Positions 1-48,646 of a stretch of 48,646 nucleotides of DNA are shown here, piece after piece (positions within the stretch are counted from its first letter, which is position 1; every line of letters begins with the position of its first letter). Location: NCBI GenBank assembly GCA_946486465.1, contig CAMLTY010000003.1:1-48646 (forward strand). The letters are read 5' to 3'. The stretch is from an uncultured Mycoplasmatota bacterium (GTDB taxonomy: Bacteria; Bacillota_I; Bacilli_A; RF39; UBA660). The position numbers were made by a program, and so were the translations under genes. The notes beneath the pieces are model-generated. The model was not told where the DNA came from and did no database searches. It saw only the letters and a program-made list of their open reading frames with translations.

Positions 1-2
1 TA

Positions 3-740
3 ATAATAGATTCTAATGGTAAAAGAGAAAATAGAACTGAATATCCTTTAGAAGCATTAAGAGAGGCTGTTGCCAACGCTTTAATCCACAGGGATTATAG
101 TAAAGAAACAGAAAGCGCCTTTATTTCTGTTTATATGTATGAAGATAGAGTAGAGATTTTAAATCCTGGAGCATTATATGGTGCTAATAAACTAGAAAAA
201 CTTGGGACTGATACTATGATGGAGTCAAGGAACCCTACAATAGTTAGGATACTAGAAGAAAAGGGTTCTGTTATAGAAAACAGGCATACAGGTATTCCTA
301 CTATGAAAAGAGAAATGGCAAAGTATGAACTGCCTGAACCAGAATTTTATGAAGAAAGAGGGAGTTTTAAGGTTGTATTTAGAAATAGTATGAAATTTGA
401 ACATGATAGTATTAGTGAACAAGTAAGTGGACAACAAAATACCATATATAATGGGAAAAGTGATGCAGTTAGTGATACACAAAGTGGACAAGCAAGTGAA
501 CAAGTCGGTGAACAAGTAAGTGAACAAGTATTAGAATTATATAATAAAGTTTTAGATTTTTGTAGGGAACCTAAATCTGCTAAGGAAATTAAAGAATATT
601 TGAATATTAAATCTAGAAGTTATATAAGTAGAAAAATAGTTAATCCATTGATTTTAAAGGGCAAGCTAGAATATGAGAATAAAAAACATATTAAAGCTAG
701 CAATCAAAGATATGTAACTGTTAGAGATAATAAAAAATAG
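3..740 (+). CDS. C-terminal part of an AlbA_2/HATPase_c_4-type putative DNA-binding protein ('RecG-like C-terminal domain' family); the 5' end lies outside the window
   Basis: The frame of the listed ORF 135-740 stays open back to nt 3. The extended translation reads ...PLEALREAVANALIHRDYS...ILNPGALYG...ESRNPTIVRILEE..ENRHTGIPTM, which I recall as the HATPase_c_4 module of this family. An SEQV-type repeat linker and a helix-turn-helix-like tail follow. Confidence 0.7.
   Translation: MIDSNGKRENRTEYPLEALREAVANALIHRDYSKETESAFISVYMYEDRVEILNPGALYGANKLEKLGTDTMMESRNPTIVRILEEKGSVIENRHTGIPTMKREMAKYELPEPEFYEERGSFKVVFRNSMKFEHDSISEQVSGQQNTIYNGKSDAVSDTQSGQASEQVGEQVSEQVLELYNKVLDFCREPKSAKEIKEYLNIKSRSYISRKIVNPLILKGKLEYENKKHIKASNQRYVTVRDNKK
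495..530 (+). repeat. Three tandem 12-nt units (AGTGAACAAGTC / GGTGAACAAGTA / AGTGAACAAGTA) encoding SEQV/GEQV/SEQV, with a further copy at 414-425
   Basis: Read directly from the sequence. The repeat is in-frame and lies inside the linker of the first CDS. Confidence 0.85.
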
Positions 741-756
741 GAAGTGTAATAATTAT

Positions 757-1329
757 ATGAGTGCAAAGTATTTAAAAGTTATGTTTGATGACGTTAGTGG
801 TGCTAATGATAATTTAAAATATAAACTTGATGAAGTAAATATTGCCAAAAACTTTAATCCTAATGCTAATAATCCTAAAGAAATGGGTGGATTTAATTTT
901 TCGACTGAAGATAAGATATTTAGATGGTTAGTTAGAGGAGATACTTTATATGATGTAATAATACCAGAGGATGCAGAGATTATTAATGTTTCAAGTAACT
1001 CTGCTCCTAATGGTGTATTTAGGACTAATAAAATAATTTTAACTAATAAAAGAAAAATGATGGATGAAATGGCAATGTATTTCTATAAGAAATCTAACTT
1101 GCCAGAAAAATCATATTATAAAGCTTTAGCAGGTATTATGGTAAGAGGTTATAAAAATACTTGTTTACAATTGATTAGGGATAAAGTTAATAAGGATAAT
1201 ATAGATTTAGTATTAAAAGAAATCAATGATTTTGTAGGACCTAATATGAGTAAAGAAAAAGATAATAGTCATAAAGTCTTTTATGAAGTTATGGATGTTT
1301 TAAATAAAATAAAAGTGTCAAATGAGTGA
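757..1329 (+). CDS. Hypothetical protein (190 aa), probably co-transcribed with the upstream gene
   Basis: Long ORF 17 nt after the upstream stop, with GGAAG upstream of the ATG. I recognise no family with confidence. Confidence 0.6.
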   Translation: MSAKYLKVMFDDVSGANDNLKYKLDEVNIAKNFNPNANNPKEMGGFNFSTEDKIFRWLVRGDTLYDVIIPEDAEIINVSSNSAPNGVFRTNKIILTNKRKMMDEMAMYFYKKSNLPEKSYYKALAGIMVRGYKNTCLQLIRDKVNKDNIDLVLKEINDFVGPNMSKEKDNSHKVFYEVMDVLNKIKVSNE

Positions 1330-1398
1330 CAATCTCTTTAAATTATTCTTTAGTTTTGTTATACTTAAGTAGAAAAGATACGAAAGAGAGTGGTAGTT

Positions 1399-3675
1399 AT
1401 GGCAAAAAGAAAGAAAAAGAAAGAAACTAAAAAAGGTTTTGCTCATTCAACAGAATTATATGGAGTATTACTTGTTTTAGCAGCGATACTTGGGATTGGT
1501 AGATATGGTCCTGTTGGTAATATGATTGCATCCTTTGCAATATTTCTTGTAGGAGTATTATATAATCCTTTATTAGTAGTTCTTTTAATACTTGGAGCAT
1601 ATTTAATTATAAATAGAAGTTGGCCTAATTTATTTACTACTAAAATGTTAGGTATATATCTTTTATTAATAGGAGTATTAGTTTTAATGCATGAAAACTT
1701 TATCTTACAAAATGATAGTAATGCTGTTAAAGTCTTTAGTGAAACTACTAATCAGTTAATTAACTCTTTTTCAGATGTTATGAAAGGGGCAAGACCTAAT
1801 GCTATTGGTGGAGGTATTATTGGTTGTACCTTTGGGGTCTTGTTTATGATGTTATTCTCATATAGAGGAATGCAGATAATCGCTTGGACTTTAATTATTA
1901 TAGGATTTTCACTATTTACTGGCTTTTCAATTATTGACTTTGTTAAAGATAAAGCAAAGGCTGCTAAAGAGAAGTTTCCTAAGAGGGATAAGAGTAGTAG
2001 TGATGATGAAGAAGAGGTTAGTACTAAGAAACCTATTATAACAGGAAATGAAGAGCCTGCTATGGGTGAGATAAAAGATGATGATAAGAAAATTGTTATA
2101 TCTAGTATAGATGAGCTTACTAAAGCGAAAGTTCATGAAGATACTCCTAAAGAGGATGCTACTGAAGTAAGTGAAGTAAATGTAGTAGATGAAAATAAAG
2201 TTACTGTTAAACATAATTATGTGTTGCCACCTATTACTTTATTAGACCAGTCTAAGAAAAAGAAGAATAGTGTTAATCAAAGTTTAATTGAAAAGAATAT
2301 AGAGATACTTGAGAAAGTATTAAAAGACTTTAATATTATTGGTAAAGTAGTAGAAGTACATATTGGTCCTACTGTTACCCAGTATGAGTTAGAATTACAC
2401 TCTGGTACTAAGGTTAGTAAACTTTTATCCATACATAGAGAAATAGCTTTAGCCATTGCAACTAAGGACGTTAGAATACAAGCTCCTATTCCAGGAAAGA
2501 ACACAGTTGGTATAGAAATTGCTAATAAAGAAACATCTTCTGTATCATTTAGAGAAGTATTAGAAAAAGTACCTAAGTCTCTAGATGGTTCTAAACTACT
2601 TTGTCCTTTAGGTAAAAATATTATGGGTAATGTTATTTGGTGTGAGATTAATAAAACACCTCACCTTTTAGTAGCAGGTTCTACTGGTTCAGGTAAATCT
2701 GTTTGTATTAATGGTATTATATGTTCTATTTTAATGAGAGCGAAACCTGATGAAGTTAAACTTGTTATGGTTGACCCTAAAAAGGTTGAACTTTCTGGTT
2801 ATAATGGTGTTCCTCATTTAATGAGACCAGTTGTAACTGACCCTAAAGAAGCATCTGTTGCCCTTGCTAAAATTGTATCTGAGATGGAAAGACGTTATGA
2901 TATGTTTAGTGAGACTAAAACTAAGAATATTGCAACTTATAATGATTATGTAGAAAAGATGAATAAGACTCTACCAGCAGATGAACAAATGAAGAAGATG
3001 CCATTTATCGTGGTAATAATAGATGAGTTAGCAGACCTTATGTTAGTTGCAAGTAAAGATGTAGAAGCTTCTATTATGAGAATTACACAGATGGCTCGTG
3101 CAGCGGGTATTCACTTAATTATTGCTACTCAAAGACCATCGACAGATGTAATTACTGGTGTTGTTAAGGCGAATATTCCAAGCCGTATATCATTTGCCGT
3201 ATCTAGTAGTATAGATTCACGTACAATTCTTGATATGACAGGAGCAGAAAAATTACTTGGTAAAGGTGATATGTTATTCTTACCAATGGGAGAAGCAGAT
3301 CCAGAACGTATTCAAGGTGCCTTTATTTCTGATGATGAGATTAAAAGAATTATTGATTATACAATTGAACAACAAAAAGCAGAATATGACCAAGCCTTTA
3401 TGGATTTAAAAGGTGATAGTGAAAAGAGTGCCTCACAAAAAGAAGATATGAGACAAGAGGAAGAATATGATGATCCTTTATATAATGAAATAGTAGAGTT
3501 TGTTATAGAGACTCAAAAAGCCAGTGCCTCACTATTACAAAGAAGATTTAAACTTGGTTATAATAGAGCAGCACGTATTATTGATTTACTAGAAGAAAGA
3601 GGTATTATTGGACCACCTAATGGCTCTAAACCTAGAGAAGTACTTGTTAAGTTAGATGAACCAACGGAAGAATAA
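1399..3675 (+). CDS. ftsK: DNA translocase FtsK/SpoIIIE
   Basis: Has N-terminal TM segments and an acidic linker. Motifs are Walker A GSTGSGKSV, Walker B VVIIDELADL, IATQRPS, and the C-terminal gamma domain LLQRRFKLGYNRAARIIDLLE. ATG 1399 (MAKRKKKK) sits 8 nt after GAAAGAGAG; GTG 1390 is an alternative start. Confidence 0.95.
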   Translation: MAKRKKKKETKKGFAHSTELYGVLLVLAAILGIGRYGPVGNMIASFAIFLVGVLYNPLLVVLLILGAYLIINRSWPNLFTTKMLGIYLLLIGVLVLMHENFILQNDSNAVKVFSETTNQLINSFSDVMKGARPNAIGGGIIGCTFGVLFMMLFSYRGMQIIAWTLIIIGFSLFTGFSIIDFVKDKAKAAKEKFPKRDKSSSDDEEEVSTKKPIITGNEEPAMGEIKDDDKKIVISSIDELTKAKVHEDTPKEDATEVSEVNVVDENKVTVKHNYVLPPITLLDQSKKKKNSVNQSLIEKNIEILEKVLKDFNIIGKVVEVHIGPTVTQYELELHSGTKVSKLLSIHREIALAIATKDVRIQAPIPGKNTVGIEIANKETSSVSFREVLEKVPKSLDGSKLLCPLGKNIMGNVIWCEINKTPHLLVAGSTGSGKSVCINGIICSILMRAKPDEVKLVMVDPKKVELSGYNGVPHLMRPVVTDPKEASVALAKIVSEMERRYDMFSETKTKNIATYNDYVEKMNKTLPADEQMKKMPFIVVIIDELADLMLVASKDVEASIMRITQMARAAGIHLIIATQRPSTDVITGVVKANIPSRISFAVSSSIDSRTILDMTGAEKLLGKGDMLFLPMGEADPERIQGAFISDDEIKRIIDYTIEQQKAEYDQAFMDLKGDSEKSASQKEDMRQEEEYDDPLYNEIVEFVIETQKASASLLQRRFKLGYNRAARIIDLLEERGIIGPPNGSKPREVLVKLDEPTEE

Positions 3676-3676
3676 T

Positions 3677-3705
3677 AAAGAGATTTCTTGATGATGTCTC
3701 TTTTT
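3677..3705 (+). terminator. Putative intrinsic terminator after ftsK
   Basis: AAAGAGA (3677-3683) pairs with TCTCTTT (3697-3703), followed by Ts. The loop is rather long at 13 nt. Confidence 0.5.
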
Positions 3706-3752
3706 CTTTATAATTATTTATGCTAAAATATGTTGTGAAAAGGACTGATGTT

Positions 3753-4586
3753 ATGAAACTTTTAGGTGTAATAAGAGATTCTAATTATTTAGAATACTTA
3801 GATAATGGTTTAGATGGACTTATCTTACCATTAGAAAATTTTTCTGTTGATTATTTTAAATATTATAATATTTCTGACATAAAAGAATATAAGAAAAATA
3901 CTGATAAGCTATGTTTTGTTGTTATAAATAAAATGATATTTAATAATGAGTTAGATAATTTACTTAAGGTATTAAAAGAACTAGAAAATATAAAAGTAGA
4001 TGGAGTGTTCTTTTATGATTTAGCAGTTCTTAATCTAGTCAAAGAAAATAAAATAAACATTAACTTAATCTACAATGGTACTCATATGGTTACTAATAGT
4101 GATACTATTAATTTGTATTATGATTTAGGAGTTAAAAGAGCCTATCTCTCTAATGAAATAACTAAAGATGAAGTACTTAATATAAGAAGTAATACTAAAA
4201 GTGATTTATTTATTCTTTTGCTTGGCAATCCTGTAGTCGCTATGTCTAGAAGGAATTTACTTACTAGTTATTTTGATAATAAAAATAAAAGTAAGAGTGA
4301 AATAATCACTATTAAAGAACCTAAGAGTGGGCAAGAGTTCTTAGTTAAAGAAGATAGTAATGGGACAACTTTCTTTTATAATAGACGTCTTAATTTAAGT
4401 AATGTATATAAAGAATTAGATAATAGTGGTATTAATTATGGAATTATAGAACAAGGCGATTATAGTAGTGATGAATTTAAAGAACTAATAAATGCTTTTG
4501 TTAATTTTGATAAGCAAAGAATAGATGAGTTGGCAGGACATAATAGAGGTTTCTTATATAGAGAGACTATCTATAAAGTAAAGTAG
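3753..4586 (+). CDS. Peptidase U32 family protein (YrrN-like, first of a pair)
   Basis: U32-like sequence directly upstream of a second, clearer U32 gene, as in the B. subtilis yrrN-yrrO (TrhP-type) pair. I prefer ATG 3753 (AAAGGA RBS) because ATG 3720 lies inside a TGCTAAAAT extended -10-like element. Confidence 0.7.
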   Translation: MKLLGVIRDSNYLEYLDNGLDGLILPLENFSVDYFKYYNISDIKEYKKNTDKLCFVVINKMIFNNELDNLLKVLKELENIKVDGVFFYDLAVLNLVKENKININLIYNGTHMVTNSDTINLYYDLGVKRAYLSNEITKDEVLNIRSNTKSDLFILLLGNPVVAMSRRNLLTSYFDNKNKSKSEIITIKEPKSGQEFLVKEDSNGTTFFYNRRLNLSNVYKELDNSGINYGIIEQGDYSSDEFKELINAFVNFDKQRIDELAGHNRGFLYRETIYKVK

Positions 4587-4591
4587 GTGAT

Positions 4592-5779
4592 ATGATGAAA
4601 AAAATAGAATTACTAGCACCAGCAGGGGATTTAGAAAGACTTAAAGTAGTCTTATTATACGGTGCTGATGCAGTTTATGTAGGAGGAGAAAAACTAAGTT
4701 TAAGGGCGAATGCTACTAATTTTAGTTTAGATGAATTAAAAGAAGGATGTACTTTCGCTCATAATTTAGGTAAAAAAGTATATCTAACCGCTAATATTGT
4801 TTTTCATGATAAAGATAGATTAGGTATGGAAGAATACATTAAAGAAGTTATAGACTGTGGTATTAATGCTTTTATCGTCAGTGATTTATATCTTGCCAAA
4901 TATATTATAGATAACTATAAAACAGTAGAGGTTCATATATCTACACAAGACTCTATTACTAATAAAGATGCTGCAATGTTTTATAGGGACTTAGGAGCAA
5001 GTAGAGTTGTTCTTGCAAGAGAACTATCTCGTGATGAGATAAAAGAAATATCAAGTATACCTAATCTAGAAACAGAAGTCTTTATTCATGGAGCCATGTG
5101 TACTTGTTTTAGTGGTAGATGTGCTTTATCTAATTATGTTACTAATCGTGATGCAAACCGTGGAGGATGTGCGCAAGTATGTCGTTTTGCCTTTGATTAT
5201 AAAGATAATGATAAATTTACTCTTGCTACTAAAGACTTAAATATGGCAAGCTATATTAAAGATTTAATAGATATTGGTGTTAGTTCCCTAAAAGTAGAAG
5301 GAAGAATGCGAAGCCTTTATTACCTTGCTACTGTTATTGGTAGTTATAGATTTTTAATAGATAGTATTTATAATGGCACTTTAACTGATGAGAAATTACT
5401 TGAGTATGAGAAACGCCTTGACTCTGTCGCTAATCGTGATACAACTAGTCAATACTTTAATCATCTAGCAGATGTAACTGACCAATATTATACAGGTAGA
5501 CAAGAAGTATCTAATCAAGAGTATTTAGGACTTATAATAGGTTATGATGAAAAGATGAAATCTATTGTCTTAAAAGAACGCAACTACTTTAAAGTAGGTG
5601 ATGAAGTAGAAATATTTACACCAAAAGGAGAGATTTATCCTTATAAAATAAAAACTATTTATAATGAAGATAATGAGAAAATAGATGTTGCAAGACATCC
5701 TGAAGAAATATTAAAATTACCATTTGATACAAGACTTATTTCTTATTCTATGATAAGATTAATTAGAAAGAGTAAATAA
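4592..5779 (+). CDS. Peptidase U32 family protein (YrrO-like)
   Basis: LLAPAGDLERLKVVLLYGADAVYVGG..., IHGAMCTCFSGRCALS and KVEGRMRS are typical U32/collagenase-like motifs as I recall them. Confidence 0.85.
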   Translation: MMKKIELLAPAGDLERLKVVLLYGADAVYVGGEKLSLRANATNFSLDELKEGCTFAHNLGKKVYLTANIVFHDKDRLGMEEYIKEVIDCGINAFIVSDLYLAKYIIDNYKTVEVHISTQDSITNKDAAMFYRDLGASRVVLARELSRDEIKEISSIPNLETEVFIHGAMCTCFSGRCALSNYVTNRDANRGGCAQVCRFAFDYKDNDKFTLATKDLNMASYIKDLIDIGVSSLKVEGRMRSLYYLATVIGSYRFLIDSIYNGTLTDEKLLEYEKRLDSVANRDTTSQYFNHLADVTDQYYTGRQEVSNQEYLGLIIGYDEKMKSIVLKERNYFKVGDEVEIFTPKGEIYPYKIKTIYNEDNEKIDVARHPEEILKLPFDTRLISYSMIRLIRKSK

Positions 5780-5812
5780 ACTTTCAATATAAATTAATAA
5801 GGAGAAGTAGTT

Positions 5813-6181
5813 ATGAGTAGTAAAGAATATTATTATGTTCCAGTTTATGCAATGCTTGCCGAAGATTTTGTTTGTGAGGAAATTGAATTTAAGTTTTTAG
5901 ATAAGATAATAGTTTCTGCAACTAAAAATGGTTATGAAGAGTTAGATGGCTTTAATAACTTTGTTATCTTAAAGTCTAAAAGAGATGAAAGTAAGAAATT
6001 AAATATTGTTAATTATGATGAGTGTCTATATTTAAATGAAGATGATTTTACTGAAGAAAATATGGTAGTAATTGATGATAGCTTTAACAGAGATAATTAT
6101 GTTAAAGATAATTTTGATAATTTTATAAAGATGAAAAGGGGAAATGTGAAAACTAAAAAGTATTATACAGGGAAGAAGTGA
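5813..6181 (+). CDS. Hypothetical acidic protein (122 aa)
   Basis: ORF with an AAGGAGAAG RBS. No family recognised. Confidence 0.6.
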   Translation: MSSKEYYYVPVYAMLAEDFVCEEIEFKFLDKIIVSATKNGYEELDGFNNFVILKSKRDESKKLNIVNYDECLYLNEDDFTEENMVVIDDSFNRDNYVKDNFDNFIKMKRGNVKTKKYYTGKK

Positions 6182-6185
6182 TTTA

Positions 6186-7310
6186 ATGGGAAGTTTTGAG
6201 AAAGCAAAGAAGAACTTTTTAAGGAAAGAAAAAGATTTAAGTCCTTATGCTACTAAAAGTAGTGATGCTGTTAGGTTTAAAGAAGAAAAGGAAGATATTA
6301 GGCCTCCATTTTTTCATGATATAGATAGAATAATACATTCTTTGTCTTATACAAGATACTTGAATAAGACTCAAGTTTATACACTAAACTCTAATGACCA
6401 TGTCAGTAGAAGAATTACTCATGTTCAGTTAGTTAGTAAGATTGCAAGGACAATAGGTAGGGCTTTAAACTTAAATGAAGACTTAATAGAAGCGATTGCC
6501 TTAGGTCATGATATTGGTCACACTCCTTTAGGACATACAGGGGAAGCGATATTAAATAGATTATCTTTAAAAGAACTAGGAGAGTATTTCGCTCACAATA
6601 TTCAAGGTGTAAGATATTATATGGATGTTGCAAAAGATGGAGAAGGGCTTAATTTAACACTACAAACATTGGATGGTATTATGACTCATAATGGGGAGAT
6701 GTTAAGTCCTATCTATGAACCTATGGCTAAAGATAAAGAAGAATTCTTAAGAGAATATAACGAAAGTTATAAAGACTTAGAGAAATCTAAAACTTATCGT
6801 CCTATGACTTTAGAAGGTTGTGTAGTTAGAATTAGTGATATTATTGGATATATTGGTAGAGACATAGAAGATGCTATTATGATAGATAGATTTAAAAGAA
6901 GTGATATACCGGAAAGTATAAGAGATGTATTAGGTGATAATAATAGAGATATTGTTAATACTATTGTCTTAGATATTATTAATGAAAGTATAGATAAACC
7001 TTATATTAAGATGAGTGATAAAGTCTATAAAGCTCTATTCGCTTTAAAGAAATTTAACAATGAAAATATCTATAAGTATTCTATGACTAAAGAAGAATTA
7101 GATTATTATGAAGCTGGTATCAATAAACTATATAATATCTATTTAGATGATATAAAGACAAATAATAAAGAAAGTGATATCTATAAAATATTTTTAAATC
7201 ATCAAGATAAAAGATATTTAGAATCTACTAATATTAAAAGATGGGTGATAGATTATATCGCTGGTATGACTGATGACTTTTTGATAAGAGAGATTAAAAA
7301 TCATGAGTAG
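6186..7310 (+). CDS. HD-domain dNTP triphosphohydrolase (dGTPase-like)
   Basis: RITHVQLVSKIARTIGRAL...ALGHDIGHTPLGHTGE and ISDIIGYIGRDIEDA are HD/dGTPase family signatures. Confidence 0.8.
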   Translation: MGSFEKAKKNFLRKEKDLSPYATKSSDAVRFKEEKEDIRPPFFHDIDRIIHSLSYTRYLNKTQVYTLNSNDHVSRRITHVQLVSKIARTIGRALNLNEDLIEAIALGHDIGHTPLGHTGEAILNRLSLKELGEYFAHNIQGVRYYMDVAKDGEGLNLTLQTLDGIMTHNGEMLSPIYEPMAKDKEEFLREYNESYKDLEKSKTYRPMTLEGCVVRISDIIGYIGRDIEDAIMIDRFKRSDIPESIRDVLGDNNRDIVNTIVLDIINESIDKPYIKMSDKVYKALFALKKFNNENIYKYSMTKEELDYYEAGINKLYNIYLDDIKTNNKESDIYKIFLNHQDKRYLESTNIKRWVIDYIAGMTDDFLIREIKNHE

Positions 7311-8082
7311 AGTGTTAGAGTGTAGTGCTTTAGTTAGTGTTATACTTACTAAAGTAAAAAAAGATCTTAAGAAAAGCACCCCTTTTCTTGCTATCATTAG
7401 CTTCAATAACTCTAAATATTGTAAACTATTAATAGATAAATGTCTTGAACTTGATATCCATTTTAAACATTATAAGTTAGATAATCCTAGTACAAAGGGT
7501 ATTATTTCTTTAATAGACGAACTTAATAAAGATAATGAAATAACCGGTATTTTATTAGTAGAACCTCTTCCTAAAAATATAGATAAATATGCTTGTTATG
7601 ATGCGATAAATATAAATAAAGATATAGATGGTGTTAATCCCATTAATCAGTATTATTTATCTATAAATAGACCTAATATAGTTAATTCAACTGTTCTTGC
7701 TGTTATAAGACTATTAGAGTTTTATAATATCTCTTTAAGTGATAAAAATGTCACTATCATTGGAAGAAGTTATAATATTTCTAGGCCTTTAGCAAGTTAC
7801 TTAATAAATAAAAACTCTACTGTTACAATGTGTCACTCTAAAACTAGAGATTTAGTTAGTTTGTTAAAAAACAGTGATATTGTGATAAGTGTAACAGGTG
7901 TTAACAATCTTTTTAGAAGTAGTGATTTAAAAGATGGCTGTATTGTTATAGATGTAGGTTTAGGTGATGTCTTAATAGATAGTGATAATATTAGTTATAC
8001 ACCTAAAACTAAGGGAGTAGGTCCTTTATCTATCGCATGTCTATTAGAAAATTTAGTTACTACTTGTAAAGATAAAAAATAA
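7303..8082 (+). CDS. folD: Divergent FolD-like methylenetetrahydrofolate dehydrogenase/cyclohydrolase homologue
   Basis: TGILLVEPLP, NKDIDGVNPIN, IIGRSYNISRP, TMCHSKT, IVIDVG and TPKTKGVGPLS line up by eye with FolD. The N-terminal substrate-region motifs are poorly conserved. The start overlaps the upstream gene by 8 nt. Confidence 0.7.
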   Translation: MSRVLECSALVSVILTKVKKDLKKSTPFLAIISFNNSKYCKLLIDKCLELDIHFKHYKLDNPSTKGIISLIDELNKDNEITGILLVEPLPKNIDKYACYDAININKDIDGVNPINQYYLSINRPNIVNSTVLAVIRLLEFYNISLSDKNVTIIGRSYNISRPLASYLINKNSTVTMCHSKTRDLVSLLKNSDIVISVTGVNNLFRSSDLKDGCIVIDVGLGDVLIDSDNISYTPKTKGVGPLSIACLLENLVTTCKDKK

Positions 8083-8116
8083 AAATTATAATAAATATGG
8101 AAAGAAGGTATGATTA

Positions 8117-8488
8117 ATGAAAATTTATGTATGTAAAAAATGTGGAAATGTTATATTAAAGTTAGAAGATAAAAGTGAGGCTTTAGTATGTTGCGGTGAA
8201 AAGATGACATTAGTTGAAGCGAACACAACTGAAGCGGCTACTGAAAAACATTTACCAGTATATGAGATTAAAGATGGAATGATTTATATCAAAGTAGGAG
8301 AAGTAGAACATCCAATGACAGATGAACATTATATTTCCTTTATAATTCTTGCAAGTGATGATAATTATATGATTAAGAAGTTAACAGCAGGAGATAAACC
8401 AGAAGCAAGTTTTCCTTATGATAAATCATATAATAAAATCTATGCTTATTGTAATTTACATAGTCTTTGGCTTACTGAAATTAAATAA
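8117..8488 (+). CDS. dfx: Desulfoferrodoxin (superoxide reductase, 2Fe type)
   Basis: N-terminal desulforedoxin CKKCG...CCG. Centre II ligand motifs are EKHLP, HPMTDEHYI and CNLHSLW. Confidence 0.9.
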   Translation: MKIYVCKKCGNVILKLEDKSEALVCCGEKMTLVEANTTEAATEKHLPVYEIKDGMIYIKVGEVEHPMTDEHYISFIILASDDNYMIKKLTAGDKPEASFPYDKSYNKIYAYCNLHSLWLTEIK

Positions 8489-8490
8489 TT

Positions 8491-9285
8491 ATGAATATTT
8501 ATCATGAATTAAACAAAGTAATAGATTATATAGAAGATAATTTAGAAAACGATATAGACTATGAAAAAATAGCTAGAATTCTAGGTGTTAATGTCTATAC
8601 TGCTAAAAAACTATTTAGTCTTCTTTGTAATAATACCATAACAGAGTACATTAGAAAGAGAAGATTAACTTTGTCTTTTTATGATTTAACTGTAAAAAAT
8701 GAGAAAGTAATTGATGTTGCGCTTAAATATCACTATGATAATCCAACATCTTTTTCTCGTGCTTTTTATAAGTTTTATGGCATTAAACCTAGTAAGGCAA
8801 AAGCTTTAAAGAAAGGTATTAAGACTTTTCCTAAAATTGTCTTTAAAGAAGAAGTTACTGATAGTAGTGATTTAACTTATAACATTATATCTTTAGATGA
8901 ATTTACTCTATATGGAATAGGAATTAAGACTACTAATGATACTATTAAGAGAGATGCCCCAAGATTTTTTGATGAATGTATCAATAAATTTAATGGGCAT
9001 CCTGATTATGGTATGGTTACTTATGAAGATAGATATACTAGTGATAATTTTGAATATTGGTGTTTATATAAAGAAAAATTGTCTGGATTATCTAAATATG
9101 TTATTCCTAAGAGTAAATGGATTGTCTTTATAATAGATTCCCAGGAAGCGAAAGATATTAGGAGAGTTAGTCAAAAGTTTTATAAGACAATGTTTTTAAA
9201 TTTACAATATAATATTAGACCTTTGCCAGAACTTGAATATTATCATGATGGAATAACAGAGTTTTTAATACCTATAGAAGATTAA
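8491..9285 (+). CDS. AraC-family transcriptional regulator with a GyrI-like effector-binding C-terminal domain
   Basis: N-terminal HTH_18-type sequence (YDNPTSFSRAFYKFYGIKPS). The C-terminal ~150 aa resemble GyrI-like/Cass2-type domains. Confidence 0.8.
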   Translation: MNIYHELNKVIDYIEDNLENDIDYEKIARILGVNVYTAKKLFSLLCNNTITEYIRKRRLTLSFYDLTVKNEKVIDVALKYHYDNPTSFSRAFYKFYGIKPSKAKALKKGIKTFPKIVFKEEVTDSSDLTYNIISLDEFTLYGIGIKTTNDTIKRDAPRFFDECINKFNGHPDYGMVTYEDRYTSDNFEYWCLYKEKLSGLSKYVIPKSKWIVFIIDSQEAKDIRRVSQKFYKTMFLNLQYNIRPLPELEYYHDGITEFLIPIED

Positions 9286-9302
9286 CAAAGAATTAATTTA
9301 CG

Positions 9303-9332
9303 AAAACTCGTACTATGAAAGATACGAGTTTT
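9303..9332 (+). terminator. Intrinsic terminator after the AraC-type gene
   Basis: AAAACTCGTA (9303-9312) and TACGAGTTTT (9323-9332) form a perfect 10-bp stem ending in a T-run. Confidence 0.6.
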
Positions 9333-9416
9333 ATGTTACACTAAATACGAATACATTTATTTGGAATTAGATGACTTTCTATAACATTTATAATCTTATA
9401 GAAAGGGGCAAGATAT

Positions 9417-9494
9417 ATGAACAAACATGAAAAATCATATTTTATAATTATCATTATCTTGTTATTCATTATTATCACCTTAATCTTTAGATAA
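9417..9494 (+). CDS. Unannotated 25-codon hydrophobic peptide (MNKHEKSYFIIIIILLFIIITLIFR), type-I-toxin-like
   Basis: My own translation. GAAAGGGG lies 7-8 nt upstream of the ATG. There is a single predicted TM helix. The ORF is below the 60-aa cutoff of the supplied track. Confidence 0.4.
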   Translation: MNKHEKSYFIIIIILLFIIITLIFR

Positions 9495-9498
9495 TAAT

Positions 9499-9528
9499 AA
9501 CATCTAATTTCTCTTGGAATTAGATGTT
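9499..9528 (+). other. Perfect 11-bp stem-loop just 3' of the small ORF
   Basis: AACATCTAATT (9499-9509) pairs with AATTAGATGTT (9518-9528). The right arm is part of a 13-nt direct repeat, TTGGAATTAGATG, at 9361-9373 and 9514-9526. Confidence 0.6.
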
Positions 9529-9655
9529 ATCTAAAAAACACATTTTTTTGAAAGCATCTATTCTAATAGATGTATTCATTTTTATTTTATGAAGAATCTC
9601 TTCATATATGTATTGTATCACACTTTTCTATAAATTAATAGACCAATTTTTACCT

Positions 9656-9694
9656 AAAAACTGACAAAATATAGAATATAAATGTCAGTTTTTT
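9656..9694 (+). terminator. Terminator-like hairpin about 40 nt upstream of the ATPase gene (possible attenuator)
   Basis: AAAAACTGACA (9656-9666) pairs with TGTCAGTTTTT (9683-9693) across a 16-nt loop, followed by a T-run. Confidence 0.45.
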
Positions 9695-9736
9695 CCTTTA
9701 GTTCTATGTTAAACTTCACTAAAGGGGAGTTTTAAC

Positions 9737-11575
9737 ATGGTAGTCCAATCTATTTACTTAAATAAAGATAATGTTTCCAAGGACTCTTGGCAGGAATTGA
9801 TAGATTATATATGTAAATACAATGGGTATTTTAGAAAATTTAAAATAGTTATAGAAATATTTAATAATAAAATTAAATATTATCTAGTTACTAAATATAA
9901 AGTTCCACCAACAATAAATTCCATGGATGACTTTTTAATAAAAGAAGAGGATATAAATATAGAAATAGATTATCTAAAACATAAACCTATTATTTTAAAT
10001 ATAGATAAAAATGCTATAGAGCTTTCTGATATTAGTAGATTAAAACATAATAGGGAACTTAAATATATTATTATTAATGTCATACCTTTTTTTAATAAGA
10101 GACTATTTAAGACTTATTTATTCTTTAAAAATGGTAATAATTACATTAGAAGAAGATTTATGCTAGCAAGACCTACTTACATACTTAGTATTGATTTTAG
10201 TAATAATAAAAGATTTTCTTATGAGAAGAAAAACAAGTATTTAAACTTAGAAAAAATATTACCTTTTTTAACTAGTAATAATACTGGTATTTTTAGTGTT
10301 GATGCTTTTCCATATCTAAATAGTGATTTATATCTTGATTATAAAGATTATGACTTTTTTAAACATTCCTTAATAGTTGGTAGTAGTGGAAGTGGTAAAT
10401 CTAAACTAATTAGTCTTTTAATTAAGAATATAATGTTAAATAGTGATGATTATAAAGTAGTAGTAATAGACCCTCATGCTTCAATAGAAAAAGATATTGG
10501 AGGATTAGATAGGACTAAAGTAATAGATTTCTTTAATGAAAGTTGTGATTTGTTTTTATCTAGTAGTAGTGATATCGTTATTAAAAATGAACTGTTATTA
10601 TCAGTGTTTAAAAACTTAATGAAAGATGGATATAATTTAAAATTAGAAAGAGTCTTAAGATATACAATTAATCTATTGCTTGTCAAAGAAGATTTCTCAT
10701 TTCTAAATATTAGAAAAGTCTTATTAGATTTAGAATATCGTAATAATCTAGTAAAAGAGTTAACTCCTAAACTAAATGATACAGTTGTTTCCTTTTTCTT
10801 AACAGAGTTTAATGATTTAAAGACTAATTATTATAATGAGAGTATTTCTCCTATAATTAGTTTTATCGATGAGATGTTAGTGTTTTCTACTTTTGAGAAG
10901 AAAAAAATAGGCATAAGTGATGTTATAAAAGATAATGACTTAACTATATTTTCTTTAGATAGAAGTATTTTAGGTGATAATATAGTTAAGACTATATCTT
11001 CTTTAGTGATGGAAGAAATACTTGAAACTGCTATTGAAAATAGAATAAATAAAAAACTAATTTTAGTTGTCGATGAAGTATCATTACTTGAAAATCCTAT
11101 TATGGAGAGAATTTTATCAGAAGCAAGAAAGTTTGATATCGCCCTTATTTTAACAGAACAGTATTTTGGACAGATTAGTAAGAAGTTACAAGACTCAATC
11201 TTTGCAAATGTCATTAATTATTATGTTTTTAGAACTTCAAGAAGTGATGCAGTTATATTAAAAGATATCTTAGATATTAAATTTGCAAGAAGTGTAACTG
11301 ATGATGATAAGATTAACTTGCTTACAGGTTTAAATAATAGAGAAGTTGTAGTAAGAATAAGTAAGAATGGTAAAATTCTTCCTGTCGTTAAAGCGAAAAC
11401 AACTGATTTTGTGGCAGTTCCATTAATTAGAGATAAGAGAAACAAAGAAAATATTGTTAAGAATATATCCACTAGTATTAAGACAAGCTTTTCTAATTTT
11501 ACAACAAAAAGACTAAAAGATATTTTAATTACTTTATCTAATAGCAGAAAAAAAGGAAGTAATAAGTATGAGTAG
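9737..11575 (+). CDS. HerA/FtsK-superfamily (DUF87-like) P-loop NTPase with an unrecognised ~200-aa N-terminal domain
   Basis: Walker A is VGSSGSGKSKL (nt ~10377-10406), followed by VVVIDPHAS where HerA-type proteins carry DPHGEY. Walker B is LILVVDEVS, followed by ILTEQ. There are no TM segments. RBS is AAAGGGGAG. Confidence 0.7.
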   Translation: MVVQSIYLNKDNVSKDSWQELIDYICKYNGYFRKFKIVIEIFNNKIKYYLVTKYKVPPTINSMDDFLIKEEDINIEIDYLKHKPIILNIDKNAIELSDISRLKHNRELKYIIINVIPFFNKRLFKTYLFFKNGNNYIRRRFMLARPTYILSIDFSNNKRFSYEKKNKYLNLEKILPFLTSNNTGIFSVDAFPYLNSDLYLDYKDYDFFKHSLIVGSSGSGKSKLISLLIKNIMLNSDDYKVVVIDPHASIEKDIGGLDRTKVIDFFNESCDLFLSSSSDIVIKNELLLSVFKNLMKDGYNLKLERVLRYTINLLLVKEDFSFLNIRKVLLDLEYRNNLVKELTPKLNDTVVSFFLTEFNDLKTNYYNESISPIISFIDEMLVFSTFEKKKIGISDVIKDNDLTIFSLDRSILGDNIVKTISSLVMEEILETAIENRINKKLILVVDEVSLLENPIMERILSEARKFDIALILTEQYFGQISKKLQDSIFANVINYYVFRTSRSDAVILKDILDIKFARSVTDDDKINLLTGLNNREVVVRISKNGKILPVVKAKTTDFVAVPLIRDKRNKENIVKNISTSIKTSFSNFTTKRLKDILITLSNSRKKGSNKYE

Positions 11576-12266
11576 GGAAGATGCTTTAGTGATTATAAAT
11601 AAGATATTTAAAGCGGTTTTTTTAGTTGATAATAAAGATTCATTAGATGATATTTATAAAAAATATGCTTTTGATATTAAACTGCCACGAAAAGTATATG
11701 ATAGTATAACTCATGAAGAGACATATACTGATTTTGATAATGCTACTAAATTTATTACTAAAGATAATATGGAAAATTTAGATAGTAGTAAGGGCTTTAT
11801 GATGGAAAAAAGAGATTTTAATTCATTAGAAGAATTAATTAATACCTGGGAAGAGATTAATACTATTACTACAGAGCGTTGTTATAATTCTACATATGTT
11901 AGTAAAAGCGATACTATATATGATTCTAGTTATGTCTATAATTCTACTAACTGTTCTAACTGTAAAAATATAGTATTTTGTGATGGATGTGGGAGAAGTG
12001 AATTCTTATTAGCTTCTCAACGTAGTGGAAATTGTATCTTTTCTATTAGAATAGATGACTCTAATAATTGTAGTAACTCCTATAGTGTTATTTGTTCTAA
12101 TAAAATAAGCAACTCTTTATTTATTCAAGACTGCTTTAACCTTGATGAGTGTATGTTCTGCTCTCATATTGCTAATAAAAAGTATTGTATTTGTAATATG
12201 CAGTATGAAAAAGAGACATATTTTTCTCTCAAGAAAATAATTGTTGACTGGATTGTTAATTCTTAG
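11568..12266 (+). CDS. Cys-rich repeat protein of unknown function (232 aa), translationally coupled to the ATPase
   Basis: The start overlaps the upstream stop by 8 nt. The first 104 aa contain no Cys. The last ~128 aa contain 13 Cys in roughly 20-residue Ser/Asn/Cys-rich repeats, ending CMFCSHIANKKYCICNMQYEKETY. Confidence 0.75.
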   Translation: MSREDALVIINKIFKAVFLVDNKDSLDDIYKKYAFDIKLPRKVYDSITHEETYTDFDNATKFITKDNMENLDSSKGFMMEKRDFNSLEELINTWEEINTITTERCYNSTYVSKSDTIYDSSYVYNSTNCSNCKNIVFCDGCGRSEFLLASQRSGNCIFSIRIDDSNNCSNSYSVICSNKISNSLFIQDCFNLDECMFCSHIANKKYCICNMQYEKETYFSLKKIIVDWIVNS

Positions 12267-12320
12267 TATCATTTTAAAGTGTAATGCATAATATACTAAA
12301 GAAATTTATGAAAATAATGC

Positions 12321-12349
12321 TTGATATTTTTGTAAATTTATGCTAAAAT
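12321..12349 (+). promoter_or_regulatory. Sigma-A-type promoter of greA
   Basis: TTGATA (12321-12326), a 17-nt spacer carrying TGc, then TAAAAT (12344-12349). Confidence 0.6.
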
Positions 12350-12409
12350 TTTAGTCGTATTATGGTTAGGGAGACCTAGCCTATTATTATAAATTTTGAG
12401 GTGATTACA

Positions 12410-12883
12410 ATGGGAAACAAAAAAACAGTTTATTTAACAGAAGAAGGACTTAATGATTTAAAAAATGAATTAAGTGAATTAATAAATGAGAAAAGACCTG
12501 CTAATATTCAGGCTATTAAGGAAGCACGTAGTTTAGGCGATTTATCTGAAAATGCTGACTACGATGCTGCTAAAAATGAACAAGCACAAATTGAAGGTAG
12601 AATTAAAACTATAGAGAAGATGCTTGAAAATGTAGAAATAATTAAAGATATTCCTAAAGATGTAGTAGGACTTGGTAGTACAGTTTCTATTAAGTATGTA
12701 GATGATGAAGATGATACTGATGAATACCAAATAGTAGGAAGTCAAGAAGCTGATCCTTTCGAAGGAAGAATCTCTAATGAAAGTCCTATCGCTAAAGCTC
12801 TACTTAATCATAAAGTAGGAGATGTTATTACTGTAGAAAGTCCTAATGGAAGTTATGAGGTTGAAATAACTGAAATAAAATAG
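12410..12883 (+). CDS. greA: Transcription elongation factor GreA
   Basis: YLTEEGLNDLKNEL...IKEARSLGDLSENADYDAAKNEQ plus a C-terminal FKBP-like domain. ATG 12410 follows GAGGTGA. Confidence 0.95.
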   Translation: MGNKKTVYLTEEGLNDLKNELSELINEKRPANIQAIKEARSLGDLSENADYDAAKNEQAQIEGRIKTIEKMLENVEIIKDIPKDVVGLGSTVSIKYVDDEDDTDEYQIVGSQEADPFEGRISNESPIAKALLNHKVGDVITVESPNGSYEVEITEIK

Positions 12884-12917
12884 TCCATAGGGCTTTTTTT
12901 AAGATAAGGCACAGGCC

Positions 12918-13088
12918 TTATCTTCTATAAAATGGTGGATACATAGGATATACTGGATAGAATGGGTAGATTGGATAATAAAAGTTAGGTCTATTATAAC
13001 TACCTAGTCCATATCCTATAACACCCCCAACAATTAAAGGAATAAAACCATTTCTATTATTATTTTGGTAAATTGGTCTATTGTACAT
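12918..13088 (-). CDS. Unannotated 56-aa Tyr/Pro-rich small membrane protein (MYNRPIYQNNNRNGFIPLIVGGVIGYGLGSYNRPNFYYPIYPFYPVYPMYPPFYRR)
   Basis: My own reverse-strand translation. A strong AAAGGAGG RBS lies 8 nt upstream of the ATG. The ORF fills an otherwise empty 330-bp gap and is below the track cutoff. Confidence 0.55.
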   Translation of the reverse strand: MYNRPIYQNNNRNGFIPLIVGGVIGYGLGSYNRPNFYYPIYPFYPVYPMYPPFYRR

Positions 13089-13211
13089 AATTAATCCTCC
13101 TTTATTTGTAGTTTATGTCTAATAGTCAAATAGTAAAGTTTTTCTGCCTAAAAATTGTAAACTATTATTTGCAAAAGGTTAAGTTTGTGTTACAATTAAT
13201 TTAAGTTAGAG

Positions 13212-13730
13212 GTGATGATAGTGAAAAGTAAAAAGAAACAAAAACAAAATTATGTAATTTTAGTAGTTATATATATCGTAGTAATAGTCCTAGTTTTATA
13301 TTTAGCCAGTTTATATAATACATATAAGAATTATCAAAAGGAAATACCTGTCTTACAAAATGTTATTTCCGAAATTAATCCAAATGAAGTTGAACATTAT
13401 TTGACAGAAAATCCTTCTCCAATATTATATTTGTGTGCTGCAAGTGATAGTGAATGTAGAGAATTAGAGGAAACAATAAAGTCACCTTTAGAGAAGAATA
13501 ACTATGAGGATTTAGTATATGTTAATTTAGAAGATGTAGATGATAAGGCTTCTTTTATACAAAATTTATTAGATAAATATGGCTCAGATTTTAGTATTGG
13601 AAGAGTACCATGTTTGATTAAGTTTACAGAAGGAAAGATTACAGCGGTTGAAGATGGGCTTAATGGGGCATTATTAACTAGAGATGAAGCTTTAAACTTT
13701 CTTGATATTAATGATAAAGCAGGACAATAA
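13212..13730 (+). CDS. Membrane-anchored hypothetical protein (possibly thioredoxin-fold-like)
   Basis: Has an N-terminal basic stretch and a TM helix (YVILVVIYIVVIVLVLYLA). Start is uncertain among GTG 13212, ATG 13215 and GTG 13221. No CxxC motif. Confidence 0.65.
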   Translation: MMIVKSKKKQKQNYVILVVIYIVVIVLVLYLASLYNTYKNYQKEIPVLQNVISEINPNEVEHYLTENPSPILYLCAASDSECRELEETIKSPLEKNNYEDLVYVNLEDVDDKASFIQNLLDKYGSDFSIGRVPCLIKFTEGKITAVEDGLNGALLTRDEALNFLDINDKAGQ

Positions 13731-13757
13731 GTCTTGTTTTAGTTTGGAGGTGTTATT

Positions 13758-14279
13758 ATGAATCATATAGTTTTGTTTGAACCTGAAATACCACAAAATA
13801 CTGGTAATATCATGAGAACTTGTGTAGGGACAAATACAAAATTACATTTAATTAAACCATTAGGCTTTTCTTTAGATGATAAGCATCTTAAAAGAAGTGC
13901 AGTTAACTATATAGAAAAACTAGATTATGAAGTCTATGAGAATTGGGATGATTTTACATCTAAAAATAAAGGTGTATATTATTATCTAACAAGATATGGA
14001 AGAAAGCCTCATACTAGTTTTGATTATAGTAATAAAGAAAATTTAGATTTATATTTTATCTTTGGTAAAGAATCAACTGGTATTCCTAAAGAAATATTAA
14101 AAGATGACTTATCACATTGTCTTAGAATACCAATGACATCTAATATTAGAGCTTTAAATGTTTCTAATAGCGTGGCTATAGTTATATATGAAGCCTTAAG
14201 ACAACAGAATTTTAATGATTTACTTAAGGAAGAGCCGGAAGGTGGTTCTTTTAAAGGGGCAGATTATTTAGAAAGATAA
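13758..14279 (+). CDS. trmL: tRNA (cytidine/uridine-2'-O)-methyltransferase TrmL (SpoU/TrmH class)
   Basis: IVLFEPEIPQNTGNIMRTC, FGKESTGIPKEIL and LNVSNSVAIVIYEALRQ are typical of the YibK/TrmL family. Confidence 0.85.
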   Translation: MNHIVLFEPEIPQNTGNIMRTCVGTNTKLHLIKPLGFSLDDKHLKRSAVNYIEKLDYEVYENWDDFTSKNKGVYYYLTRYGRKPHTSFDYSNKENLDLYFIFGKESTGIPKEILKDDLSHCLRIPMTSNIRALNVSNSVAIVIYEALRQQNFNDLLKEEPEGGSFKGADYLER

Positions 14280-14309
14280 TATATATTAATTGCTCATACA
14301 AAAAAATGT

Positions 14310-14338
14310 TTGACAAACTGGGAAAAATGTGATAATAT
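14310..14338 (+). promoter_or_regulatory. Near-consensus sigma-A promoter
   Basis: TTGACA (14310-14315), a 17-nt spacer with TGa, then TAATAT (14333-14338). It lies inside the listed ORF start at 14329, which argues for the downstream start at 14368. Confidence 0.65.
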
Positions 14339-14367
14339 ATCAACACGCAGTAAGAAAGGAGCAATTA

Positions 14368-14631
14368 ATGGGTAAAATTCATTATCAATTTAGTTCAGAT
14401 ACTACACAACGTTTAGCAGATGCTAGATGTGGAAAGATTGGTTATAATATTGTAACAAAACAACCATATACAATTAGCCAAACTAAACATAGCGTTCAAG
14501 ATAATTTGAATGATTGTAATAAAGACTATAAACCATTCGATTTAGATGAGTTTTTAAAAGAAACTGAAGGACTAAGTTATGAAGAAATAAGAAACGGTAT
14601 GAATAGATGTTATACATATAAAAAAAGATAA
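14368..14631 (+). CDS. Hypothetical protein (87 aa)
   Basis: ATG 14368 (MGKIHYQF) follows AAGAAAGGAG. No family recognised. Confidence 0.6.
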   Translation: MGKIHYQFSSDTTQRLADARCGKIGYNIVTKQPYTISQTKHSVQDNLNDCNKDYKPFDLDEFLKETEGLSYEEIRNGMNRCYTYKKR

Positions 14632-14655
14632 TCGTTTGTGACGACTATCTTTTTT
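14621..14655. terminator. Bidirectional intrinsic terminator between convergent genes
   Basis: AAAAAAGATAATCGT (14621-14635) pairs with ACGACTATCTTTTTT (14641-14655) with one mismatch. It has an A-run on one side and a T-run on the other. Confidence 0.7.
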
Positions 14656-14658
14656 ATA

Positions 14659-14841
14659 TTAAGCAGCTTGTTTATCTTGTTTTCTTAAACTTCTGATTTC
14701 TCTTGCACTCATTCTAATTTTAGTTCCATCTTCAAGTCTTATTACTTGTAAATTTGGTTTTTGTTGTCTTTTAGTAGCATTTAAAGCATGTGATCTACTA
14801 TTTCCAGTTAAAGGCTTTTTGCTAGTAACTTTCTTTGCCAT
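14659..14841 (-). CDS. rpmB: 50S ribosomal protein L28
   Basis: MAKKVTSKKPLTGNSRSHALNATKRQQKPNLQ... is the classic L28 sequence. Confidence 0.95.
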   Translation of the reverse strand: MAKKVTSKKPLTGNSRSHALNATKRQQKPNLQVIRLEDGTKIRMSAREIRSLRKQDKQAA

Positions 14842-14877
14842 AATAATTCCTCCTTTACTAAACGTTTCTGCTTTATA

Positions 14878-14906
14878 ACTTTACCATATTTATGGTATAA
14901 AGTCAA
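14878..14906 (-). promoter_or_regulatory. Putative rpmB promoter
   Basis: On the minus strand: TTGACT (14906-14901), 17 nt with TGg, then TAAAGT (14883-14878). Confidence 0.5.
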
Positions 14907-14977
14907 ATAAAATCGCATAAAAATATTGACTCTACATACATCTGTATGATATAAAAGAAGAAAGGAGAGTGATTGTT

Positions 14978-17938
14978 ATGTTCAATATGCTTTATGTTAA
15001 GAGTAATTACTCTCTTTTATCTAGTCTTTTAACAATAGATGATATTATAGATTACAACATTAAAAATAATAGAACTAGTGCTGTTATTTGTGATGATAAT
15101 ATGTATGGAACAATGGAGTTTATTAAGAAGTGTAATCTTAAGAACATAAAACCTGTTGTTGGTTTAGAAGTTTCTATTAATAATTATAAAATCTTACTAT
15201 ATATAAAAAATTATCAAGGTTACCTTAATCTAATTAAAATATGTACAAGAGTAAATGATAATAGTAAAACTTTAGAAGATATTATTAACTATAAAGATAA
15301 TCTTTTCTTTTTAGTTCCTTATTCTAGTTTAGACTTTTACTTAGAATATAGAGATAAAATTAAGGATATTTATCTTGGCTTTAGTAATAAGAAAGAAGAA
15401 AGTGAGGCTTTAATTATTACTAAAGATATAGTTTATTTAAAGCCTTGTTTATATAAGAGTAGGGAATATAGTAATTATTTAAAATATTTATATTTAATTC
15501 GTGATGGTAAGACTATAAATGATAATATTAGTTATGATACTTTAAATAAAGAATTAGAAGTTACTGATATTATTAATACTTATGAAAATATAGGACTACT
15601 TAATACTTTAAAAATAGTAGATGAATGTATTTTAGAGTTTCCTAAACCTAGTTTATTATTACCTATATATGAATGTCCTAAGGGAGTAGATTCATCTATT
15701 TATTTAATGAGTCTTGCTAAAGCAGGTCTATCTAAAAGACTTAATAATAATGTTACTAAAGATTATCTTGATAGATTAAGTTATGAACTTAATATCATTA
15801 ATAATATGGGCTTTGCTAACTATTTTCTTGTTGTTTATGACTTTATTAGATATGCTAAAAAGAAAGGAATATTAGTAGGGCCTGGTAGAGGTAGTGCAGC
15901 AGGTAGTTTAGTAGCATACTCTCTTGGTATTACGGAAATAGATCCTTTAAAATATAACTTACTATTTGAAAGATTTTTAAATCCTGAACGTAAGACTATG
16001 CCTGATATAGACACAGATATTCCTGATATATATAGAGATGATATTATTAATTATGTTACTGAAAAATATGGTAAAAAAAGAGTATCTGGTATCGTTACCT
16101 TTGGTACTCTTGCTGCTAAACAAGTGTTAAGAGATGTATCTCGTATATTTAGTGTACCTTTATATAAAGTAGATAGGCTAACATCTTTTATACCTGTTAT
16201 GTCTCATAAGAAGTTAGAGGAGTTTTATAGGGAAAATGAGAAGTTTAGAGCATATATAAATAGCGATGAAACATTATCTAAAGTCTATAAAGTCGCTTCT
16301 ATTATCGAAGGCTTTCCAAGACAGATTGGAACACATGCTGCGGGTATTGTTATGTGTAAGAAGGACTTAGATGAAGTTATTCCTTTAACTAAAAGTGATG
16401 ATATGTACTTAACAGGATATTCTATGAACTATTTAGAAGAGTTAGGTCTATTAAAGATGGATTTTCTAGGGATTAGAAATCTTACTATTATTATGAATGT
16501 CATGGATATGGTTTATAAAACTAGAGGTGAAAGAATAGAGTTTAATGATATTCCTCTAGATGATAGAGATACTTATACTTTATTTGCAAGAAGTGATACT
16601 AGTGGTATCTTTCAATTTGAATCTAATGGAATGAGAGGTTTCTTAAGAAAGCTTAAACCTAGTAGTTTTGATGATTTAATCGCAGCGATTGCTCTATTTA
16701 GACCTGGTCCTGCTGAAAATATAGATTTATATATAGCAAGAAAAGAAGGAAGAGAGAAAGTTGTATATCAAGATAAGTCTTTAGAGCCTATTTTAAAAGA
16801 AACATATGGTATTATGATATATCAAGAACAAATAATGCAAGTTGCAAACATATATGCAGGTTATACATTAGGAGAAGCGGATATTTTAAGACGGGCGATT
16901 AGTAAGAAAAAAGTAGATGTTTTGAAGAATGAAGAAAGTAAATTTATAAGTAAAGCGAAAGCGTTAGGACATGATGAGAGTATTTCTAAAACAATATTTG
17001 CAAGCATCTTAAAATTCGCCGGTTATGGTTTTAATAAATCCCATGCTGTTGCATACTCTCTAGTCGCTTATAAAATGGCTTATTTAAAAGTACATTATAA
17101 GTTAGAGTTCTATGCTAATCTTTTAAATAATGTTATAGGAGCTTCCTCTAAAATGCAAGAATACTTAAGAGAGATAAGAAGTCATGATTTGAAAGTATTA
17201 AAGCCTGATATAAATAAAAGTACTAATAGATTTGTTATTGATGGTAATAATATAATCTTTCCGTTTTCTACTATTAAAGGTGTAGGAACAAGTGTTTCTA
17301 GTTTGGTATTGAGGTCAAGAGATAAAGAATTTACTGATATATATGATGCTTTTTCTAAATTAGTTAGAGGAGGAGTTACTAAAAAACAATTAGAGTCTTT
17401 AATAAAAGCTGATGCTTTTAGAAATTTAGGGTATAATAAAAAAACATTAATTACTAATTTAGATAGTTTAGTTAATTATGGAACTTTAACTATAGATTTA
17501 GATGAGAGCTTAGTATTAAAGCCAGAGATAATTATTACTAATGAATTTCCTAATAGTGTTTTATTAGAACAAGAAGAAGATTGCTTTGGTTTTTATATTA
17601 GTAATCATCCTGTAACTGCATATAAGAGTAAGTATCAAAATATTATAAGTATTAATAATTTAAGTAATTACTTTAATAGAATAGTTAATGTTATGGTAAT
17701 GGTAGAGAAAGTTAAAGCGATTAAGACTAAGAAAAATGAAGATATGGCTTTCATAACTGCTAGTGATGAGACAGGGCAGGTTGATTTTATCTTCTTTCCT
17801 AGAGTATATAAAAATAATATGGATATTAAAAAAGGAGATATTTGTATATTTACAGGAACAGTAGAAAAAAGATATGATGAATTACAATTAGTAGTTAGTA
17901 AAATTAATTATATAAGGAGAGAAAATGAAGAAGAGTAA
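14978..17938 (+). CDS. dnaE: DNA polymerase III alpha subunit, DnaE type (short, ~986 aa)
   Basis: GPGRGSAAGSLVAYSLGITEIDP, MPDIDTD, GTHAAG, DFLGIRNLT, FNKSHAVAYS and a C-terminal OB fold. ATG 14978 follows AAAGGAGAG. Confidence 0.95.
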   Translation: MFNMLYVKSNYSLLSSLLTIDDIIDYNIKNNRTSAVICDDNMYGTMEFIKKCNLKNIKPVVGLEVSINNYKILLYIKNYQGYLNLIKICTRVNDNSKTLEDIINYKDNLFFLVPYSSLDFYLEYRDKIKDIYLGFSNKKEESEALIITKDIVYLKPCLYKSREYSNYLKYLYLIRDGKTINDNISYDTLNKELEVTDIINTYENIGLLNTLKIVDECILEFPKPSLLLPIYECPKGVDSSIYLMSLAKAGLSKRLNNNVTKDYLDRLSYELNIINNMGFANYFLVVYDFIRYAKKKGILVGPGRGSAAGSLVAYSLGITEIDPLKYNLLFERFLNPERKTMPDIDTDIPDIYRDDIINYVTEKYGKKRVSGIVTFGTLAAKQVLRDVSRIFSVPLYKVDRLTSFIPVMSHKKLEEFYRENEKFRAYINSDETLSKVYKVASIIEGFPRQIGTHAAGIVMCKKDLDEVIPLTKSDDMYLTGYSMNYLEELGLLKMDFLGIRNLTIIMNVMDMVYKTRGERIEFNDIPLDDRDTYTLFARSDTSGIFQFESNGMRGFLRKLKPSSFDDLIAAIALFRPGPAENIDLYIARKEGREKVVYQDKSLEPILKETYGIMIYQEQIMQVANIYAGYTLGEADILRRAISKKKVDVLKNEESKFISKAKALGHDESISKTIFASILKFAGYGFNKSHAVAYSLVAYKMAYLKVHYKLEFYANLLNNVIGASSKMQEYLREIRSHDLKVLKPDINKSTNRFVIDGNNIIFPFSTIKGVGTSVSSLVLRSRDKEFTDIYDAFSKLVRGGVTKKQLESLIKADAFRNLGYNKKTLITNLDSLVNYGTLTIDLDESLVLKPEIIITNEFPNSVLLEQEEDCFGFYISNHPVTAYKSKYQNIISINNLSNYFNRIVNVMVMVEKVKAIKTKKNEDMAFITASDETGQVDFIFFPRVYKNNMDIKKGDICIFTGTVEKRYDELQLVVSKINYIRRENEEE

Positions 17939-18404
17939 TATTATTTTATCGAGTTTATTAGTTATAGTTTTATTAGGATTAGATTTAGGTTTAAAATATA
18001 TAGTTAGTACTTATTTAACATCTGTTAATATTATAGATAACTTCTTTTCTTTAACTTATGTTTTAAATGATGGGGCGGCATTTTCTCTATTTGCAAGTAG
18101 AACTTATCTATTAATACTTATCGCTATAATTTGTTTGTTCTTTATAATTTATGAGTTAAAGAATAACTTGGATGATAGAGTCCTTTCAATAGGCTATTCT
18201 TTAGTCTTAGCAGGATTATTAGGTAATTTTATAGATAGATTAATAGATGGTTATATAGTAGATTATTTATCATTTAAAATACTAGGATATAACTATCCTA
18301 TCTTTAACTTTGCCGATATCCTAATAGTGGTTGGAATAATTATCGTAATAATAAAAGAAATAATAAAAGAAAGAGGTAAAAAAGATGAAGTTAGAAGTAA
18401 GTAG
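17925..18404 (+). CDS. lspA: Lipoprotein signal peptidase II
   Basis: NDGAAFS, GNFIDRL and FNFADI motifs, with four TM segments. Confidence 0.9.
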   Translation: MKKSNIILSSLLVIVLLGLDLGLKYIVSTYLTSVNIIDNFFSLTYVLNDGAAFSLFASRTYLLILIAIICLFFIIYELKNNLDDRVLSIGYSLVLAGLLGNFIDRLIDGYIVDYLSFKILGYNYPIFNFADILIVVGIIIVIIKEIIKERGKKDEVRSK

Positions 18405-19275
18405 TGAAGGAAATAGACTAGATAGTTATATTGCAAGTAATAGTGATTTATCTAGGAGTAGAGTGTCTAAGTTAATTAGTGATGGTAAAATACTTGTTAA
18501 TGGTAAAGAGAAAAATGCTAGTTATAAAGTAAAACTAGGAGATGTTATTGAAGTAAGTCTTGATGAAGAGATAAATCTAGAAAACCTTGAACCTACTAAT
18601 ATTCCTCTTGATATTGTTTATGAAGATGAATACTTAATGATTATTAATAAACAAAGTGGACTTGTAGTTCATCCTGCTCCAGGACATGTTACTGATACTT
18701 TAGTTAATGCTCTTATTTATCACTCTAAAGTAAGTAAAGATGGTACCTTTAGACCAGGTATTGTTCATAGACTTGATAAAGATACAAGTGGTTTAATGGT
18801 AGTTGCAAAAGATGCTAAAACTATGGAATTACTTAGTGATATGATTAAAAATAAAAAAATAGAAAGACATTATCTTGCTATAGTTGATGGAGTTATCTTG
18901 CATGAGACTGGTACTATTGATGCTCCTATTGGAAGAGATGAAGTTAATAGACAAAAGATGGTAGTAACTGCTCATAATAGTAAAGATGCAATAACTAATT
19001 TTAGAGTATTAAAGAGATTTAAAAATAATACTTTAATAGAATGTATCTTAGAAACAGGTAGAACTCATCAGATAAGAGTACATCTTAACTACATTAAACA
19101 TCCTGTTAGTAATGATCCTTTGTATGGAAATCATAAAAATGTAACAGAGTTTGGACAAATGTTACATTCTAAGAGTATTAGATTTATACATCCTATGACA
19201 GGAAAAGAGTTATATTTTGAACAAGAGCCTCCTAAAGAATTTTTAGATTATTTAAAGAGTTTGGAGAGTGAATAA
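18385..19275 (+). CDS. rluD: 23S rRNA pseudouridine synthase, RluD/RluA family
   Basis: N-terminal S4 domain, HRLDKDTSGLMVVAK and GRTHQIRVH. Confidence 0.9.
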   Translation: MKLEVSSEGNRLDSYIASNSDLSRSRVSKLISDGKILVNGKEKNASYKVKLGDVIEVSLDEEINLENLEPTNIPLDIVYEDEYLMIINKQSGLVVHPAPGHVTDTLVNALIYHSKVSKDGTFRPGIVHRLDKDTSGLMVVAKDAKTMELLSDMIKNKKIERHYLAIVDGVILHETGTIDAPIGRDEVNRQKMVVTAHNSKDAITNFRVLKRFKNNTLIECILETGRTHQIRVHLNYIKHPVSNDPLYGNHKNVTEFGQMLHSKSIRFIHPMTGKELYFEQEPPKEFLDYLKSLESE

Positions 19276-19280
19276 AAAAA

Positions 19281-19310
19281 TTGACTAATATATGATATTT
19301 AGTGTAATAT
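19281..19310 (+). promoter_or_regulatory. Putative sigma-A promoter of the DUF5680-ASCH operon
   Basis: TTGACT (19281-19286), an 18-nt spacer, then TAATAT (19305-19310). Confidence 0.5.
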
Positions 19311-19367
19311 ATAAGCACAGGAGCAGAAATGCTTTATACTAATGTCAGGTGTCGTTAGACATTTTAC

Positions 19368-19396
19368 AAGGTTAGTCAAAGGTGGCTAGCCTTTTT
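19368..19396 (+). terminator. Leader terminator/attenuator hairpin upstream of the 19429 ORF
   Basis: AAGGTTAG (19368-19375) pairs with CTAGCCTT (19386-19393) with one G-U pair, followed by TTTTT. It lies between the promoter and the RBS. Confidence 0.5.
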
Positions 19397-19428
19397 AATA
19401 TTTGATAATTAAAGGAGATAAATAGATT

Positions 19429-19902
19429 ATGAATATAAATAACAAAGAATTTTTAGAGTTTTTAGTGAAAGCAAAGAAAGGTACTTATGCTAATAGTAAT
19501 GCTCCTAAAGTTATACCTAGTAGATTAAAGTCAAAAGATTATGAGTTTACAGATGGCAACTTTACTTATCATGATACTTATTTTGGTGGAGTTAAGTTTA
19601 TGGGTGAAGAAGTAGTTTATTATAATGATAATATTCTTTGGGGTATGAATTATTATGGAGTTACTTTAGATGATAGTCTAACAGAAGAATTGATGGACAA
19701 AGTCTTAAGAGTCGCTCTTATGAAGGTAGGAGAAGATAAAAGTGTTATTCCTATTAGAGGTCCTAAAGAGTTTATAAATGAAGACTATCTTTATACCTTT
19801 AATGTAGATGGAGATATGGAAAACTTTGTAGGTACTGAACAGATATATAAAGATAAAAAACTAATATATGAATTAAAATGTCATGGAGGAATTATAAAGT
19901 GA
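19429..19902 (+). CDS. Hypothetical protein, DUF5680-like (assignment from memory)
   Basis: AAAGGAG RBS. The YHDTYFGGVKFMGEEVVYYNDNILWGMNYYG core resembles proteins I recall annotated as DUF5680. Confidence 0.55.
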   Translation: MNINNKEFLEFLVKAKKGTYANSNAPKVIPSRLKSKDYEFTDGNFTYHDTYFGGVKFMGEEVVYYNDNILWGMNYYGVTLDDSLTEELMDKVLRVALMKVGEDKSVIPIRGPKEFINEDYLYTFNVDGDMENFVGTEQIYKDKKLIYELKCHGGIIK

Positions 19903-20318
19903 AAGTACTTAGTTTAACAGAACCATATGCAACTTTGATAAAACTTGGTAAAAAGAAAATAGAAACTAGAAGTTTTAAGACTAATTATAGAGGAGAATTA
20001 TATATTCATGCTAGTTCTACTAAGATACCTAAAGAGTGGAAGAATAATAAAGAGTTGATGAGTCTTGTAGATGTTAATGATTTAAACTTTGGACTAATCA
20101 TTTGTAAATGTAAGTTAGTAGACTGTGTTTATATGGATGAAGAGTTTTTAGATAAAATTAAGAAAGATAAGTTAGAGTTTATTTGTGGTGATTATAGACT
20201 TGGAAGATATGCTTGGATATTAGAAGATATTGAAGTATTAGATAAACCTATATTTGCTAAAGGAAAGTTAGGTATTTGGAATTATGAAGAAGATAAATAT
20301 ATAATGGAGGAAAAATGA
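19899..20318 (+). CDS. ASCH-domain (PUA-like fold) protein
   Basis: VLSLTEPYATLIKLGKKKIETRSF...GELYIHAS is an ASCH-like N-terminus. GTG 19899 overlaps the upstream TGA (GTGA) and follows GGAGGA by 8 nt. The listed ATG 19878 is the alternative start. Confidence 0.65.
   Translation: MKVLSLTEPYATLIKLGKKKIETRSFKTNYRGELYIHASSTKIPKEWKNNKELMSLVDVNDLNFGLIICKCKLVDCVYMDEEFLDKIKKDKLEFICGDYRLGRYAWILEDIEVLDKPIFAKGKLGIWNYEEDKYIMEEK
20258..20295 (+). repeat. Left copy of a perfect 38-bp direct repeat (TAAAGGAAAGTTAGGTATTTGGAATTATGAAGAAGATA)
   Basis: Identical to 21338-21375. The flanking bases differ on both sides. Confidence 0.95.
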
Positions 20319-21340
20319 TAGAAAATAATGATAAATATTTTGAATTATTAAATGATATTAAAAGAACACTAATAACGACAAGAAATAAAGTAGTAGCGAA
20401 TGCAAATAAAAATTTAATTTTAATGTACTATAATATTGGTTTAAAGTTAGTTGAAAATAATAAATGGGGTTCATCTTTTATAGATACTTTGGCAAAAGAT
20501 TTGAAGATTGAATTTCCTACAATAAAAGGGATGTCTGCAAGAAATTTAAGATATATGAAGAAATTTGCAACGGAGTTTGATAATGATGAATTTTTGCAAC
20601 ATGATGTTGCAAAATTACCTTGGTCATCTATAACAACTATAATGGATCGAGTAAAAGATAAAAATGTTAGGAAATGGTATATTAAAGAGTCTGTTCAAAA
20701 TGGTTGGGCAAGACCTGTAATAATACATCAAATTGCTAGTAAATTGTATGAAAGACAGGCATTATTAGAAAATAAAATTACTAATTTTGATACAACATTA
20801 AAATCTCCTAATAATGAACAAATAAAGGAATTATCAAAAGACCCATATATTTTTGATTTTATAACAACTAGTAATAATAAAGATTTAAAAGAATTAGATT
20901 TTGAACAAGAATTAACAAGGAATATAACAAAATTGTTATTGGAATTGGGAAATGGTTTTGCATTTATAGGAAGGCAATATCATTTAGAGATAGATAATGA
21001 AGATTATTATATTGATTTACTATTCTATAACTTAAAAGTTAGATGTTACGTTGTAATTGAATTAAAAACAACTGAATTTAAGCCTGAGTATGCAGGTAAA
21101 TTAAATTTCTATTTAAGTGCTGTTGATAAATATATTAAAACAGACAGTGATAATCCAACATTTGGAATATTACTTTGTAAAGATAAGAAAAGAGTTACAG
21201 CTGAATTAGCACTAAAAGATATAAATAAGCCTATTGGAGTAAGTGAATATAAAATTTTATCAGAGATACCTGAATTTTTAGAAAATACTTTACCTAGTAT
21301 TGAAGATATTGAAAAAAGATTAGAAGTTGAATCAGATTAA
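20315..21340 (+). CDS. PD-(D/E)xK nuclease family protein, DUF1016/YhcG-like
   Basis: The N-terminal YhcG-type helical domain (LILMYYNIGLKL...MSARNLRYMKKF) and C-terminal IDLLFYN...VVIELK (D...ExK) match that family. The start overlaps the ASCH stop (ATGA) after GGAGGA. Confidence 0.8.
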   Translation: MIENNDKYFELLNDIKRTLITTRNKVVANANKNLILMYYNIGLKLVENNKWGSSFIDTLAKDLKIEFPTIKGMSARNLRYMKKFATEFDNDEFLQHDVAKLPWSSITTIMDRVKDKNVRKWYIKESVQNGWARPVIIHQIASKLYERQALLENKITNFDTTLKSPNNEQIKELSKDPYIFDFITTSNNKDLKELDFEQELTRNITKLLLELGNGFAFIGRQYHLEIDNEDYYIDLLFYNLKVRCYVVIELKTTEFKPEYAGKLNFYLSAVDKYIKTDSDNPTFGILLCKDKKRVTAELALKDINKPIGVSEYKILSEIPEFLENTLPSIEDIEKRLEVESD

Positions 21341-21375
21341 AGGAAAGTTAGGTATTTGGAATTATGAAGAAGATA
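21338..21375 (+). repeat. Right copy of the 38-bp direct repeat
   Basis: Identical to 20258-20295. It contains the RBS region and ATG of the HAD gene. Confidence 0.95.
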
Positions 21376-22068
21376 TTAATAAGTGATTATGATGGAACAT
21401 TTTATCAAAATGGTATAGATATAAAGAAAAATATAGATAAAGTAAATGAATTTAGAACTTTAGGTAATTTATTTGTACTTGCAACAGGTAGAAGCTATGT
21501 TGATTTAAAAATAATGATAGATAAATATAAAATACCTTATGATTATTTGATTTTAAATCATGGAGCCTTACTATTATCTAAAAATTTAGAAGTTCTTAAT
21601 GTATTTATTTTAGATAAAGAGTTAGTTGTTAGTGTTTTAGAATATGCAAATAATAATAAAGATATATATGATGTAGTTTTAATTGATGTTTTTAAAAAGA
21701 AAGTAACAGATACTTCTAATGTTGTTAAAATCATGTTAAAACTATATAGTTATGATAATGCTCTTGATGTTAAAAAATATATAGATGAGAGATATGCTAA
21801 TATTAAATGTTATTATGAAAAAGAAGATAATCATTATTTAGTAGAGATTGTTTCTGTTAATGCTAGCAAGTCTTTAATGATAGAGAAGATATTAGTAAGA
21901 GAAAAAATAGTAAAGGATAATGTCTTTACTATTGGTGATGGTATTAATGATATAGATATGATTAGAAAATATAATGGTTATAGAGTTAAAAATGCTTGTG
22001 ATGAATTAAAGTCTATTACTAGTAAAGTGGTAGATAGTGTTAATTGTTTAATTAGTGAGATTATCTAA
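21364..22068 (+). CDS. HAD-IIB (Cof-type) phosphatase
   Basis: ISDYDGTF, ATGRSY and GDGINDIDM motifs. Confidence 0.85.
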   Translation: MKKILISDYDGTFYQNGIDIKKNIDKVNEFRTLGNLFVLATGRSYVDLKIMIDKYKIPYDYLILNHGALLLSKNLEVLNVFILDKELVVSVLEYANNNKDIYDVVLIDVFKKKVTDTSNVVKIMLKLYSYDNALDVKKYIDERYANIKCYYEKEDNHYLVEIVSVNASKSLMIEKILVREKIVKDNVFTIGDGINDIDMIRKYNGYRVKNACDELKSITSKVVDSVNCLISEII

Positions 22069-22133
22069 TTATATTAGAATAGGTTTATTTCTATGTTAAA
22101 ATATGCTAAAATATATAGCGAGGGGCGATGTCT

Positions 22134-23282
22134 ATGGAAGAACATATTATAGATATGAATGAGAAAAATACTCTAGCTATGAAACTTCTTCATTACTTTA
22201 TTACTGAAAAAGGGTATACTCCTATAATATTACAAGGTGCAGAAGATGAGATATGGCTTGAAAATTTAGATGAAGATTATAAAGTCGTTAGATTAGTAAT
22301 GAGATATATTCATAATGATGAACAATATAAATTTGATATATTTAAGACTAATAGAATCTTAAGAAAAATAAAGAAAAAGACTTTATCATTTAAATTAAAT
22401 ACTCTTAGCATCTTTTTAGATTTAGGTGGAGCGGTTAATTTAGATGATTTTAAAACTGATAATATAACAGCAGTTGAAGTTCATGAAGATGCTGATGTTA
22501 AGAAGAACAAATTATTAAAGTCTATTTTTCCTGATTTATCTCGTAAACTTAAATTTAATGAAGAGGGAATAGAATTATTTATTAAAGTTACTAATGATAT
22601 AAATAAACATAATCAAAAGGACCAAGAAAGGGTTGCTGATGTTTTTGCACCTAAGAAACCAATTGTTACTTATGCTTTAATTGTAATTAATATATTAGTG
22701 TTCTTTATTCCTATGCTTTTAGGTAATTCTGATATAGCAACGGCATATTTAGGTAGTTATGGACCATTTGTTAAGATGGGAGAGTATTATAGATTAATAA
22801 CAGCAGCTTTTGTACATGCTAATATTGCTCATCTTCTATTCAATATGTATGCTTTATGGATTATAGGAATGCAGTTAGAAAGCTTTATTGGTAAAGGGAG
22901 ATTCTTAGTAGTTTATCTATTCAGTGCTATTTGTGGTTCCTTATTATCAGTAGTTGTAACACCTGATGCTTTAAGTGTAGGAGCAAGTGGAGCGATATTT
23001 GGTTTACTTGGAGCCTTACTTTACTTTGGATATCATTATCGTATCTATTTAGGGACTGTTATTAAGAGCCAAATTATCCCATTGATAGTTATTAACTTAG
23101 TACTTGGCTTTATGGTACCGGGTATTGATAATGCCGCTCATATAGGAGGATTACTTGGAGGGTTTTCCATGATGATAGGAGTAGGTGTTAAATATAAGAG
23201 TAGTAGCTTTGAAAAAGTCAATGGGCTTATTGTTAGTTTGATATTCTTTGGTTTCTTAGTATATATGGCCTTATTCGCATAG
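22134..23282 (+). CDS. gluP: Rhomboid-family intramembrane serine protease (GluP/YqgP-like)
   Basis: Cytoplasmic N-terminal domain followed by TM helices. Motifs are HANIAHLLFNM, GASGAIFGLLGA and AAHIGGLLGG. Start may be ATG 22128 or 22134. Confidence 0.85.
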   Translation: MEEHIIDMNEKNTLAMKLLHYFITEKGYTPIILQGAEDEIWLENLDEDYKVVRLVMRYIHNDEQYKFDIFKTNRILRKIKKKTLSFKLNTLSIFLDLGGAVNLDDFKTDNITAVEVHEDADVKKNKLLKSIFPDLSRKLKFNEEGIELFIKVTNDINKHNQKDQERVADVFAPKKPIVTYALIVINILVFFIPMLLGNSDIATAYLGSYGPFVKMGEYYRLITAAFVHANIAHLLFNMYALWIIGMQLESFIGKGRFLVVYLFSAICGSLLSVVVTPDALSVGASGAIFGLLGALLYFGYHYRIYLGTVIKSQIIPLIVINLVLGFMVPGIDNAAHIGGLLGGFSMMIGVGVKYKSSSFEKVNGLIVSLIFFGFLVYMALFA

Positions 23283-23339
23283 GCCTTTTTCTTTAAATTG
23301 TTTTGCGAACAAAGTTTTAACAAGAGAGGAAGTGATAAC

Positions 23340-25496
23340 TTGGTAGTAGGTGTATTAGTAGAGATAACTAGTAAAAGTGTAGATAGAATCTTTGACTATA
23401 GTGTTCCTAAAAGTTTAGAACCTTTAATAGAAGTAGGCAAAAGAGTAAAGGTTCCTTTTGGTAATAGAACTTTAGTAGGATTTGTTTTAGAAAAAGATAA
23501 AAAAAGTGATGTAGATAACTTAAAAGAAATAGAAGAAGTTTTAGATGAAGAAGTAATACTTACGGAAGAGTTATTAGAACTTGGTAAATATTTAAAAGAG
23601 ACAACTTTAGCATCTTTAATTAGTTGTTATCAAGTTATGCTTCCTAAAGGGTTTAAAGCTAGTATTAAGGGTAAGGTTAATAAGAAATATCAAAAAGTAT
23701 ATTATTTAAATGCTTATGATAAGAAGTTAACAGATAAACAACAAGAGGTTGTAGAGAAGTTTAATGACAAAGAGAAGTTAAGTAGAGAAGAGTTAAAAGA
23801 TGTCTCTATATCTATTCTTAATACCTTAGTTAAAAATAATGTCTTAAGAGTAGAAGAGGAAGAAGTCTATAGATTAGATTATGAGAAAAGTGAGGGAAAA
23901 GTAAGAAAGTTAACTCCTTTGCAGGAAGAGGCAGTTAATAATATTTTAAATACTAAAAACACAGTATCTTTATTATATGGTGTTACTGGTAGCGGTAAGA
24001 CAGAAGTATATATGGAGTTAATTGATAAGTATTTAAAGAAAGGCTTGAAAAGTATTGTTTTAGTACCAGAAATATCTCTAACTCCTCAGTTAATTAAACG
24101 CTTTGAAGAAAGATTTGGAAGTAATATAGCACTTTTACACAGTGCCTTATCAGATGGTGAGAAATATGATGAATATAGAAGAATTGTAAAAGGTGAAGTA
24201 GATATTGTAATAGGTGCTAGAAGTGCCGTCTTCGCTCATTTATCTAATCTTGGTCTTATTATTATAGATGAGTGTCATAGTGATTCTTATAAACAAGATA
24301 ATAATCCTAGATATAATGCTAAAGATGTGGCGATAAAAAGAGCGAAAGATTTAGGAGCTAAAGTAGTACTTGGTAGTGCCACACCTATGTTAGAAGAGTA
24401 TGCTAGAGGACTAAAAAATGTCTTTAATCTAGTAACATTAGAAAAAAGAGTCAATGGTAAAGCGTTACCTAAAGTAGAGTTAATAGATATGAATAAAGAA
24501 GTAGGTAAAGCTAAGGGACATTTCTCACTACCTTTAATAGATGAAATTAATAAGACAATAGATAGAGGTGAACAAGTAATACTTTTATTAAATAGAAGAG
24601 GCTATTCTTCATTTGTTACTTGTTCTAATTGTGGAGAGAGCGTTAAATGTCCTAACTGTGATATAACTTTAACATATCATAAGAGTAGTAACATCTTAAG
24701 ATGCCACTACTGTGGTTATGCAACTAAGTATGAAGTTACTTGCCCTAAGTGTCATGAGAAGTCACTAAAAGATTTAGGTGTTGGAACAGAAAAGGTAGAA
24801 GAAGAAATAAATTGTATTTTCCCTAAGGCAAGAGTCCTTAGAATGGATGTTGATACTACTAGTAGGAAAGGAGCTCATAAAAAAATAGTTGATGCTTTTG
24901 CAAGAGGGGAAGCCGATATCCTGCTAGGTACTCAGATGGTTGCTAAAGGCCTTGACTTTCCTAATGTTACTTTAGTAGGAGTAATAAATGCTGATACCTC
25001 ACTTATGCTTCCTGACTTTAGAAGTAGTGAGAAAACATTTGATTTACTTAGTCAAGTAGCAGGAAGAGCTGGTAGAAGTGAAAGAGAAGGTAAAGTTATA
25101 TTCCAGACCTTCAATGAAGATAATTATGCTATTAAGTGTGCTAAGGAGAATGATTATAAGTCATTTTATAAAGAAGAGATGAAAGTAAGAAAATTAATGA
25201 AATATCCTCCTTACTATTATCTTGTATCTTTAAACATCTCTAGTAAAGATAGTAAACAAGCTTTAATAGAAGCGAAAAAGTGTGAGAAAGTCTGTCAAAA
25301 GTATTTAGATAAAACTATTATTTTAGGACCTAGTCCTGCCTCTATCTTTAAAAAGCAGAACATTTATTACTATCAATTAATATTAAAATATCAGTATCAA
25401 GATAATATTCACGAAGTCTTAGAAAAACTAGTAGAGTATTATGCTACTATAAATAAAGTTAACTTAGATGTTGACTTTAATCCAATACATTTGTAA
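23340..25496 (+). CDS. priA: Primosomal protein N' (PriA helicase)
   Basis: GVTGSGKTEVY, IIIDECH and the Cys4 zinc fingers (CSNCG..CPNCD..CHYCG..CPKCH). TTG 23340 after GAGAGGAAG gives the canonical N-terminus (VGVLVEI...FDYSVP). The listed ATG 23298 is the alternative start. Confidence 0.93.
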   Translation: MVVGVLVEITSKSVDRIFDYSVPKSLEPLIEVGKRVKVPFGNRTLVGFVLEKDKKSDVDNLKEIEEVLDEEVILTEELLELGKYLKETTLASLISCYQVMLPKGFKASIKGKVNKKYQKVYYLNAYDKKLTDKQQEVVEKFNDKEKLSREELKDVSISILNTLVKNNVLRVEEEEVYRLDYEKSEGKVRKLTPLQEEAVNNILNTKNTVSLLYGVTGSGKTEVYMELIDKYLKKGLKSIVLVPEISLTPQLIKRFEERFGSNIALLHSALSDGEKYDEYRRIVKGEVDIVIGARSAVFAHLSNLGLIIIDECHSDSYKQDNNPRYNAKDVAIKRAKDLGAKVVLGSATPMLEEYARGLKNVFNLVTLEKRVNGKALPKVELIDMNKEVGKAKGHFSLPLIDEINKTIDRGEQVILLLNRRGYSSFVTCSNCGESVKCPNCDITLTYHKSSNILRCHYCGYATKYEVTCPKCHEKSLKDLGVGTEKVEEEINCIFPKARVLRMDVDTTSRKGAHKKIVDAFARGEADILLGTQMVAKGLDFPNVTLVGVINADTSLMLPDFRSSEKTFDLLSQVAGRAGRSEREGKVIFQTFNEDNYAIKCAKENDYKSFYKEEMKVRKLMKYPPYYYLVSLNISSKDSKQALIEAKKCEKVCQKYLDKTIILGPSPASIFKKQNIYYYQLILKYQYQDNIHEVLEKLVEYYATINKVNLDVDFNPIHL

Positions 25497-25525
25497 AATA
25501 AAAAAATATGAAAGAAGGAATTATT

Positions 25526-26620
25526 ATGGAGAATTTGCCTAAGAAAATAGTTAGTATTAAAGCTAATGATGTGTTTATTGAAAAAAACATAAGAAAGTTT
25601 GGTTATACCTTGAATGAAAGAACTAATGAGGGAATTTATGTTCCTATAGCATTACCAAGATGGACTAGACCAGAAAAATCTTTTGATATTATTGATGATA
25701 GTAGAGACTTTGTTAATGGTTTTAAAGTAGTACAAACTGCTAATAAAGAATATGCTTATGTAAGAGAAGAAGATAATGAATTATTACCATATAGATATGA
25801 TATTGCCGCAGACTTTAATGAATATGGTTATGCTATGGTTGGTAAGGATTCCAAAGTTTCGTGGATAGATAGAAATTTTAGATATTTTGACTTTAATAAA
25901 GAAACATTTTTAGATGAAGAGAAAGGTGAATATGTTAGATTTAATGGTTTCTTAAGTGTTAGTGATTTTAGTAAAGGAGAGCATCCTTTATCTAAATTGT
26001 GTCGCCTTGGATATGGTAATACAGTTAGCTATCTTGGTACTGATGGTAAATTTAAGGAATTTTCTAAATACGATGGAGAAAAGATATGGGAAAATAATTC
26101 TAATAAAATCTTTTCATATTGGAGTACAGATTTTAATGATAAGGGATATGCTAATGCAAATGGGGGTAGTCTAATTCTACTATCTAGTGGTCATTATTTA
26201 ACTGCTAAAGATTTAATAAGAATTTGTGAAGAGAAAGGATTTTTAGATACTATAGGTAGCAGAATAGAAAAACAAGAACAAGAATATATTAAATTTTTAA
26301 AAGATATAGAAGAAAAAACTACAACTATTGCAGATGATTTATCTAAGCATAATAATTTAATTGCAGAATTTGGTATAGGTAGTATAGAACTTAAGAAAGA
26401 AAAATTAATTTCTAGTTATGGTAAAGATGTTTATTTAAGAGCACTAACTAATAATTCTTTAGTGTGCTTAATTGTTAGAGAAGAAATGCCTGCAGAAATA
26501 GTAGATTTAGAATTATTTCAAAGTGCTCTTGCTAAGAGAGGTATACCTTCTTATATAGATAGCGAAGAAAATGTTTTTCATTATAATGCCAATAAACATG
26601 TAAAAACCAAAAAGTTATAA
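25526..26620 (+). CDS. Hypothetical protein with WG-repeat-like segments
   Basis: Repeated F.(N/E)G(F/Y)A.V....(W/Y)..IDR-like units, for example YDIAADFNEYGYAMVGKDSKVSWIDRN. Start may be 25508 or 25526. Confidence 0.5.
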   Translation: MENLPKKIVSIKANDVFIEKNIRKFGYTLNERTNEGIYVPIALPRWTRPEKSFDIIDDSRDFVNGFKVVQTANKEYAYVREEDNELLPYRYDIAADFNEYGYAMVGKDSKVSWIDRNFRYFDFNKETFLDEEKGEYVRFNGFLSVSDFSKGEHPLSKLCRLGYGNTVSYLGTDGKFKEFSKYDGEKIWENNSNKIFSYWSTDFNDKGYANANGGSLILLSSGHYLTAKDLIRICEEKGFLDTIGSRIEKQEQEYIKFLKDIEEKTTTIADDLSKHNNLIAEFGIGSIELKKEKLISSYGKDVYLRALTNNSLVCLIVREEMPAEIVDLELFQSALAKRGIPSYIDSEENVFHYNANKHVKTKKL

Positions 26621-26686
26621 GTTAGATACTCGCATAAACATAACATTTATGATATTATGAATATGTAAAAGAAATTTGCATAAACT

Positions 26687-26726
26687 AAAAAAGAGGAACA
26701 TTTGATTTCCGAGCGAATGTCTCCTC
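26687..26726 (-). terminator. Intrinsic terminator of the minus-strand small ORF
   Basis: The minus-strand RNA reads GAGGA(G)ACAUU...AAAUGUUCCUC followed by UUUUUU. The corresponding + strand arms are 26693-26703 and 26716-26726, with the A-run at 26687-26692. Confidence 0.6.
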
Positions 26727-26778
26727 CATAAGTTTTGAACTTGACACTCTTCTCAAATGTTGATTAGAGTGTCGCTAT

Positions 26779-26871
26779 TTATATTTTAATGGCAAGTATT
26801 AGTAAAGCAAGACTAATTAGAAGAATTGAAAGTTTTTTTAATGTTTTTATAATAAATGTTTTTAACTTCAT
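26779..26871 (-). CDS. Unannotated 30-aa hydrophobic peptide (MKLKTFIIKTLKKLSILLISLALLILAIKI), type-I-toxin-like
   Basis: My own codon-by-codon reverse translation. GGAGG lies 9 nt upstream of the ATG. The peptide has a basic N-terminus plus one TM helix. The ORF has its own terminator and is below the track cutoff. Confidence 0.5.
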   Translation of the reverse strand: MKLKTFIIKTLKKLSILLISLALLILAIKI

Positions 26872-26880
26872 TTTCTTCTA

Positions 26881-26895
26881 CCTCCTTTCTGGAGG
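26881..26895 (-). promoter_or_regulatory. Hairpin sequestering the Shine-Dalgarno of the small ORF (CCUCC-AGAAA-GGAGG)
   Basis: The + strand reads CCTCCTTTCTGGAGG, a perfect 5-bp stem whose 3' arm on the minus-strand RNA is the GGAGG RBS. Confidence 0.5.
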
Positions 26896-27052
26896 TACGA
26901 CACTCATATCAAATGTTCCTACATATATAGTATCATACTGTAATCTATATAATAATAGGACAAGAGATAATTTTAATTGGTAATTTATGGAAATAAAGGA
27001 CTTAGATATTCTAACTCCTTTTTTTTGACATATTATTTATTAGGTGATAAAA

Positions 27053-27763
27053 ATGTTGTTTAATTTATTTGATAGCCTAAGAGGTTTCTTTACTTTTACA
27101 GCAAGTTATTCTAATCAAGTCTTTAAAGAACCACTATCAAAAGAAGAGGAAGAAGAATGTATTAAAAAAATGGGTGAAGGAGATAAGGAAGCTCGTAATA
27201 GTTTAATAGAACATAATCTTAGATTAGTCGCTCATATTGTTAAGAAGTTTGATTATAAAAATGTTGACCAAGATGACCTTATTAGTGTTGGGACGATTGG
27301 CCTTATTAAAGGGGTAGATACCTTTGTTCCTAATAAAGGTAATCGGTTAACTACATACTGTGCTAAATGTATTCAAAATGAAATATTAATGTATTTTCGA
27401 GCTAATAACAAAAATAATAAAAATATTTCCTTAAATGAACCAGTTGGTTTTGATAAAGAAGGTAATGAAATATCAATACTTGATGTTATAAAAGCACCAA
27501 GACCTGATTTTATCGAAGAGATTAATTTAAAAGATAACGTAAAACTACTTAACTCTTACTTAAAAGTCTTAAGTAAAAGAGAAAAAGAAATTATTGTTAA
27601 AAGATATGGTCTAGAAGGAAATGATTTATGGACGCAAAAACAAATTGCCGATAAATTAAATATCTCTAGAAGCTATGTATCAAGGATTGAAAAAAGAGCT
27701 TTAACTAAGATACTTAGAGAGTTTATTAAGAATAATAAGTATAATGATGTAGATTTCAGCTAA
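27053..27763 (+). CDS. sigK: RNA polymerase sporulation sigma factor SigK (pro-sigma-K), uninterrupted
   Basis: FKEPLSKEEEEECIKKMGEGDKEARNSLIEHNLRLVAHIVKKF, DLISVGTIGLIKG, DKEGNEISILDVIK and ISRSYVSRIEKRAL closely parallel B. subtilis SigK. ATG 27053 follows AGGTGA. Confidence 0.9.
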   Translation: MLFNLFDSLRGFFTFTASYSNQVFKEPLSKEEEEECIKKMGEGDKEARNSLIEHNLRLVAHIVKKFDYKNVDQDDLISVGTIGLIKGVDTFVPNKGNRLTTYCAKCIQNEILMYFRANNKNNKNISLNEPVGFDKEGNEISILDVIKAPRPDFIEEINLKDNVKLLNSYLKVLSKREKEIIVKRYGLEGNDLWTQKQIADKLNISRSYVSRIEKRALTKILREFIKNNKYNDVDFS

Positions 27764-27807
27764 AAATATTAGTGTATTGTGTTATACTAATATCAGGAGA
27801 TGAGATT

Positions 27808-29217
27808 ATGTTTAAGAAGAAGATAAAGAAAAGAAGAGTATCAAAAAGTGAATATTTTATTAATATTAGTGTTACTTTAGTACTTGTTCTTTTTGGTGTT
27901 TTCTTTTTATTTGTTCCTAAAGTATCTTTGAATGCTCCTTTAAAAGAAATAGTTAATATTAATTCTCATTATACTGATAAAGGTATTACGATAAGCGATT
28001 TATTAGGAAATAAAACGATTATAAAGCCTCTTGATGATATTAATACTAAAAAAGATAGAGAATATAATATAAATTATACTTATAAAGATAATATTTTTAC
28101 TTATCATATACCTAAAGAAGTAGTTGTTAAAGATATAGAAAAACCTAAGATTAAATTAAATGGTAACAAAAGAGCATATTACTGTCCTAATAAAGAGTAT
28201 AAAGAACTTGGATACACCGCTTATGATAATGTAGATAAAGATATTACTGATAAAGTTAAAGTAGAGAGATTAAAAGATAAAATCATTTATAGAGTAATAG
28301 ACAGTAGTGGTAATAAGAGTGAAGTTGTAAGAAAAATAATTGCCAAAGATGTAGAGAAACCTATTATTACCTTAAATGGAGATAGTAGTACATTTTTAAA
28401 TTTAAATGAAAATTATCAAGAAGAAGGAGTGGTTATTACTGATAATTGTGATGGTGATTTATCTAGTAAAGTAGAGATTACTAATAATATAGATACTACT
28501 AAAGTAGGAGATTATAGAGTGATTTATAAAGTTAAAGATAATAGTAATAATAAGAGTAAACTTATAAGAGATGTTAGAGTAAGAGAGAGTTTATTGCCTA
28601 ACACTATCTACCTTACTTTTGATGATGGGCCAAGAGATGGTACTACTGATGTAATTTTAGATATCTTAAAAGAAAAGGGGGTTAAAGCGACATTCTTTGT
28701 TACAATGAATGGAAGCGATTCTTTGATTAAGAGAATTGTAGATGAAGGACATTCTATTGGTATACATACTGCAAGTCATAGATATGACCTTATCTATGCA
28801 TCAGTTGATAATTACTTTAATGATTTAGAGCAAGTTAGAGATAGAATCTATAATATAACAGGAGTTGATACTAAATTAATTAGATTCCCAGGTGGTTCTA
28901 GTAATACTATTTCTAAAAAATATAAAGAAGGAATAATGACTACTTTAGTTAATGATACCTTAAATAAAGGTTATCAATACTATGATTGGAATATAGATAG
29001 TGGAGATGCTTCTTTTGCAACTAATCCTACTAAACTATATAATAGTGTAATCAATAACTTATCTCATGATAAGTATAATGTTATTCTAATGCATGATACT
29101 AAGACTTATACAAGAGATGCTCTAAGTAAGATAATAGACTACTCTTTAACTAATGGTTATAGCTTTGAATCAATAAATATTAATACTATGCCTGTAAGAC
29201 AGAGACTAAATAACTAG
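27808..29217 (+). CDS. Membrane-anchored polysaccharide deacetylase (NodB domain) with two Ig-like (DUF5011-type) repeats
   Basis: TM anchor, two KP.I.LNG...DN.D.D(I/L)..KV repeats, and the NodB motifs TFDDGP and GHSIGIHTASH. ATG 27808 follows AGGAG. Confidence 0.85.
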   Translation: MFKKKIKKRRVSKSEYFINISVTLVLVLFGVFFLFVPKVSLNAPLKEIVNINSHYTDKGITISDLLGNKTIIKPLDDINTKKDREYNINYTYKDNIFTYHIPKEVVVKDIEKPKIKLNGNKRAYYCPNKEYKELGYTAYDNVDKDITDKVKVERLKDKIIYRVIDSSGNKSEVVRKIIAKDVEKPIITLNGDSSTFLNLNENYQEEGVVITDNCDGDLSSKVEITNNIDTTKVGDYRVIYKVKDNSNNKSKLIRDVRVRESLLPNTIYLTFDDGPRDGTTDVILDILKEKGVKATFFVTMNGSDSLIKRIVDEGHSIGIHTASHRYDLIYASVDNYFNDLEQVRDRIYNITGVDTKLIRFPGGSSNTISKKYKEGIMTTLVNDTLNKGYQYYDWNIDSGDASFATNPTKLYNSVINNLSHDKYNVILMHDTKTYTRDALSKIIDYSLTNGYSFESININTMPVRQRLNN

Positions 29218-29264
29218 CATTAAATGTAATTTTGGTATATACTAAATATATGAGGAGTAAGACT

Positions 29265-29780
29265 ATGAAATATTTACCAGATATTTATAAGAAAAATATC
29301 TTTGATATTAATTATGATAAATTAAAGAAAAAAGATATTAAATGTTTAATCTTTGATTTAGATAATACTCTAGCATTAATAGATTCTACTAAAGTAGAAG
29401 ATAAAGTTAAAGAGTTGATTACTAAATTAAAGAAAGACTTTTTAGTAATTATAGTTTCTAATAGTCCTAAAAAAAGGGTATCTATCTTTGGTAAAGACTT
29501 AGGAGTAGATTACTATCCCTTTGCTTTAAAACCTACTATTAGAACACTTAAGAAAATTAAATCTAAATATAATTTAGAGTCTAAATTTATAGCTATCATA
29601 GGAGATCAATTTATGACAGATATGGGTTATGGTTATAAAGGTCATATTACTAAGATATTTGTAGACCCTTTAGCAGTTAAAGATTTAAAGATTACTAATA
29701 TTAATAGATATTTAGAAGAGAAGATTATGAATAAATATAGTAAGAATAATCTTTTCAAGAAAGGAAAGTATTATGAATAG
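29265..29780 (+). CDS. yqeG: YqeG-family HAD-IIIA phosphatase
   Basis: LIFDLDNTL, VSNS and IGDQFMTD motifs, and it is followed by yqeH as in Bacillus. Confidence 0.85.
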   Translation: MKYLPDIYKKNIFDINYDKLKKKDIKCLIFDLDNTLALIDSTKVEDKVKELITKLKKDFLVIIVSNSPKKRVSIFGKDLGVDYYPFALKPTIRTLKKIKSKYNLESKFIAIIGDQFMTDMGYGYKGHITKIFVDPLAVKDLKITNINRYLEEKIMNKYSKNNLFKKGKYYE

Positions 29781-30774
29781 TGAGAAGTATTGTCTTGGAT
29801 GTGGAGTTAAACTTCAAGATGAGAATATCTTAGGGGAAGGTTATACTACTAGTTTAGATAAAGATTATTGTCAAAGATGTTTTAGAATTAAAAACTATGG
29901 AGAGTATCAAATAGTTACTAAGAGTAATGATGAGTATATAGAGATACTTAAAAGTGTAGGAGAGACTAAAGATTTAGTTTTATATATTGCAGATTTACTT
30001 AATATAGAAGAAGATATCAATAAGATTAGAGAGATTATTCCTAATAAGATGATATTAGTCTTAAATAAAAGAGATGTGCTACCTAAATCAGTTAATGATG
30101 ATAAACTAATAGATTATTTTAAAGATAATGATATCTTTGATAAAGTAGTAGTTATAAGTAGTGAGAAAAACTATAATATAGATTATTTATTAAAGCAGAT
30201 AAAACTATATCAGACTACTAATAATGTCTATGTAGTAGGACATACTAATGCCGGAAAGAGTACTTTGATAAATAAATTGTTAAGAAACTATTCTACTAGT
30301 GATAGAGAACTTACGATATCACCACTTCCTTCTACTACCTTAAATACAGTTGAAATAGAGATAAATGAGTATTTAACACTAATAGATACACCAGGACTTC
30401 TTGATAGTAGTAGTATAGTTAATTATATTAGTGATGAAGAATTTAAGAAGATAAGTCCTAGAAAAGAGATTAAACCTAAGACTTTTCAGTTAAGAAAAGG
30501 ACAAAGTGTAATAGTAGATAACTTTTTTAGAATTGATTATGTAGAAGGAGAAAGGAATAGTTTTACTTTCTATATGTCTAATGATTTAAAGATTAGAAGA
30601 ATATCTAGTAAGCATGAAGATTTAAAAGACTTACAGAAAAGAACATATGAAATGGGTTATGATGAAGATATATGTATTAATGGGTTAGGCTTTATTAAGA
30701 TGGTTAATAAAGGAACTGTTGATATATATTTAGATTCTAAAGTAAGTACTTATAAAAGAAGTAATTTAATATAA
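29773..30774 (+). CDS. yqeH: Ribosome biogenesis GTPase YqeH (circularly permuted)
   Basis: N-terminal CLGCG...CQRC zinc motif, NKRDVLP (G4) preceding GHTNAGKSTLIN (G1), and DTPG. Confidence 0.9.
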   Translation: MNSEKYCLGCGVKLQDENILGEGYTTSLDKDYCQRCFRIKNYGEYQIVTKSNDEYIEILKSVGETKDLVLYIADLLNIEEDINKIREIIPNKMILVLNKRDVLPKSVNDDKLIDYFKDNDIFDKVVVISSEKNYNIDYLLKQIKLYQTTNNVYVVGHTNAGKSTLINKLLRNYSTSDRELTISPLPSTTLNTVEIEINEYLTLIDTPGLLDSSSIVNYISDEEFKKISPRKEIKPKTFQLRKGQSVIVDNFFRIDYVEGERNSFTFYMSNDLKIRRISSKHEDLKDLQKRTYEMGYDEDICINGLGFIKMVNKGTVDIYLDSKVSTYKRSNLI

Positions 30775-30825
30775 TTGATATTTTGTAATATTTATAGTAA
30801 AATTTAAGTAAGGAGAGATATTTAT

Positions 30826-31371
30826 ATGAATAGTGAATTTATAAATGATGTAGAAACTAAAATGAAAGGAGCTCTTGCTAACTTAGAGAAACGTTTTACT
30901 ACAGTTAGAGCAGGACGAGCTAATCCTTCTAGTTTAGATGGTGTTGCTGTTGATTATTATGGTTCTATGACTCCATTAAAGAGTCTTGCAACTATCTCAG
31001 TACCAGAGGCAACTCAATTACTTATTAAACCTTTTGATAGAGGTTGTTTAGGTAATATAGAGAAAGCTATTATCGCCGCAAATCTAGGTTATAATCCATC
31101 TAATGATGGAGAGACTATTAGAATAGTTATACCTGCCTTAACAGAAGAGCGACGTAAAGAACTTACTAAACAAGTTAAAGCCATGGCTGAGGAAGCTAAA
31201 GTATCTATTAGAAATATTAGACATGAAGCTAATGAGAAAATAGAGAAGATGGAACTTCCTGAAGATGAAGAAAAAGGTATGATGAAGGATGTTCAAGACC
31301 TTGTTAATGACTATAATAAAGATATAGATAATATCTATAAAGATAAAGAAAAAGAATTAATGACTGTATAG
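30826..31371 (+). CDS. frr: Ribosome recycling factor
   Basis: FTTVRAGRANPSSLDGVAVDYYGSMTPL..., LTEERRKELTK and RNIRHEAN. Confidence 0.95.
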   Translation: MNSEFINDVETKMKGALANLEKRFTTVRAGRANPSSLDGVAVDYYGSMTPLKSLATISVPEATQLLIKPFDRGCLGNIEKAIIAANLGYNPSNDGETIRIVIPALTEERRKELTKQVKAMAEEAKVSIRNIRHEANEKIEKMELPEDEEKGMMKDVQDLVNDYNKDIDNIYKDKEKELMTV

Positions 31372-31392
31372 TAGTGTTTAGCACTACTTTTA
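31370..31392 (+). terminator. Intrinsic terminator after frr
   Basis: AGTAGTG pairs with CACTACT across a TTTAG loop, followed by Ts. Confidence 0.6.
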
Positions 31393-31456
31393 ATTTTATT
31401 TACTTTAGGTTGATTTTAGTATATAATATGTTTTGTTAGAAAGAGGGAATTTGTTG

Positions 31457-32002
31457 ATGAAAGAAAAAATTAATTATCCTTTAGAAATAATGAAAGATAG
31501 AAAGGAACTTATTGATAAAGAGATAAGTACAAATGGCAATCTTTCTATGAATAGTTATAACTTATTATTAAAACAAATAGGTGTAGATATTTATGATAGT
31601 ATAAATAATTTAAAAGAGTGGAATAGTTTTACTATTAAAGGTTCTTTATATGTAAGGAGTACTTTAGGTATCTTTATACCTAGAAAAAGAGAACTTAGAA
31701 AGATGATTTTATTAGGACTAGATAGTGGTAAAGTTGCTTTTGATAATTATAAGAGAGTTTTAGAAGGATTAGATATTACTAATGATACAAGAAGTCTTAG
31801 TGATTTAAAGATTTTAATAGAACAATTATATAATGCTGAAGTTTATACTGATAATTATGATGATTATATGAATAATTTAATGGTAAGAAATTTAACTAAT
31901 TATTTAGAAGGAGATTATAACTATAACTATTTAATAGAAATGGAAGAAAGAAGAGATAAAGTTTTAGAGTTAGAAAAGAAGTATTTACTCAATAAAAAGT
32001 AA
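31457..32002 (+). CDS. Hypothetical protein (181 aa)
   Basis: ORF with ATG 31457 after AGAGGGA. No family recognised. Confidence 0.55.
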   Translation: MKEKINYPLEIMKDRKELIDKEISTNGNLSMNSYNLLLKQIGVDIYDSINNLKEWNSFTIKGSLYVRSTLGIFIPRKRELRKMILLGLDSGKVAFDNYKRVLEGLDITNDTRSLSDLKILIEQLYNAEVYTDNYDDYMNNLMVRNLTNYLEGDYNYNYLIEMEERRDKVLELEKKYLLNKK

Positions 32003-32011
32003 TATTTTCTA

Positions 32012-32041
32012 TTTACAATTAACTTTTAAATATGATATAGT
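32012..32041 (+). promoter_or_regulatory. Promoter of the T-box leader
   Basis: TTTACA (32012-32017), an 18-nt spacer with TGa, then TATAGT (32036-32041). Confidence 0.55.
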
Positions 32042-32044
32042 AAT

Positions 32045-32272
32045 TCATGAAATGACTATGATTAAGAAGTAGTAGTAAACGATGTCTTTAAAGAGAGTCT
32101 ATGGTTGGTGGAAATAGATAAGAATAGTTTATGAATTCATCTTAGGAGTTCCTATAACAAAATTATAGGCGTTAAGATCGCGTTAAGATAATGAGTTAGT
32201 TACAATAACTATAAATTAAGGTGGTACAGAGTATACTTCTTGTAGACTCCCTTAAGTTATAGTTATTTTTTA
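32045..32272 (+). promoter_or_regulatory. T-box riboswitch leader with a Phe (UUC) specifier
   Basis: Stem I AGAGAG box (~32091) and GGTTGGTGGAAA. UUC-A lies in the specifier position (32136-32139). The T-box sequence AAATTAAGGTGGTACAGAG is at 32213-32231. A 17-bp terminator (32206-32222 with 32250-32266, one mismatch) ends in a T-run. Confidence 0.85.
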
Positions 32273-32288
32273 TTTTTAAGGAGGAGTT

Positions 32289-32933
32289 ATGGTTAAACGA
32301 TTTATTTGGGACTTGGATGGAACAATTCTAGATGGAGATTTTTCAAAAGAAGAAGAACTATTTAGGGCAAACTTAAGTGAAGAAGATTATACAAAATTTA
32401 TTAGTAAGTGGTTTGATTTACTAATGGCTTATGAAAGAAGATATCCTAAATATGATAGAAAAATGTTAAGCCATTTTCTTAGTGTAACTACAGGGGTTAA
32501 TATAAGTCCAGATTTAATAGGAAAATGGTCTAATTACATGATAAATGTTAATGAAGCCATTCATCCTGGGGTGGTAGAAGTTCTTGATTATTTAAATAAT
32601 AAAGGAATAGAGAATGTAATATATTCAAATGCATTTACTAATACTCAAGTGGGAAGAGTTAAAAAAGTAGGATTAGATTCATACTTTAAAGAAATTATAG
32701 GAGCAGAAGAATATATGAAACCAAGTAAAGAAGGCTTTCTTTATGCTTGTGGGCCTTATAAGCCTTATAAATGTGTTATGGTAGGAGATAATTATGATAA
32801 AGATATATTAGGAGCTAAGAATGCTGGGCTTAGAACAATTTACTATAGTCCTAAAGAAGATGTAAATGTTCCTCATGTAAAAAGATTAGTTAAGATAAAG
32901 GAGATGTTAGAAGATGAATATAGAAGATATTAA
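32289..32933 (+). CDS. HAD-IA family hydrolase, first gene behind the Phe T-box
   Basis: WDLDGTILD, YSNA and VGDNYDKDILGAKNAG motifs. RBS is AAGGAGGAG. The 3' end overlaps pheS by 20 nt. Confidence 0.8.
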   Translation: MVKRFIWDLDGTILDGDFSKEEELFRANLSEEDYTKFISKWFDLLMAYERRYPKYDRKMLSHFLSVTTGVNISPDLIGKWSNYMINVNEAIHPGVVEVLDYLNNKGIENVIYSNAFTNTQVGRVKKVGLDSYFKEIIGAEEYMKPSKEGFLYACGPYKPYKCVMVGDNYDKDILGAKNAGLRTIYYSPKEDVNVPHVKRLVKIKEMLEDEYRRY

Positions 32934-33963
32934 AAAAGAAATTGAAAAAGATTTAAGTAGTGTTAAAGACTTAAAGAGTCTTAATGAACTACACATTAAA
33001 TATTTAAGTAAGAAAGGTATTATTACAGAACTTAATAGTAAGATTAAAGATGTTCCTAATGATAAGAAAAAAGAGTTTGGTATGAGTGTTAACTCTTTAA
33101 GAACTTACTTTAATGAAAAATATAATGCTCTAAAAGATAAGTTTGAGACTGATGAATTAAATAAAAAACTAGAAAGTGAATCTATTGATATAAGTTTACC
33201 TAGTACAAAAGTGAGTATAGGTTCTCCTAATATTTTAGAGAAATTAATAGAAGAAGTAGAAGAAATCTTTATGTCTATGGGGTATGATGTAGTTGATGGA
33301 CCAGAGGTTGAAGAAGATAAATATAACTTTGAAATGTTAAATATACCTAAAGGACATCCTGCAAGAGATGCTCAAGATACATTTTATATTGAAGGAGAAG
33401 AGATACTACTTAGAAGTCAAACATCACCTGTTCAAGTTAGAACTATGTTAAAAGCAGAAGGTAAGAAGCCAGTTAGAGTTATTTGTCCTGGTAAGACTTA
33501 TAGAAGAGATGATGATGATGCTACTCACTCTCATCAATTTATGCAAATTGAAGGATTACTTGTTGATAAAGATATTTCTCTATCAGATTTAAAAGGTACT
33601 TTTGAAGTTGTTTTTAAGAAGTTATTTGGGGAAGATGTTGAAGTTAGATTAAGGCCAAGTTATTATCCATTTACAGAGCCTTCTGTAGAAGCAGATATTA
33701 GTTGCTTTAATTGTAAAGGAAAGGGTTGTAATATTTGTAAACATACAGGTTGGATTACCATTGTAGGAGCAGGTATGGTTCATCCAGATGTTCTTAGAAT
33801 GGGAGGATTTGATCCTAGTGTTTGGTCAGGTTTTGCCTTTGGTTTTGGAGCAGAACGTGTTGCAATGCTTAAGTATGGTATTAATGATATAAGAGTATTC
33901 TATAATACTGATTTAAGAGAAGTTAATAATTTTGATAGAGGGGAGTTAGATAACAATGATTAA
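32914..33963 (+). CDS. pheS: Phenylalanine-tRNA ligase alpha subunit
   Basis: GHPARDAQDTFY, RSQTSPVQVR, FTEPS and GAGMVHPDVL. Confidence 0.97.
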   Translation: MNIEDIKKEIEKDLSSVKDLKSLNELHIKYLSKKGIITELNSKIKDVPNDKKKEFGMSVNSLRTYFNEKYNALKDKFETDELNKKLESESIDISLPSTKVSIGSPNILEKLIEEVEEIFMSMGYDVVDGPEVEEDKYNFEMLNIPKGHPARDAQDTFYIEGEEILLRSQTSPVQVRTMLKAEGKKPVRVICPGKTYRRDDDDATHSHQFMQIEGLLVDKDISLSDLKGTFEVVFKKLFGEDVEVRLRPSYYPFTEPSVEADISCFNCKGKGCNICKHTGWITIVGAGMVHPDVLRMGGFDPSVWSGFAFGFGAERVAMLKYGINDIRVFYNTDLREVNNFDRGELDNND

Positions 33964-36322
33964 TTTAGAGTGGGTAAAAGATTATATAGATATATCTGAC
34001 CAAGATTTAGAAAAGTTAGCAGTTAAAATTACTGAAGCTGGTATTAATATTGAAAAAGTTATTACTAATAAAATAGATAATCTAGTTATTGGAAAAGTTG
34101 TATCTTGTGTTGATCATCCTGATAGTGACCATTTACATTTATGTATGGTTGATGTAGGAAAAGACGAATTACAACAAATAGTCTGTGGGGCACCTAATGT
34201 TCGTGAAGGACTTAAAGTAATAGTAGCCTTACCAGGAGCTGTGCTTCCAGGAGACTTTGCTATTAAAGCCAGTAAGATTAGAGGAGTAGAGTCTAATGGT
34301 ATGATTTGTGCTTTATATGAACTTGGTCTTGAAGAGAAGAATGATGAGACATATGCTAAAGGTATTGAAGAGTTAAAAGACAATGCCCCTGTAGGAAAAG
34401 ACCCTCTTGTTTATTTAGGGCTTGAAGATACATTATATGAGTTAGATATTCATAAACATCGTAATAATGATTGTTACTATCATATCGGCTTTGCTTATGA
34501 AATATCTGCAATATTAAATAGAAAAGTAACACTACCAGATTTATCTTATCGTGAAAATAAAGATAATATTAATAATCATTTTAAACTTGAAGTAGAAACT
34601 ACTAAGTGTCCTTATTACTTAGCGAAAATGGTTACTAATGTAGAAATTAAAGAGTCACCTGACTTTATTAAAAGAAGATTACTTTCTGTTGGTATGAGAC
34701 CAATAAATAATGTTGTAGATATATCTAATTATGTTATGTTAGAGTTTGGTCAACCCCTTCACTTCTTTGATAAAGATACTTTAGGTGATAAAATATTAGT
34801 TAGAGATGCAAAAGAAGGAGAAGAGATTACTACTTTAGATGATAAAGAAAGAGTTTTAAGAAATAGTGATATCATTATTACTGATGGAGAAAAACCTGTT
34901 TGTATCGCTGGTGTTATGGGAGGTGCTAATACAGAAGTTGAGCCTACTACTAAAAATATCTTGATAGAAGCGGCTATTTTTGATCCAGTTAGTATTAGAT
35001 ATACGGCATCTCACTTAGACCTTAGAAGTGAAGCTAGTATAAGATATGGTAAAGGACTTAGTTATGAATATACTAATTATGCTCTTGATAGAGCTTGTCA
35101 TTTACTAGAAAAATATGCTAATGCTACTATTCTATCTGGCACTGTTAAACACGATAAAATTGATAAAACTCCTAAATTAGTAGAGTTCTATCCCATAGAT
35201 GTAGATAAAATGCTAGGAATTAAAATAGATGAAGATATTATGAAACATGAACTTGAAAGATTAGACTTTCCTTATACTATTAAAGATGGTAAGTTTAAGG
35301 TAACTATCCCTAGTAGAAGACTTGATATTGAATCTAATGTTAATGATATAGCAGAAGAGATAGGTAGACTTTATGGTTATCAAAATATCAAAGGAACTCT
35401 TCCTAAGATAGAATTAAAAAGAGGAGAGTATGTAGGTGATGTTAAATATCGTAAAGCTATTTCTAAAAGACTTAGAAGTTTAGGACTTAATGAAATTAAA
35501 ACATATACTTTAGTATCACCATCTATGGCTAGTAGTTTTGATTATGAAGAAAAAGGGAAAATTACTTTGCCTAATCCTATGAGTATCGATAAGAGCGTTG
35601 TTAGAACAAGTTTAATACCATCTTTATTAAATACTTATAACTATAATAAAGCTCGTAAGGTAGAGGATATAAATATCTATGAAATTGCTAAAACTTATGA
35701 TAAATCATATAATGAAGAGTCTAAGATAGCATTTCTTATGAAAGGTAACTATGTTACTAATCCTTGGAAAGGTTCAATGAAAGTAGACTTTTACTTGATG
35801 AAAGGAATTGTTGAAAGTATTCTTGATTACTTAGGTTTTAAAAACCGTTATAGCTTTGTTAAGAGTGGTGTTAAAGACTTACATCCAGGAGTATCAGCAG
35901 ATATTCTTCTTGACCGTAAAAGAATTGGTATCATGGGTAGAGTTCATCCTAAAACTTGTAAAGACGAAGTGTATGTTTGTGAGTTATCTTTAAATGCTTT
36001 AATGACGAAAGTTAAGCCTTTAAAATATAAAGAAGCTTCAAAGTACCCAACAATAATTAAAGACGTTGCCTTCGTTGTACCTAAGTCTATGTCATCAAGT
36101 GAAGTAGAGACAGTTATTAAAAAAGCAGGAGGCAGACTACTTAGTGAAATAAATGTCTTTGATGTTTATGAAAAACTTGATAATGATAAGAAGTCTATCG
36201 CTTATAACTTAACATTTATGGATAGTAATAGAACTTTAACAGATGAAGAAGTAATGAATGTCTTTGATAATATTATTAAGAAGGTAACTACTACTTTAGA
36301 TGTAGAATTAAGAGATAAGTAA
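33956..36322 (+). CDS. pheT: Phenylalanine-tRNA ligase beta subunit
   Basis: N-terminal tRNA-binding domain (VVSCVDHPDSDHLHLCMVDVG), B3/4 and B5 regions, and a C-terminal FDX-ACB domain. Confidence 0.97.
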   Translation: MINLEWVKDYIDISDQDLEKLAVKITEAGINIEKVITNKIDNLVIGKVVSCVDHPDSDHLHLCMVDVGKDELQQIVCGAPNVREGLKVIVALPGAVLPGDFAIKASKIRGVESNGMICALYELGLEEKNDETYAKGIEELKDNAPVGKDPLVYLGLEDTLYELDIHKHRNNDCYYHIGFAYEISAILNRKVTLPDLSYRENKDNINNHFKLEVETTKCPYYLAKMVTNVEIKESPDFIKRRLLSVGMRPINNVVDISNYVMLEFGQPLHFFDKDTLGDKILVRDAKEGEEITTLDDKERVLRNSDIIITDGEKPVCIAGVMGGANTEVEPTTKNILIEAAIFDPVSIRYTASHLDLRSEASIRYGKGLSYEYTNYALDRACHLLEKYANATILSGTVKHDKIDKTPKLVEFYPIDVDKMLGIKIDEDIMKHELERLDFPYTIKDGKFKVTIPSRRLDIESNVNDIAEEIGRLYGYQNIKGTLPKIELKRGEYVGDVKYRKAISKRLRSLGLNEIKTYTLVSPSMASSFDYEEKGKITLPNPMSIDKSVVRTSLIPSLLNTYNYNKARKVEDINIYEIAKTYDKSYNEESKIAFLMKGNYVTNPWKGSMKVDFYLMKGIVESILDYLGFKNRYSFVKSGVKDLHPGVSADILLDRKRIGIMGRVHPKTCKDEVYVCELSLNALMTKVKPLKYKEASKYPTIIKDVAFVVPKSMSSSEVETVIKKAGGRLLSEINVFDVYEKLDNDKKSIAYNLTFMDSNRTLTDEEVMNVFDNIIKKVTTTLDVELRDK

Positions 36323-36334
36323 TAAAGATAAGAG

Positions 36335-36363
36335 ACTAGAGTAAAAAAAACTCTAGTTTTTTT
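36335..36363 (+). terminator. Intrinsic terminator after pheT
   Basis: ACTAGAG (36335-36341) pairs with CTCTAGT (36351-36357), followed by TTTTTTT. Confidence 0.8.
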
Positions 36364-36458
36364 GTGCAATAATTAAAAGAGCAAAAATAAAGATATCGTT
36401 AATAATATAGTAGACACAAGTATTTTTTTGTGTGAATATTAAAGAAAGGAGGGTATCT

Positions 36459-36865
36459 ATGTGTAGAGTTGGAGACATAATTGTTGTTAAAGAGTTCAAA
36501 GATAAGAATGGTATTGTTGTTCCTAGACACTCTTTTGTGGTAATTAATGATGAAGCAGGGATAATAGAGAGTTACTCATATGATTTTATTTCCAATGTTA
36601 TGTGTAGTTTTCATAGTGAAAGCCATAAGAAAAGAAAGTTAAAAATTAAAAGTAATCTAGAAATCACACCTAACAAAATCAATGGTAGAAATGTTAATAA
36701 CAAAGTGGTTATATTAGGGCAGATGACTTATTCTATTTTAAGAAAGATAAAATAGATTATAAAGTTATCGGTCGTTTAAGTGATGATATGTTAGACAAAT
36801 TAATAAAACTAGTTATAAGTTTAAATGTTGAACACAAAACAAAAGATTTAATCAATAATTTATAA
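36459..36865 (+). pseudogene. Frameshifted MazF/PemK-like (SH3-barrel toxin-like) gene
   Basis: Frame A (MCRVGDIIVVKEF...PRHSFVVINDEAG...) reads plausibly only to ~36704. Frame +2 is open from 36701 and reads GYIRADDLFYFKKDKIDYKVIGRLSDDMLDKLIKLV... to a TAA at 36863-36865. The apparent 1-nt loss is near 36705. The family call is from memory and tentative. Confidence 0.45.
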
Positions 36866-36890
36866 TTTATTAATGGAATTTAAAAATGTG

Positions 36891-36919
36891 TTGAATATTT
36901 GTTACATTAATGATAATAT
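36891..36919 (+). promoter_or_regulatory. Sigma-A-type promoter of the 36959 small ORF
   Basis: TTGAAT (36891-36896), 17 nt with TGa, then TAATAT (36914-36919). Confidence 0.55.
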
Positions 36920-36958
36920 ATAATTGTATTAAATTTTATATAAGGGAGGAAATGTTAT

Positions 36959-37135
36959 ATGTCAAAGAAAAGCATAACAAAGTTTCCTGAAGGTTTTTTT
37001 CAACAAAAAAGACCTATACTTAATGCATCAGAGGTCCTTAAAGATTTAAAACCTTTTGAATGGGAAGGTGTTATTGATTTTGATGAAGATAAAACTAAAA
37101 AAAACAAAAATAAGGTGAGGAGAAATAAAAAATAA
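36959..37135 (+). CDS. Unannotated 58-aa basic-tailed protein (MSKKSITKFPEGFFQQKRPILNASEVLKDLKPFEWEGVIDFDEDKTKKNKNKVRRNKK)
   Basis: My own translation. A strong AAGGGAGGA RBS lies 8 nt upstream and the ORF has its own promoter. It is below the track cutoff. Confidence 0.55.
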   Translation: MSKKSITKFPEGFFQQKRPILNASEVLKDLKPFEWEGVIDFDEDKTKKNKNKVRRNKK

Positions 37136-37151
37136 CATTACAAAAACATCT

Positions 37152-37180
37152 TTACATGCTAGTACCATTTATGATATAAT
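37152..37180 (+). promoter_or_regulatory. Sigma-A-type promoter of the SDR gene
   Basis: TTACAT (37152-37157), 17 nt with TGa, then TATAAT (37175-37180). Confidence 0.6.
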
Positions 37181-37298
37181 CAAAACGTATTAGATGAGGG
37201 AAACTTCATATAAACTGTAAAAAAATATCTAATTTTCTCTAAATTATTTACTTTTTTCTTTTGTTTTTCTATACTTATTTTAGAAAGGTAGTGTTTAT

Positions 37299-38180
37299 AT
37301 GAAAGATTATTTTGGTTATAAGGATAAAGTTTGTGTAGTAACAGGAGCCAGTAGTGGTATGGGTAAGGCAACAGTAGAAATGCTAGTAGATTTAGGAGCT
37401 AGTTGTTATGCTGTTGACTTAAATCCATGCGATGTTAAGGGGATTAAGGACTTTATAAAATGTGATTTATCTAAAAAAGAAGAGATAGATAACTTATTTA
37501 GTAAACTTCCAGAACATATTGACTGTTTCTTTGGAGTAGCAGGGCTTTCTGGTTCTAAAACTGATTATATGACAACATTTAACTGTAATTACACTGCTAA
37601 CTTCTATATTACAGAAGAATATTTAACTAAGAGAATGAGTAAAGGTGGTAGTATTGTCTATGTAACAAGTACTGCAGGACTTAACTGGAAAGAATTTAGA
37701 AAAGAACAGAGTAAGGTAGTAAATGCAAGTACTTGGGAAGAAATAGAGAGTATAGTAGAACCTCTTGCCAAAATATCACCTGCAACTTTTGCATACATGT
37801 ACTCTAAAAGATGTTTATCAGAGTATGCGAGTGATGCCTCTATTAAACTAGGAAAACAGGATATTAGAGTTAATAATGTAATGCCAGGTTCTACTGATAC
37901 AGGTATGAAAGATGAATTTGAAAAGATGGCTGGTGGAGAAGAAGCGCTTTTAGCAGAAACAGGTGTTGCTCATCGTCTTGCAGAATGTGAAGAAATGGCT
38001 GGACCTATTGTCTTTTTAGGGTCAAGTATGGCAAGTTTTATCTCAGGAGTTGATTTATGTGTTGATTATGCTGATAATGCTTTAAAAACACTAGGTTATA
38101 AGAAAGATAGAGAAAAGGTACCTGCTACTAATAAATTTATCCTAAAGATGGCTAAGAAAATGATGGAAAAGAATAAATAA
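37299..38180 (+). CDS. Short-chain dehydrogenase/reductase (SDR) family oxidoreductase
   Basis: TGASSGMGKA Rossmann motif, YMYSK (YxxxK), and the PGSTDT region. Confidence 0.85.
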   Translation: MKDYFGYKDKVCVVTGASSGMGKATVEMLVDLGASCYAVDLNPCDVKGIKDFIKCDLSKKEEIDNLFSKLPEHIDCFFGVAGLSGSKTDYMTTFNCNYTANFYITEEYLTKRMSKGGSIVYVTSTAGLNWKEFRKEQSKVVNASTWEEIESIVEPLAKISPATFAYMYSKRCLSEYASDASIKLGKQDIRVNNVMPGSTDTGMKDEFEKMAGGEEALLAETGVAHRLAECEEMAGPIVFLGSSMASFISGVDLCVDYADNALKTLGYKKDREKVPATNKFILKMAKKMMEKNK

Positions 38181-38211
38181 AAATGTTAGGAAACATCTCC
38201 TAACATTTTTT
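38181..38211. terminator. Bidirectional terminator between convergent genes
   Basis: AAATGTTAGGA (38181-38191) pairs with TCCTAACATTT (38198-38208), a perfect 11-bp stem with flanking A and T runs. Confidence 0.8.
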
Positions 38212-39121
38212 AAGTTGCAAGCTCACTATAAACATTTTTATCATAGTTATGTTGTTCATTTTCTAATTCATTTAACTCACTAGTAGTTATTAAGAAGAAA
38301 TTATATTCTAAGATATCACTACCATCAGTAGTAATTGGGTCATCCCAAGTTAGATCTAAATGATACCAGGCATTATCTAAATTAACAGCATTCCAAACAT
38401 GATTTTCTGATGATATTTTATAACTTTTAACCCCCATATCTTCTAAAAACAATTCCATAGTATCAGTATAACCGCCACATAAACTATAACCCTCCAAAAG
38501 AGTACCATACGCAGTATCTGATTTATATCTTACAATATTATTATCACTTCTATCCTTATCATATTTGCTATTATTAATAATATAATTATGAGCTTCCTTA
38601 ATTTTATCCTCATTACTCATAGAATTATTCCATATTTCACTTTCTACTTCTTTAACTTTCGCTTCAATTAATTTAATATCACTATTGCTATAGATATGTT
38701 CAATCTTTAAAGTAACTTTGCCATAATCATCATAACTAGTTTCTAAATGTCTAAAACTATTAAAAGGATGAACAAAGTTATTTATCGTTGATAGAACCTT
38801 TTGATTATTAGCAAGACTGTCAACATCATTTATACATGAAGAGTATTCATCAGGACAGTAAAATGAGAATTCTTCTACTCCAGAGTTTAAAACAGTGTAA
38901 TAAATATTTAATAAGTCTTGATATTCGTTAGGAGTAAAGTCATCAGTTCGTTTAACAAAATTAAAATCATAATCTCTTGTATAATCGTTAGATTCCTTTA
39001 AAGTTACATCTTTATTTTCTTTAACAAAATAAGTTCTATATAAATTATATAAAGGACGTCTAAAAGCAAAAGTAAATCCGAATAAAATAATTAAAAATAA
39101 CAAAACAATGTATTTTTTCAT
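38210..39121 (-). CDS. Membrane-anchored transglutaminase-like (cysteine protease fold) protein
   Basis: N-terminal TM anchor. LCGGYTD...NHVWNAV...YHLDLTWDD matches the Cys-His-Asp transglutaminase core. Confidence 0.75.
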   Translation of the reverse strand: MKKYIVLLFLIILFGFTFAFRRPLYNLYRTYFVKENKDVTLKESNDYTRDYDFNFVKRTDDFTPNEYQDLLNIYYTVLNSGVEEFSFYCPDEYSSCINDVDSLANNQKVLSTINNFVHPFNSFRHLETSYDDYGKVTLKIEHIYSNSDIKLIEAKVKEVESEIWNNSMSNEDKIKEAHNYIINNSKYDKDRSDNNIVRYKSDTAYGTLLEGYSLCGGYTDTMELFLEDMGVKSYKISSENHVWNAVNLDNAWYHLDLTWDDPITTDGSDILEYNFFLITTSELNELENEQHNYDKNVYSELAT

Positions 39122-39491
39122 AAAATCCTCCTATTTAATTCTAGCAAGGAAGGGAAGTTTTGTAAATCTAAAAACAAAATAAATGTTCCGGTCTATGTAA
39201 AATGTGATATATACTAATTATTAAAAGAAGGGATATTAAATAAATATAATATCAATTATACTTATTTTATACACAGTTCAAATGATATAACTTTAGAGAC
39301 TGCAAGTAATCTTTATGTCAGAGTAGAGAAGATAAAGAAAAAGTGTTTAGTGGAGAGGCACTTGCTAAACTTACATACGATGAAGTAGTAATTGAATTTA
39401 TGAAAGTATTAGAAGTAGTTCCTAATTTAGAACCTGATGATAAGTTACAATTATTAGTTTTATACTATGGTAAGAAAAAGGGGATAAAATA

Positions 39492-39514
39492 AAAAACAGG
39501 TTCGTCCTGTTTTT
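39492..39514. terminator. Terminator downstream of def
   Basis: AAAAACAGG (39492-39500) pairs with CCTGTTTTT (39506-39514). Confidence 0.7.
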
Positions 39515-40061
39515 ATATTGCTCTATATTTATCACTGTCTTTATAGGGATTCTTAGGATCTATATAATCTGTAAACATAACCCCATTTAAATGATCTATT
39601 TCGTGTTGAAAGGCAATAGCAAGTTCTTCTCTAGCACGAACTCTTATTTTATTACCTTTAGTATCATAGCCTTCTACGGTAACTCTAGCATATCTTGGAA
39701 CAATACCATCAACTTCACGGTTTACAGATAAGCATCCTTCTCCCATTTCTACATATATCTTTTCACTTGAATTGCTAATAATCTTAGGATTACAAATAAT
39801 ATAAGTATCAAACTCTTCTTCATCTACTTCATGAACAATTACTAAATATCTTTTAGGAATACCTAATTGAATTGCTGCCATACCCATACCAGGTCTTAAA
39901 TTATACTTTTCTGATAATCTTTCTATTTGACTATTAGTTAGATATTCTACCATTAAGTCTATAGTCTTTAAATCATCTTTACTTAATGGAAAAGTAACAT
40001 CTTTACTAACTAATCTTAATCTTTTATCTTTTTCATCTAATATATCTTTATTTCTTAACAT
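39513..40061 (-). CDS. def: Peptide deformylase
   Basis: GMGMAAIQLG, EGCLS and HEIDHLNG motifs. Confidence 0.95.
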   Translation of the reverse strand: MLRNKDILDEKDKRLRLVSKDVTFPLSKDDLKTIDLMVEYLTNSQIERLSEKYNLRPGMGMAAIQLGIPKRYLVIVHEVDEEEFDTYIICNPKIISNSSEKIYVEMGEGCLSVNREVDGIVPRYARVTVEGYDTKGNKIRVRAREELAIAFQHEIDHLNGVMFTDYIDPKNPYKDSDKYRAI

Positions 40062-40125
40062 CTAAATACCCCATTTCTTGCTATATTTTAACACATATCT
40101 AAAAAAAAAGAAAGGAAAACCTTTC

Positions 40126-40302
40126 TTAACGAGTAAATCTGGCACCAATTACAATAACTAATAGTATAAATAAAACTAAAATTATGGCATAGTTATTGTT
40201 GTTGTTATTGCCCCAGCCCCAACCGCAACTAGGATAAAACCATTGATTAGAGCATCCACAACTTGGGAATGAATTAAATGATCCACCACCATAATAATAC
40301 AT
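40126..40302 (-). CDS. YjcZ-like tiny TM sporulation protein (58 aa from MYYYGGGSF...)
   Basis: Gly/Cys/Trp/Asn-rich N-terminus followed by AIILVLFILLVIVIGA, as in the 'tiny_TM_bacill'/YjcZ family (from memory). ATG 40302 follows AAAAGGAGG. The listed start at 40350 lacks an RBS. Confidence 0.6.
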   Translation of the reverse strand: MYYYGGGSFNSFPSCGCSNQWFYPSCGWGWGNNNNNNYAIILVLFILLVIVIGARFTR

Positions 40303-40441
40303 AGTTAAAAACCTCCTTTTTCTATTATAAGATATGAAAAAATATGTCAAATTGTTAATGAATTTGACTAGGTGACTTTAAACTATCTTTAATTTATGGT
40401 ATTCTTAAAGAAAAAGACTAAAGATAAGGAGGGTTAGAATA

Positions 40442-41581
40442 ATGACTAAACTTAAAGATATAATTAAAAATATAGATAAACCATTATTTATTCTAACTCT
40501 AATTCTTTTTGTGTTAGGACTAGTAATGATATTCTCTGCTAGTAATGTTACATCATACATGAATGGAGGAAGTCCTTATGATTATTTCTTTAGACAAGGA
40601 TTATTTTTATTAGTTAGTTTTATCTTTTGTATAATTATGGTTAAGTTTAATACTAAGTTCTATGGCATGATGTCAAATATTCTTTTAATTGCCTTTTTAG
40701 CAATTCTTATTCTTTTACTTATTTATGGTAAAGCGACAAACTATGCTGTTAGTTGGATTCCGATTGGTCCTTTTACTTTACAACCTAGTGAATTTATTAA
40801 AGTAATTATGATAGTTTTTATGGCCAGGTTTTATGAAGTCCATGAAAAACGTTTAAATAACTTCTTTATCGCTATTATTCCTTTAATAGTTGGAGTAATT
40901 ATAACATTCTTAATTATGTTACAACCTGACTTAGGAACTGCTATTATCTTTGCAGGACTTACAGGTATAATATTTTTCTCATCTCCTGTTTCAAGCCTTA
41001 TTAAATTTAAAGTTATTGGTTTATTCTTTGGTATGTGTTTAGTAGTAGGAGCGGTACTTATTATGACAGGAGGAAGTTTTTTACAAGCAAGACAGATAGA
41101 AAGATTTAACTTTACAAGACCATGTGATAGATTACTAGATACAGGTAATCAAGTATGTAATGGTTATATTTCTATTAATAATGGTGGTCTTACTGGTGTA
41201 GGTCTTGGTAATAGTACTCAGAAGTATTTGTACTTACCATATCCTTATACAGACTTTATCTTTGCTGTTACTGTTGAAGAGTTAGGACTTGTTGTTGGAA
41301 TTATAATAATCCTTGCTTATCTATATTTACTTTACCGCATATTAAAGATAGGAAGAGATAGTTATACAAATAGAGGAGCTTTACTTTGTTATGGTGTTGC
41401 CGTCTATATCTTTTTACATGTTGTAGTCAATTTAATGGGCTTATTTGGTCTTATGCCTATGACAGGAGTACCTTTACCTTTCTTGAGTTATGGTGGTAGT
41501 TTTACTTTATGTTTAATGGTTTCTCTAGCCATAGTTCAACGTGTTAATATTGAAAATAAGCTTCGAGATAAAAAAAATTAA
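40442..41581 (+). CDS. FtsW/RodA/SpoVE (SEDS) family peptidoglycan polymerase
   Basis: Ten TM segments. Motifs are QPSEFIKV, LQPDLGTA, TDFIFAVTVEELG and PFLSYGGS. Confidence 0.9.
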   Translation: MTKLKDIIKNIDKPLFILTLILFVLGLVMIFSASNVTSYMNGGSPYDYFFRQGLFLLVSFIFCIIMVKFNTKFYGMMSNILLIAFLAILILLLIYGKATNYAVSWIPIGPFTLQPSEFIKVIMIVFMARFYEVHEKRLNNFFIAIIPLIVGVIITFLIMLQPDLGTAIIFAGLTGIIFFSSPVSSLIKFKVIGLFFGMCLVVGAVLIMTGGSFLQARQIERFNFTRPCDRLLDTGNQVCNGYISINNGGLTGVGLGNSTQKYLYLPYPYTDFIFAVTVEELGLVVGIIIILAYLYLLYRILKIGRDSYTNRGALLCYGVAVYIFLHVVVNLMGLFGLMPMTGVPLPFLSYGGSFTLCLMVSLAIVQRVNIENKLRDKKN

Positions 41582-41588
41582 AAAAGTA

Positions 41589-41605
41589 TGAATTTTGTAA
41601 ATTCA
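41589..41605. promoter_or_regulatory. Inverted repeat TGAATTT-TGT-AAATTCA (candidate operator, copy 1)
   Basis: Perfect 7-3-7 palindrome. It is related to 41621-41635 and 41673-41689. Confidence 0.35.
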
Positions 41606-41638
41606 AAGGATTTTAGGCTTCAATTTTCAAAATTCCCT

Positions 41639-41670
41639 AGAGCAATTTAATAAATTGGGGCTCTTTTTTT
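41639..41670 (+). terminator. Putative terminator after the SEDS gene
   Basis: AGAGCAATTT...AAATT(GGG)GCTCT forms a bulged stem followed by TTTTTTT. Confidence 0.55.
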
Positions 41671-41672
41671 CT

Positions 41673-41689
41673 TGAATTTTAAAAATTCA
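41673..41689. promoter_or_regulatory. Inverted repeat TGAATTTT-A-AAAATTCA (candidate operator, copy 3) about 58 nt upstream of comEA
   Basis: Perfect 8-1-8 palindrome. Confidence 0.35.
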
Positions 41690-41746
41690 CTTTTTGCAAT
41701 TATTTTTCCTTTCTGTTAGTATCGTAACTGGAAAGGAGGAAAAGAA

Positions 41747-42448
41747 ATGACTTTTACTTATCGTCATAAAAAACAAATTATTCTTTGTATTTTAGGACTT
41801 GTTTTGCTATTAGTCGTAGCATCTATCTTTATCTATAAAAATTTTACTGCGAAAGATAAGAAAGATGAAAATATTGTTTTAAATACAAAGAAAGACATCA
41901 AAAAGGATGAAGAGGAGGAAAAGACAAGTGATGTTTACTATCAAGTAGATATTAAAGGAGAAGTTATTAATCCTGGAATATATACTGTTAAAGAAGGAAG
42001 TAGAGTTATTGATGTTATTAGATTAGCAGGTGATTTAACAGAAGTTGCCGATACTTCAGTTTTAAATCTTTCTAAGAAAGTTAAAGATGAAATGGTTATT
42101 ATTGTTTATAGTTTTGATGAAGTAGAGTCTTTTACAGAAACTAAAGAACAAGAAGAAATAGAACAAGAAGCCTGTAAAAATCAAAATGGTATTGAAAACG
42201 ATGCTTGTATTGAAGATAGTACTAATGATACTAGTTCTAGTAGTGTAGTTATTAGTGGTAAAATATCACTTAATACCGCAACCCTTGATGAGTTAATGAT
42301 GCTTCCAGGTATTGGGGAAGCGAAAGCTGAAGCAATTATAAAATATCGGGAAGAAGTAGGAGCATTTCAAAATATTGAAGAGTTAAAAGAAGTTAATGGC
42401 ATAGGAGATGCTATCTTTGATGATATTAAGGAAAGTATTACTATTTAA
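41747..42448 (+). CDS. comEA: Competence DNA receptor ComEA
   Basis: TM anchor, SLBB-like domain (VDIKGEVINPGIYTVKEGSRVIDVI), and C-terminal tandem HhH (LNTATLDELMMLPGIGEAKAEAII...VNGIGDAIFDDI). Confidence 0.9.
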   Translation: MTFTYRHKKQIILCILGLVLLLVVASIFIYKNFTAKDKKDENIVLNTKKDIKKDEEEEKTSDVYYQVDIKGEVINPGIYTVKEGSRVIDVIRLAGDLTEVADTSVLNLSKKVKDEMVIIVYSFDEVESFTETKEQEEIEQEACKNQNGIENDACIEDSTNDTSSSSVVISGKISLNTATLDELMMLPGIGEAKAEAIIKYREEVGAFQNIEELKEVNGIGDAIFDDIKESITI

Positions 42449-44489
42449 ATCTATTTATATTACGTTATTTATAATTAGTTTGATTTATCTTGTTATTTAT
42501 ATAAATATAGATTTTACCTCCAAATTTGAAGGGAGTGAAACCAAAGTAGAAGGAGTAATAGAATCTATAGAATATCAAGGTAATAAAATGACACTGACAC
42601 TTAAAACAAAAGAAAAACTTATCGCCACTTATTACTTCGATACCGAAGAAGAATTACATAAAACAAAGAAAGAACTTTCATTAGGTGATACTCTTACTTT
42701 AAAAGGAGAGTTGAACGAACCCATTTCTAGTAAAAATTTTTATGGTTTTTCCTATCCTACCTACCTAAAATACCAAAAGATTTTTTATATAATGAAAGTA
42801 TCTAATTATTATATTAAACATAAAAATAGTAATATTTTATATAGTATTAGAAATGCAGTTAGAAGTAGTATTAGTAATGATAAAGTAGGCAGTTATATAA
42901 AAGTTTTCTTCTTAGGAGATGATACTTCCTTTGATACTACTTTAGAAGAAGATTTTAGAAATCTTGGTATTTCTCATCTTTTCGCTCTATCAGGAACACA
43001 AATTAGTTTTCTAATTTCTATTATTACTCTACGTAAGAAAACCATAAATCTTAATAATTTGCTTTTTGTCTTTTGCATTCTAATTTGTTATTACCTAATA
43101 ATAGAAGACTGTGCAGCGATTGATAGAGCCTTAATATTTAGTTTAGTATTTTCTCTTAATAACACTTTTAACTTGAATATTAGACCTCTTTTCTTAATTC
43201 TATTATCTTTAAGTATACTATTCTTTATAAATCCCTATTACATATTTGATGTAGGATTTCAGTACTCTACCGTTATAAGTTGTACGTTAATCTTATACAT
43301 GAATAATAAGAAAAGTAAAGGTAAGATAATAGACTTATTAGAAGTATCATGGGTAAGCTTCTTAGTTAGTTTACCCATTTCTTTATATCATTTTTCTTAT
43401 ACTAATCCTCTTAGTATAGTTTATAATCTATTCTATGTTCCTTTTATTAACGTAATTATATTTCCCTTATCTATAATTTGTTTCTTTATACCATTTTTAT
43501 CTTTTATTTTAGAGTTTTTTATAAATATCTTTGAAGGAAGTGTTACATTCTTATCTCACTTTAATATAGGTTATATAACTCTAGCACGGTTTAATATAGT
43601 TTATTATTTATTATACTATATCCTAATATTTAGTTATTTATTTGTTAAGGCAAAGAAGAAGATATTTTTATTATTAATACTACTTTTGGTAATAATACAT
43701 TACTCTTATCCTAAAATATTTCCAAAAGATGCTTTATATATGATAGATGTAGGGCAGGGAGACTCATTCTTAATTACATCTAATAATAAGTCTATGTTAA
43801 TAGATACAGGAGGGGTTATGTCTTATTATACTGAAGAGTGGATGCAGTATGAAAAGACAAGTAGTGGTGTTTATTTAGTTAATTTTCTTAAAACTTTAGG
43901 AATAACAAAATTAGACTACTTAGTTTTAACTCATGGAGACTATGACCATGCAGGGGAAGCTTTAACAATTATGGATGAGATAGAGGTTAAAAACGTTTTC
44001 TTTAATGGCAATGAGTTAAATAACTTAGAGAAAAAGATATGGAAGAGTTCTTCTAATCATTACAAATTAACAGAAGGAGATAGCTTTAATTTAGGTAACT
44101 TTAACTTTTTAGTTATATCTAATACTTATCCTGATGAAAACGATAGTAGTTTAGTTTTATATAGTACTTTTTATGATAAGAGATTACTGTTTATGGGAGA
44201 TGCTAGTATTAAGAGTGAGGAATACATTTTAGATAACTATGAACTTGATGATATTACAATATTAAAAGTAGGGCATCATGGTTCTAGAACTAGTAGTAGT
44301 GAAGAGTTTATAGATAAAGTTAATCCTACTTATGCTTTAATATCATCAGGAATAGATAATAAATTCAATCATCCTCATAAAGAAGTAATTGAAAGATTAG
44401 AAGAAAATGGTTCAATTATTTACAACACTCAAATAAATGGTATGGTTATGTTTGATTTTACTCATGATAAAATTAAGACTTACACATGA
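42408..44489 (+). CDS. comEC: Competence channel protein ComEC/Rec2 with a C-terminal metallo-beta-lactamase domain
   Basis: OB/DUF4131-like N-terminus, a polytopic competence domain (LGISHLFALSGTQISF), and MBL motifs IDVGQGDS, LTHGDYDH and VGHHGS. Start is uncertain. Confidence 0.9.
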   Translation: MLSLMILRKVLLFKSIYITLFIISLIYLVIYINIDFTSKFEGSETKVEGVIESIEYQGNKMTLTLKTKEKLIATYYFDTEEELHKTKKELSLGDTLTLKGELNEPISSKNFYGFSYPTYLKYQKIFYIMKVSNYYIKHKNSNILYSIRNAVRSSISNDKVGSYIKVFFLGDDTSFDTTLEEDFRNLGISHLFALSGTQISFLISIITLRKKTINLNNLLFVFCILICYYLIIEDCAAIDRALIFSLVFSLNNTFNLNIRPLFLILLSLSILFFINPYYIFDVGFQYSTVISCTLILYMNNKKSKGKIIDLLEVSWVSFLVSLPISLYHFSYTNPLSIVYNLFYVPFINVIIFPLSIICFFIPFLSFILEFFINIFEGSVTFLSHFNIGYITLARFNIVYYLLYYILIFSYLFVKAKKKIFLLLILLLVIIHYSYPKIFPKDALYMIDVGQGDSFLITSNNKSMLIDTGGVMSYYTEEWMQYEKTSSGVYLVNFLKTLGITKLDYLVLTHGDYDHAGEALTIMDEIEVKNVFFNGNELNNLEKKIWKSSSNHYKLTEGDSFNLGNFNFLVISNTYPDENDSSLVLYSTFYDKRLLFMGDASIKSEEYILDNYELDDITILKVGHHGSRTSSSEEFIDKVNPTYALISSGIDNKFNHPHKEVIERLEENGSIIYNTQINGMVMFDFTHDKIKTYT

Positions 44490-44528
44490 TAAAAGTCCCG
44501 ACAATGTCGGGAAAATTAAGCACTTAAT

Positions 44529-44559
44529 AAGAAACGACAAATTATTCGTTTCTTTTTTT
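44529..44559 (+). terminator. Intrinsic terminator after comEC
   Basis: AAGAAACGA (44529-44537) pairs with TCGTTTCTT (44546-44554), followed by TTTTT. A separate 7-bp hairpin lies at 44496-44512. Confidence 0.8.
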
Positions 44560-44582
44560 ATATACTTAAAACGGTGGTAGGA

Positions 44583-45371
44583 ATGAAAGTATATTTAGAT
44601 CTAATATTCTTTATTAATTTCATGTTTGATTTACTCCTTTTAATGACAGTTAGTATAGAGTGTAAAGTCTTTTCTAAAAAAAGAAGATTAGTAATATCTT
44701 CATTTCTAGGAAGTCTTAGTACCTTTCTTTTATTCCTACCCTTAAATAATATTTCTTTATTTCTTTTTAAAGTAGTAATAAGTATAATTATGATTTTAGT
44801 TGGTTTTAAGATAACCTCTAAAGAATTATTTTTTACTCTTATAAAGAGTCTTTATGGCAATAGTATTATCTTAGGAGGCCTTATCTACTTTTTAAATAAC
44901 CAGTTTAGTTATAAACAAAAAGGCTTTATCTTTATCCATGATGGAACTAGTCTAAACTTAATTATTATTTTAATTAGTAGTCCTATAATCTTTTATCTGT
45001 ACCATAAAACAATGGAGAATGAGAAAAAGAAAAGAGAATTATTACATAAAGTATCTATAAAATGTAAGAAGGGTGTAGTTAATACCTTGGGATTCTTAGA
45101 TACTGGTAATAACATTAAAGATCCTTATAAGAAAAGAGGAGTTATTCTAATTAATTCTAGTGAAATAAATCTTAGCTTAGAAGAATCTATTTTAGTACCG
45201 TTTAAAACGGTGGATTCTAATAATTTGCTTAGATGTATAGAAATAGAGGAATTAAAGATAGATGATAATTTAATTACAAAGAAATACCTATTAGGTATTA
45301 GTCCTAAAAATATAGAAATAAAGGGAGCGAGTTGTATACTTCCTAATATAATAGAGGAGGAATTAAAATGA
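44583..45371 (+). CDS. spoIIGA: Sigma-E processing peptidase SpoIIGA
   Basis: MKVYLDLIFFINFMFDLLLL N-terminus, multiple TM segments, the aspartic protease motif GFLDTGNNIKDP, and a position directly upstream of sigE. Confidence 0.88.
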   Translation: MKVYLDLIFFINFMFDLLLLMTVSIECKVFSKKRRLVISSFLGSLSTFLLFLPLNNISLFLFKVVISIIMILVGFKITSKELFFTLIKSLYGNSIILGGLIYFLNNQFSYKQKGFIFIHDGTSLNLIIILISSPIIFYLYHKTMENEKKKRELLHKVSIKCKKGVVNTLGFLDTGNNIKDPYKKRGVILINSSEINLSLEESILVPFKTVDSNNLLRCIEIEELKIDDNLITKKYLLGISPKNIEIKGASCILPNIIEEELK

Positions 45372-46060
45372 TTAGTTTACTTTACTTAGTTGCATTTTTA
45401 CTTGATAAGAGCTGTGAAATATTTTATGTAGGTAGTAGTGATATTTTACCAGAACCATTATCTAAAGAAGATGAAGAAGCATATTTAGTTATGGCTATGG
45501 ATGGAGATATTCATGCAAGAGATGTGTTAATAGAACATAACCTAAGATTAGTCGTATTTCTTGCTAAAAAGTATGAAAATACTAAAGTAGATTTAGAAGA
45601 TTTGGTTAGTATAGGTACAATTGGTCTTATAAAGGGAATAAATACTTTTAAACCTGATAAAAATATAAAACTTGCAACTTATGCTTCGCGTTGTATTGAT
45701 AATGAGATATTAATGTATTTAAGAAAGATTAAAAAATCTAAAACAGAAGTTAGTATTGACGCATCATTAAGCTTTGATGCTGAAGGTAATGAGTTACATC
45801 TTGAAGATATCTTAGGAACCGATGCCGATATAGTTACTAAGGGAATAGAAGAAGAGACTGATAAAAAATTAATGTTAGATGAAGTTATGAAACTAAATCC
45901 AAGAGATAGAGATATTATTATATTAAGATATGGACTTATGGGACATAATGAATTAACTCAAAAAGAAGTTGCAGAACTACTTGGTATAAGTCAATCTTAT
46001 ATTTCAAGAATAGAAAAGAAAGTGATTAGGAGGTTAAAGAATATAGTTAAGTATTCGTAA
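45368..46060 (+). CDS. sigE: Sporulation sigma factor SigE (pro-sigma-E)
   Basis: YVGSSDILPEPLSKEDEEAYL, LIEHNLRLVVFLAKKYENT, DLVSIGTIGLIKGINTF, LATYASRCIDNEILMYLRK and ISQSYISRIEKK closely parallel B. subtilis SigE. Confidence 0.92.
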   Translation: MISLLYLVAFLLDKSCEIFYVGSSDILPEPLSKEDEEAYLVMAMDGDIHARDVLIEHNLRLVVFLAKKYENTKVDLEDLVSIGTIGLIKGINTFKPDKNIKLATYASRCIDNEILMYLRKIKKSKTEVSIDASLSFDAEGNELHLEDILGTDADIVTKGIEEETDKKLMLDEVMKLNPRDRDIIILRYGLMGHNELTQKEVAELLGISQSYISRIEKKVIRRLKNIVKYS

Positions 46061-46240
46061 GATTATGAAAAGTGAAAAAGAAGAGTTAATGAGACTTAGA
46101 TATTTACATAAAATAAAACAAAGTAAAGACTTAGGACTTGTTAATAATGATATTGATTTTAAGAATAAATACTTTAAAGACTTAGAAGAGTTTAAAAGAA
46201 AATATATAGGAATTAAATAGAAATATTTAGTCCTTTTTCG

Positions 46241-46269
46241 TTGACTTAAAGATTTAATTTTATTATAAT
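46241..46269 (+). promoter_or_regulatory. Consensus-like sigma-A promoter of the fur-hydrogenase pair
   Basis: TTGACT (46241-46246), 17 nt, then TATAAT (46264-46269). Confidence 0.65.
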
Positions 46270-46273
46270 TTAA

Positions 46274-46290
46274 TTGATAATAATTATCAA
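46274..46290. promoter_or_regulatory. Fur box (T-TGATAAT-A-ATTATCA-A), a perfect palindrome
   Basis: Matches the B. subtilis 7-1-7 Fur consensus TGATAATnATTATCA exactly. It sits 5 nt after the -10 element. Confidence 0.7.
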
Positions 46291-46302
46291 TAAGGTGTAG
46301 AT

Positions 46303-46686
46303 ATGGAAAGAAATACAATACAAAGACAAGAGATAATAGAAGTGTTAAAGAATAGTTATAATCATCCTACTATTAAAGAGTTGTGTGATCTATTAAAGGA
46401 TAAAAATATAGGACAAGCGACTATATATAGAACAGTTAAGACTCTAGTTAGTGATGATATAATTAGAAGGATAGAATGTCTTGATGGTATTCACTATGAT
46501 TATAGAAAAGACCATTATCACTTTTATTGTCTTAAGTGTAATAAAATTACTGATGTATTTCTAGATAAAAATATAATTGATAATATGTTATCAGATTCTA
46601 ATTTAAAAGATGTTAGACACATTAACTTAGTATTTGAAGGTATATGTGATAGTTGTAAAGGAAAGAGTAGTTATGGAATTAAGTAA
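46303..46686 (+). CDS. fur: Fur-family metalloregulator (Fur/PerR-like, short)
   Basis: Winged-helix N-terminus (TIQRQEIIEVL...HPTIKELCDLL...GQATIYRTVKTLV), HYHFYCLKCNK and CDSCK (a CxxC pair). Confidence 0.8.
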   Translation: MERNTIQRQEIIEVLKNSYNHPTIKELCDLLKDKNIGQATIYRTVKTLVSDDIIRRIECLDGIHYDYRKDHYHFYCLKCNKITDVFLDKNIIDNMLSDSNLKDVRHINLVFEGICDSCKGKSSYGIK

Positions 46687-47977
46687 GGCAGTAAGGATTG
46701 ATGAAGATAATCCTAGTATTAAAAGAATTAAAGAAAGATGTATTAATTGTGGTAGATGTAAGACTATATGTAGAGATGTTGTAGGAATTAACTATGATGA
46801 GAAATGTAAGGAAGCAGTGTGCATAAACTGCGGACAGTGTATTTTAAATTGTCCTGTTGGGGCCTTAGTTCCTAAATATGATTATAAAAGAGTCTTAGAT
46901 TATTTGCATGATACTGATAAAATTGTAACTATATCAGTCGCACCTGCAGTTAGAACCTCAATTGGTGAGGGTTTTGGACTAGAACCAGGTACATTTCTTG
47001 AAAAAGAGTTAGTTGGTGCTTTAAAAGAAGTAGGTTTTGACTATGTCTTTGATGTTACCTTTGGTGCAGATATGACTGTTATGGAAGAAGCCCATGAGTT
47101 AGTTAATAGATTAAAGAACAAGGGTGCTTTACCTATGTTTACCTCATGTTGTCCATCCTGGGTTAAATACTTAGAAATATATCATCCGGATAGATTAGAG
47201 CATTTATCTACTGTTAAGAGTCCAATAGGGATACAAAGTTCTGTTATTAACACTTACTTTTTAAAAATGATGAACATACCAAAAGAAAAAATAGTTAATG
47301 TTGTAGTAGCACCTTGTACTGCTAAGAAGTTTGAAATAAGAATAACAGAAATTGGTATGGATGTATGTCTTACTACTAGTGAATTAGTACTGCTTTTAAA
47401 AGAATCGGGCATTGATATTACTAAAACAAAACCCCAAGAGTTTGATTCTCTTTTATCAAAAGGAAGTGGTGCAGGACTTGTCTTTGGTAGAAGTGGGGGA
47501 GTATTAGAGTCAGTTTTAAGATGTGTTAACTATATAATAACAGGAGAAGATAAGATTATAGACTCTTTAGCTCTTGAAGAAAATGAAAAAAGTGGTACAA
47601 TAAATAAGGCAACGATAAATATTGGCCCATATAAATTAAGAGTTGCTAGTATCCAAGGTATGAAAAATGTTGAAGAAGTACTTAAAGACTTAGATAGTTA
47701 TGACTTTATTGAAGTTATGAATTGTCCTCTAGGATGTGTTTCCGGTGGTGGACAAGTACTTAATACTATTAGTAAGATGGATGAAATAAATAAAAAACGG
47801 GCTTTATCCTTAGAAGAAGATGATAAAAATAATAGTATTAGATTTTGTTATAAAAATCCTGATGTCATAGATATCTATAAGACATATCTTGACTATCCTA
47901 ATAGTCCTAAAGCAATAAAACTTATTCATACTAATTTTAAAGATAGAAGTAGTATATTAAGAGAGAAATCTCTTTAA
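46673..47977 (+). CDS. hydA: Monomeric [FeFe]-hydrogenase (2x[4Fe-4S] ferredoxin domain plus H-cluster domain)
   Basis: CINCGRCKTIC and CINCGQCILNCP clusters. The H-cluster motifs are FTSCCPSWV, VAPCTAKKFE and EVMNCPLGCVSGGGQ. ATG 46673 (MELSKAV) follows AAAGGAAAGAG and overlaps fur by 14 nt. Confidence 0.85.
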   Translation: MELSKAVRIDEDNPSIKRIKERCINCGRCKTICRDVVGINYDEKCKEAVCINCGQCILNCPVGALVPKYDYKRVLDYLHDTDKIVTISVAPAVRTSIGEGFGLEPGTFLEKELVGALKEVGFDYVFDVTFGADMTVMEEAHELVNRLKNKGALPMFTSCCPSWVKYLEIYHPDRLEHLSTVKSPIGIQSSVINTYFLKMMNIPKEKIVNVVVAPCTAKKFEIRITEIGMDVCLTTSELVLLLKESGIDITKTKPQEFDSLLSKGSGAGLVFGRSGGVLESVLRCVNYIITGEDKIIDSLALEENEKSGTINKATINIGPYKLRVASIQGMKNVEEVLKDLDSYDFIEVMNCPLGCVSGGGQVLNTISKMDEINKKRALSLEEDDKNNSIRFCYKNPDVIDIYKTYLDYPNSPKAIKLIHTNFKDRSSILREKSL

Positions 47978-48009
47978 TATAAATAAATTATAGAAAGAAG
48001 GTATTAAAT

Positions 48010-48552
48010 ATGGAATTAAAAGGTTCAAAAACTGAACAAAACTTAATGACAGCATTCGCTGGAGAAAGTCAAGCTCGTAATAAATATACATATTACGCAT
48101 CAAAAGCTAGAAAAGATGGCTATGAACAAATCGCAGCAATTTTTGAAGAGACTGCTAATAATGAAAAGGAACATGCTAAACTTTGGTTTAAAGAGTTACA
48201 TGGTGGGGATATTCCTGATACTATGACTAACCTAGAAGATGCTGCTGCTGGTGAAAACTATGAGTGGACTGATATGTATAAAGGCTTTGCTGAGACTGCT
48301 CGTGAAGAAGGATTTGATCGCTTAGCATTCTTATTTGAAAGTGTAGCAAAGATTGAGAAAGAACATGAAGAAAGATACTTAACACTTCTTAAGAATGTTA
48401 AAGATAATAGAGTATTCCATAAAGATGGAGACAAGATTTGGATTTGTCGTAACTGTGGACATGTATATGTTGGTAAAGATGCACTTGATGTATGTCCAGT
48501 ATGTAATCATCCACAAAGCTTTATGGAAGTTAAAGCAGATAATTATGAATAA
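48010..48552 (+). CDS. rbr: Rubrerythrin
   Basis: Diiron four-helix motifs ([31 protein letters not shown]) plus a C-terminal rubredoxin motif, CRNCG...CPVCNHP. Confidence 0.93.
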
Positions 48553-48579
48553 AAGGACTTGTCTGAAGTTCTTTTTTTT
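48553..48579 (+). terminator. Intrinsic terminator after rbr
   Basis: AAGGACTT pairs with GAAGTTCTT (with a G-U pair), followed by a run of 8 Ts. Confidence 0.7.
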
Positions 48580-48646
48580 ATATATAAGGAAAGTGCGTTT
48601 TTTTGAAAAGAAATCGAATTTATGTATTGACAAACATATCTTCTAT

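Follow-up and report, generated by a model that had tools for sequence, protein, structure and literature searches.

Two overlapping genes in the window (the whole stretch of 48,646 nucleotides that was analysed), ORF1 (9737..11575, + strand; 612 aa) and ORF2 (11568..12266, + strand; 232 aa), could encode a two-subunit ATPase machine, inherited vertically and not described before, in which the ATPase ORF1 would carry the β-solenoid protein ORF2 as its head, with its own regulation and with DNA as the substrate; this reading is held with somewhat less than even confidence. An earlier note on this DNA was right about the open reading frames, the motifs of the ATPase, the overlap of 8 nt, the genes on either side and the spacer rich in hairpins. 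The ATG of ORF2 lies 8 nt inside ORF1 (ATGAGTAG), and its ribosome-binding site, AAAGGAAG (11552..11559, + strand), is found 8 nt upstream of that ATG within the end of ORF1. Across related genomes of uncultured low-GC Bacilli, the stop-to-start distance between both genes ranges from -11 to +7 nt, with an overlap in 55 of 79 loci. The co-occurrence check proposed in the earlier note, which had taken ORF2 for the partner or effector of an ATPase-driven module, was run, and the two families are adjacent in all 79 Bacilli loci despite rearranged flanks, an association that recurs across distant lineages and in two domains of life. Moreover, the ORF2 family is kept in at least 184 species-level genomes of a gut-associated lineage of uncultured Bacilli, and the upstream regulator, ORF1 and ORF2 are the only genes conserved together. 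It is thus very unlikely that ORF1 and ORF2 are functionally unrelated neighbours sharing a transcript, since their adjacency outlasts the rearrangement of the flanks and reappears in other bacteria, in a Patescibacteria MAG and in Micrarchaeota. The system also deserves the name uncharacterised that it had been given: the partner family is absent from the profile libraries searched (Pfam, NCBIfam and PADLOC) and from the PDB, and no description of an ATPase/β-solenoid pairing was found in literature searches.

Judging from its motifs and its model, ORF1 belongs to the FtsK/HerA/TrwB superfamily of ATPases; it is soluble, and its catalytic site is intact. Motif search and alignment place its Walker A, GSSGSGKSKL (aa 215-224), at 10379..10408 (+ strand) and its Walker B, LILVVDEVS (aa 441-449), at 11057..11083 (+ strand); VVVIDPHAS (aa 241-249) and ILTEQ (aa 471-475) are also where they had been read. 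Among 37 homologues, residues G215, S217, G218, G220, K221, S222 and K223 of Walker A, D446 and E447 of Walker B, the SEARK motif and Q475 are invariant, and the protein has the RecA-like core, Walker A and B, conserved arginine after Walker B and sensor glutamine that define the superfamily. ORF1 is basic (pI 9.2). It starts with a domain of its own (aa 1-200), carries a helical insertion at aa ~280-400 and ends in a disordered, likewise basic tail (aa 569-612). A transmembrane helix, which had been reported missing from the first ~200 aa of ORF1, is absent from both proteins, with a maximal Kyte-Doolittle 19-residue mean of 1.09 for ORF1 and 1.02 for ORF2, and neither protein has a signal peptide. 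Pfam recognises DUF87 (1e-09) and TrwB_AAD_bind (2e-07) in ORF1, whereas the N-terminal ~200 aa, already described as matching nothing recognisable, give zero profile matches in Pfam, NCBIfam and PADLOC. The AlphaFold2 model (pLDDT 83), in which the C-terminal tail has low confidence, is related by Foldseek to HerA (4d2i, 7e-14), TrwB (1e9s, 3e-12), DndH-C (7es4) and VirB4 (4ag5), all with probability 1.00 and E values from 7e-14 to 1e-10.

Nevertheless, ORF1 does not fall into any of the better-known families of this superfamily that were considered. It does not seem to be HerA proper: DUF87 covers only aa 196-248 (profile positions 12-62 of 220), the matches of a PDB profile search are limited to the Walker A stretch, and the partner is not of the nuclease or NADase kind (NurA, Sir2, DUF4297). 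As to the N-terminal HAS β-barrel of HerA, the N-terminal domain of ORF1 is β-rich in the model, the HerA alignments cover ~550 columns at an rmsd of 13 Å, and aa 1-195 have no sequence match. An assignment to FtsK/SpoIIIE was rejected on the score of PF01580 (21.0 bits, below the cut-off of 24) and the lack of a transmembrane helix; the genome has its own FtsK at 1390-3675, with alpha, gamma and 4TM domains. A TrwB-type all-alpha domain is present (30.5 bits for TrwB_AAD_bind, whose cut-off is 20.5; helices in a block at aa ~280-400 of the model), but a type IV coupling protein is not indicated, as there is no transmembrane anchor, no conjugation genes occur in the window or in related loci and the TraD score is 20.9 bits against a cut-off of 366. 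The PADLOC profile mad8 matches ORF1 with E = 3e-18 over aa 209-530 and matches 37 of 37 homologues; this profile is generic because it was built from HHpred hits to PDB ATPases. The eight-gene MADS operon with its N6-methyltransferase was likewise discarded, as no genes other than the regulator, ORF1 and ORF2 are kept together and no DNA methyltransferase adjoins the pair among the genes profiled at 6.2-18 kb.

ORF2 is acidic (pI 4.9) and consists of a helical N-terminal part (aa 1-97) and a Cys/Ser/Asn-rich β-solenoid (aa ~100-190) with coils of ~12 residues. In its AlphaFold2 model (pLDDT 80, rising to 85-94 over aa 81-190; pTM 0.81), strands recur every 11-12 residues from aa 100 to 187, and the sequence itself shows a Cys/Ser/Asn register of 12 residues. 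No family match was obtained for ORF2 in Pfam, NCBIfam or PADLOC, and none of 58 members of its family matches Pfam. In the PDB, a profile search yielded E values above 1 and Foldseek only weak β-helix matches (best E = 0.04, TM 0.22 or less). The sole significant structural matches are two uncharacterised viral proteins. Membership in the characterised β-helix families (pectate lyase, tailspike, TBCC/RP2, antifreeze, bactofilin) was rejected for lack of significant similarity, as was a pentapeptide-repeat DNA mimic of the Qnr/MfpA type, given the absence of a Pfam Pentapeptide match up to E 1 and a coil of ~12 residues rather than 20; acidity alone does not make ORF2 a DNA mimic. Profile and structure searches recognised no enzymatic, NADase or nuclease domain (NurA, Sir2, DUF4297) in it. 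The best-conserved stretch of the family is C-terminal (aa 194-218, ECMFCSHIANKKYCICNMQYEKETY) and is modelled at low confidence; together with the low-confidence tail of ORF1, it would fit segments that fold on binding.

The 13 cysteines in the 232 aa of ORF2 could also suggest a protein that handles metals or redox chemistry, as a store, a chaperone or a sensor, and that is loaded or remodelled by ORF1 and induced by a metal- or oxidant-sensing regulator. The arrangement C195-x2-C198-x-H200-x6-C207 is conserved in the bacterial branch, a MerR-family regulator adjoins the pair in locus L093, L094 has genes for an ArsR-type regulator, a thioredoxin and an ArsP permease from ~2.3 kb downstream of the pair onwards, and a desulfoferrodoxin gene is two genes upstream in the window. 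However, ten of the 13 cysteine positions are freely occupied by Ser, Ile, Val, Leu, Ala or Trp across 58 homologues, and of the conserved C195, C198 and C207, the last is not Cys in archaeal relatives, according to our own reading of the sequences. Moreover, the regulators carry domains of the organic-ligand type (GyrI-like/Cass2) rather than short metal-sensing ones, and the redox and arsenic genes nearby are not kept with the module in other loci, which makes this alternative clearly improbable.

Profile searches place the AraC-type regulator upstream and greA downstream of the pair, as the earlier note had them, and no integrase, relaxase, nuclease or DNA methylase, the absence of which next to the pair had been remarked on, was among the genes profiled (6.2-18 kb, and ftsK at 1390-3675). 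The profiled neighbours are ftsK and genes for an HD phosphohydrolase, folD, desulfoferrodoxin, greA, DUF6568, a SpoU-family RNA methylase and dnaE; the name L28 for one neighbour gene is our own reading of its sequence. The gap between ORF2 and greA holds a terminator-like hairpin (12364..12381, + strand), the sole such site in a consensus scan of 9150-12450 and weak evidence for a terminator. The base composition of the pair is native. The contrast in AT-richness that had been read by eye is not significant, with 23.7% GC in ORF1 (z = -1.35) and 26.2% in ORF2 (z = -0.48) relative to the 45 ORFs of the window, GC3 is ordinary in both genes, and ftsK, put at ~40% G+C, has 32%. The pair is under purifying selection like its housekeeping neighbours (dN/dS 0.11-0.17 for ORF1, 0.08-0.13 for ORF2 and 0.10-0.13 for dnaE), and ordinary chromosomal genes surround the module in every context sampled.

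These observations bear on the proposal of the earlier note that the pair might serve in defence, by analogy with HerA-plus-effector systems against phages or plasmids. In such a system, the ATPase ring would activate ORF2 as a new effector or sensor, much as HerA does with Sir2 or DUF4297. The ORF1 superfamily does serve Nezha (Sir2-HerA), DUF4297-HerA, Dnd/Ssp and related systems, complexes of Sir2-HerA and DUF4297-HerA are among the structural neighbours of ORF1, the PADLOC HerA profiles match the same 37 of 37 homologues as mad8 does, a tightly coupled two-gene unit is a defence-like architecture, and there are weak matches to phage families (phrog_5156 for ORF1, phrog_15341 for ORF2, and the gut-virus protein A0A8S5RUL5 at E 1.6e-05). 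However, the PADLOC matches are confined to the generic ATPase core, ORF1 is far from the NCBIfam HerA_antiphage family (21.5 bits against a cut-off of 800), and ORF2 has neither a PADLOC match nor an enzyme-like domain. The pair is syntenic, native in composition and selected like dnaE; no defence island appears in the sampled contexts, where the sole candidate is one HicA beside one archaeal cluster, and relatives in viral contigs were looked for and none found. Thus, while the partner role and the undescribed nature of the system stand, a function in defence is not favoured, on the grounds of purifying selection, native composition, ordinary gene context and the lack of an enzymatic domain in the partner, and we regard it as rather unlikely.

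The regulator and a conserved palindrome, both overlooked in the earlier note, belong to the module. The regulator (8491..9285, + strand) is of the AraC/XylS type and combines, in Pfam, HTH_18 (4e-13; 49.8 bits, cut-off 33.6) with a Cass2/GyrI-like effector-binding domain (8e-09; 36.3 bits, cut-off 27). A homologue with 42-53% identity lies upstream of ORF1 in 61 of the 63 loci whose upstream sequence reaches at least 2.5 kb, and L095, a very distant locus, has the identical AraC plus GyrI-like architecture immediately before the pair, while other one-component regulators (MerR, HTH_10) flank the module elsewhere; it is probably the regulator of the ORF1-ORF2 pair. The spacer of 451 bp between them is as dense in hairpins as had been stated, with strong inverted repeats at 9303-9332, 9497-9530 and 9656-9693, but it is not wholly non-coding, as it contains a small ORF for a hydrophobic peptide of 25 aa (9417-9494). 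This ORF is open in eight of nine close relatives aligned, with a diverged variant in L009 and L015; its start codon is ATA in L007, and L016 is without this part of the spacer. The first of the repeats (9303..9332, + strand), directly 3' of the regulator gene, is a terminator-like hairpin with perfect 10-nt arms (RNA fold -11.7 kcal/mol, z = -3.65).

The last of these repeats is the palindrome, AAAAACTGACA-N16-TGTCAGTTTTT (9656..9693, + strand), whose core is CTGAC (9661-9665) and GTCAG (9684-9688). CTGAC-N18-GTCAG is exact in 56 of 76 loci and has one mismatch in 14 more; the 48.6-kb window has a single copy where 0.12 would be expected, and the element sits mostly ~76-83 nt upstream of the ORF1 start (90 nt in three loci, 72 nt in one). 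Where insertions separate the regulator gene, the palindrome stays with ORF1, and it is missing in the two loci that are without the regulator (Fisher p = 0.005, uncorrected for phylogeny). An extended -10-like element, TGtTAAACT (9707..9715, + strand), read from the sequence, would complete a putative promoter, and a TGnTATACT-type element is similarly spaced downstream of the palindrome in most distant loci; the ribosome-binding site of ORF1, AAAGGGGAG (9721..9729, + strand), is conserved in close relatives. The palindrome is a probable operator overlapping the -35 region. As RNA, it folds into a hairpin (-10 to -14 kcal/mol; -10.5 for the copy in the window) with a U run behind it, and its stem is lengthened by complementary changes in some loci, so that it may act as a terminator or attenuator, either in place of an operator or in addition to one.

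Beyond the Bacilli, a full-length ORF1 homologue also stands next to ORF2-family genes in L092 (with six partner copies; E 2e-90 for the ATPase), in L093 (E 1e-78) and in L095, whose partner shares no more than 24% identity with ORF2; in the Patescibacteria MAG locus L094, an ATPase split into two ORFs lies beside an ORF2-family gene. Micrarchaeota ATPases match the ORF1 profile with E values of 3e-57 to 9e-61 and flank clusters of ORF2-family genes, every one of which is a string of A-B units, fused or split, with domain counts that are always even; single-domain genes alternate A,B, except for one reversed pair at the cut end of L119. The number of partner domains beside a Micrarchaeota ATPase varies (2, 4, 6, 8, 10 or 12), and lone double-domain genes occur far from any ATPase in 12 cases and in L091 and L097. 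The six domains of L096 map one to one, in order, onto those of L090 with 47-68% identity, against 32-39% within a genome, and the Micrarchaeota partner paralogues are, by this sequence comparison, old.

The variable number of A-B units and the lone double-domain genes fit interchangeable heads or clients better than one fixed complex. As clients, the ORF2-family proteins would be recognised by the ATPase through their conserved C-terminal segment and unfolded, translocated or exported as homo- or heterodimers, by analogy with FtsK-like EccC/EssC ATPases and Esx pairs or with coupling proteins and their effectors; scattered esx gene pairs are a feature of type VII secretion that the lone pairs elsewhere in the genome resemble. 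The low modelling confidence of that best-conserved segment and the TrwB-like all-alpha domain of ORF1 would agree with such a role, and Cys-rich β-solenoids with 12-residue coils, such as the beetle antifreeze protein 1ezg, which ORF2 matches weakly, are extracellular. However, neither protein has a transmembrane helix or a signal peptide, a membrane component is conserved with the module in no lineage sampled, and the pair is tightly coupled in translation at 1:1 in bacteria. In addition, ORF2 is conserved above the ATPase in distant loci (mean identity 59.6% vs 45.1%), which is unusual for secreted substrates, and most of its cysteines are replaceable by Ser, Ile or Val, so that disulfide stabilisation is not a family feature. 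Clients therefore seem a doubtful description of these proteins.

In the two-subunit machine that we prefer, ORF1 would be a ring-forming motor, probably a hexamer by analogy with its superfamily. ORF2, made together with it by translational coupling, would bind the ring as a dimeric accessory head, as the NurA dimer or the Sir2 and DUF4297 rings do on HerA, and would provide substrate handling or regulation rather than enzymatic activity. A dimer is suggested because the archaeal relatives always come as A-B units, and the accessory head is an analogy, since ORF2 is without a significant structural relative in the PDB. The operon would have its own promoter, and the palindrome over its -35 region would most likely be bound by the adjacent AraC/GyrI-like small-molecule sensor, so that the machine would be switched on by a chemical or stress signal and not be constitutive. 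The ring would most likely thread DNA, given that ORF1 and its tail are basic and that DNA translocases are its nearest relatives in structure; this is the least certain step. More speculatively, and on balance unlikely as a whole, the module could represent a new class of ATP-driven ring machine common to genome-reduced lineages (uncultured gut Bacilli, Patescibacteria/CPR and Micrarchaeota/DPANN), with β-solenoid dimers as interchangeable heads: a single homodimer in Bacilli, and in Micrarchaeota A-B heterodimers of ancient origin, numbering up to six or more. Its task would be without a described counterpart and switched on by a small-molecule sensor, and the β-solenoid family would form a new functional class, distinct from the known kinds of effector, nuclease and structural fibre.

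The biology of HerA/FtsK-class motors is set by their partners; examples are DNA repair with NurA and immunity with Sir2 or DUF4297. The partner family here is a new one, a β-solenoid without a Pfam, NCBIfam, PADLOC or PDB entry. If the module were defensive, it would add a non-enzymatic type of effector to HerA systems; otherwise, it would define a new cellular use for this class of motor. As these organisms are not yet genetically tractable, a conserved, regulated two-protein machine offers a way into their biology, and the small module, with its two proteins, a regulator and a 28-bp element, lends itself to direct tests in vitro and in surrogate hosts.

Among known systems, the upstream gene alone resembles the Rob-type AraC/GyrI-like and BmrR-type MerR xenobiotic sensors, with HTH_18 and a Cass2/GyrI-like domain next to the operon that it presumably controls, although its target would be an ATPase/β-solenoid pair, reached through putative binding to the palindrome, and not an efflux pump or a stress regulon. 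With EccC/EssC of type VII secretion, the module shares the ATPase superfamily and small partners in tandem pairs, in several copies and in part far from the ATPase, and Esx substrates are homodimers in Firmicutes and heterodimers elsewhere; however, it has no membrane domains or membrane partners, its partners are β-solenoids of ~230 aa instead of helical hairpins of 100 aa, and ORF1 scores ~15-18 bits with the EccC models of NCBIfam, whose cut-offs are 346-509. With the type IV coupling proteins (TrwB, VirD4, TraD), ORF1 shares a helical insertion between Walker A and Walker B, and TrwB gives its lowest-rmsd matches (5.7-7 Å over ~400 columns), whereas ORF1 lacks the N-terminal membrane anchor, no relaxase, VirB4 or transfer genes are nearby in the window or in related loci, and its TraD and TraG scores in NCBIfam are far below the cut-offs. 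HerA-Sir2 (Nezha) and HerA-DUF4297 are two-gene systems of ATPase and partner as well, with E values of ~1e-11 between ORF1 and 8wod, 8j4u, 8sub and 8ziq and weak matches to the PADLOC HerA profiles, but ORF2 is without their NADase or nuclease domain, and the pair is vertically inherited outside defence islands. From HerA-NurA, the module differs in its β-solenoid partner, which is not an RNase-H-like nuclease, in a DUF87 match limited to the Walker A region, in an N-terminal domain without sequence match to HerA and in the lack of Mre11/Rad50 neighbours; nevertheless, in both a dedicated partner is encoded with a ring ATPase from the FtsK/HerA superfamily, the best structural match to ORF1 is HerA 4d2i, HerA-NurA 9x1m matches too, and the NurA partner acts as a dimer on the HerA hexamer, which matches the A-B unit proposed here.

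The two genes of the pair are present as the earlier note claimed, ORF1 (9737..11575, + strand, 612 aa) encoding the ATPase and ORF2 (11568..12266, + strand, 232 aa) its partner, and so is their 8-nt overlap: the ATG of ORF2 lies 8 nt within ORF1 and is preceded by the ribosome-binding site AAAGGAAG. When one genome per species was scanned, 184 relatives of ORF2 were found and 80 loci were kept; these are MAGs whose labels read, with a few exceptions (e.g., Muribaculaceae or Clostridia), uncultured Bacilli, Tenericutes, Erysipelotrichaceae, or Firmicutes; Candidatus Coprovivens and Firmicutes bacterium CAG:582 are among them. In 79 of the 79 loci with sufficient contig, ORF2 is immediately preceded by an ORF1 homologue; its start lies −11 to +7 nt from the ORF1 stop, and 55 pairs overlap. 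This co-occurrence, which extends to distant lineages, supports the proposal that ORF2 is the dedicated partner of the ATPase. greA and the other neighbours are retained in close relatives only, and in distant loci the flanks vary and consist of ordinary chromosomal genes. Across 62 distant loci, ORF2 is the better conserved of the two proteins, with a mean identity of 59.6% versus 45.1% for ORF1.

The profile and structure searches that had been called for placed ORF1 in a superfamily only and ORF2 in no known family. By profile, ORF1 belongs to the FtsK/HerA superfamily and to no named family within it: the DUF87 match is confined to the Walker A region, the TrwB_AAD_bind score is slightly over its cut-off, the FtsK_SpoIIIE score is under it, and all NCBIfam matches are 10 to 40 times under theirs. 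The best PADLOC match, mad8, is common to all 37 homologues tested, but since this profile was derived from HHpred matches to PDB ATPases, the match shows the superfamily only, and mad8 was dropped as the closest family because it is generic. The AlphaFold2 model of ORF1 (pLDDT 83) can be divided into four: the first ~200 aa form a β-rich domain, and the others are a RecA-like core, a helical insertion, and a basic tail that is disordered. The structural neighbours of the model are HerA, TrwB, DndH-C, VirB4, and the HerA subunits of Sir2/DUF4297 defence complexes (E ~1e-10 to 1e-14, identity ~15%). The four ATPase motifs quoted from the sequence are all in place, and no variation among homologues was seen in the Walker A, the Walker B, the SEARK arginine, or the sensor glutamine, so that, judging from these residues, the enzyme should be active. 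ORF1 is basic (pI 9.2). The absence of a transmembrane helix also held, since the hydrophobic stretches of both ORF1 and ORF2 are too short for one.

ORF2 is without a match in Pfam, NCBIfam, and PADLOC; 0 of 58 family members match Pfam, and the family profile has no match in the PDB. The ORF2 model (pLDDT 80, pTM 0.81) is helical in its N-terminal part and then forms a β-solenoid (aa ~100 to 190), with a strand period of 11–12 residues with which the Cys/Ser/Asn register of the sequence agrees; the predicted structures show, in all, an intact ring-ATPase fold and a β-solenoid partner. Structural matches in the PDB are generic β-helices (E at least 0.04), and the only structural matches that reach significance are to two uncharacterised viral proteins. 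The protein is acidic (pI 4.9), and its aa 194–218 are the best-conserved stretch of the family and are modelled with low confidence. Most of the ORF2 cysteines are replaced by Ser, Ile, Val, or Leu in homologues, and for this reason they were discarded as metal ligands and would rather pack the narrow core; those conserved in the bacterial branch are C195, C198, and C207 only. A metal or redox role of the module is accordingly considered very improbable.

The flanking genes are those reported before, greA downstream and, upstream, an AraC-type regulator that carries a Cass2/GyrI-like domain. Between 6.2 and 18 kb, the genes that were profiled are housekeeping genes (HD phosphohydrolase, folD, desulfoferrodoxin, DUF6568, SpoU methylase, and dnaE), as is ftsK (1390-3675), which was profiled too; the putative L28 gene of the window was named by direct reading of the sequence. 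The earlier note had taken the pair to be AT-rich and ftsK to have about 40% GC. Neither statement holds, as ORF1 has 23.7% GC (z = −1.35) and ORF2 26.2% (z = −0.48) with ordinary GC3, and ftsK was measured at 32%. The pair is native in composition and under purifying selection, with dN/dS values, among relatives at useful divergence, of 0.11–0.17 for ORF1 and 0.08–0.13 for ORF2, like those of dnaE and the HD hydrolase. The suggestion that the pair could be a HerA-type defence system is weakened by its vertical inheritance, by selection resembling that on housekeeping genes, by surroundings free of defence context, and by a partner without an enzyme domain, and this reading is now regarded as unlikely.

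Horizontal transfer of the pair was rejected on the ordinary GC, GC3, and dN/dS, and so was a phage origin, as relatives were not found in viral contigs and the PHROG matches were weak and of no known function. Between greA and the DUF6568 gene, a 56-aa Pro/Tyr/Asn-rich ORF (…YYPIYPFYPVYPMYPPFYRR; 12918-13088, − strand) without a Pfam match shows 75–100% identity in close relatives. Moreover, from 1 to 38000 every ORF of at least 120 aa is on the + strand and the GC skew is steadily positive, with a local reversal (38200-40100) at two minus-strand genes, 38210-39121 and 39513-40061; this pattern looks like ordinary leading-strand organisation.

When 1.84 billion representative proteins were searched by profile, 737 ORF2 relatives were recovered, which take the family far beyond the Bacilli; many of them are about 525 aa long, contain the domain twice, and come from Candidatus Micrarchaeota. 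The Micrarchaeota loci L088, L090, and L096 (L-numbers denote loci from other genomes or metagenomes) carry, besides an ATPase that matches the ORF1 profile (E 3e-57 to 9e-61) and an HTH_10 regulator, multiple paralogues with one domain or two, and in L092 a full-length ORF1 homologue (E 2e-90) is followed by six partner genes. The bacterial locus L093, beside rpoBC, has a divergent MerR gene and then the ATPase, which overlaps the partner by 4 nt; L095 combines an AraC/GyrI-like regulator with an ATPase and a partner 24% identical to ORF2; and L094, from a Patescibacteria MAG, has a partner and a split ATPase. The latter (5285-6991) is encoded as two ORFs (360 and 213 aa) that cover profile positions 1-352 and 364-566, which may reflect a genuine split, a frameshift, or a misassembly. 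In L091 (Dojkabacteria) and several Micrarchaeota loci, the partner is present and no ATPase was found nearby, in L091 within 8 kb; there, four tandem uncharacterised genes of 362–372 aa (1096-6065) lie 5' of the lone ORF2-type gene.

In the four multi-copy clusters examined first, 6, 6, 12, and 12 partner domains were counted, which suggested fixed positions on a hexamer. The count was tested on 80 further metagenome loci, among which clusters that are complete and have an ATPase beside them contain 2, 2, 4, 6 (six clusters), 8, 8, 10, and 12 domains (three clusters, two of them sharing one contig). Because these counts are even throughout, with a mode of six, and yet not multiples of six, the fixed-position model was withdrawn and only the A-B unit was kept. 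Every cluster is a string of such units, in which the two domain types A and B are either fused into one gene or encoded by adjacent genes, and A and B alternate in all of them, the sole exception being one pair in inverted order where L119 is cut off. Thus, the partner most likely works as a dimer, a heterodimer in archaea and presumably a homodimer where there is a single gene. Taken in order, the six L096 domains correspond to six of L090 with 47–68% identity, versus 32–39% within a genome; the cluster paralogues are, on this sequence comparison, old. The variable copy number and the existence of lone partner pairs would also fit a client or export model, in which the ATPase handles ORF2-type dimers as substrates, but a membrane part is absent and ORF2 is highly conserved, so that this explanation appears doubtful.

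An AraC/GyrI-like homologue lies 5' of ORF1 in 61 of the 63 loci with enough upstream sequence, and the spacer before ORF1 contains an inverted repeat (9656-9693) whose core, CTGAC-N18-GTCAG, occurs once in the window versus 0.12 copies expected. This palindrome is exact in 56 of 76 loci and has one mismatch in 14 of 76, its spacer is constant at 18 nt, and it lies mostly ~76–83 nt, and in three loci up to 90 nt, from the ORF1 start, with a TGnTATACT-type extended −10 element 3' of it in most loci. It stays beside ORF1 where IS elements or other genes split off the regulator (L002, L005, L029, L043, L044, and L062) and is missing in both loci without a regulator. The repeat is more than a random hairpin, and the regulator and the cis element belong to the same unit as the pair; the genetic coupling of ATPase and partner is obligate across lineages. 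Since the palindrome is conserved without covariation across ~45% protein identity, the alignments favour a site for protein binding that overlies the −35 region. The element can also be folded into an RNA hairpin that ends in a U tail, and in a few loci the stem is extended through complementary changes, so a role as terminator or attenuator is possible.

In L005, the IS element (4724-6076, with a 450-aa DDE_Tnp_1 transposase) lies between the regulator gene and ORF1 and adjoins the left arm of the palindrome, leaving a CTGAC copy on both sides and the ORF1-side palindrome intact; L002 has the same spacing. In one Bacilli sub-lineage (L081-L083, 3366-6077), three genes, encoding a radical-SAM/NUDIX fusion, a methyltransferase-like protein, and a PnuC-type nicotinamide riboside transporter, lie between the AraC-type regulator and the ATPase. 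The CTGAC palindrome was not found in L093 or L095, outside the Bacilli branch, and the other inverted repeats present there suggest that the module has been rewired to different regulators. These are TTGCAAAG-N8-CTTTGCAA in the ATPase promoter of L095 (5230-5270) and TGAC-N5-GTCA between −35-like and −10-like boxes beside the MerR gene of L093 (6255-6290). A ligand domain common to the AraC-type and the L093 MerR-type regulators was dropped for want of similarity.

The 451-bp spacer does contain the strong inverted repeats noticed before, but the description of it as non-coding fails, as a hydrophobic 25-aa ORF (MNKHEKSYFIIIIILLFIIITLIFR; 9417-9494, + strand) with its own AGGGGC ribosome-binding site is followed by a perfect 13-bp hairpin (9497-9530, −16.9 kcal/mol). 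This ORF, which may encode a small membrane peptide, is open in 8 of 9 aligned close relatives, L009 and L015 having a diverged version; in L007 ATA replaces the start codon, in L016 the stretch is missing, and in distant loci the ORF is absent and the spacer measures only ~90 nt. A riboswitch or other known RNA was rejected, the only Rfam match being the sub-threshold sRNA SpF36 (34.4 bits versus 48), which is merely the hairpin. In addition, an exact 13-nt direct repeat, TTGGAATTAGATG, occurs at 9361-9373 and 9514-9526, 153 nt apart, the second copy being one arm of this hairpin.

The partner could sit on the ATPase ring as a dimeric head, by analogy with NurA on HerA; the motor would work on DNA, and the AraC/GyrI-like protein might act through the palindrome on the promoter in answer to a small molecule. 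This whole package is put forward tentatively, at somewhat less than an even chance, most of which rests with the stable, two-component, regulated machine. Literature searches found no description of an ATPase/ORF2-type pair, and neither the partner family nor its association was found in Pfam, NCBIfam, PADLOC, or the PDB. HerA–NurA and HerA–Sir2/DUF4297 resemble the module in motor class and in having a dedicated partner, coupling proteins resemble ORF1 in the helical insertion, and EccC/Esx is similar in its paired small partners; the module fails defining tests of each of these systems. It is a ring ATPase with a dedicated partner whose family is new to the libraries searched, and it has a real prospect of being new in function as well.

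What the first reader, a model, noticed from the sequence alone, without database searches (positions are those of the whole stretch)
20258..21375. Single PD-(D/E)xK nuclease gene inserted into an operon, flanked by perfect 38-bp direct repeats
Seen in the sequence: TAAAGGAAAGTTAGGTATTTGGAATTATGAAGAAGATA occurs twice (20258-20295 and 21338-21375) with divergent flanks, 1080 bp apart. Between the copies lies only the DUF1016/YhcG-like nuclease gene, which has its own GGAGGA RBS but no promoter or recombinase. Removing one repeat unit restores an ASCH gene ending ...GIWNYEEDINK-stop (TGA 21384-21386) that overlaps the ATG of the HAD gene (21364), which is a natural coupled junction. In the present state ASCH has acquired a new tail (..EEDKYIMEEK) and is ATGA-coupled to the nuclease. 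The HAD gene keeps its start inside the right repeat, and the left repeat retains a decoy ATG (MKKINI-stop). Inference: 38 bp is far longer than a transposase target-site duplication. It looks instead like the product of a single-crossover (Campbell-type) insertion of a circular one-gene cassette sharing a 38-bp att-like core, or of a gene-conversion/homing-like event. This would be a minimal mobile cassette form for YhcG-type nucleases.
Basis: partly seen in the sequence, partly recalled or inferred. Interest (0 to 1): 0.62.

Follow-up and report, generated by a model that had tools for sequence, protein, structure and literature searches.

The report
Nuclease gene insertion with duplicated target
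A single nuclease gene, a candidate phage-defence gene, was inserted between two overlapping operon genes of an uncultured gut bacterium by a known but unexplained process that duplicated 38 bases of the target, and the same 1,080-base unit now sits at this one site in at least nine related species.

Summary
A perfect 38-bp direct repeat (20258-20295 and 21338-21375) brackets one YhcG/DUF1016 PD-(D/E)xK nuclease gene and occurs nowhere else in the genome.

It is a real insertion allele. Of 53 genomes of the genus (one is named Ca. Onthousia), 9 carry the identical 1,080-bp arrangement. At least 16 carry the predicted empty site with one repeat copy, seven of these with ASCH overlapping HAD.

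The insert has spread horizontally. Its synonymous divergence is 0.00-0.20, against 0.05-1.1 in flanking genes. The window's closest relatives at this locus are empty. Across 15 independent contigs, nucleotide diversity falls from 0.07 to 0.007 exactly at the first base of the left repeat.

I found no recombinase, terminal repeats or copy at any other site.

This matches "insertion with long target duplication", described for restriction-type genes (Nobusato 2000; Furuta 2010, PMC2853133). Earlier notes of this scan report it for YhcG genes in other genomes.

A circular att-type cassette is unproven, and YhcG-specific mobility is unlikely: in the same genus a glycosyltransferase gene entered the uvrB start in the same way.

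Verdict: a new member of a known kind, of moderate interest.

The parts
19429..19902 (+). DUF5680 gene, first gene of the host operon
   Evidence: Pfam PF18931, E 2e-31. It lies upstream of ASCH in most filled and empty genomes, but is displaced or missing in the G017/G022 and G020/G021 lineages. A terminator-like hairpin at 19368-19393 precedes it.
19902..20318 (+). ASCH-domain gene with a chimeric 3' end. The native tail ...EED(I/T)NK is replaced by ...EEDKYIMEEK, read from the insert.
   Evidence: Pfam ASCH, 23 bits against a cut-off of 21.2. Tails were compared in filled and empty genomes and in database proteins.
20258..20295 (+). Left copy of the 38-bp target duplication. It holds ASCH codons and a decoy copy of the HAD start (ATG 20284, stop 20302-20304).
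   Evidence: This copy is nearly invariant among the 15 contigs that carry the near-identical cassette (diversity 0.007), while the 40 bp to its left have diversity 0.07.
20296..21337 (+). Unique inserted DNA, 1042 bp. It runs from 19 nt upstream of the nuclease ATG (RBS GGAGGA at 20304-20309) to the last sense codon. It has no terminal inverted repeats.
   Evidence: This segment is absent from the empty-site genomes. It is 95.7-100% identical among filled species whose flanks are 77-97% identical. The inverted-repeat search found nothing at its ends.
20315..21340 (+). YhcG/DUF1016 PD-(D/E)xK nuclease gene (341 aa). Its stop codon TAA is the first three bases of the right repeat.
   Evidence: Pfam PF17761 plus PF06250. 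PADLOC candidate defence family PDC-S02, E 5.6e-128. Relatives end at the same position, RLExxSx-stop. dN/dS is about 0.13-0.17 between the more diverged copies.
21338..21375 (+). Right copy of the 38-bp target duplication. It carries the working HAD start codon (21364).
   Evidence: In other species this copy carries lineage-specific variants at positions 7, 25 and 26. Diversity is 0.023.
21364..22068 (+). HAD-IIB (Cof-type) hydrolase gene, intact downstream of the insert
   Evidence: Pfam Hydrolase_3 and NCBIfam HAD-SF-IIB. In seven empty-site genomes its ATG overlaps the end of ASCH.
18589..22040 (.). Recombinant tract of the allele class seen in other filled genomes. It is embedded in a background like that of the empty-site relatives G051 and G061.
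   Evidence: Informative-site runs and segment identities. For 21376-22040: 96.2% to G053 against 84.7% and 85.3% to G051 and G061. For 22059-25361: 95.5% and 94.9% to G051 and G061 against 89.5% to G053.

Best explanation
This is an 'insertion with long target duplication' allele of a solitary YhcG-type nuclease gene. Host recombination carries it between species; the insert has no mobility machinery of its own.

1. Origin (inferred). A promoter-less copy of a YhcG gene was joined once, by illegitimate recombination, into the 23-bp overlap of two translationally coupled host genes (ASCH and HAD). The copy ran from about 20 nt upstream of its ATG to its own stop codon. The two junctions lie 38 bp apart in 'reverse' order, so 38 bp of target were duplicated. 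As a result ASCH keeps a usable 3' end, HAD keeps its start, and the nuclease is read from the operon's transcript through an ATGA overlap. The right junction shares TAA(A) between the nuclease stop and the host sequence, a microhomology.
2. Polymorphism (shown). All filled genomes share identical junctions and 1080-bp spacing, which points to one founding event. The allele is present or absent both among and within species.
3. Spread (shown). The insert is far younger than its flanks and is patchily distributed, so it has spread horizontally between species.
4. Vehicle (inferred). Homologous recombination of incoming DNA carries it. The left crossover falls in or at the ultra-conserved 38-bp sequence. 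The right crossover falls in the right repeat or the first ~100 bp of HAD. In the window's own lineage a larger tract of about 3.4 kb of 'filled-type' flank came with it.
5. Fate (partly shown). The gene is under purifying selection overall but has nonsense mutations in two lineages. The repeats would allow precise deletion back to the empty site (inferred).

The gene product is a PD-(D/E)xK nuclease of a candidate anti-phage family. Its function was not tested.
For: - Repeat and contents.
- Filled genomes: identical junctions and 1080-bp spacing in G000, G016, G049, G043, G020, G059, G007 and G053. G054 is split over two contigs, and one metagenome contig has the same structure.
- Exact empty sites in G062, G051, G015, G067, G008, G061 and G017. 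Empty sites with HAD reduced or lost in about ten more genomes.
- Same-species polymorphism: ASCH proteins P0001 (filled) and P0013 (empty) are identical for the first 130 residues. Their contigs are 97.5% (left flank) and 96-98% (right flank) identical.
- Age of the insert: nuclease dS is 0.000 among G000, G049, G043 and G053, and at most 0.20 in any pair. The flanking genes dnaE, rluD, DUF5680, HAD, rhomboid and priA have dS 0.05-1.1. Nucleotide identity is 94.7-100% for the insert against 77-97% for flanks.
- Distribution: on a flank tree G000 groups with the empty genomes G051 and G061 (support 100/100). Filled versus empty needs at least 4 changes.
- Tract in G000: a filled-type tract spans 18589 to about 22040 inside an empty-type background.
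- Step in diversity over 15 contigs:
  - 0.0705 in the 40 bp left of the repeat.
  - 0.007 in the left repeat.
  - 0-0.004 in the insert.
  - 0.023 in the right repeat.
  - 0.017, 0.027 and 0.067 in the next three 40-bp bins.
- Example pair: G049 and G053 have 0 mismatches in 1080 bp, but mismatches at -3, -8, -12, -13, -18 and -26 to the left.
- The identical nuclease protein is indexed in 73 blocks of the contig collection. In the ten places examined ASCH is always upstream and HAD downstream in all but one (L207), with varying outer neighbours.
- No other-site copy, and no phage or plasmid carrier above 60% amino-acid identity.
- No recombinase on this contig. ComEC is encoded in the window.
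- Nearest non-cassette relatives (69-88% aa) are stand-alone genes with their own upstream regions and the same stop position.
- Nonsense codons: W51* in G043, and a stop at codon 221 in G007 and in the metagenome contig.
- The class is described in PMC2853133. Its features are repeats over 30 bp, unique in the genome, often spanning start or stop codons, no mobile-element genes, mostly in competent species, and a solitary mcrA as one example.
- In the same genus a GT2 glycosyltransferase gene (G024, G047) and a YhcG paralogue (G011) each entered the uvrB start with 176-198-bp duplications. G046 is empty there.
Against: - The founding event cannot be reconstructed, because no donor context with more than 88% identity was found.
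- The very sharp left edge of the shared tract is not what random crossovers in flanking homology predict. It could instead reflect a circle or single-crossover route. It could also reflect later overwriting of flanks by resident empty alleles.
- All genomes are metagenome-assembled. An identical 1-kb segment shared by co-occurring species could produce chimeric contigs. That would blur which flank belongs to which species, though not the identity of the insert across samples.
- DprA was not found in the 87%-complete genome, so natural competence is only plausible.
- No read-level data could be examined.
Confidence: 0.65

Rival explanations
1. Circular cassette. The 1,080-bp unit (one repeat plus the nuclease gene) is released as a circle by recombination between the two repeats. 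It re-inserts in other genomes by a single Campbell-type crossover at the conserved 38-bp sequence, which acts as a portable homology or att-like core.
For: - The tract shared by five species and ten further contigs starts at the first base of the left repeat and is essentially the 1,080-bp unit.
- The left repeat travels with the insert, while the right repeat carries lineage-specific variants, as a crossover near the 5' end of the repeat would give.
- In the G020 and G007 lineages the left copy looks chimeric. Position 25 matches the lineage's own right copy. Position 36 (C) is shared with the sister cassette.
- All 9 filled genomes have the canonical repeat. The 6 genomes whose target differs at 2-3 or more positions are all empty. 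This is weak support and not phylogenetically independent.
- The uvrB insertions also have the anatomy of an insertion-duplication.
Against: - No circle junction has been seen, and reads could not be examined.
- On the right the shared tract fades gradually into HAD rather than stopping in the repeat.
- In G000 about 1.7 kb of left flank and 0.7 kb of right flank are of the filled allele class.
- A 1-kb non-replicating circle has no known way to pass between cells intact.
- A circle model cannot explain the founding insertion.
- 38 bp is near the lower limit for RecA-dependent exchange (own knowledge).
Confidence: 0.2
2. Homing-like spread. The nuclease cuts empty alleles, and the break is repaired from a filled allele. 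This copies the gene in, as with the free-standing homing endonuclease genes of T-even phages.
For: - The cargo is a nuclease.
- The insert is much younger than its flanks, occupies a single site and is patchily distributed.
- Two lineages carry degenerate copies, as in a homing gain-decay-loss cycle.
- Furuta et al. propose that double-strand breakage underlies this class of insertion.
Against: - Because 38 bp are duplicated, every stretch of up to 39 bp of the empty site is still present in the filled allele. Insertion therefore gives no self-protection.
- There is almost no co-conversion on the left side.
- Closest relatives and about 20 paralogue loci are ordinary stand-alone genes without repeats.
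- A non-nuclease cargo (GT2) entered the uvrB start in the same way.
- I found no report of the YhcG family as homing enzymes in the papers read.
Confidence: 0.08
3. Site-specific insertion by a recombinase acting in trans. This would be integron-like, Xer-like or a large serine recombinase, with the 38-bp sequence as its attachment site.
For: - The genome has 6 tyrosine and 7 serine recombinase genes.
- The repeat contains GTTAGGT, which fits the integron core consensus GTTRRRY (own knowledge of the consensus).
- Elsewhere YhcG genes do occur as cassettes in integron-like arrays, for example locus L142 in Fusibacter.
Against: - The repeat is ordinary coding sequence of two host genes, present once in every empty genome.
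- It has no dyad symmetry, and the insert carries no attC-like element or any repeat of its own.
- No recombinase gene is linked to it.
- A 7-mer match to a degenerate consensus is expected by chance in roughly 7% of 38-mers.
- The uvrB duplications in the same genus are 176-198 bp with different end points, which is not a fixed core.
Confidence: 0.03
4. An old, fixed local duplication, or an assembly artefact.
For: None beyond the bare existence of a repeat shorter than common assembly k-mers.
Against: - Empty sites exist.
- The insert is younger than its flanks.
- More than 15 independent assemblies from different studies give the same structure.
Confidence: 0.01

Closest known systems
Insertion with long target duplication of restriction-modification and solitary restriction-type genes (Nobusato et al. 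2000, Gene 259:99, cited as ref. 37 in Furuta, Abe & Kobayashi 2010, NAR 38:2428, PMC2853133)
   Same: - A short nuclease-type gene unit with no transposase, integrase or inverted repeats.
- Flanked by direct repeats longer than 30 bp that are unique in the genome.
- The repeat is present once at an empty site in relatives and spans a stop and a start codon.
- Solitary nuclease cargo is on record (mcrA).
- Repeat lengths of 45-47 bp are reported for Haemophilus, Thermus and Xylella.
- Most cases are in transformable species.
   Different: - The cargo here is a YhcG/DUF1016 nuclease with no methyltransferase.
- The host is an uncultured gut member of the Bacilli.
- The target is the overlap of two coupled genes.
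- The data here are at population scale: 53 species plus metagenome contigs. They show inter-species spread of one founding insertion and a step in diversity at the left repeat edge. In the parts of that paper I read I saw no comparable analysis.
- A non-nuclease cargo at a second site argues that nuclease activity is not required.
Minimal mobile elements of Neisseria (Saunders & Snyder 2002; from my own knowledge, not checked here)
   Same: - Whole-gene cassettes lie between conserved genes, with no mobility genes.
- Alternative contents occur at one site: empty, GT2 or YhcG at uvrB, and variable HAD and other genes between ASCH and rhomboid.
- Exchange is by homologous recombination of conserved flanks.
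   Different: - Those elements are defined by conserved flanking genes, not by a duplicated target.
- Here the homology on one side appears to shrink to the 38-bp duplicate itself.
Campbell-type insertion-duplication and homology-facilitated illegitimate recombination in transformable bacteria (de Vries & Wackernagel 2002; Prudhomme et al. 2002; from my own knowledge)
   Same: - The product has a duplicated host segment on both sides of foreign DNA.
- One junction shows microhomology, TAA(A).
- The host gene's 5' end is regenerated on the right (the HAD start here, the uvrB start in G011, G024 and G047).
   Different: - No circular or anchored donor has been identified.
- The laboratory events usually need longer homology and usually delete rather than duplicate recipient DNA.
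Free-standing homing endonuclease genes (for example seg and mob genes of T-even phages; from my own knowledge)
   Same: - A single nuclease gene lies between conserved genes.
- It is present or absent among relatives, younger than its flanks, and shows occasional decay.
   Different: - No target disruption.
- No left-side co-conversion.
- The family is not known to home.
- The same insertion mode is seen with a glycosyltransferase cargo.
Integron gene cassettes
   Same: One promoter-less ORF per unit, read from an upstream promoter. YhcG genes do occur in integron-like arrays elsewhere (L142).
   Different: No attC, no integrase and no array. The repeat here is host coding sequence.

Membership tests
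Insertion with long target duplication (Furuta et al. 2010, PMC2853133) | Direct repeats longer than 30 bp flank the inserted unit | tested here: met
   38 bp, 38/38 identical
Insertion with long target duplication (Furuta et al. 2010, PMC2853133) | A related genome has an empty site in which the repeat occurs once and both flanks align | tested here: met
   Seven species have ASCH, one repeat copy, then HAD. About ten more have ASCH and one repeat copy with HAD reduced or lost. One empty contig belongs to the same species as filled contigs.
Insertion with long target duplication (Furuta et al. 2010, PMC2853133) | Insert under 20 kb with no transposase, integrase, phage gene or terminal inverted repeats | tested here: met
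   The 1,042-bp insert holds one ORF. No inverted repeats lie at its ends. All recombinase genes are on other contigs.
Insertion with long target duplication (Furuta et al. 2010, PMC2853133) | The repeat sequence is not a multi-copy genomic repeat | tested here: met
   Exactly two copies in the genome at up to 3 mismatches
Insertion with long target duplication (Furuta et al. 2010, PMC2853133) | Cargo is a restriction-modification system or a solitary restriction-type gene | tested here: inconclusive
   The cargo is a PD-(D/E)xK nuclease of a candidate defence family. It has no methyltransferase, and restriction activity was not tested. The paper's first screen required R plus M genes, but it also reports solitary mcrA and orphan M genes.
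Insertion with long target duplication (Furuta et al. 2010, PMC2853133) | The repeat often spans a translation start or stop, so host genes stay intact | tested here: met
   The repeat holds the last ASCH codons and the HAD start. Both ORFs are intact in the filled genomes, except that G020 has no HAD gene.
YhcG/DUF1016 PD-(D/E)xK nucleases (Pfam PF17761 + PF06250; PADLOC PDC-S02) | Full-length matches to both domain models above the curated cut-offs | tested here: met
   126.5 and 202.5 bits against cut-offs of 32.8 and 32.5. PDC-S02 E 5.6e-128. The motif ...YIDLLFYN...VVIELK... is present.
YhcG/DUF1016 PD-(D/E)xK nucleases (Pfam PF17761 + PF06250; PADLOC PDC-S02) | Nuclease or anti-phage activity | not testable with these tools
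   No solved structure of a relative was found by sequence. PDC-S02 is only a candidate family.
Transposon / insertion sequence | Transposase gene and terminal inverted repeats, with a short target duplication | tested here: not met
   No transposase and no terminal repeats. The 38-bp duplication is longer than is usual for transposons.
Integron gene cassette | An attC recombination site at the cassette end, with an integrase and attI nearby | tested here: not met
   The insert ends at its stop codon, and the repeat is host coding DNA. No recombinase lies on the contig.
Homing endonuclease gene | Insertion interrupts the enzyme's recognition site, so filled alleles are immune | tested here: not met
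   This follows from the anatomy. All windows of up to 39 bp of the empty site persist in the filled allele. A longer or distant target cannot be excluded.
Homing endonuclease gene | The enzyme cleaves the empty allele | not testable with these tools
   Needs an enzyme assay

The most novel reading that the evidence does not exclude
The duplicated target is not just a scar but the vehicle. A 'long target duplication' unit carries its own copy of an ultra-conserved host sequence. It can therefore be handed between species whose flanks are too diverged to recombine. This could happen as an excised circle or as a looped heteroduplex, using only general recombination. If so, this unexplained class of insertions would be a recombinase-free, portable-homology kind of mobile element. 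The 70-fold drop in diversity exactly at the left repeat edge would be its footprint.
Probability: 0.25. Interest if true: 0.7.

Novelty: new member of a known kind. Interest (0 to 1): 0.36.

Why it matters
The way restriction-type and defence genes enter chromosomes 'with long target duplication' has been known since 2000 but is not explained.

This locus is an unusually well-sampled case:
- One founding insertion.
- Exact empty sites.
- Both states within one species.
- At least nine species and dozens of metagenome contigs carrying an almost invariant insert in diverged flanks.

It yields three concrete clues:
- The unit exchanged between species begins at the first base of the duplicated target.
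- Nuclease activity of the cargo is probably not needed. A glycosyltransferase gene used the same route at uvrB in the same genus.
- The duplication is what lets a foreign gene be wired into an operon at a gene overlap without breaking either neighbour.

It also shows a candidate defence gene crossing species borders in small-genome gut Bacilli without any phage, plasmid or transposon.

Tried and rejected
2. Other-site copies: one exact-pattern scan each of metagenome contigs and viral contigs gave one same-site contig and none.
3. Donor context: the nearest relatives outside the cassette are at most 88% identical and stand alone. No ASCH-YhcG pair was found elsewhere. I therefore dropped the idea that the left junction is a native ASCH-nuclease operon brought in through an ASCH anchor.
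4. Are flanking repeats general for YhcG paralogues?
   - Of 95 loci scanned, only the cassette itself, L143, L022 and the array loci L142 and L111 scored.
   - A control on 288 neighbouring genes gave 5 hits, at least four of them in repeat-array loci.
   - Enrichment could not be shown from my own sample.
5. Empty site for the 40-bp case in Deferribacterales (L143): relatives were too distant, at most 72% nt identity.
6. Treating the DUF5680-ASCH-nuclease chain as one functional module (another first-stage note): rejected, because the nuclease is missing from most genomes that keep DUF5680-ASCH.
7. A first reading that the cassette simply rode into G000 on a 3.4-kb tract had to be qualified. 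Those flanks are 3-6% diverged from other filled genomes while the insert is 0-0.3% diverged.
8. Comparing G024 with G047 for a similar step at the uvrB insert was uninformative, because the two genomes are too close throughout.
Full report
**1. The observation**

The 38-mer TAAAGGAAAGTTAGGTATTTGGAATTATGAAGAAGATA occurs at 20258-20295 and 21338-21375. The two copies are identical, with starts 1080 bp apart. A search of the whole 1.40-Mb assembly (109 contigs, 87% complete), allowing three mismatches, finds only these two copies. The reversed-pattern control finds none.

Between the copies lies one ORF, 20315-21340 (341 aa). It matches Pfam DUF1016_N and YhcG_C over their full lengths. It also matches the PADLOC candidate-defence family PDC-S02 (E 5.6e-128).

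The flanking genes are DUF5680 (19429-19902), ASCH (19902-20318), a Cof-type HAD hydrolase (21364-22068) and a rhomboid protease (22128-23282).

- The RBS GGAGGA at 20304-20309.
- The ATGA overlap of ASCH and the nuclease.
- The HAD start inside the right repeat.
- The decoy MKKINI ORF in the left repeat.
- The TGA at 21384-21386.

**2. It is an insertion, and empty sites exist**

I searched all 53 held genomes of the genus, which are one genome per species. One of them is titled Candidatus Onthousia faecipullorum and the rest are uncultured gut Bacilli.

Filled genomes:
- Eight species carry ASCH, repeat, nuclease, repeat on one contig: G000, G016, G049, G043, G020, G059, G007 and G053. Spacing is always 1080 bp and both junctions are identical.
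- HAD follows the right repeat in seven of these. G020 lacks the HAD gene.
- G054 carries the arrangement split over two contigs.
- A metagenome contig also carries it.

Empty genomes:
It reads ...TTTGCT-AAAGGAAAGTTAGGTATTTGGAATTATGAAGAAGATA(T/C)TAATAAGTGA-TTATGATGG... Here ASCH ends ...GKLGIWNYEED(I/T)NK-stop over the HAD start.
- About ten further species have one repeat copy with HAD shortened or missing.

The polymorphism also exists within a species:
- Database ASCH proteins P0001 (filled tail) and P0013 (empty tail) are identical for their first 130 residues.
- Their contigs are 97.5% identical over 1.6 kb on the left and 96-98% on the right.

**3. The insert is much younger than its surroundings**

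- Among filled species the 1,042-bp insert is 94.7-100% identical. Flanking segments are 77-97% identical.
- This is not due to constraint. Synonymous divergence of the nuclease is 0.000 among G000, G049, G043 and G053, and at most 0.20 in any pair. The six flanking genes have dS 0.05-1.1.
- On a tree of flanking DNA, G000 groups with G051 and G061, both empty (support 100/100). The filled/empty character needs at least four changes.
- The identical nuclease protein is indexed in 73 blocks of the contig collection. In the ten places examined ASCH is always upstream and HAD downstream in all but one (L207). Outer neighbours differ between contigs (FemAB, spoIIGA-sigE, rhomboid-priA, GNAT, dCMP deaminase).
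- Between the more diverged copies dN/dS is about 0.13-0.17, so the gene has been under purifying selection.
- Two lineages nevertheless carry nonsense codons: W51* in G043, and a stop at codon 221 in G007 and its metagenome twin.

**4. How it travels**

The region is a mosaic of recombination tracts.

In G000, sites that distinguish the empty relatives (G051, G061) from filled genomes (G049, G053) show a continuous 'filled-type' tract from 18589 to about 22040. 'Empty-type' sequence lies on both sides, at 17945-18477 and at 22059-25361. The filled allele therefore sits in G000 on a recombinant segment.

Those flanks are still 3-6% diverged from the other filled genomes, while the insert differs by 0-0.3%. 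The step is sharp. Nucleotide diversity over 15 independent contigs carrying the near-identical cassette class:

| Region | Diversity |
|---|---|
| 40 bp left of the left repeat | 0.0705 |
| Left repeat | 0.007 |
| Insert | 0-0.004 |
| Right repeat | 0.023 |
| Next 40-bp bin of HAD | 0.017 |
| Second 40-bp bin | 0.027 |
| Third 40-bp bin | 0.067 |

Further observations:
- G049 and G053 have no mismatch in 1,080 bp. They have six mismatches in the 26 bp before the left repeat, and mismatches at positions 7 and 25 of the right repeat.
- So the left repeat travels with the insert. The right repeat carries lineage-specific variants. The right edge of the shared tract fades over about 100 bp.

I read this as exchange by general homologous recombination. 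The conserved 38-bp sequence is an island of perfect identity in otherwise 7-10% diverged DNA, and it serves as the left arm. The right repeat plus the HAD start serve as the right arm.

The same pattern could come from two other routes, and I cannot separate the three:
- A circle of one repeat plus the gene, inserting by a single crossover.
- Later overwriting of flanks by resident empty alleles, up to the heterology.

Other points on mobility:
- ComEC is encoded in the window. DprA was not found in this incomplete genome.
- I found no element-encoded mobility. There are no terminal repeats. No recombinase lies on the contig; the 6 tyrosine and 7 serine recombinases are elsewhere.
- No copy at any other site was found in the genus, in 185,579 species genomes, or in metagenome or viral contigs.
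- No plasmid or phage relative exceeds 60% amino-acid identity.

**5. The founding event**

- The nearest relatives outside the cassette (69-88% aa, in other uncultured Bacilli) are stand-alone genes with their own promoter-like upstream DNA. They have no flanking repeats and end at the same residue, RLExxSx-stop.
- The insert is therefore a trimmed gene copy, running from about 20 nt before the ATG to its own stop.
- That stop (TAA) is also the first three bases of the repeat. This amounts to a 3-4-nt microhomology at the right junction.
- Both junctions are illegitimate. The 38-bp duplication is what leaves ASCH with a new 7-residue tail and HAD with its start intact.
- Because 38 bp are duplicated, every stretch of up to 39 bp of the empty site survives in the filled allele. 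The insertion therefore does not protect against a nuclease that recognised the empty junction. This argues against classical homing.

**6. Comparison with what is known**

Earlier notes of this scan report YhcG genes flanked by duplicated host sequence in other genomes. They cite 'insertion with long target duplication' (Nobusato et al. 2000; Furuta et al. 2010).

I read Furuta et al. (PMC2853133). The class is defined by these features:
- Restriction-type gene units under 20 kb, without mobile-element genes.
- Flanked by direct repeats over 30 bp that are unique in the genome and present once at an empty site.
- The repeats often span a start or stop codon.
- Examples include 45-47-bp repeats and a solitary mcrA.
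- Most hosts are naturally competent.
- The mechanism is unknown, and the authors suggest double-strand breakage.

Every structural criterion is met here. Only the nature of the cargo, a solitary YhcG nuclease of unknown activity, is outside the original R-plus-M screen. I therefore file it as a new member of that class.

First, in the same genus the 5' end of uvrB is another such site:
- In G011 a YhcG paralogue (about 32% identical) is inserted with a 176-bp duplication (89% identical) covering the uvrB RBS to +151.
- In G024 and G047 a family-2 glycosyltransferase gene is inserted with a 194-198-bp duplication (93-94% identical), reaching about +180.
- G046 is empty.
- In each case the left copy keeps the native promoter and the right copy is the intact gene.
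- The end points and cargoes differ, so these were independent events. One of them has no nuclease.

Second, an unrelated Deferribacterales genome has a single YhcG gene in a 1,204-bp unit with perfect 40-bp repeats, between a marR-like gene and lysS. The repeat is unique in that genome. No empty site could be found, because relatives are too distant.

In other genomes YhcG genes sit in integron-like arrays (L142, L111). That is a different, known kind of cassette.

From my own sample of 95 YhcG loci and 288 neighbouring genes I could not show that such repeats are enriched at YhcG genes.

**8. Limits**

- All genomes are metagenome bins. A 1-kb segment shared by co-occurring species may cause chimeric joins, so single flank-to-species assignments are uncertain. 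For example, bin G018 holds both a filled contig of G000 type and an empty locus of another type.
Circle junctions, precise deletions and expression could not be examined.
- The activity of the nuclease and any defence role are untested.

**9. Verdict**

The insertion reading is right. The specific 'circular att cassette of YhcG nucleases' reading is only partly supported. This is a clear, well-sampled new member of an already described but mechanistically unexplained class. Its useful clue is that the unit of inter-species exchange begins exactly at the duplicated target.

Noticed in passing
L022 (G011:C6, reverse strand), L191 (G024:C3), L192 (G047:C1), L193 (G046:C5): The uvrB 5' end is a second insertion-with-duplication site in this genus. 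G011 has a YhcG paralogue with a 176-bp duplicate. G024 and G047 have a GT2 glycosyltransferase gene with 194-198-bp duplicates. G046 is empty. In G011 the paralogue is also tightly bracketed by a 28-bp direct repeat (25/28 identical) that is unique in that genome.
   Followed up: partly
L143 3874-3913 and 5078-5117 (Deferribacterales bacterium MS499-41, BNUJ01000013.1): A single YhcG gene (50% identical) lies in a 1,204-bp unit with perfect 40-bp direct repeats, between the stop of a marR-like gene and lysS. The repeat occurs only twice in that genome. No empty site was found because relatives are too distant.
   Followed up: partly
L142 (Fusibacter sp., OZ223306.1) 644-6554; also L111 and L147: Here YhcG is one unit in an array of single genes. 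The genes are separated by eight copies of an attC-like element of about 115-127 nt ending in AACGTTA, which looks like an integron-type cassette array. L111 and L147 show similar repeat-separated gene arrays.
   Followed up: no
window 15540-17912 and 25530-26071: There are further recombination tracts. This part of dnaE is 97% identical to G049 and G053 but 89% to G051 and G061. The stretch 25530-26071 is 99.8% identical to G053 but 77% to G051 and G061. The whole window is a fine-scale inter-species mosaic.
   Followed up: partly
between ASCH and rhomboid in relatives (L033, L041, L043, L046, L049-L052, L161): The interval is an indel hotspot. HAD has an internal deletion in G019 and G023. 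It is absent in G021, G010, G022, G057, G060 and G009. In G006 ASCH is cut after 155 nt and followed by about 2 kb of unrelated genes.
   Followed up: partly
G018:C95 (L029/L163) and G018:C63 (L158): One genome bin holds two versions of the locus. A 2.9-kb filled contig is 97-100% identical to the window. A complete empty locus is 84-89% identical. This suggests mixed populations or bin contamination. Contigs also tend to break at the cassette (G016:C87 is 3.4 kb; G054 is split).
   Followed up: no
G000 contigs C41, C33, C10, C107 (L002-L006): This 1.4-Mb genome has four more YhcG paralogue loci (32-44% identical). Two are interrupted by stop codons (C41 and C10). A class-level relative, G033, has 15 matches.
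   Followed up: no
window 20276-20305: The left junction creates a sigma-70-like site, TTGGAA-18-TATAAT. Its -35 lies in the repeat and its -10 in the insert. Such matches are at chance density in this AT-rich DNA.
   Followed up: no
window 19368-19393: A terminator-like hairpin followed by a T-run lies between rluD and the DUF5680 gene. It marks the start of the operon that now carries the nuclease.
   Followed up: no
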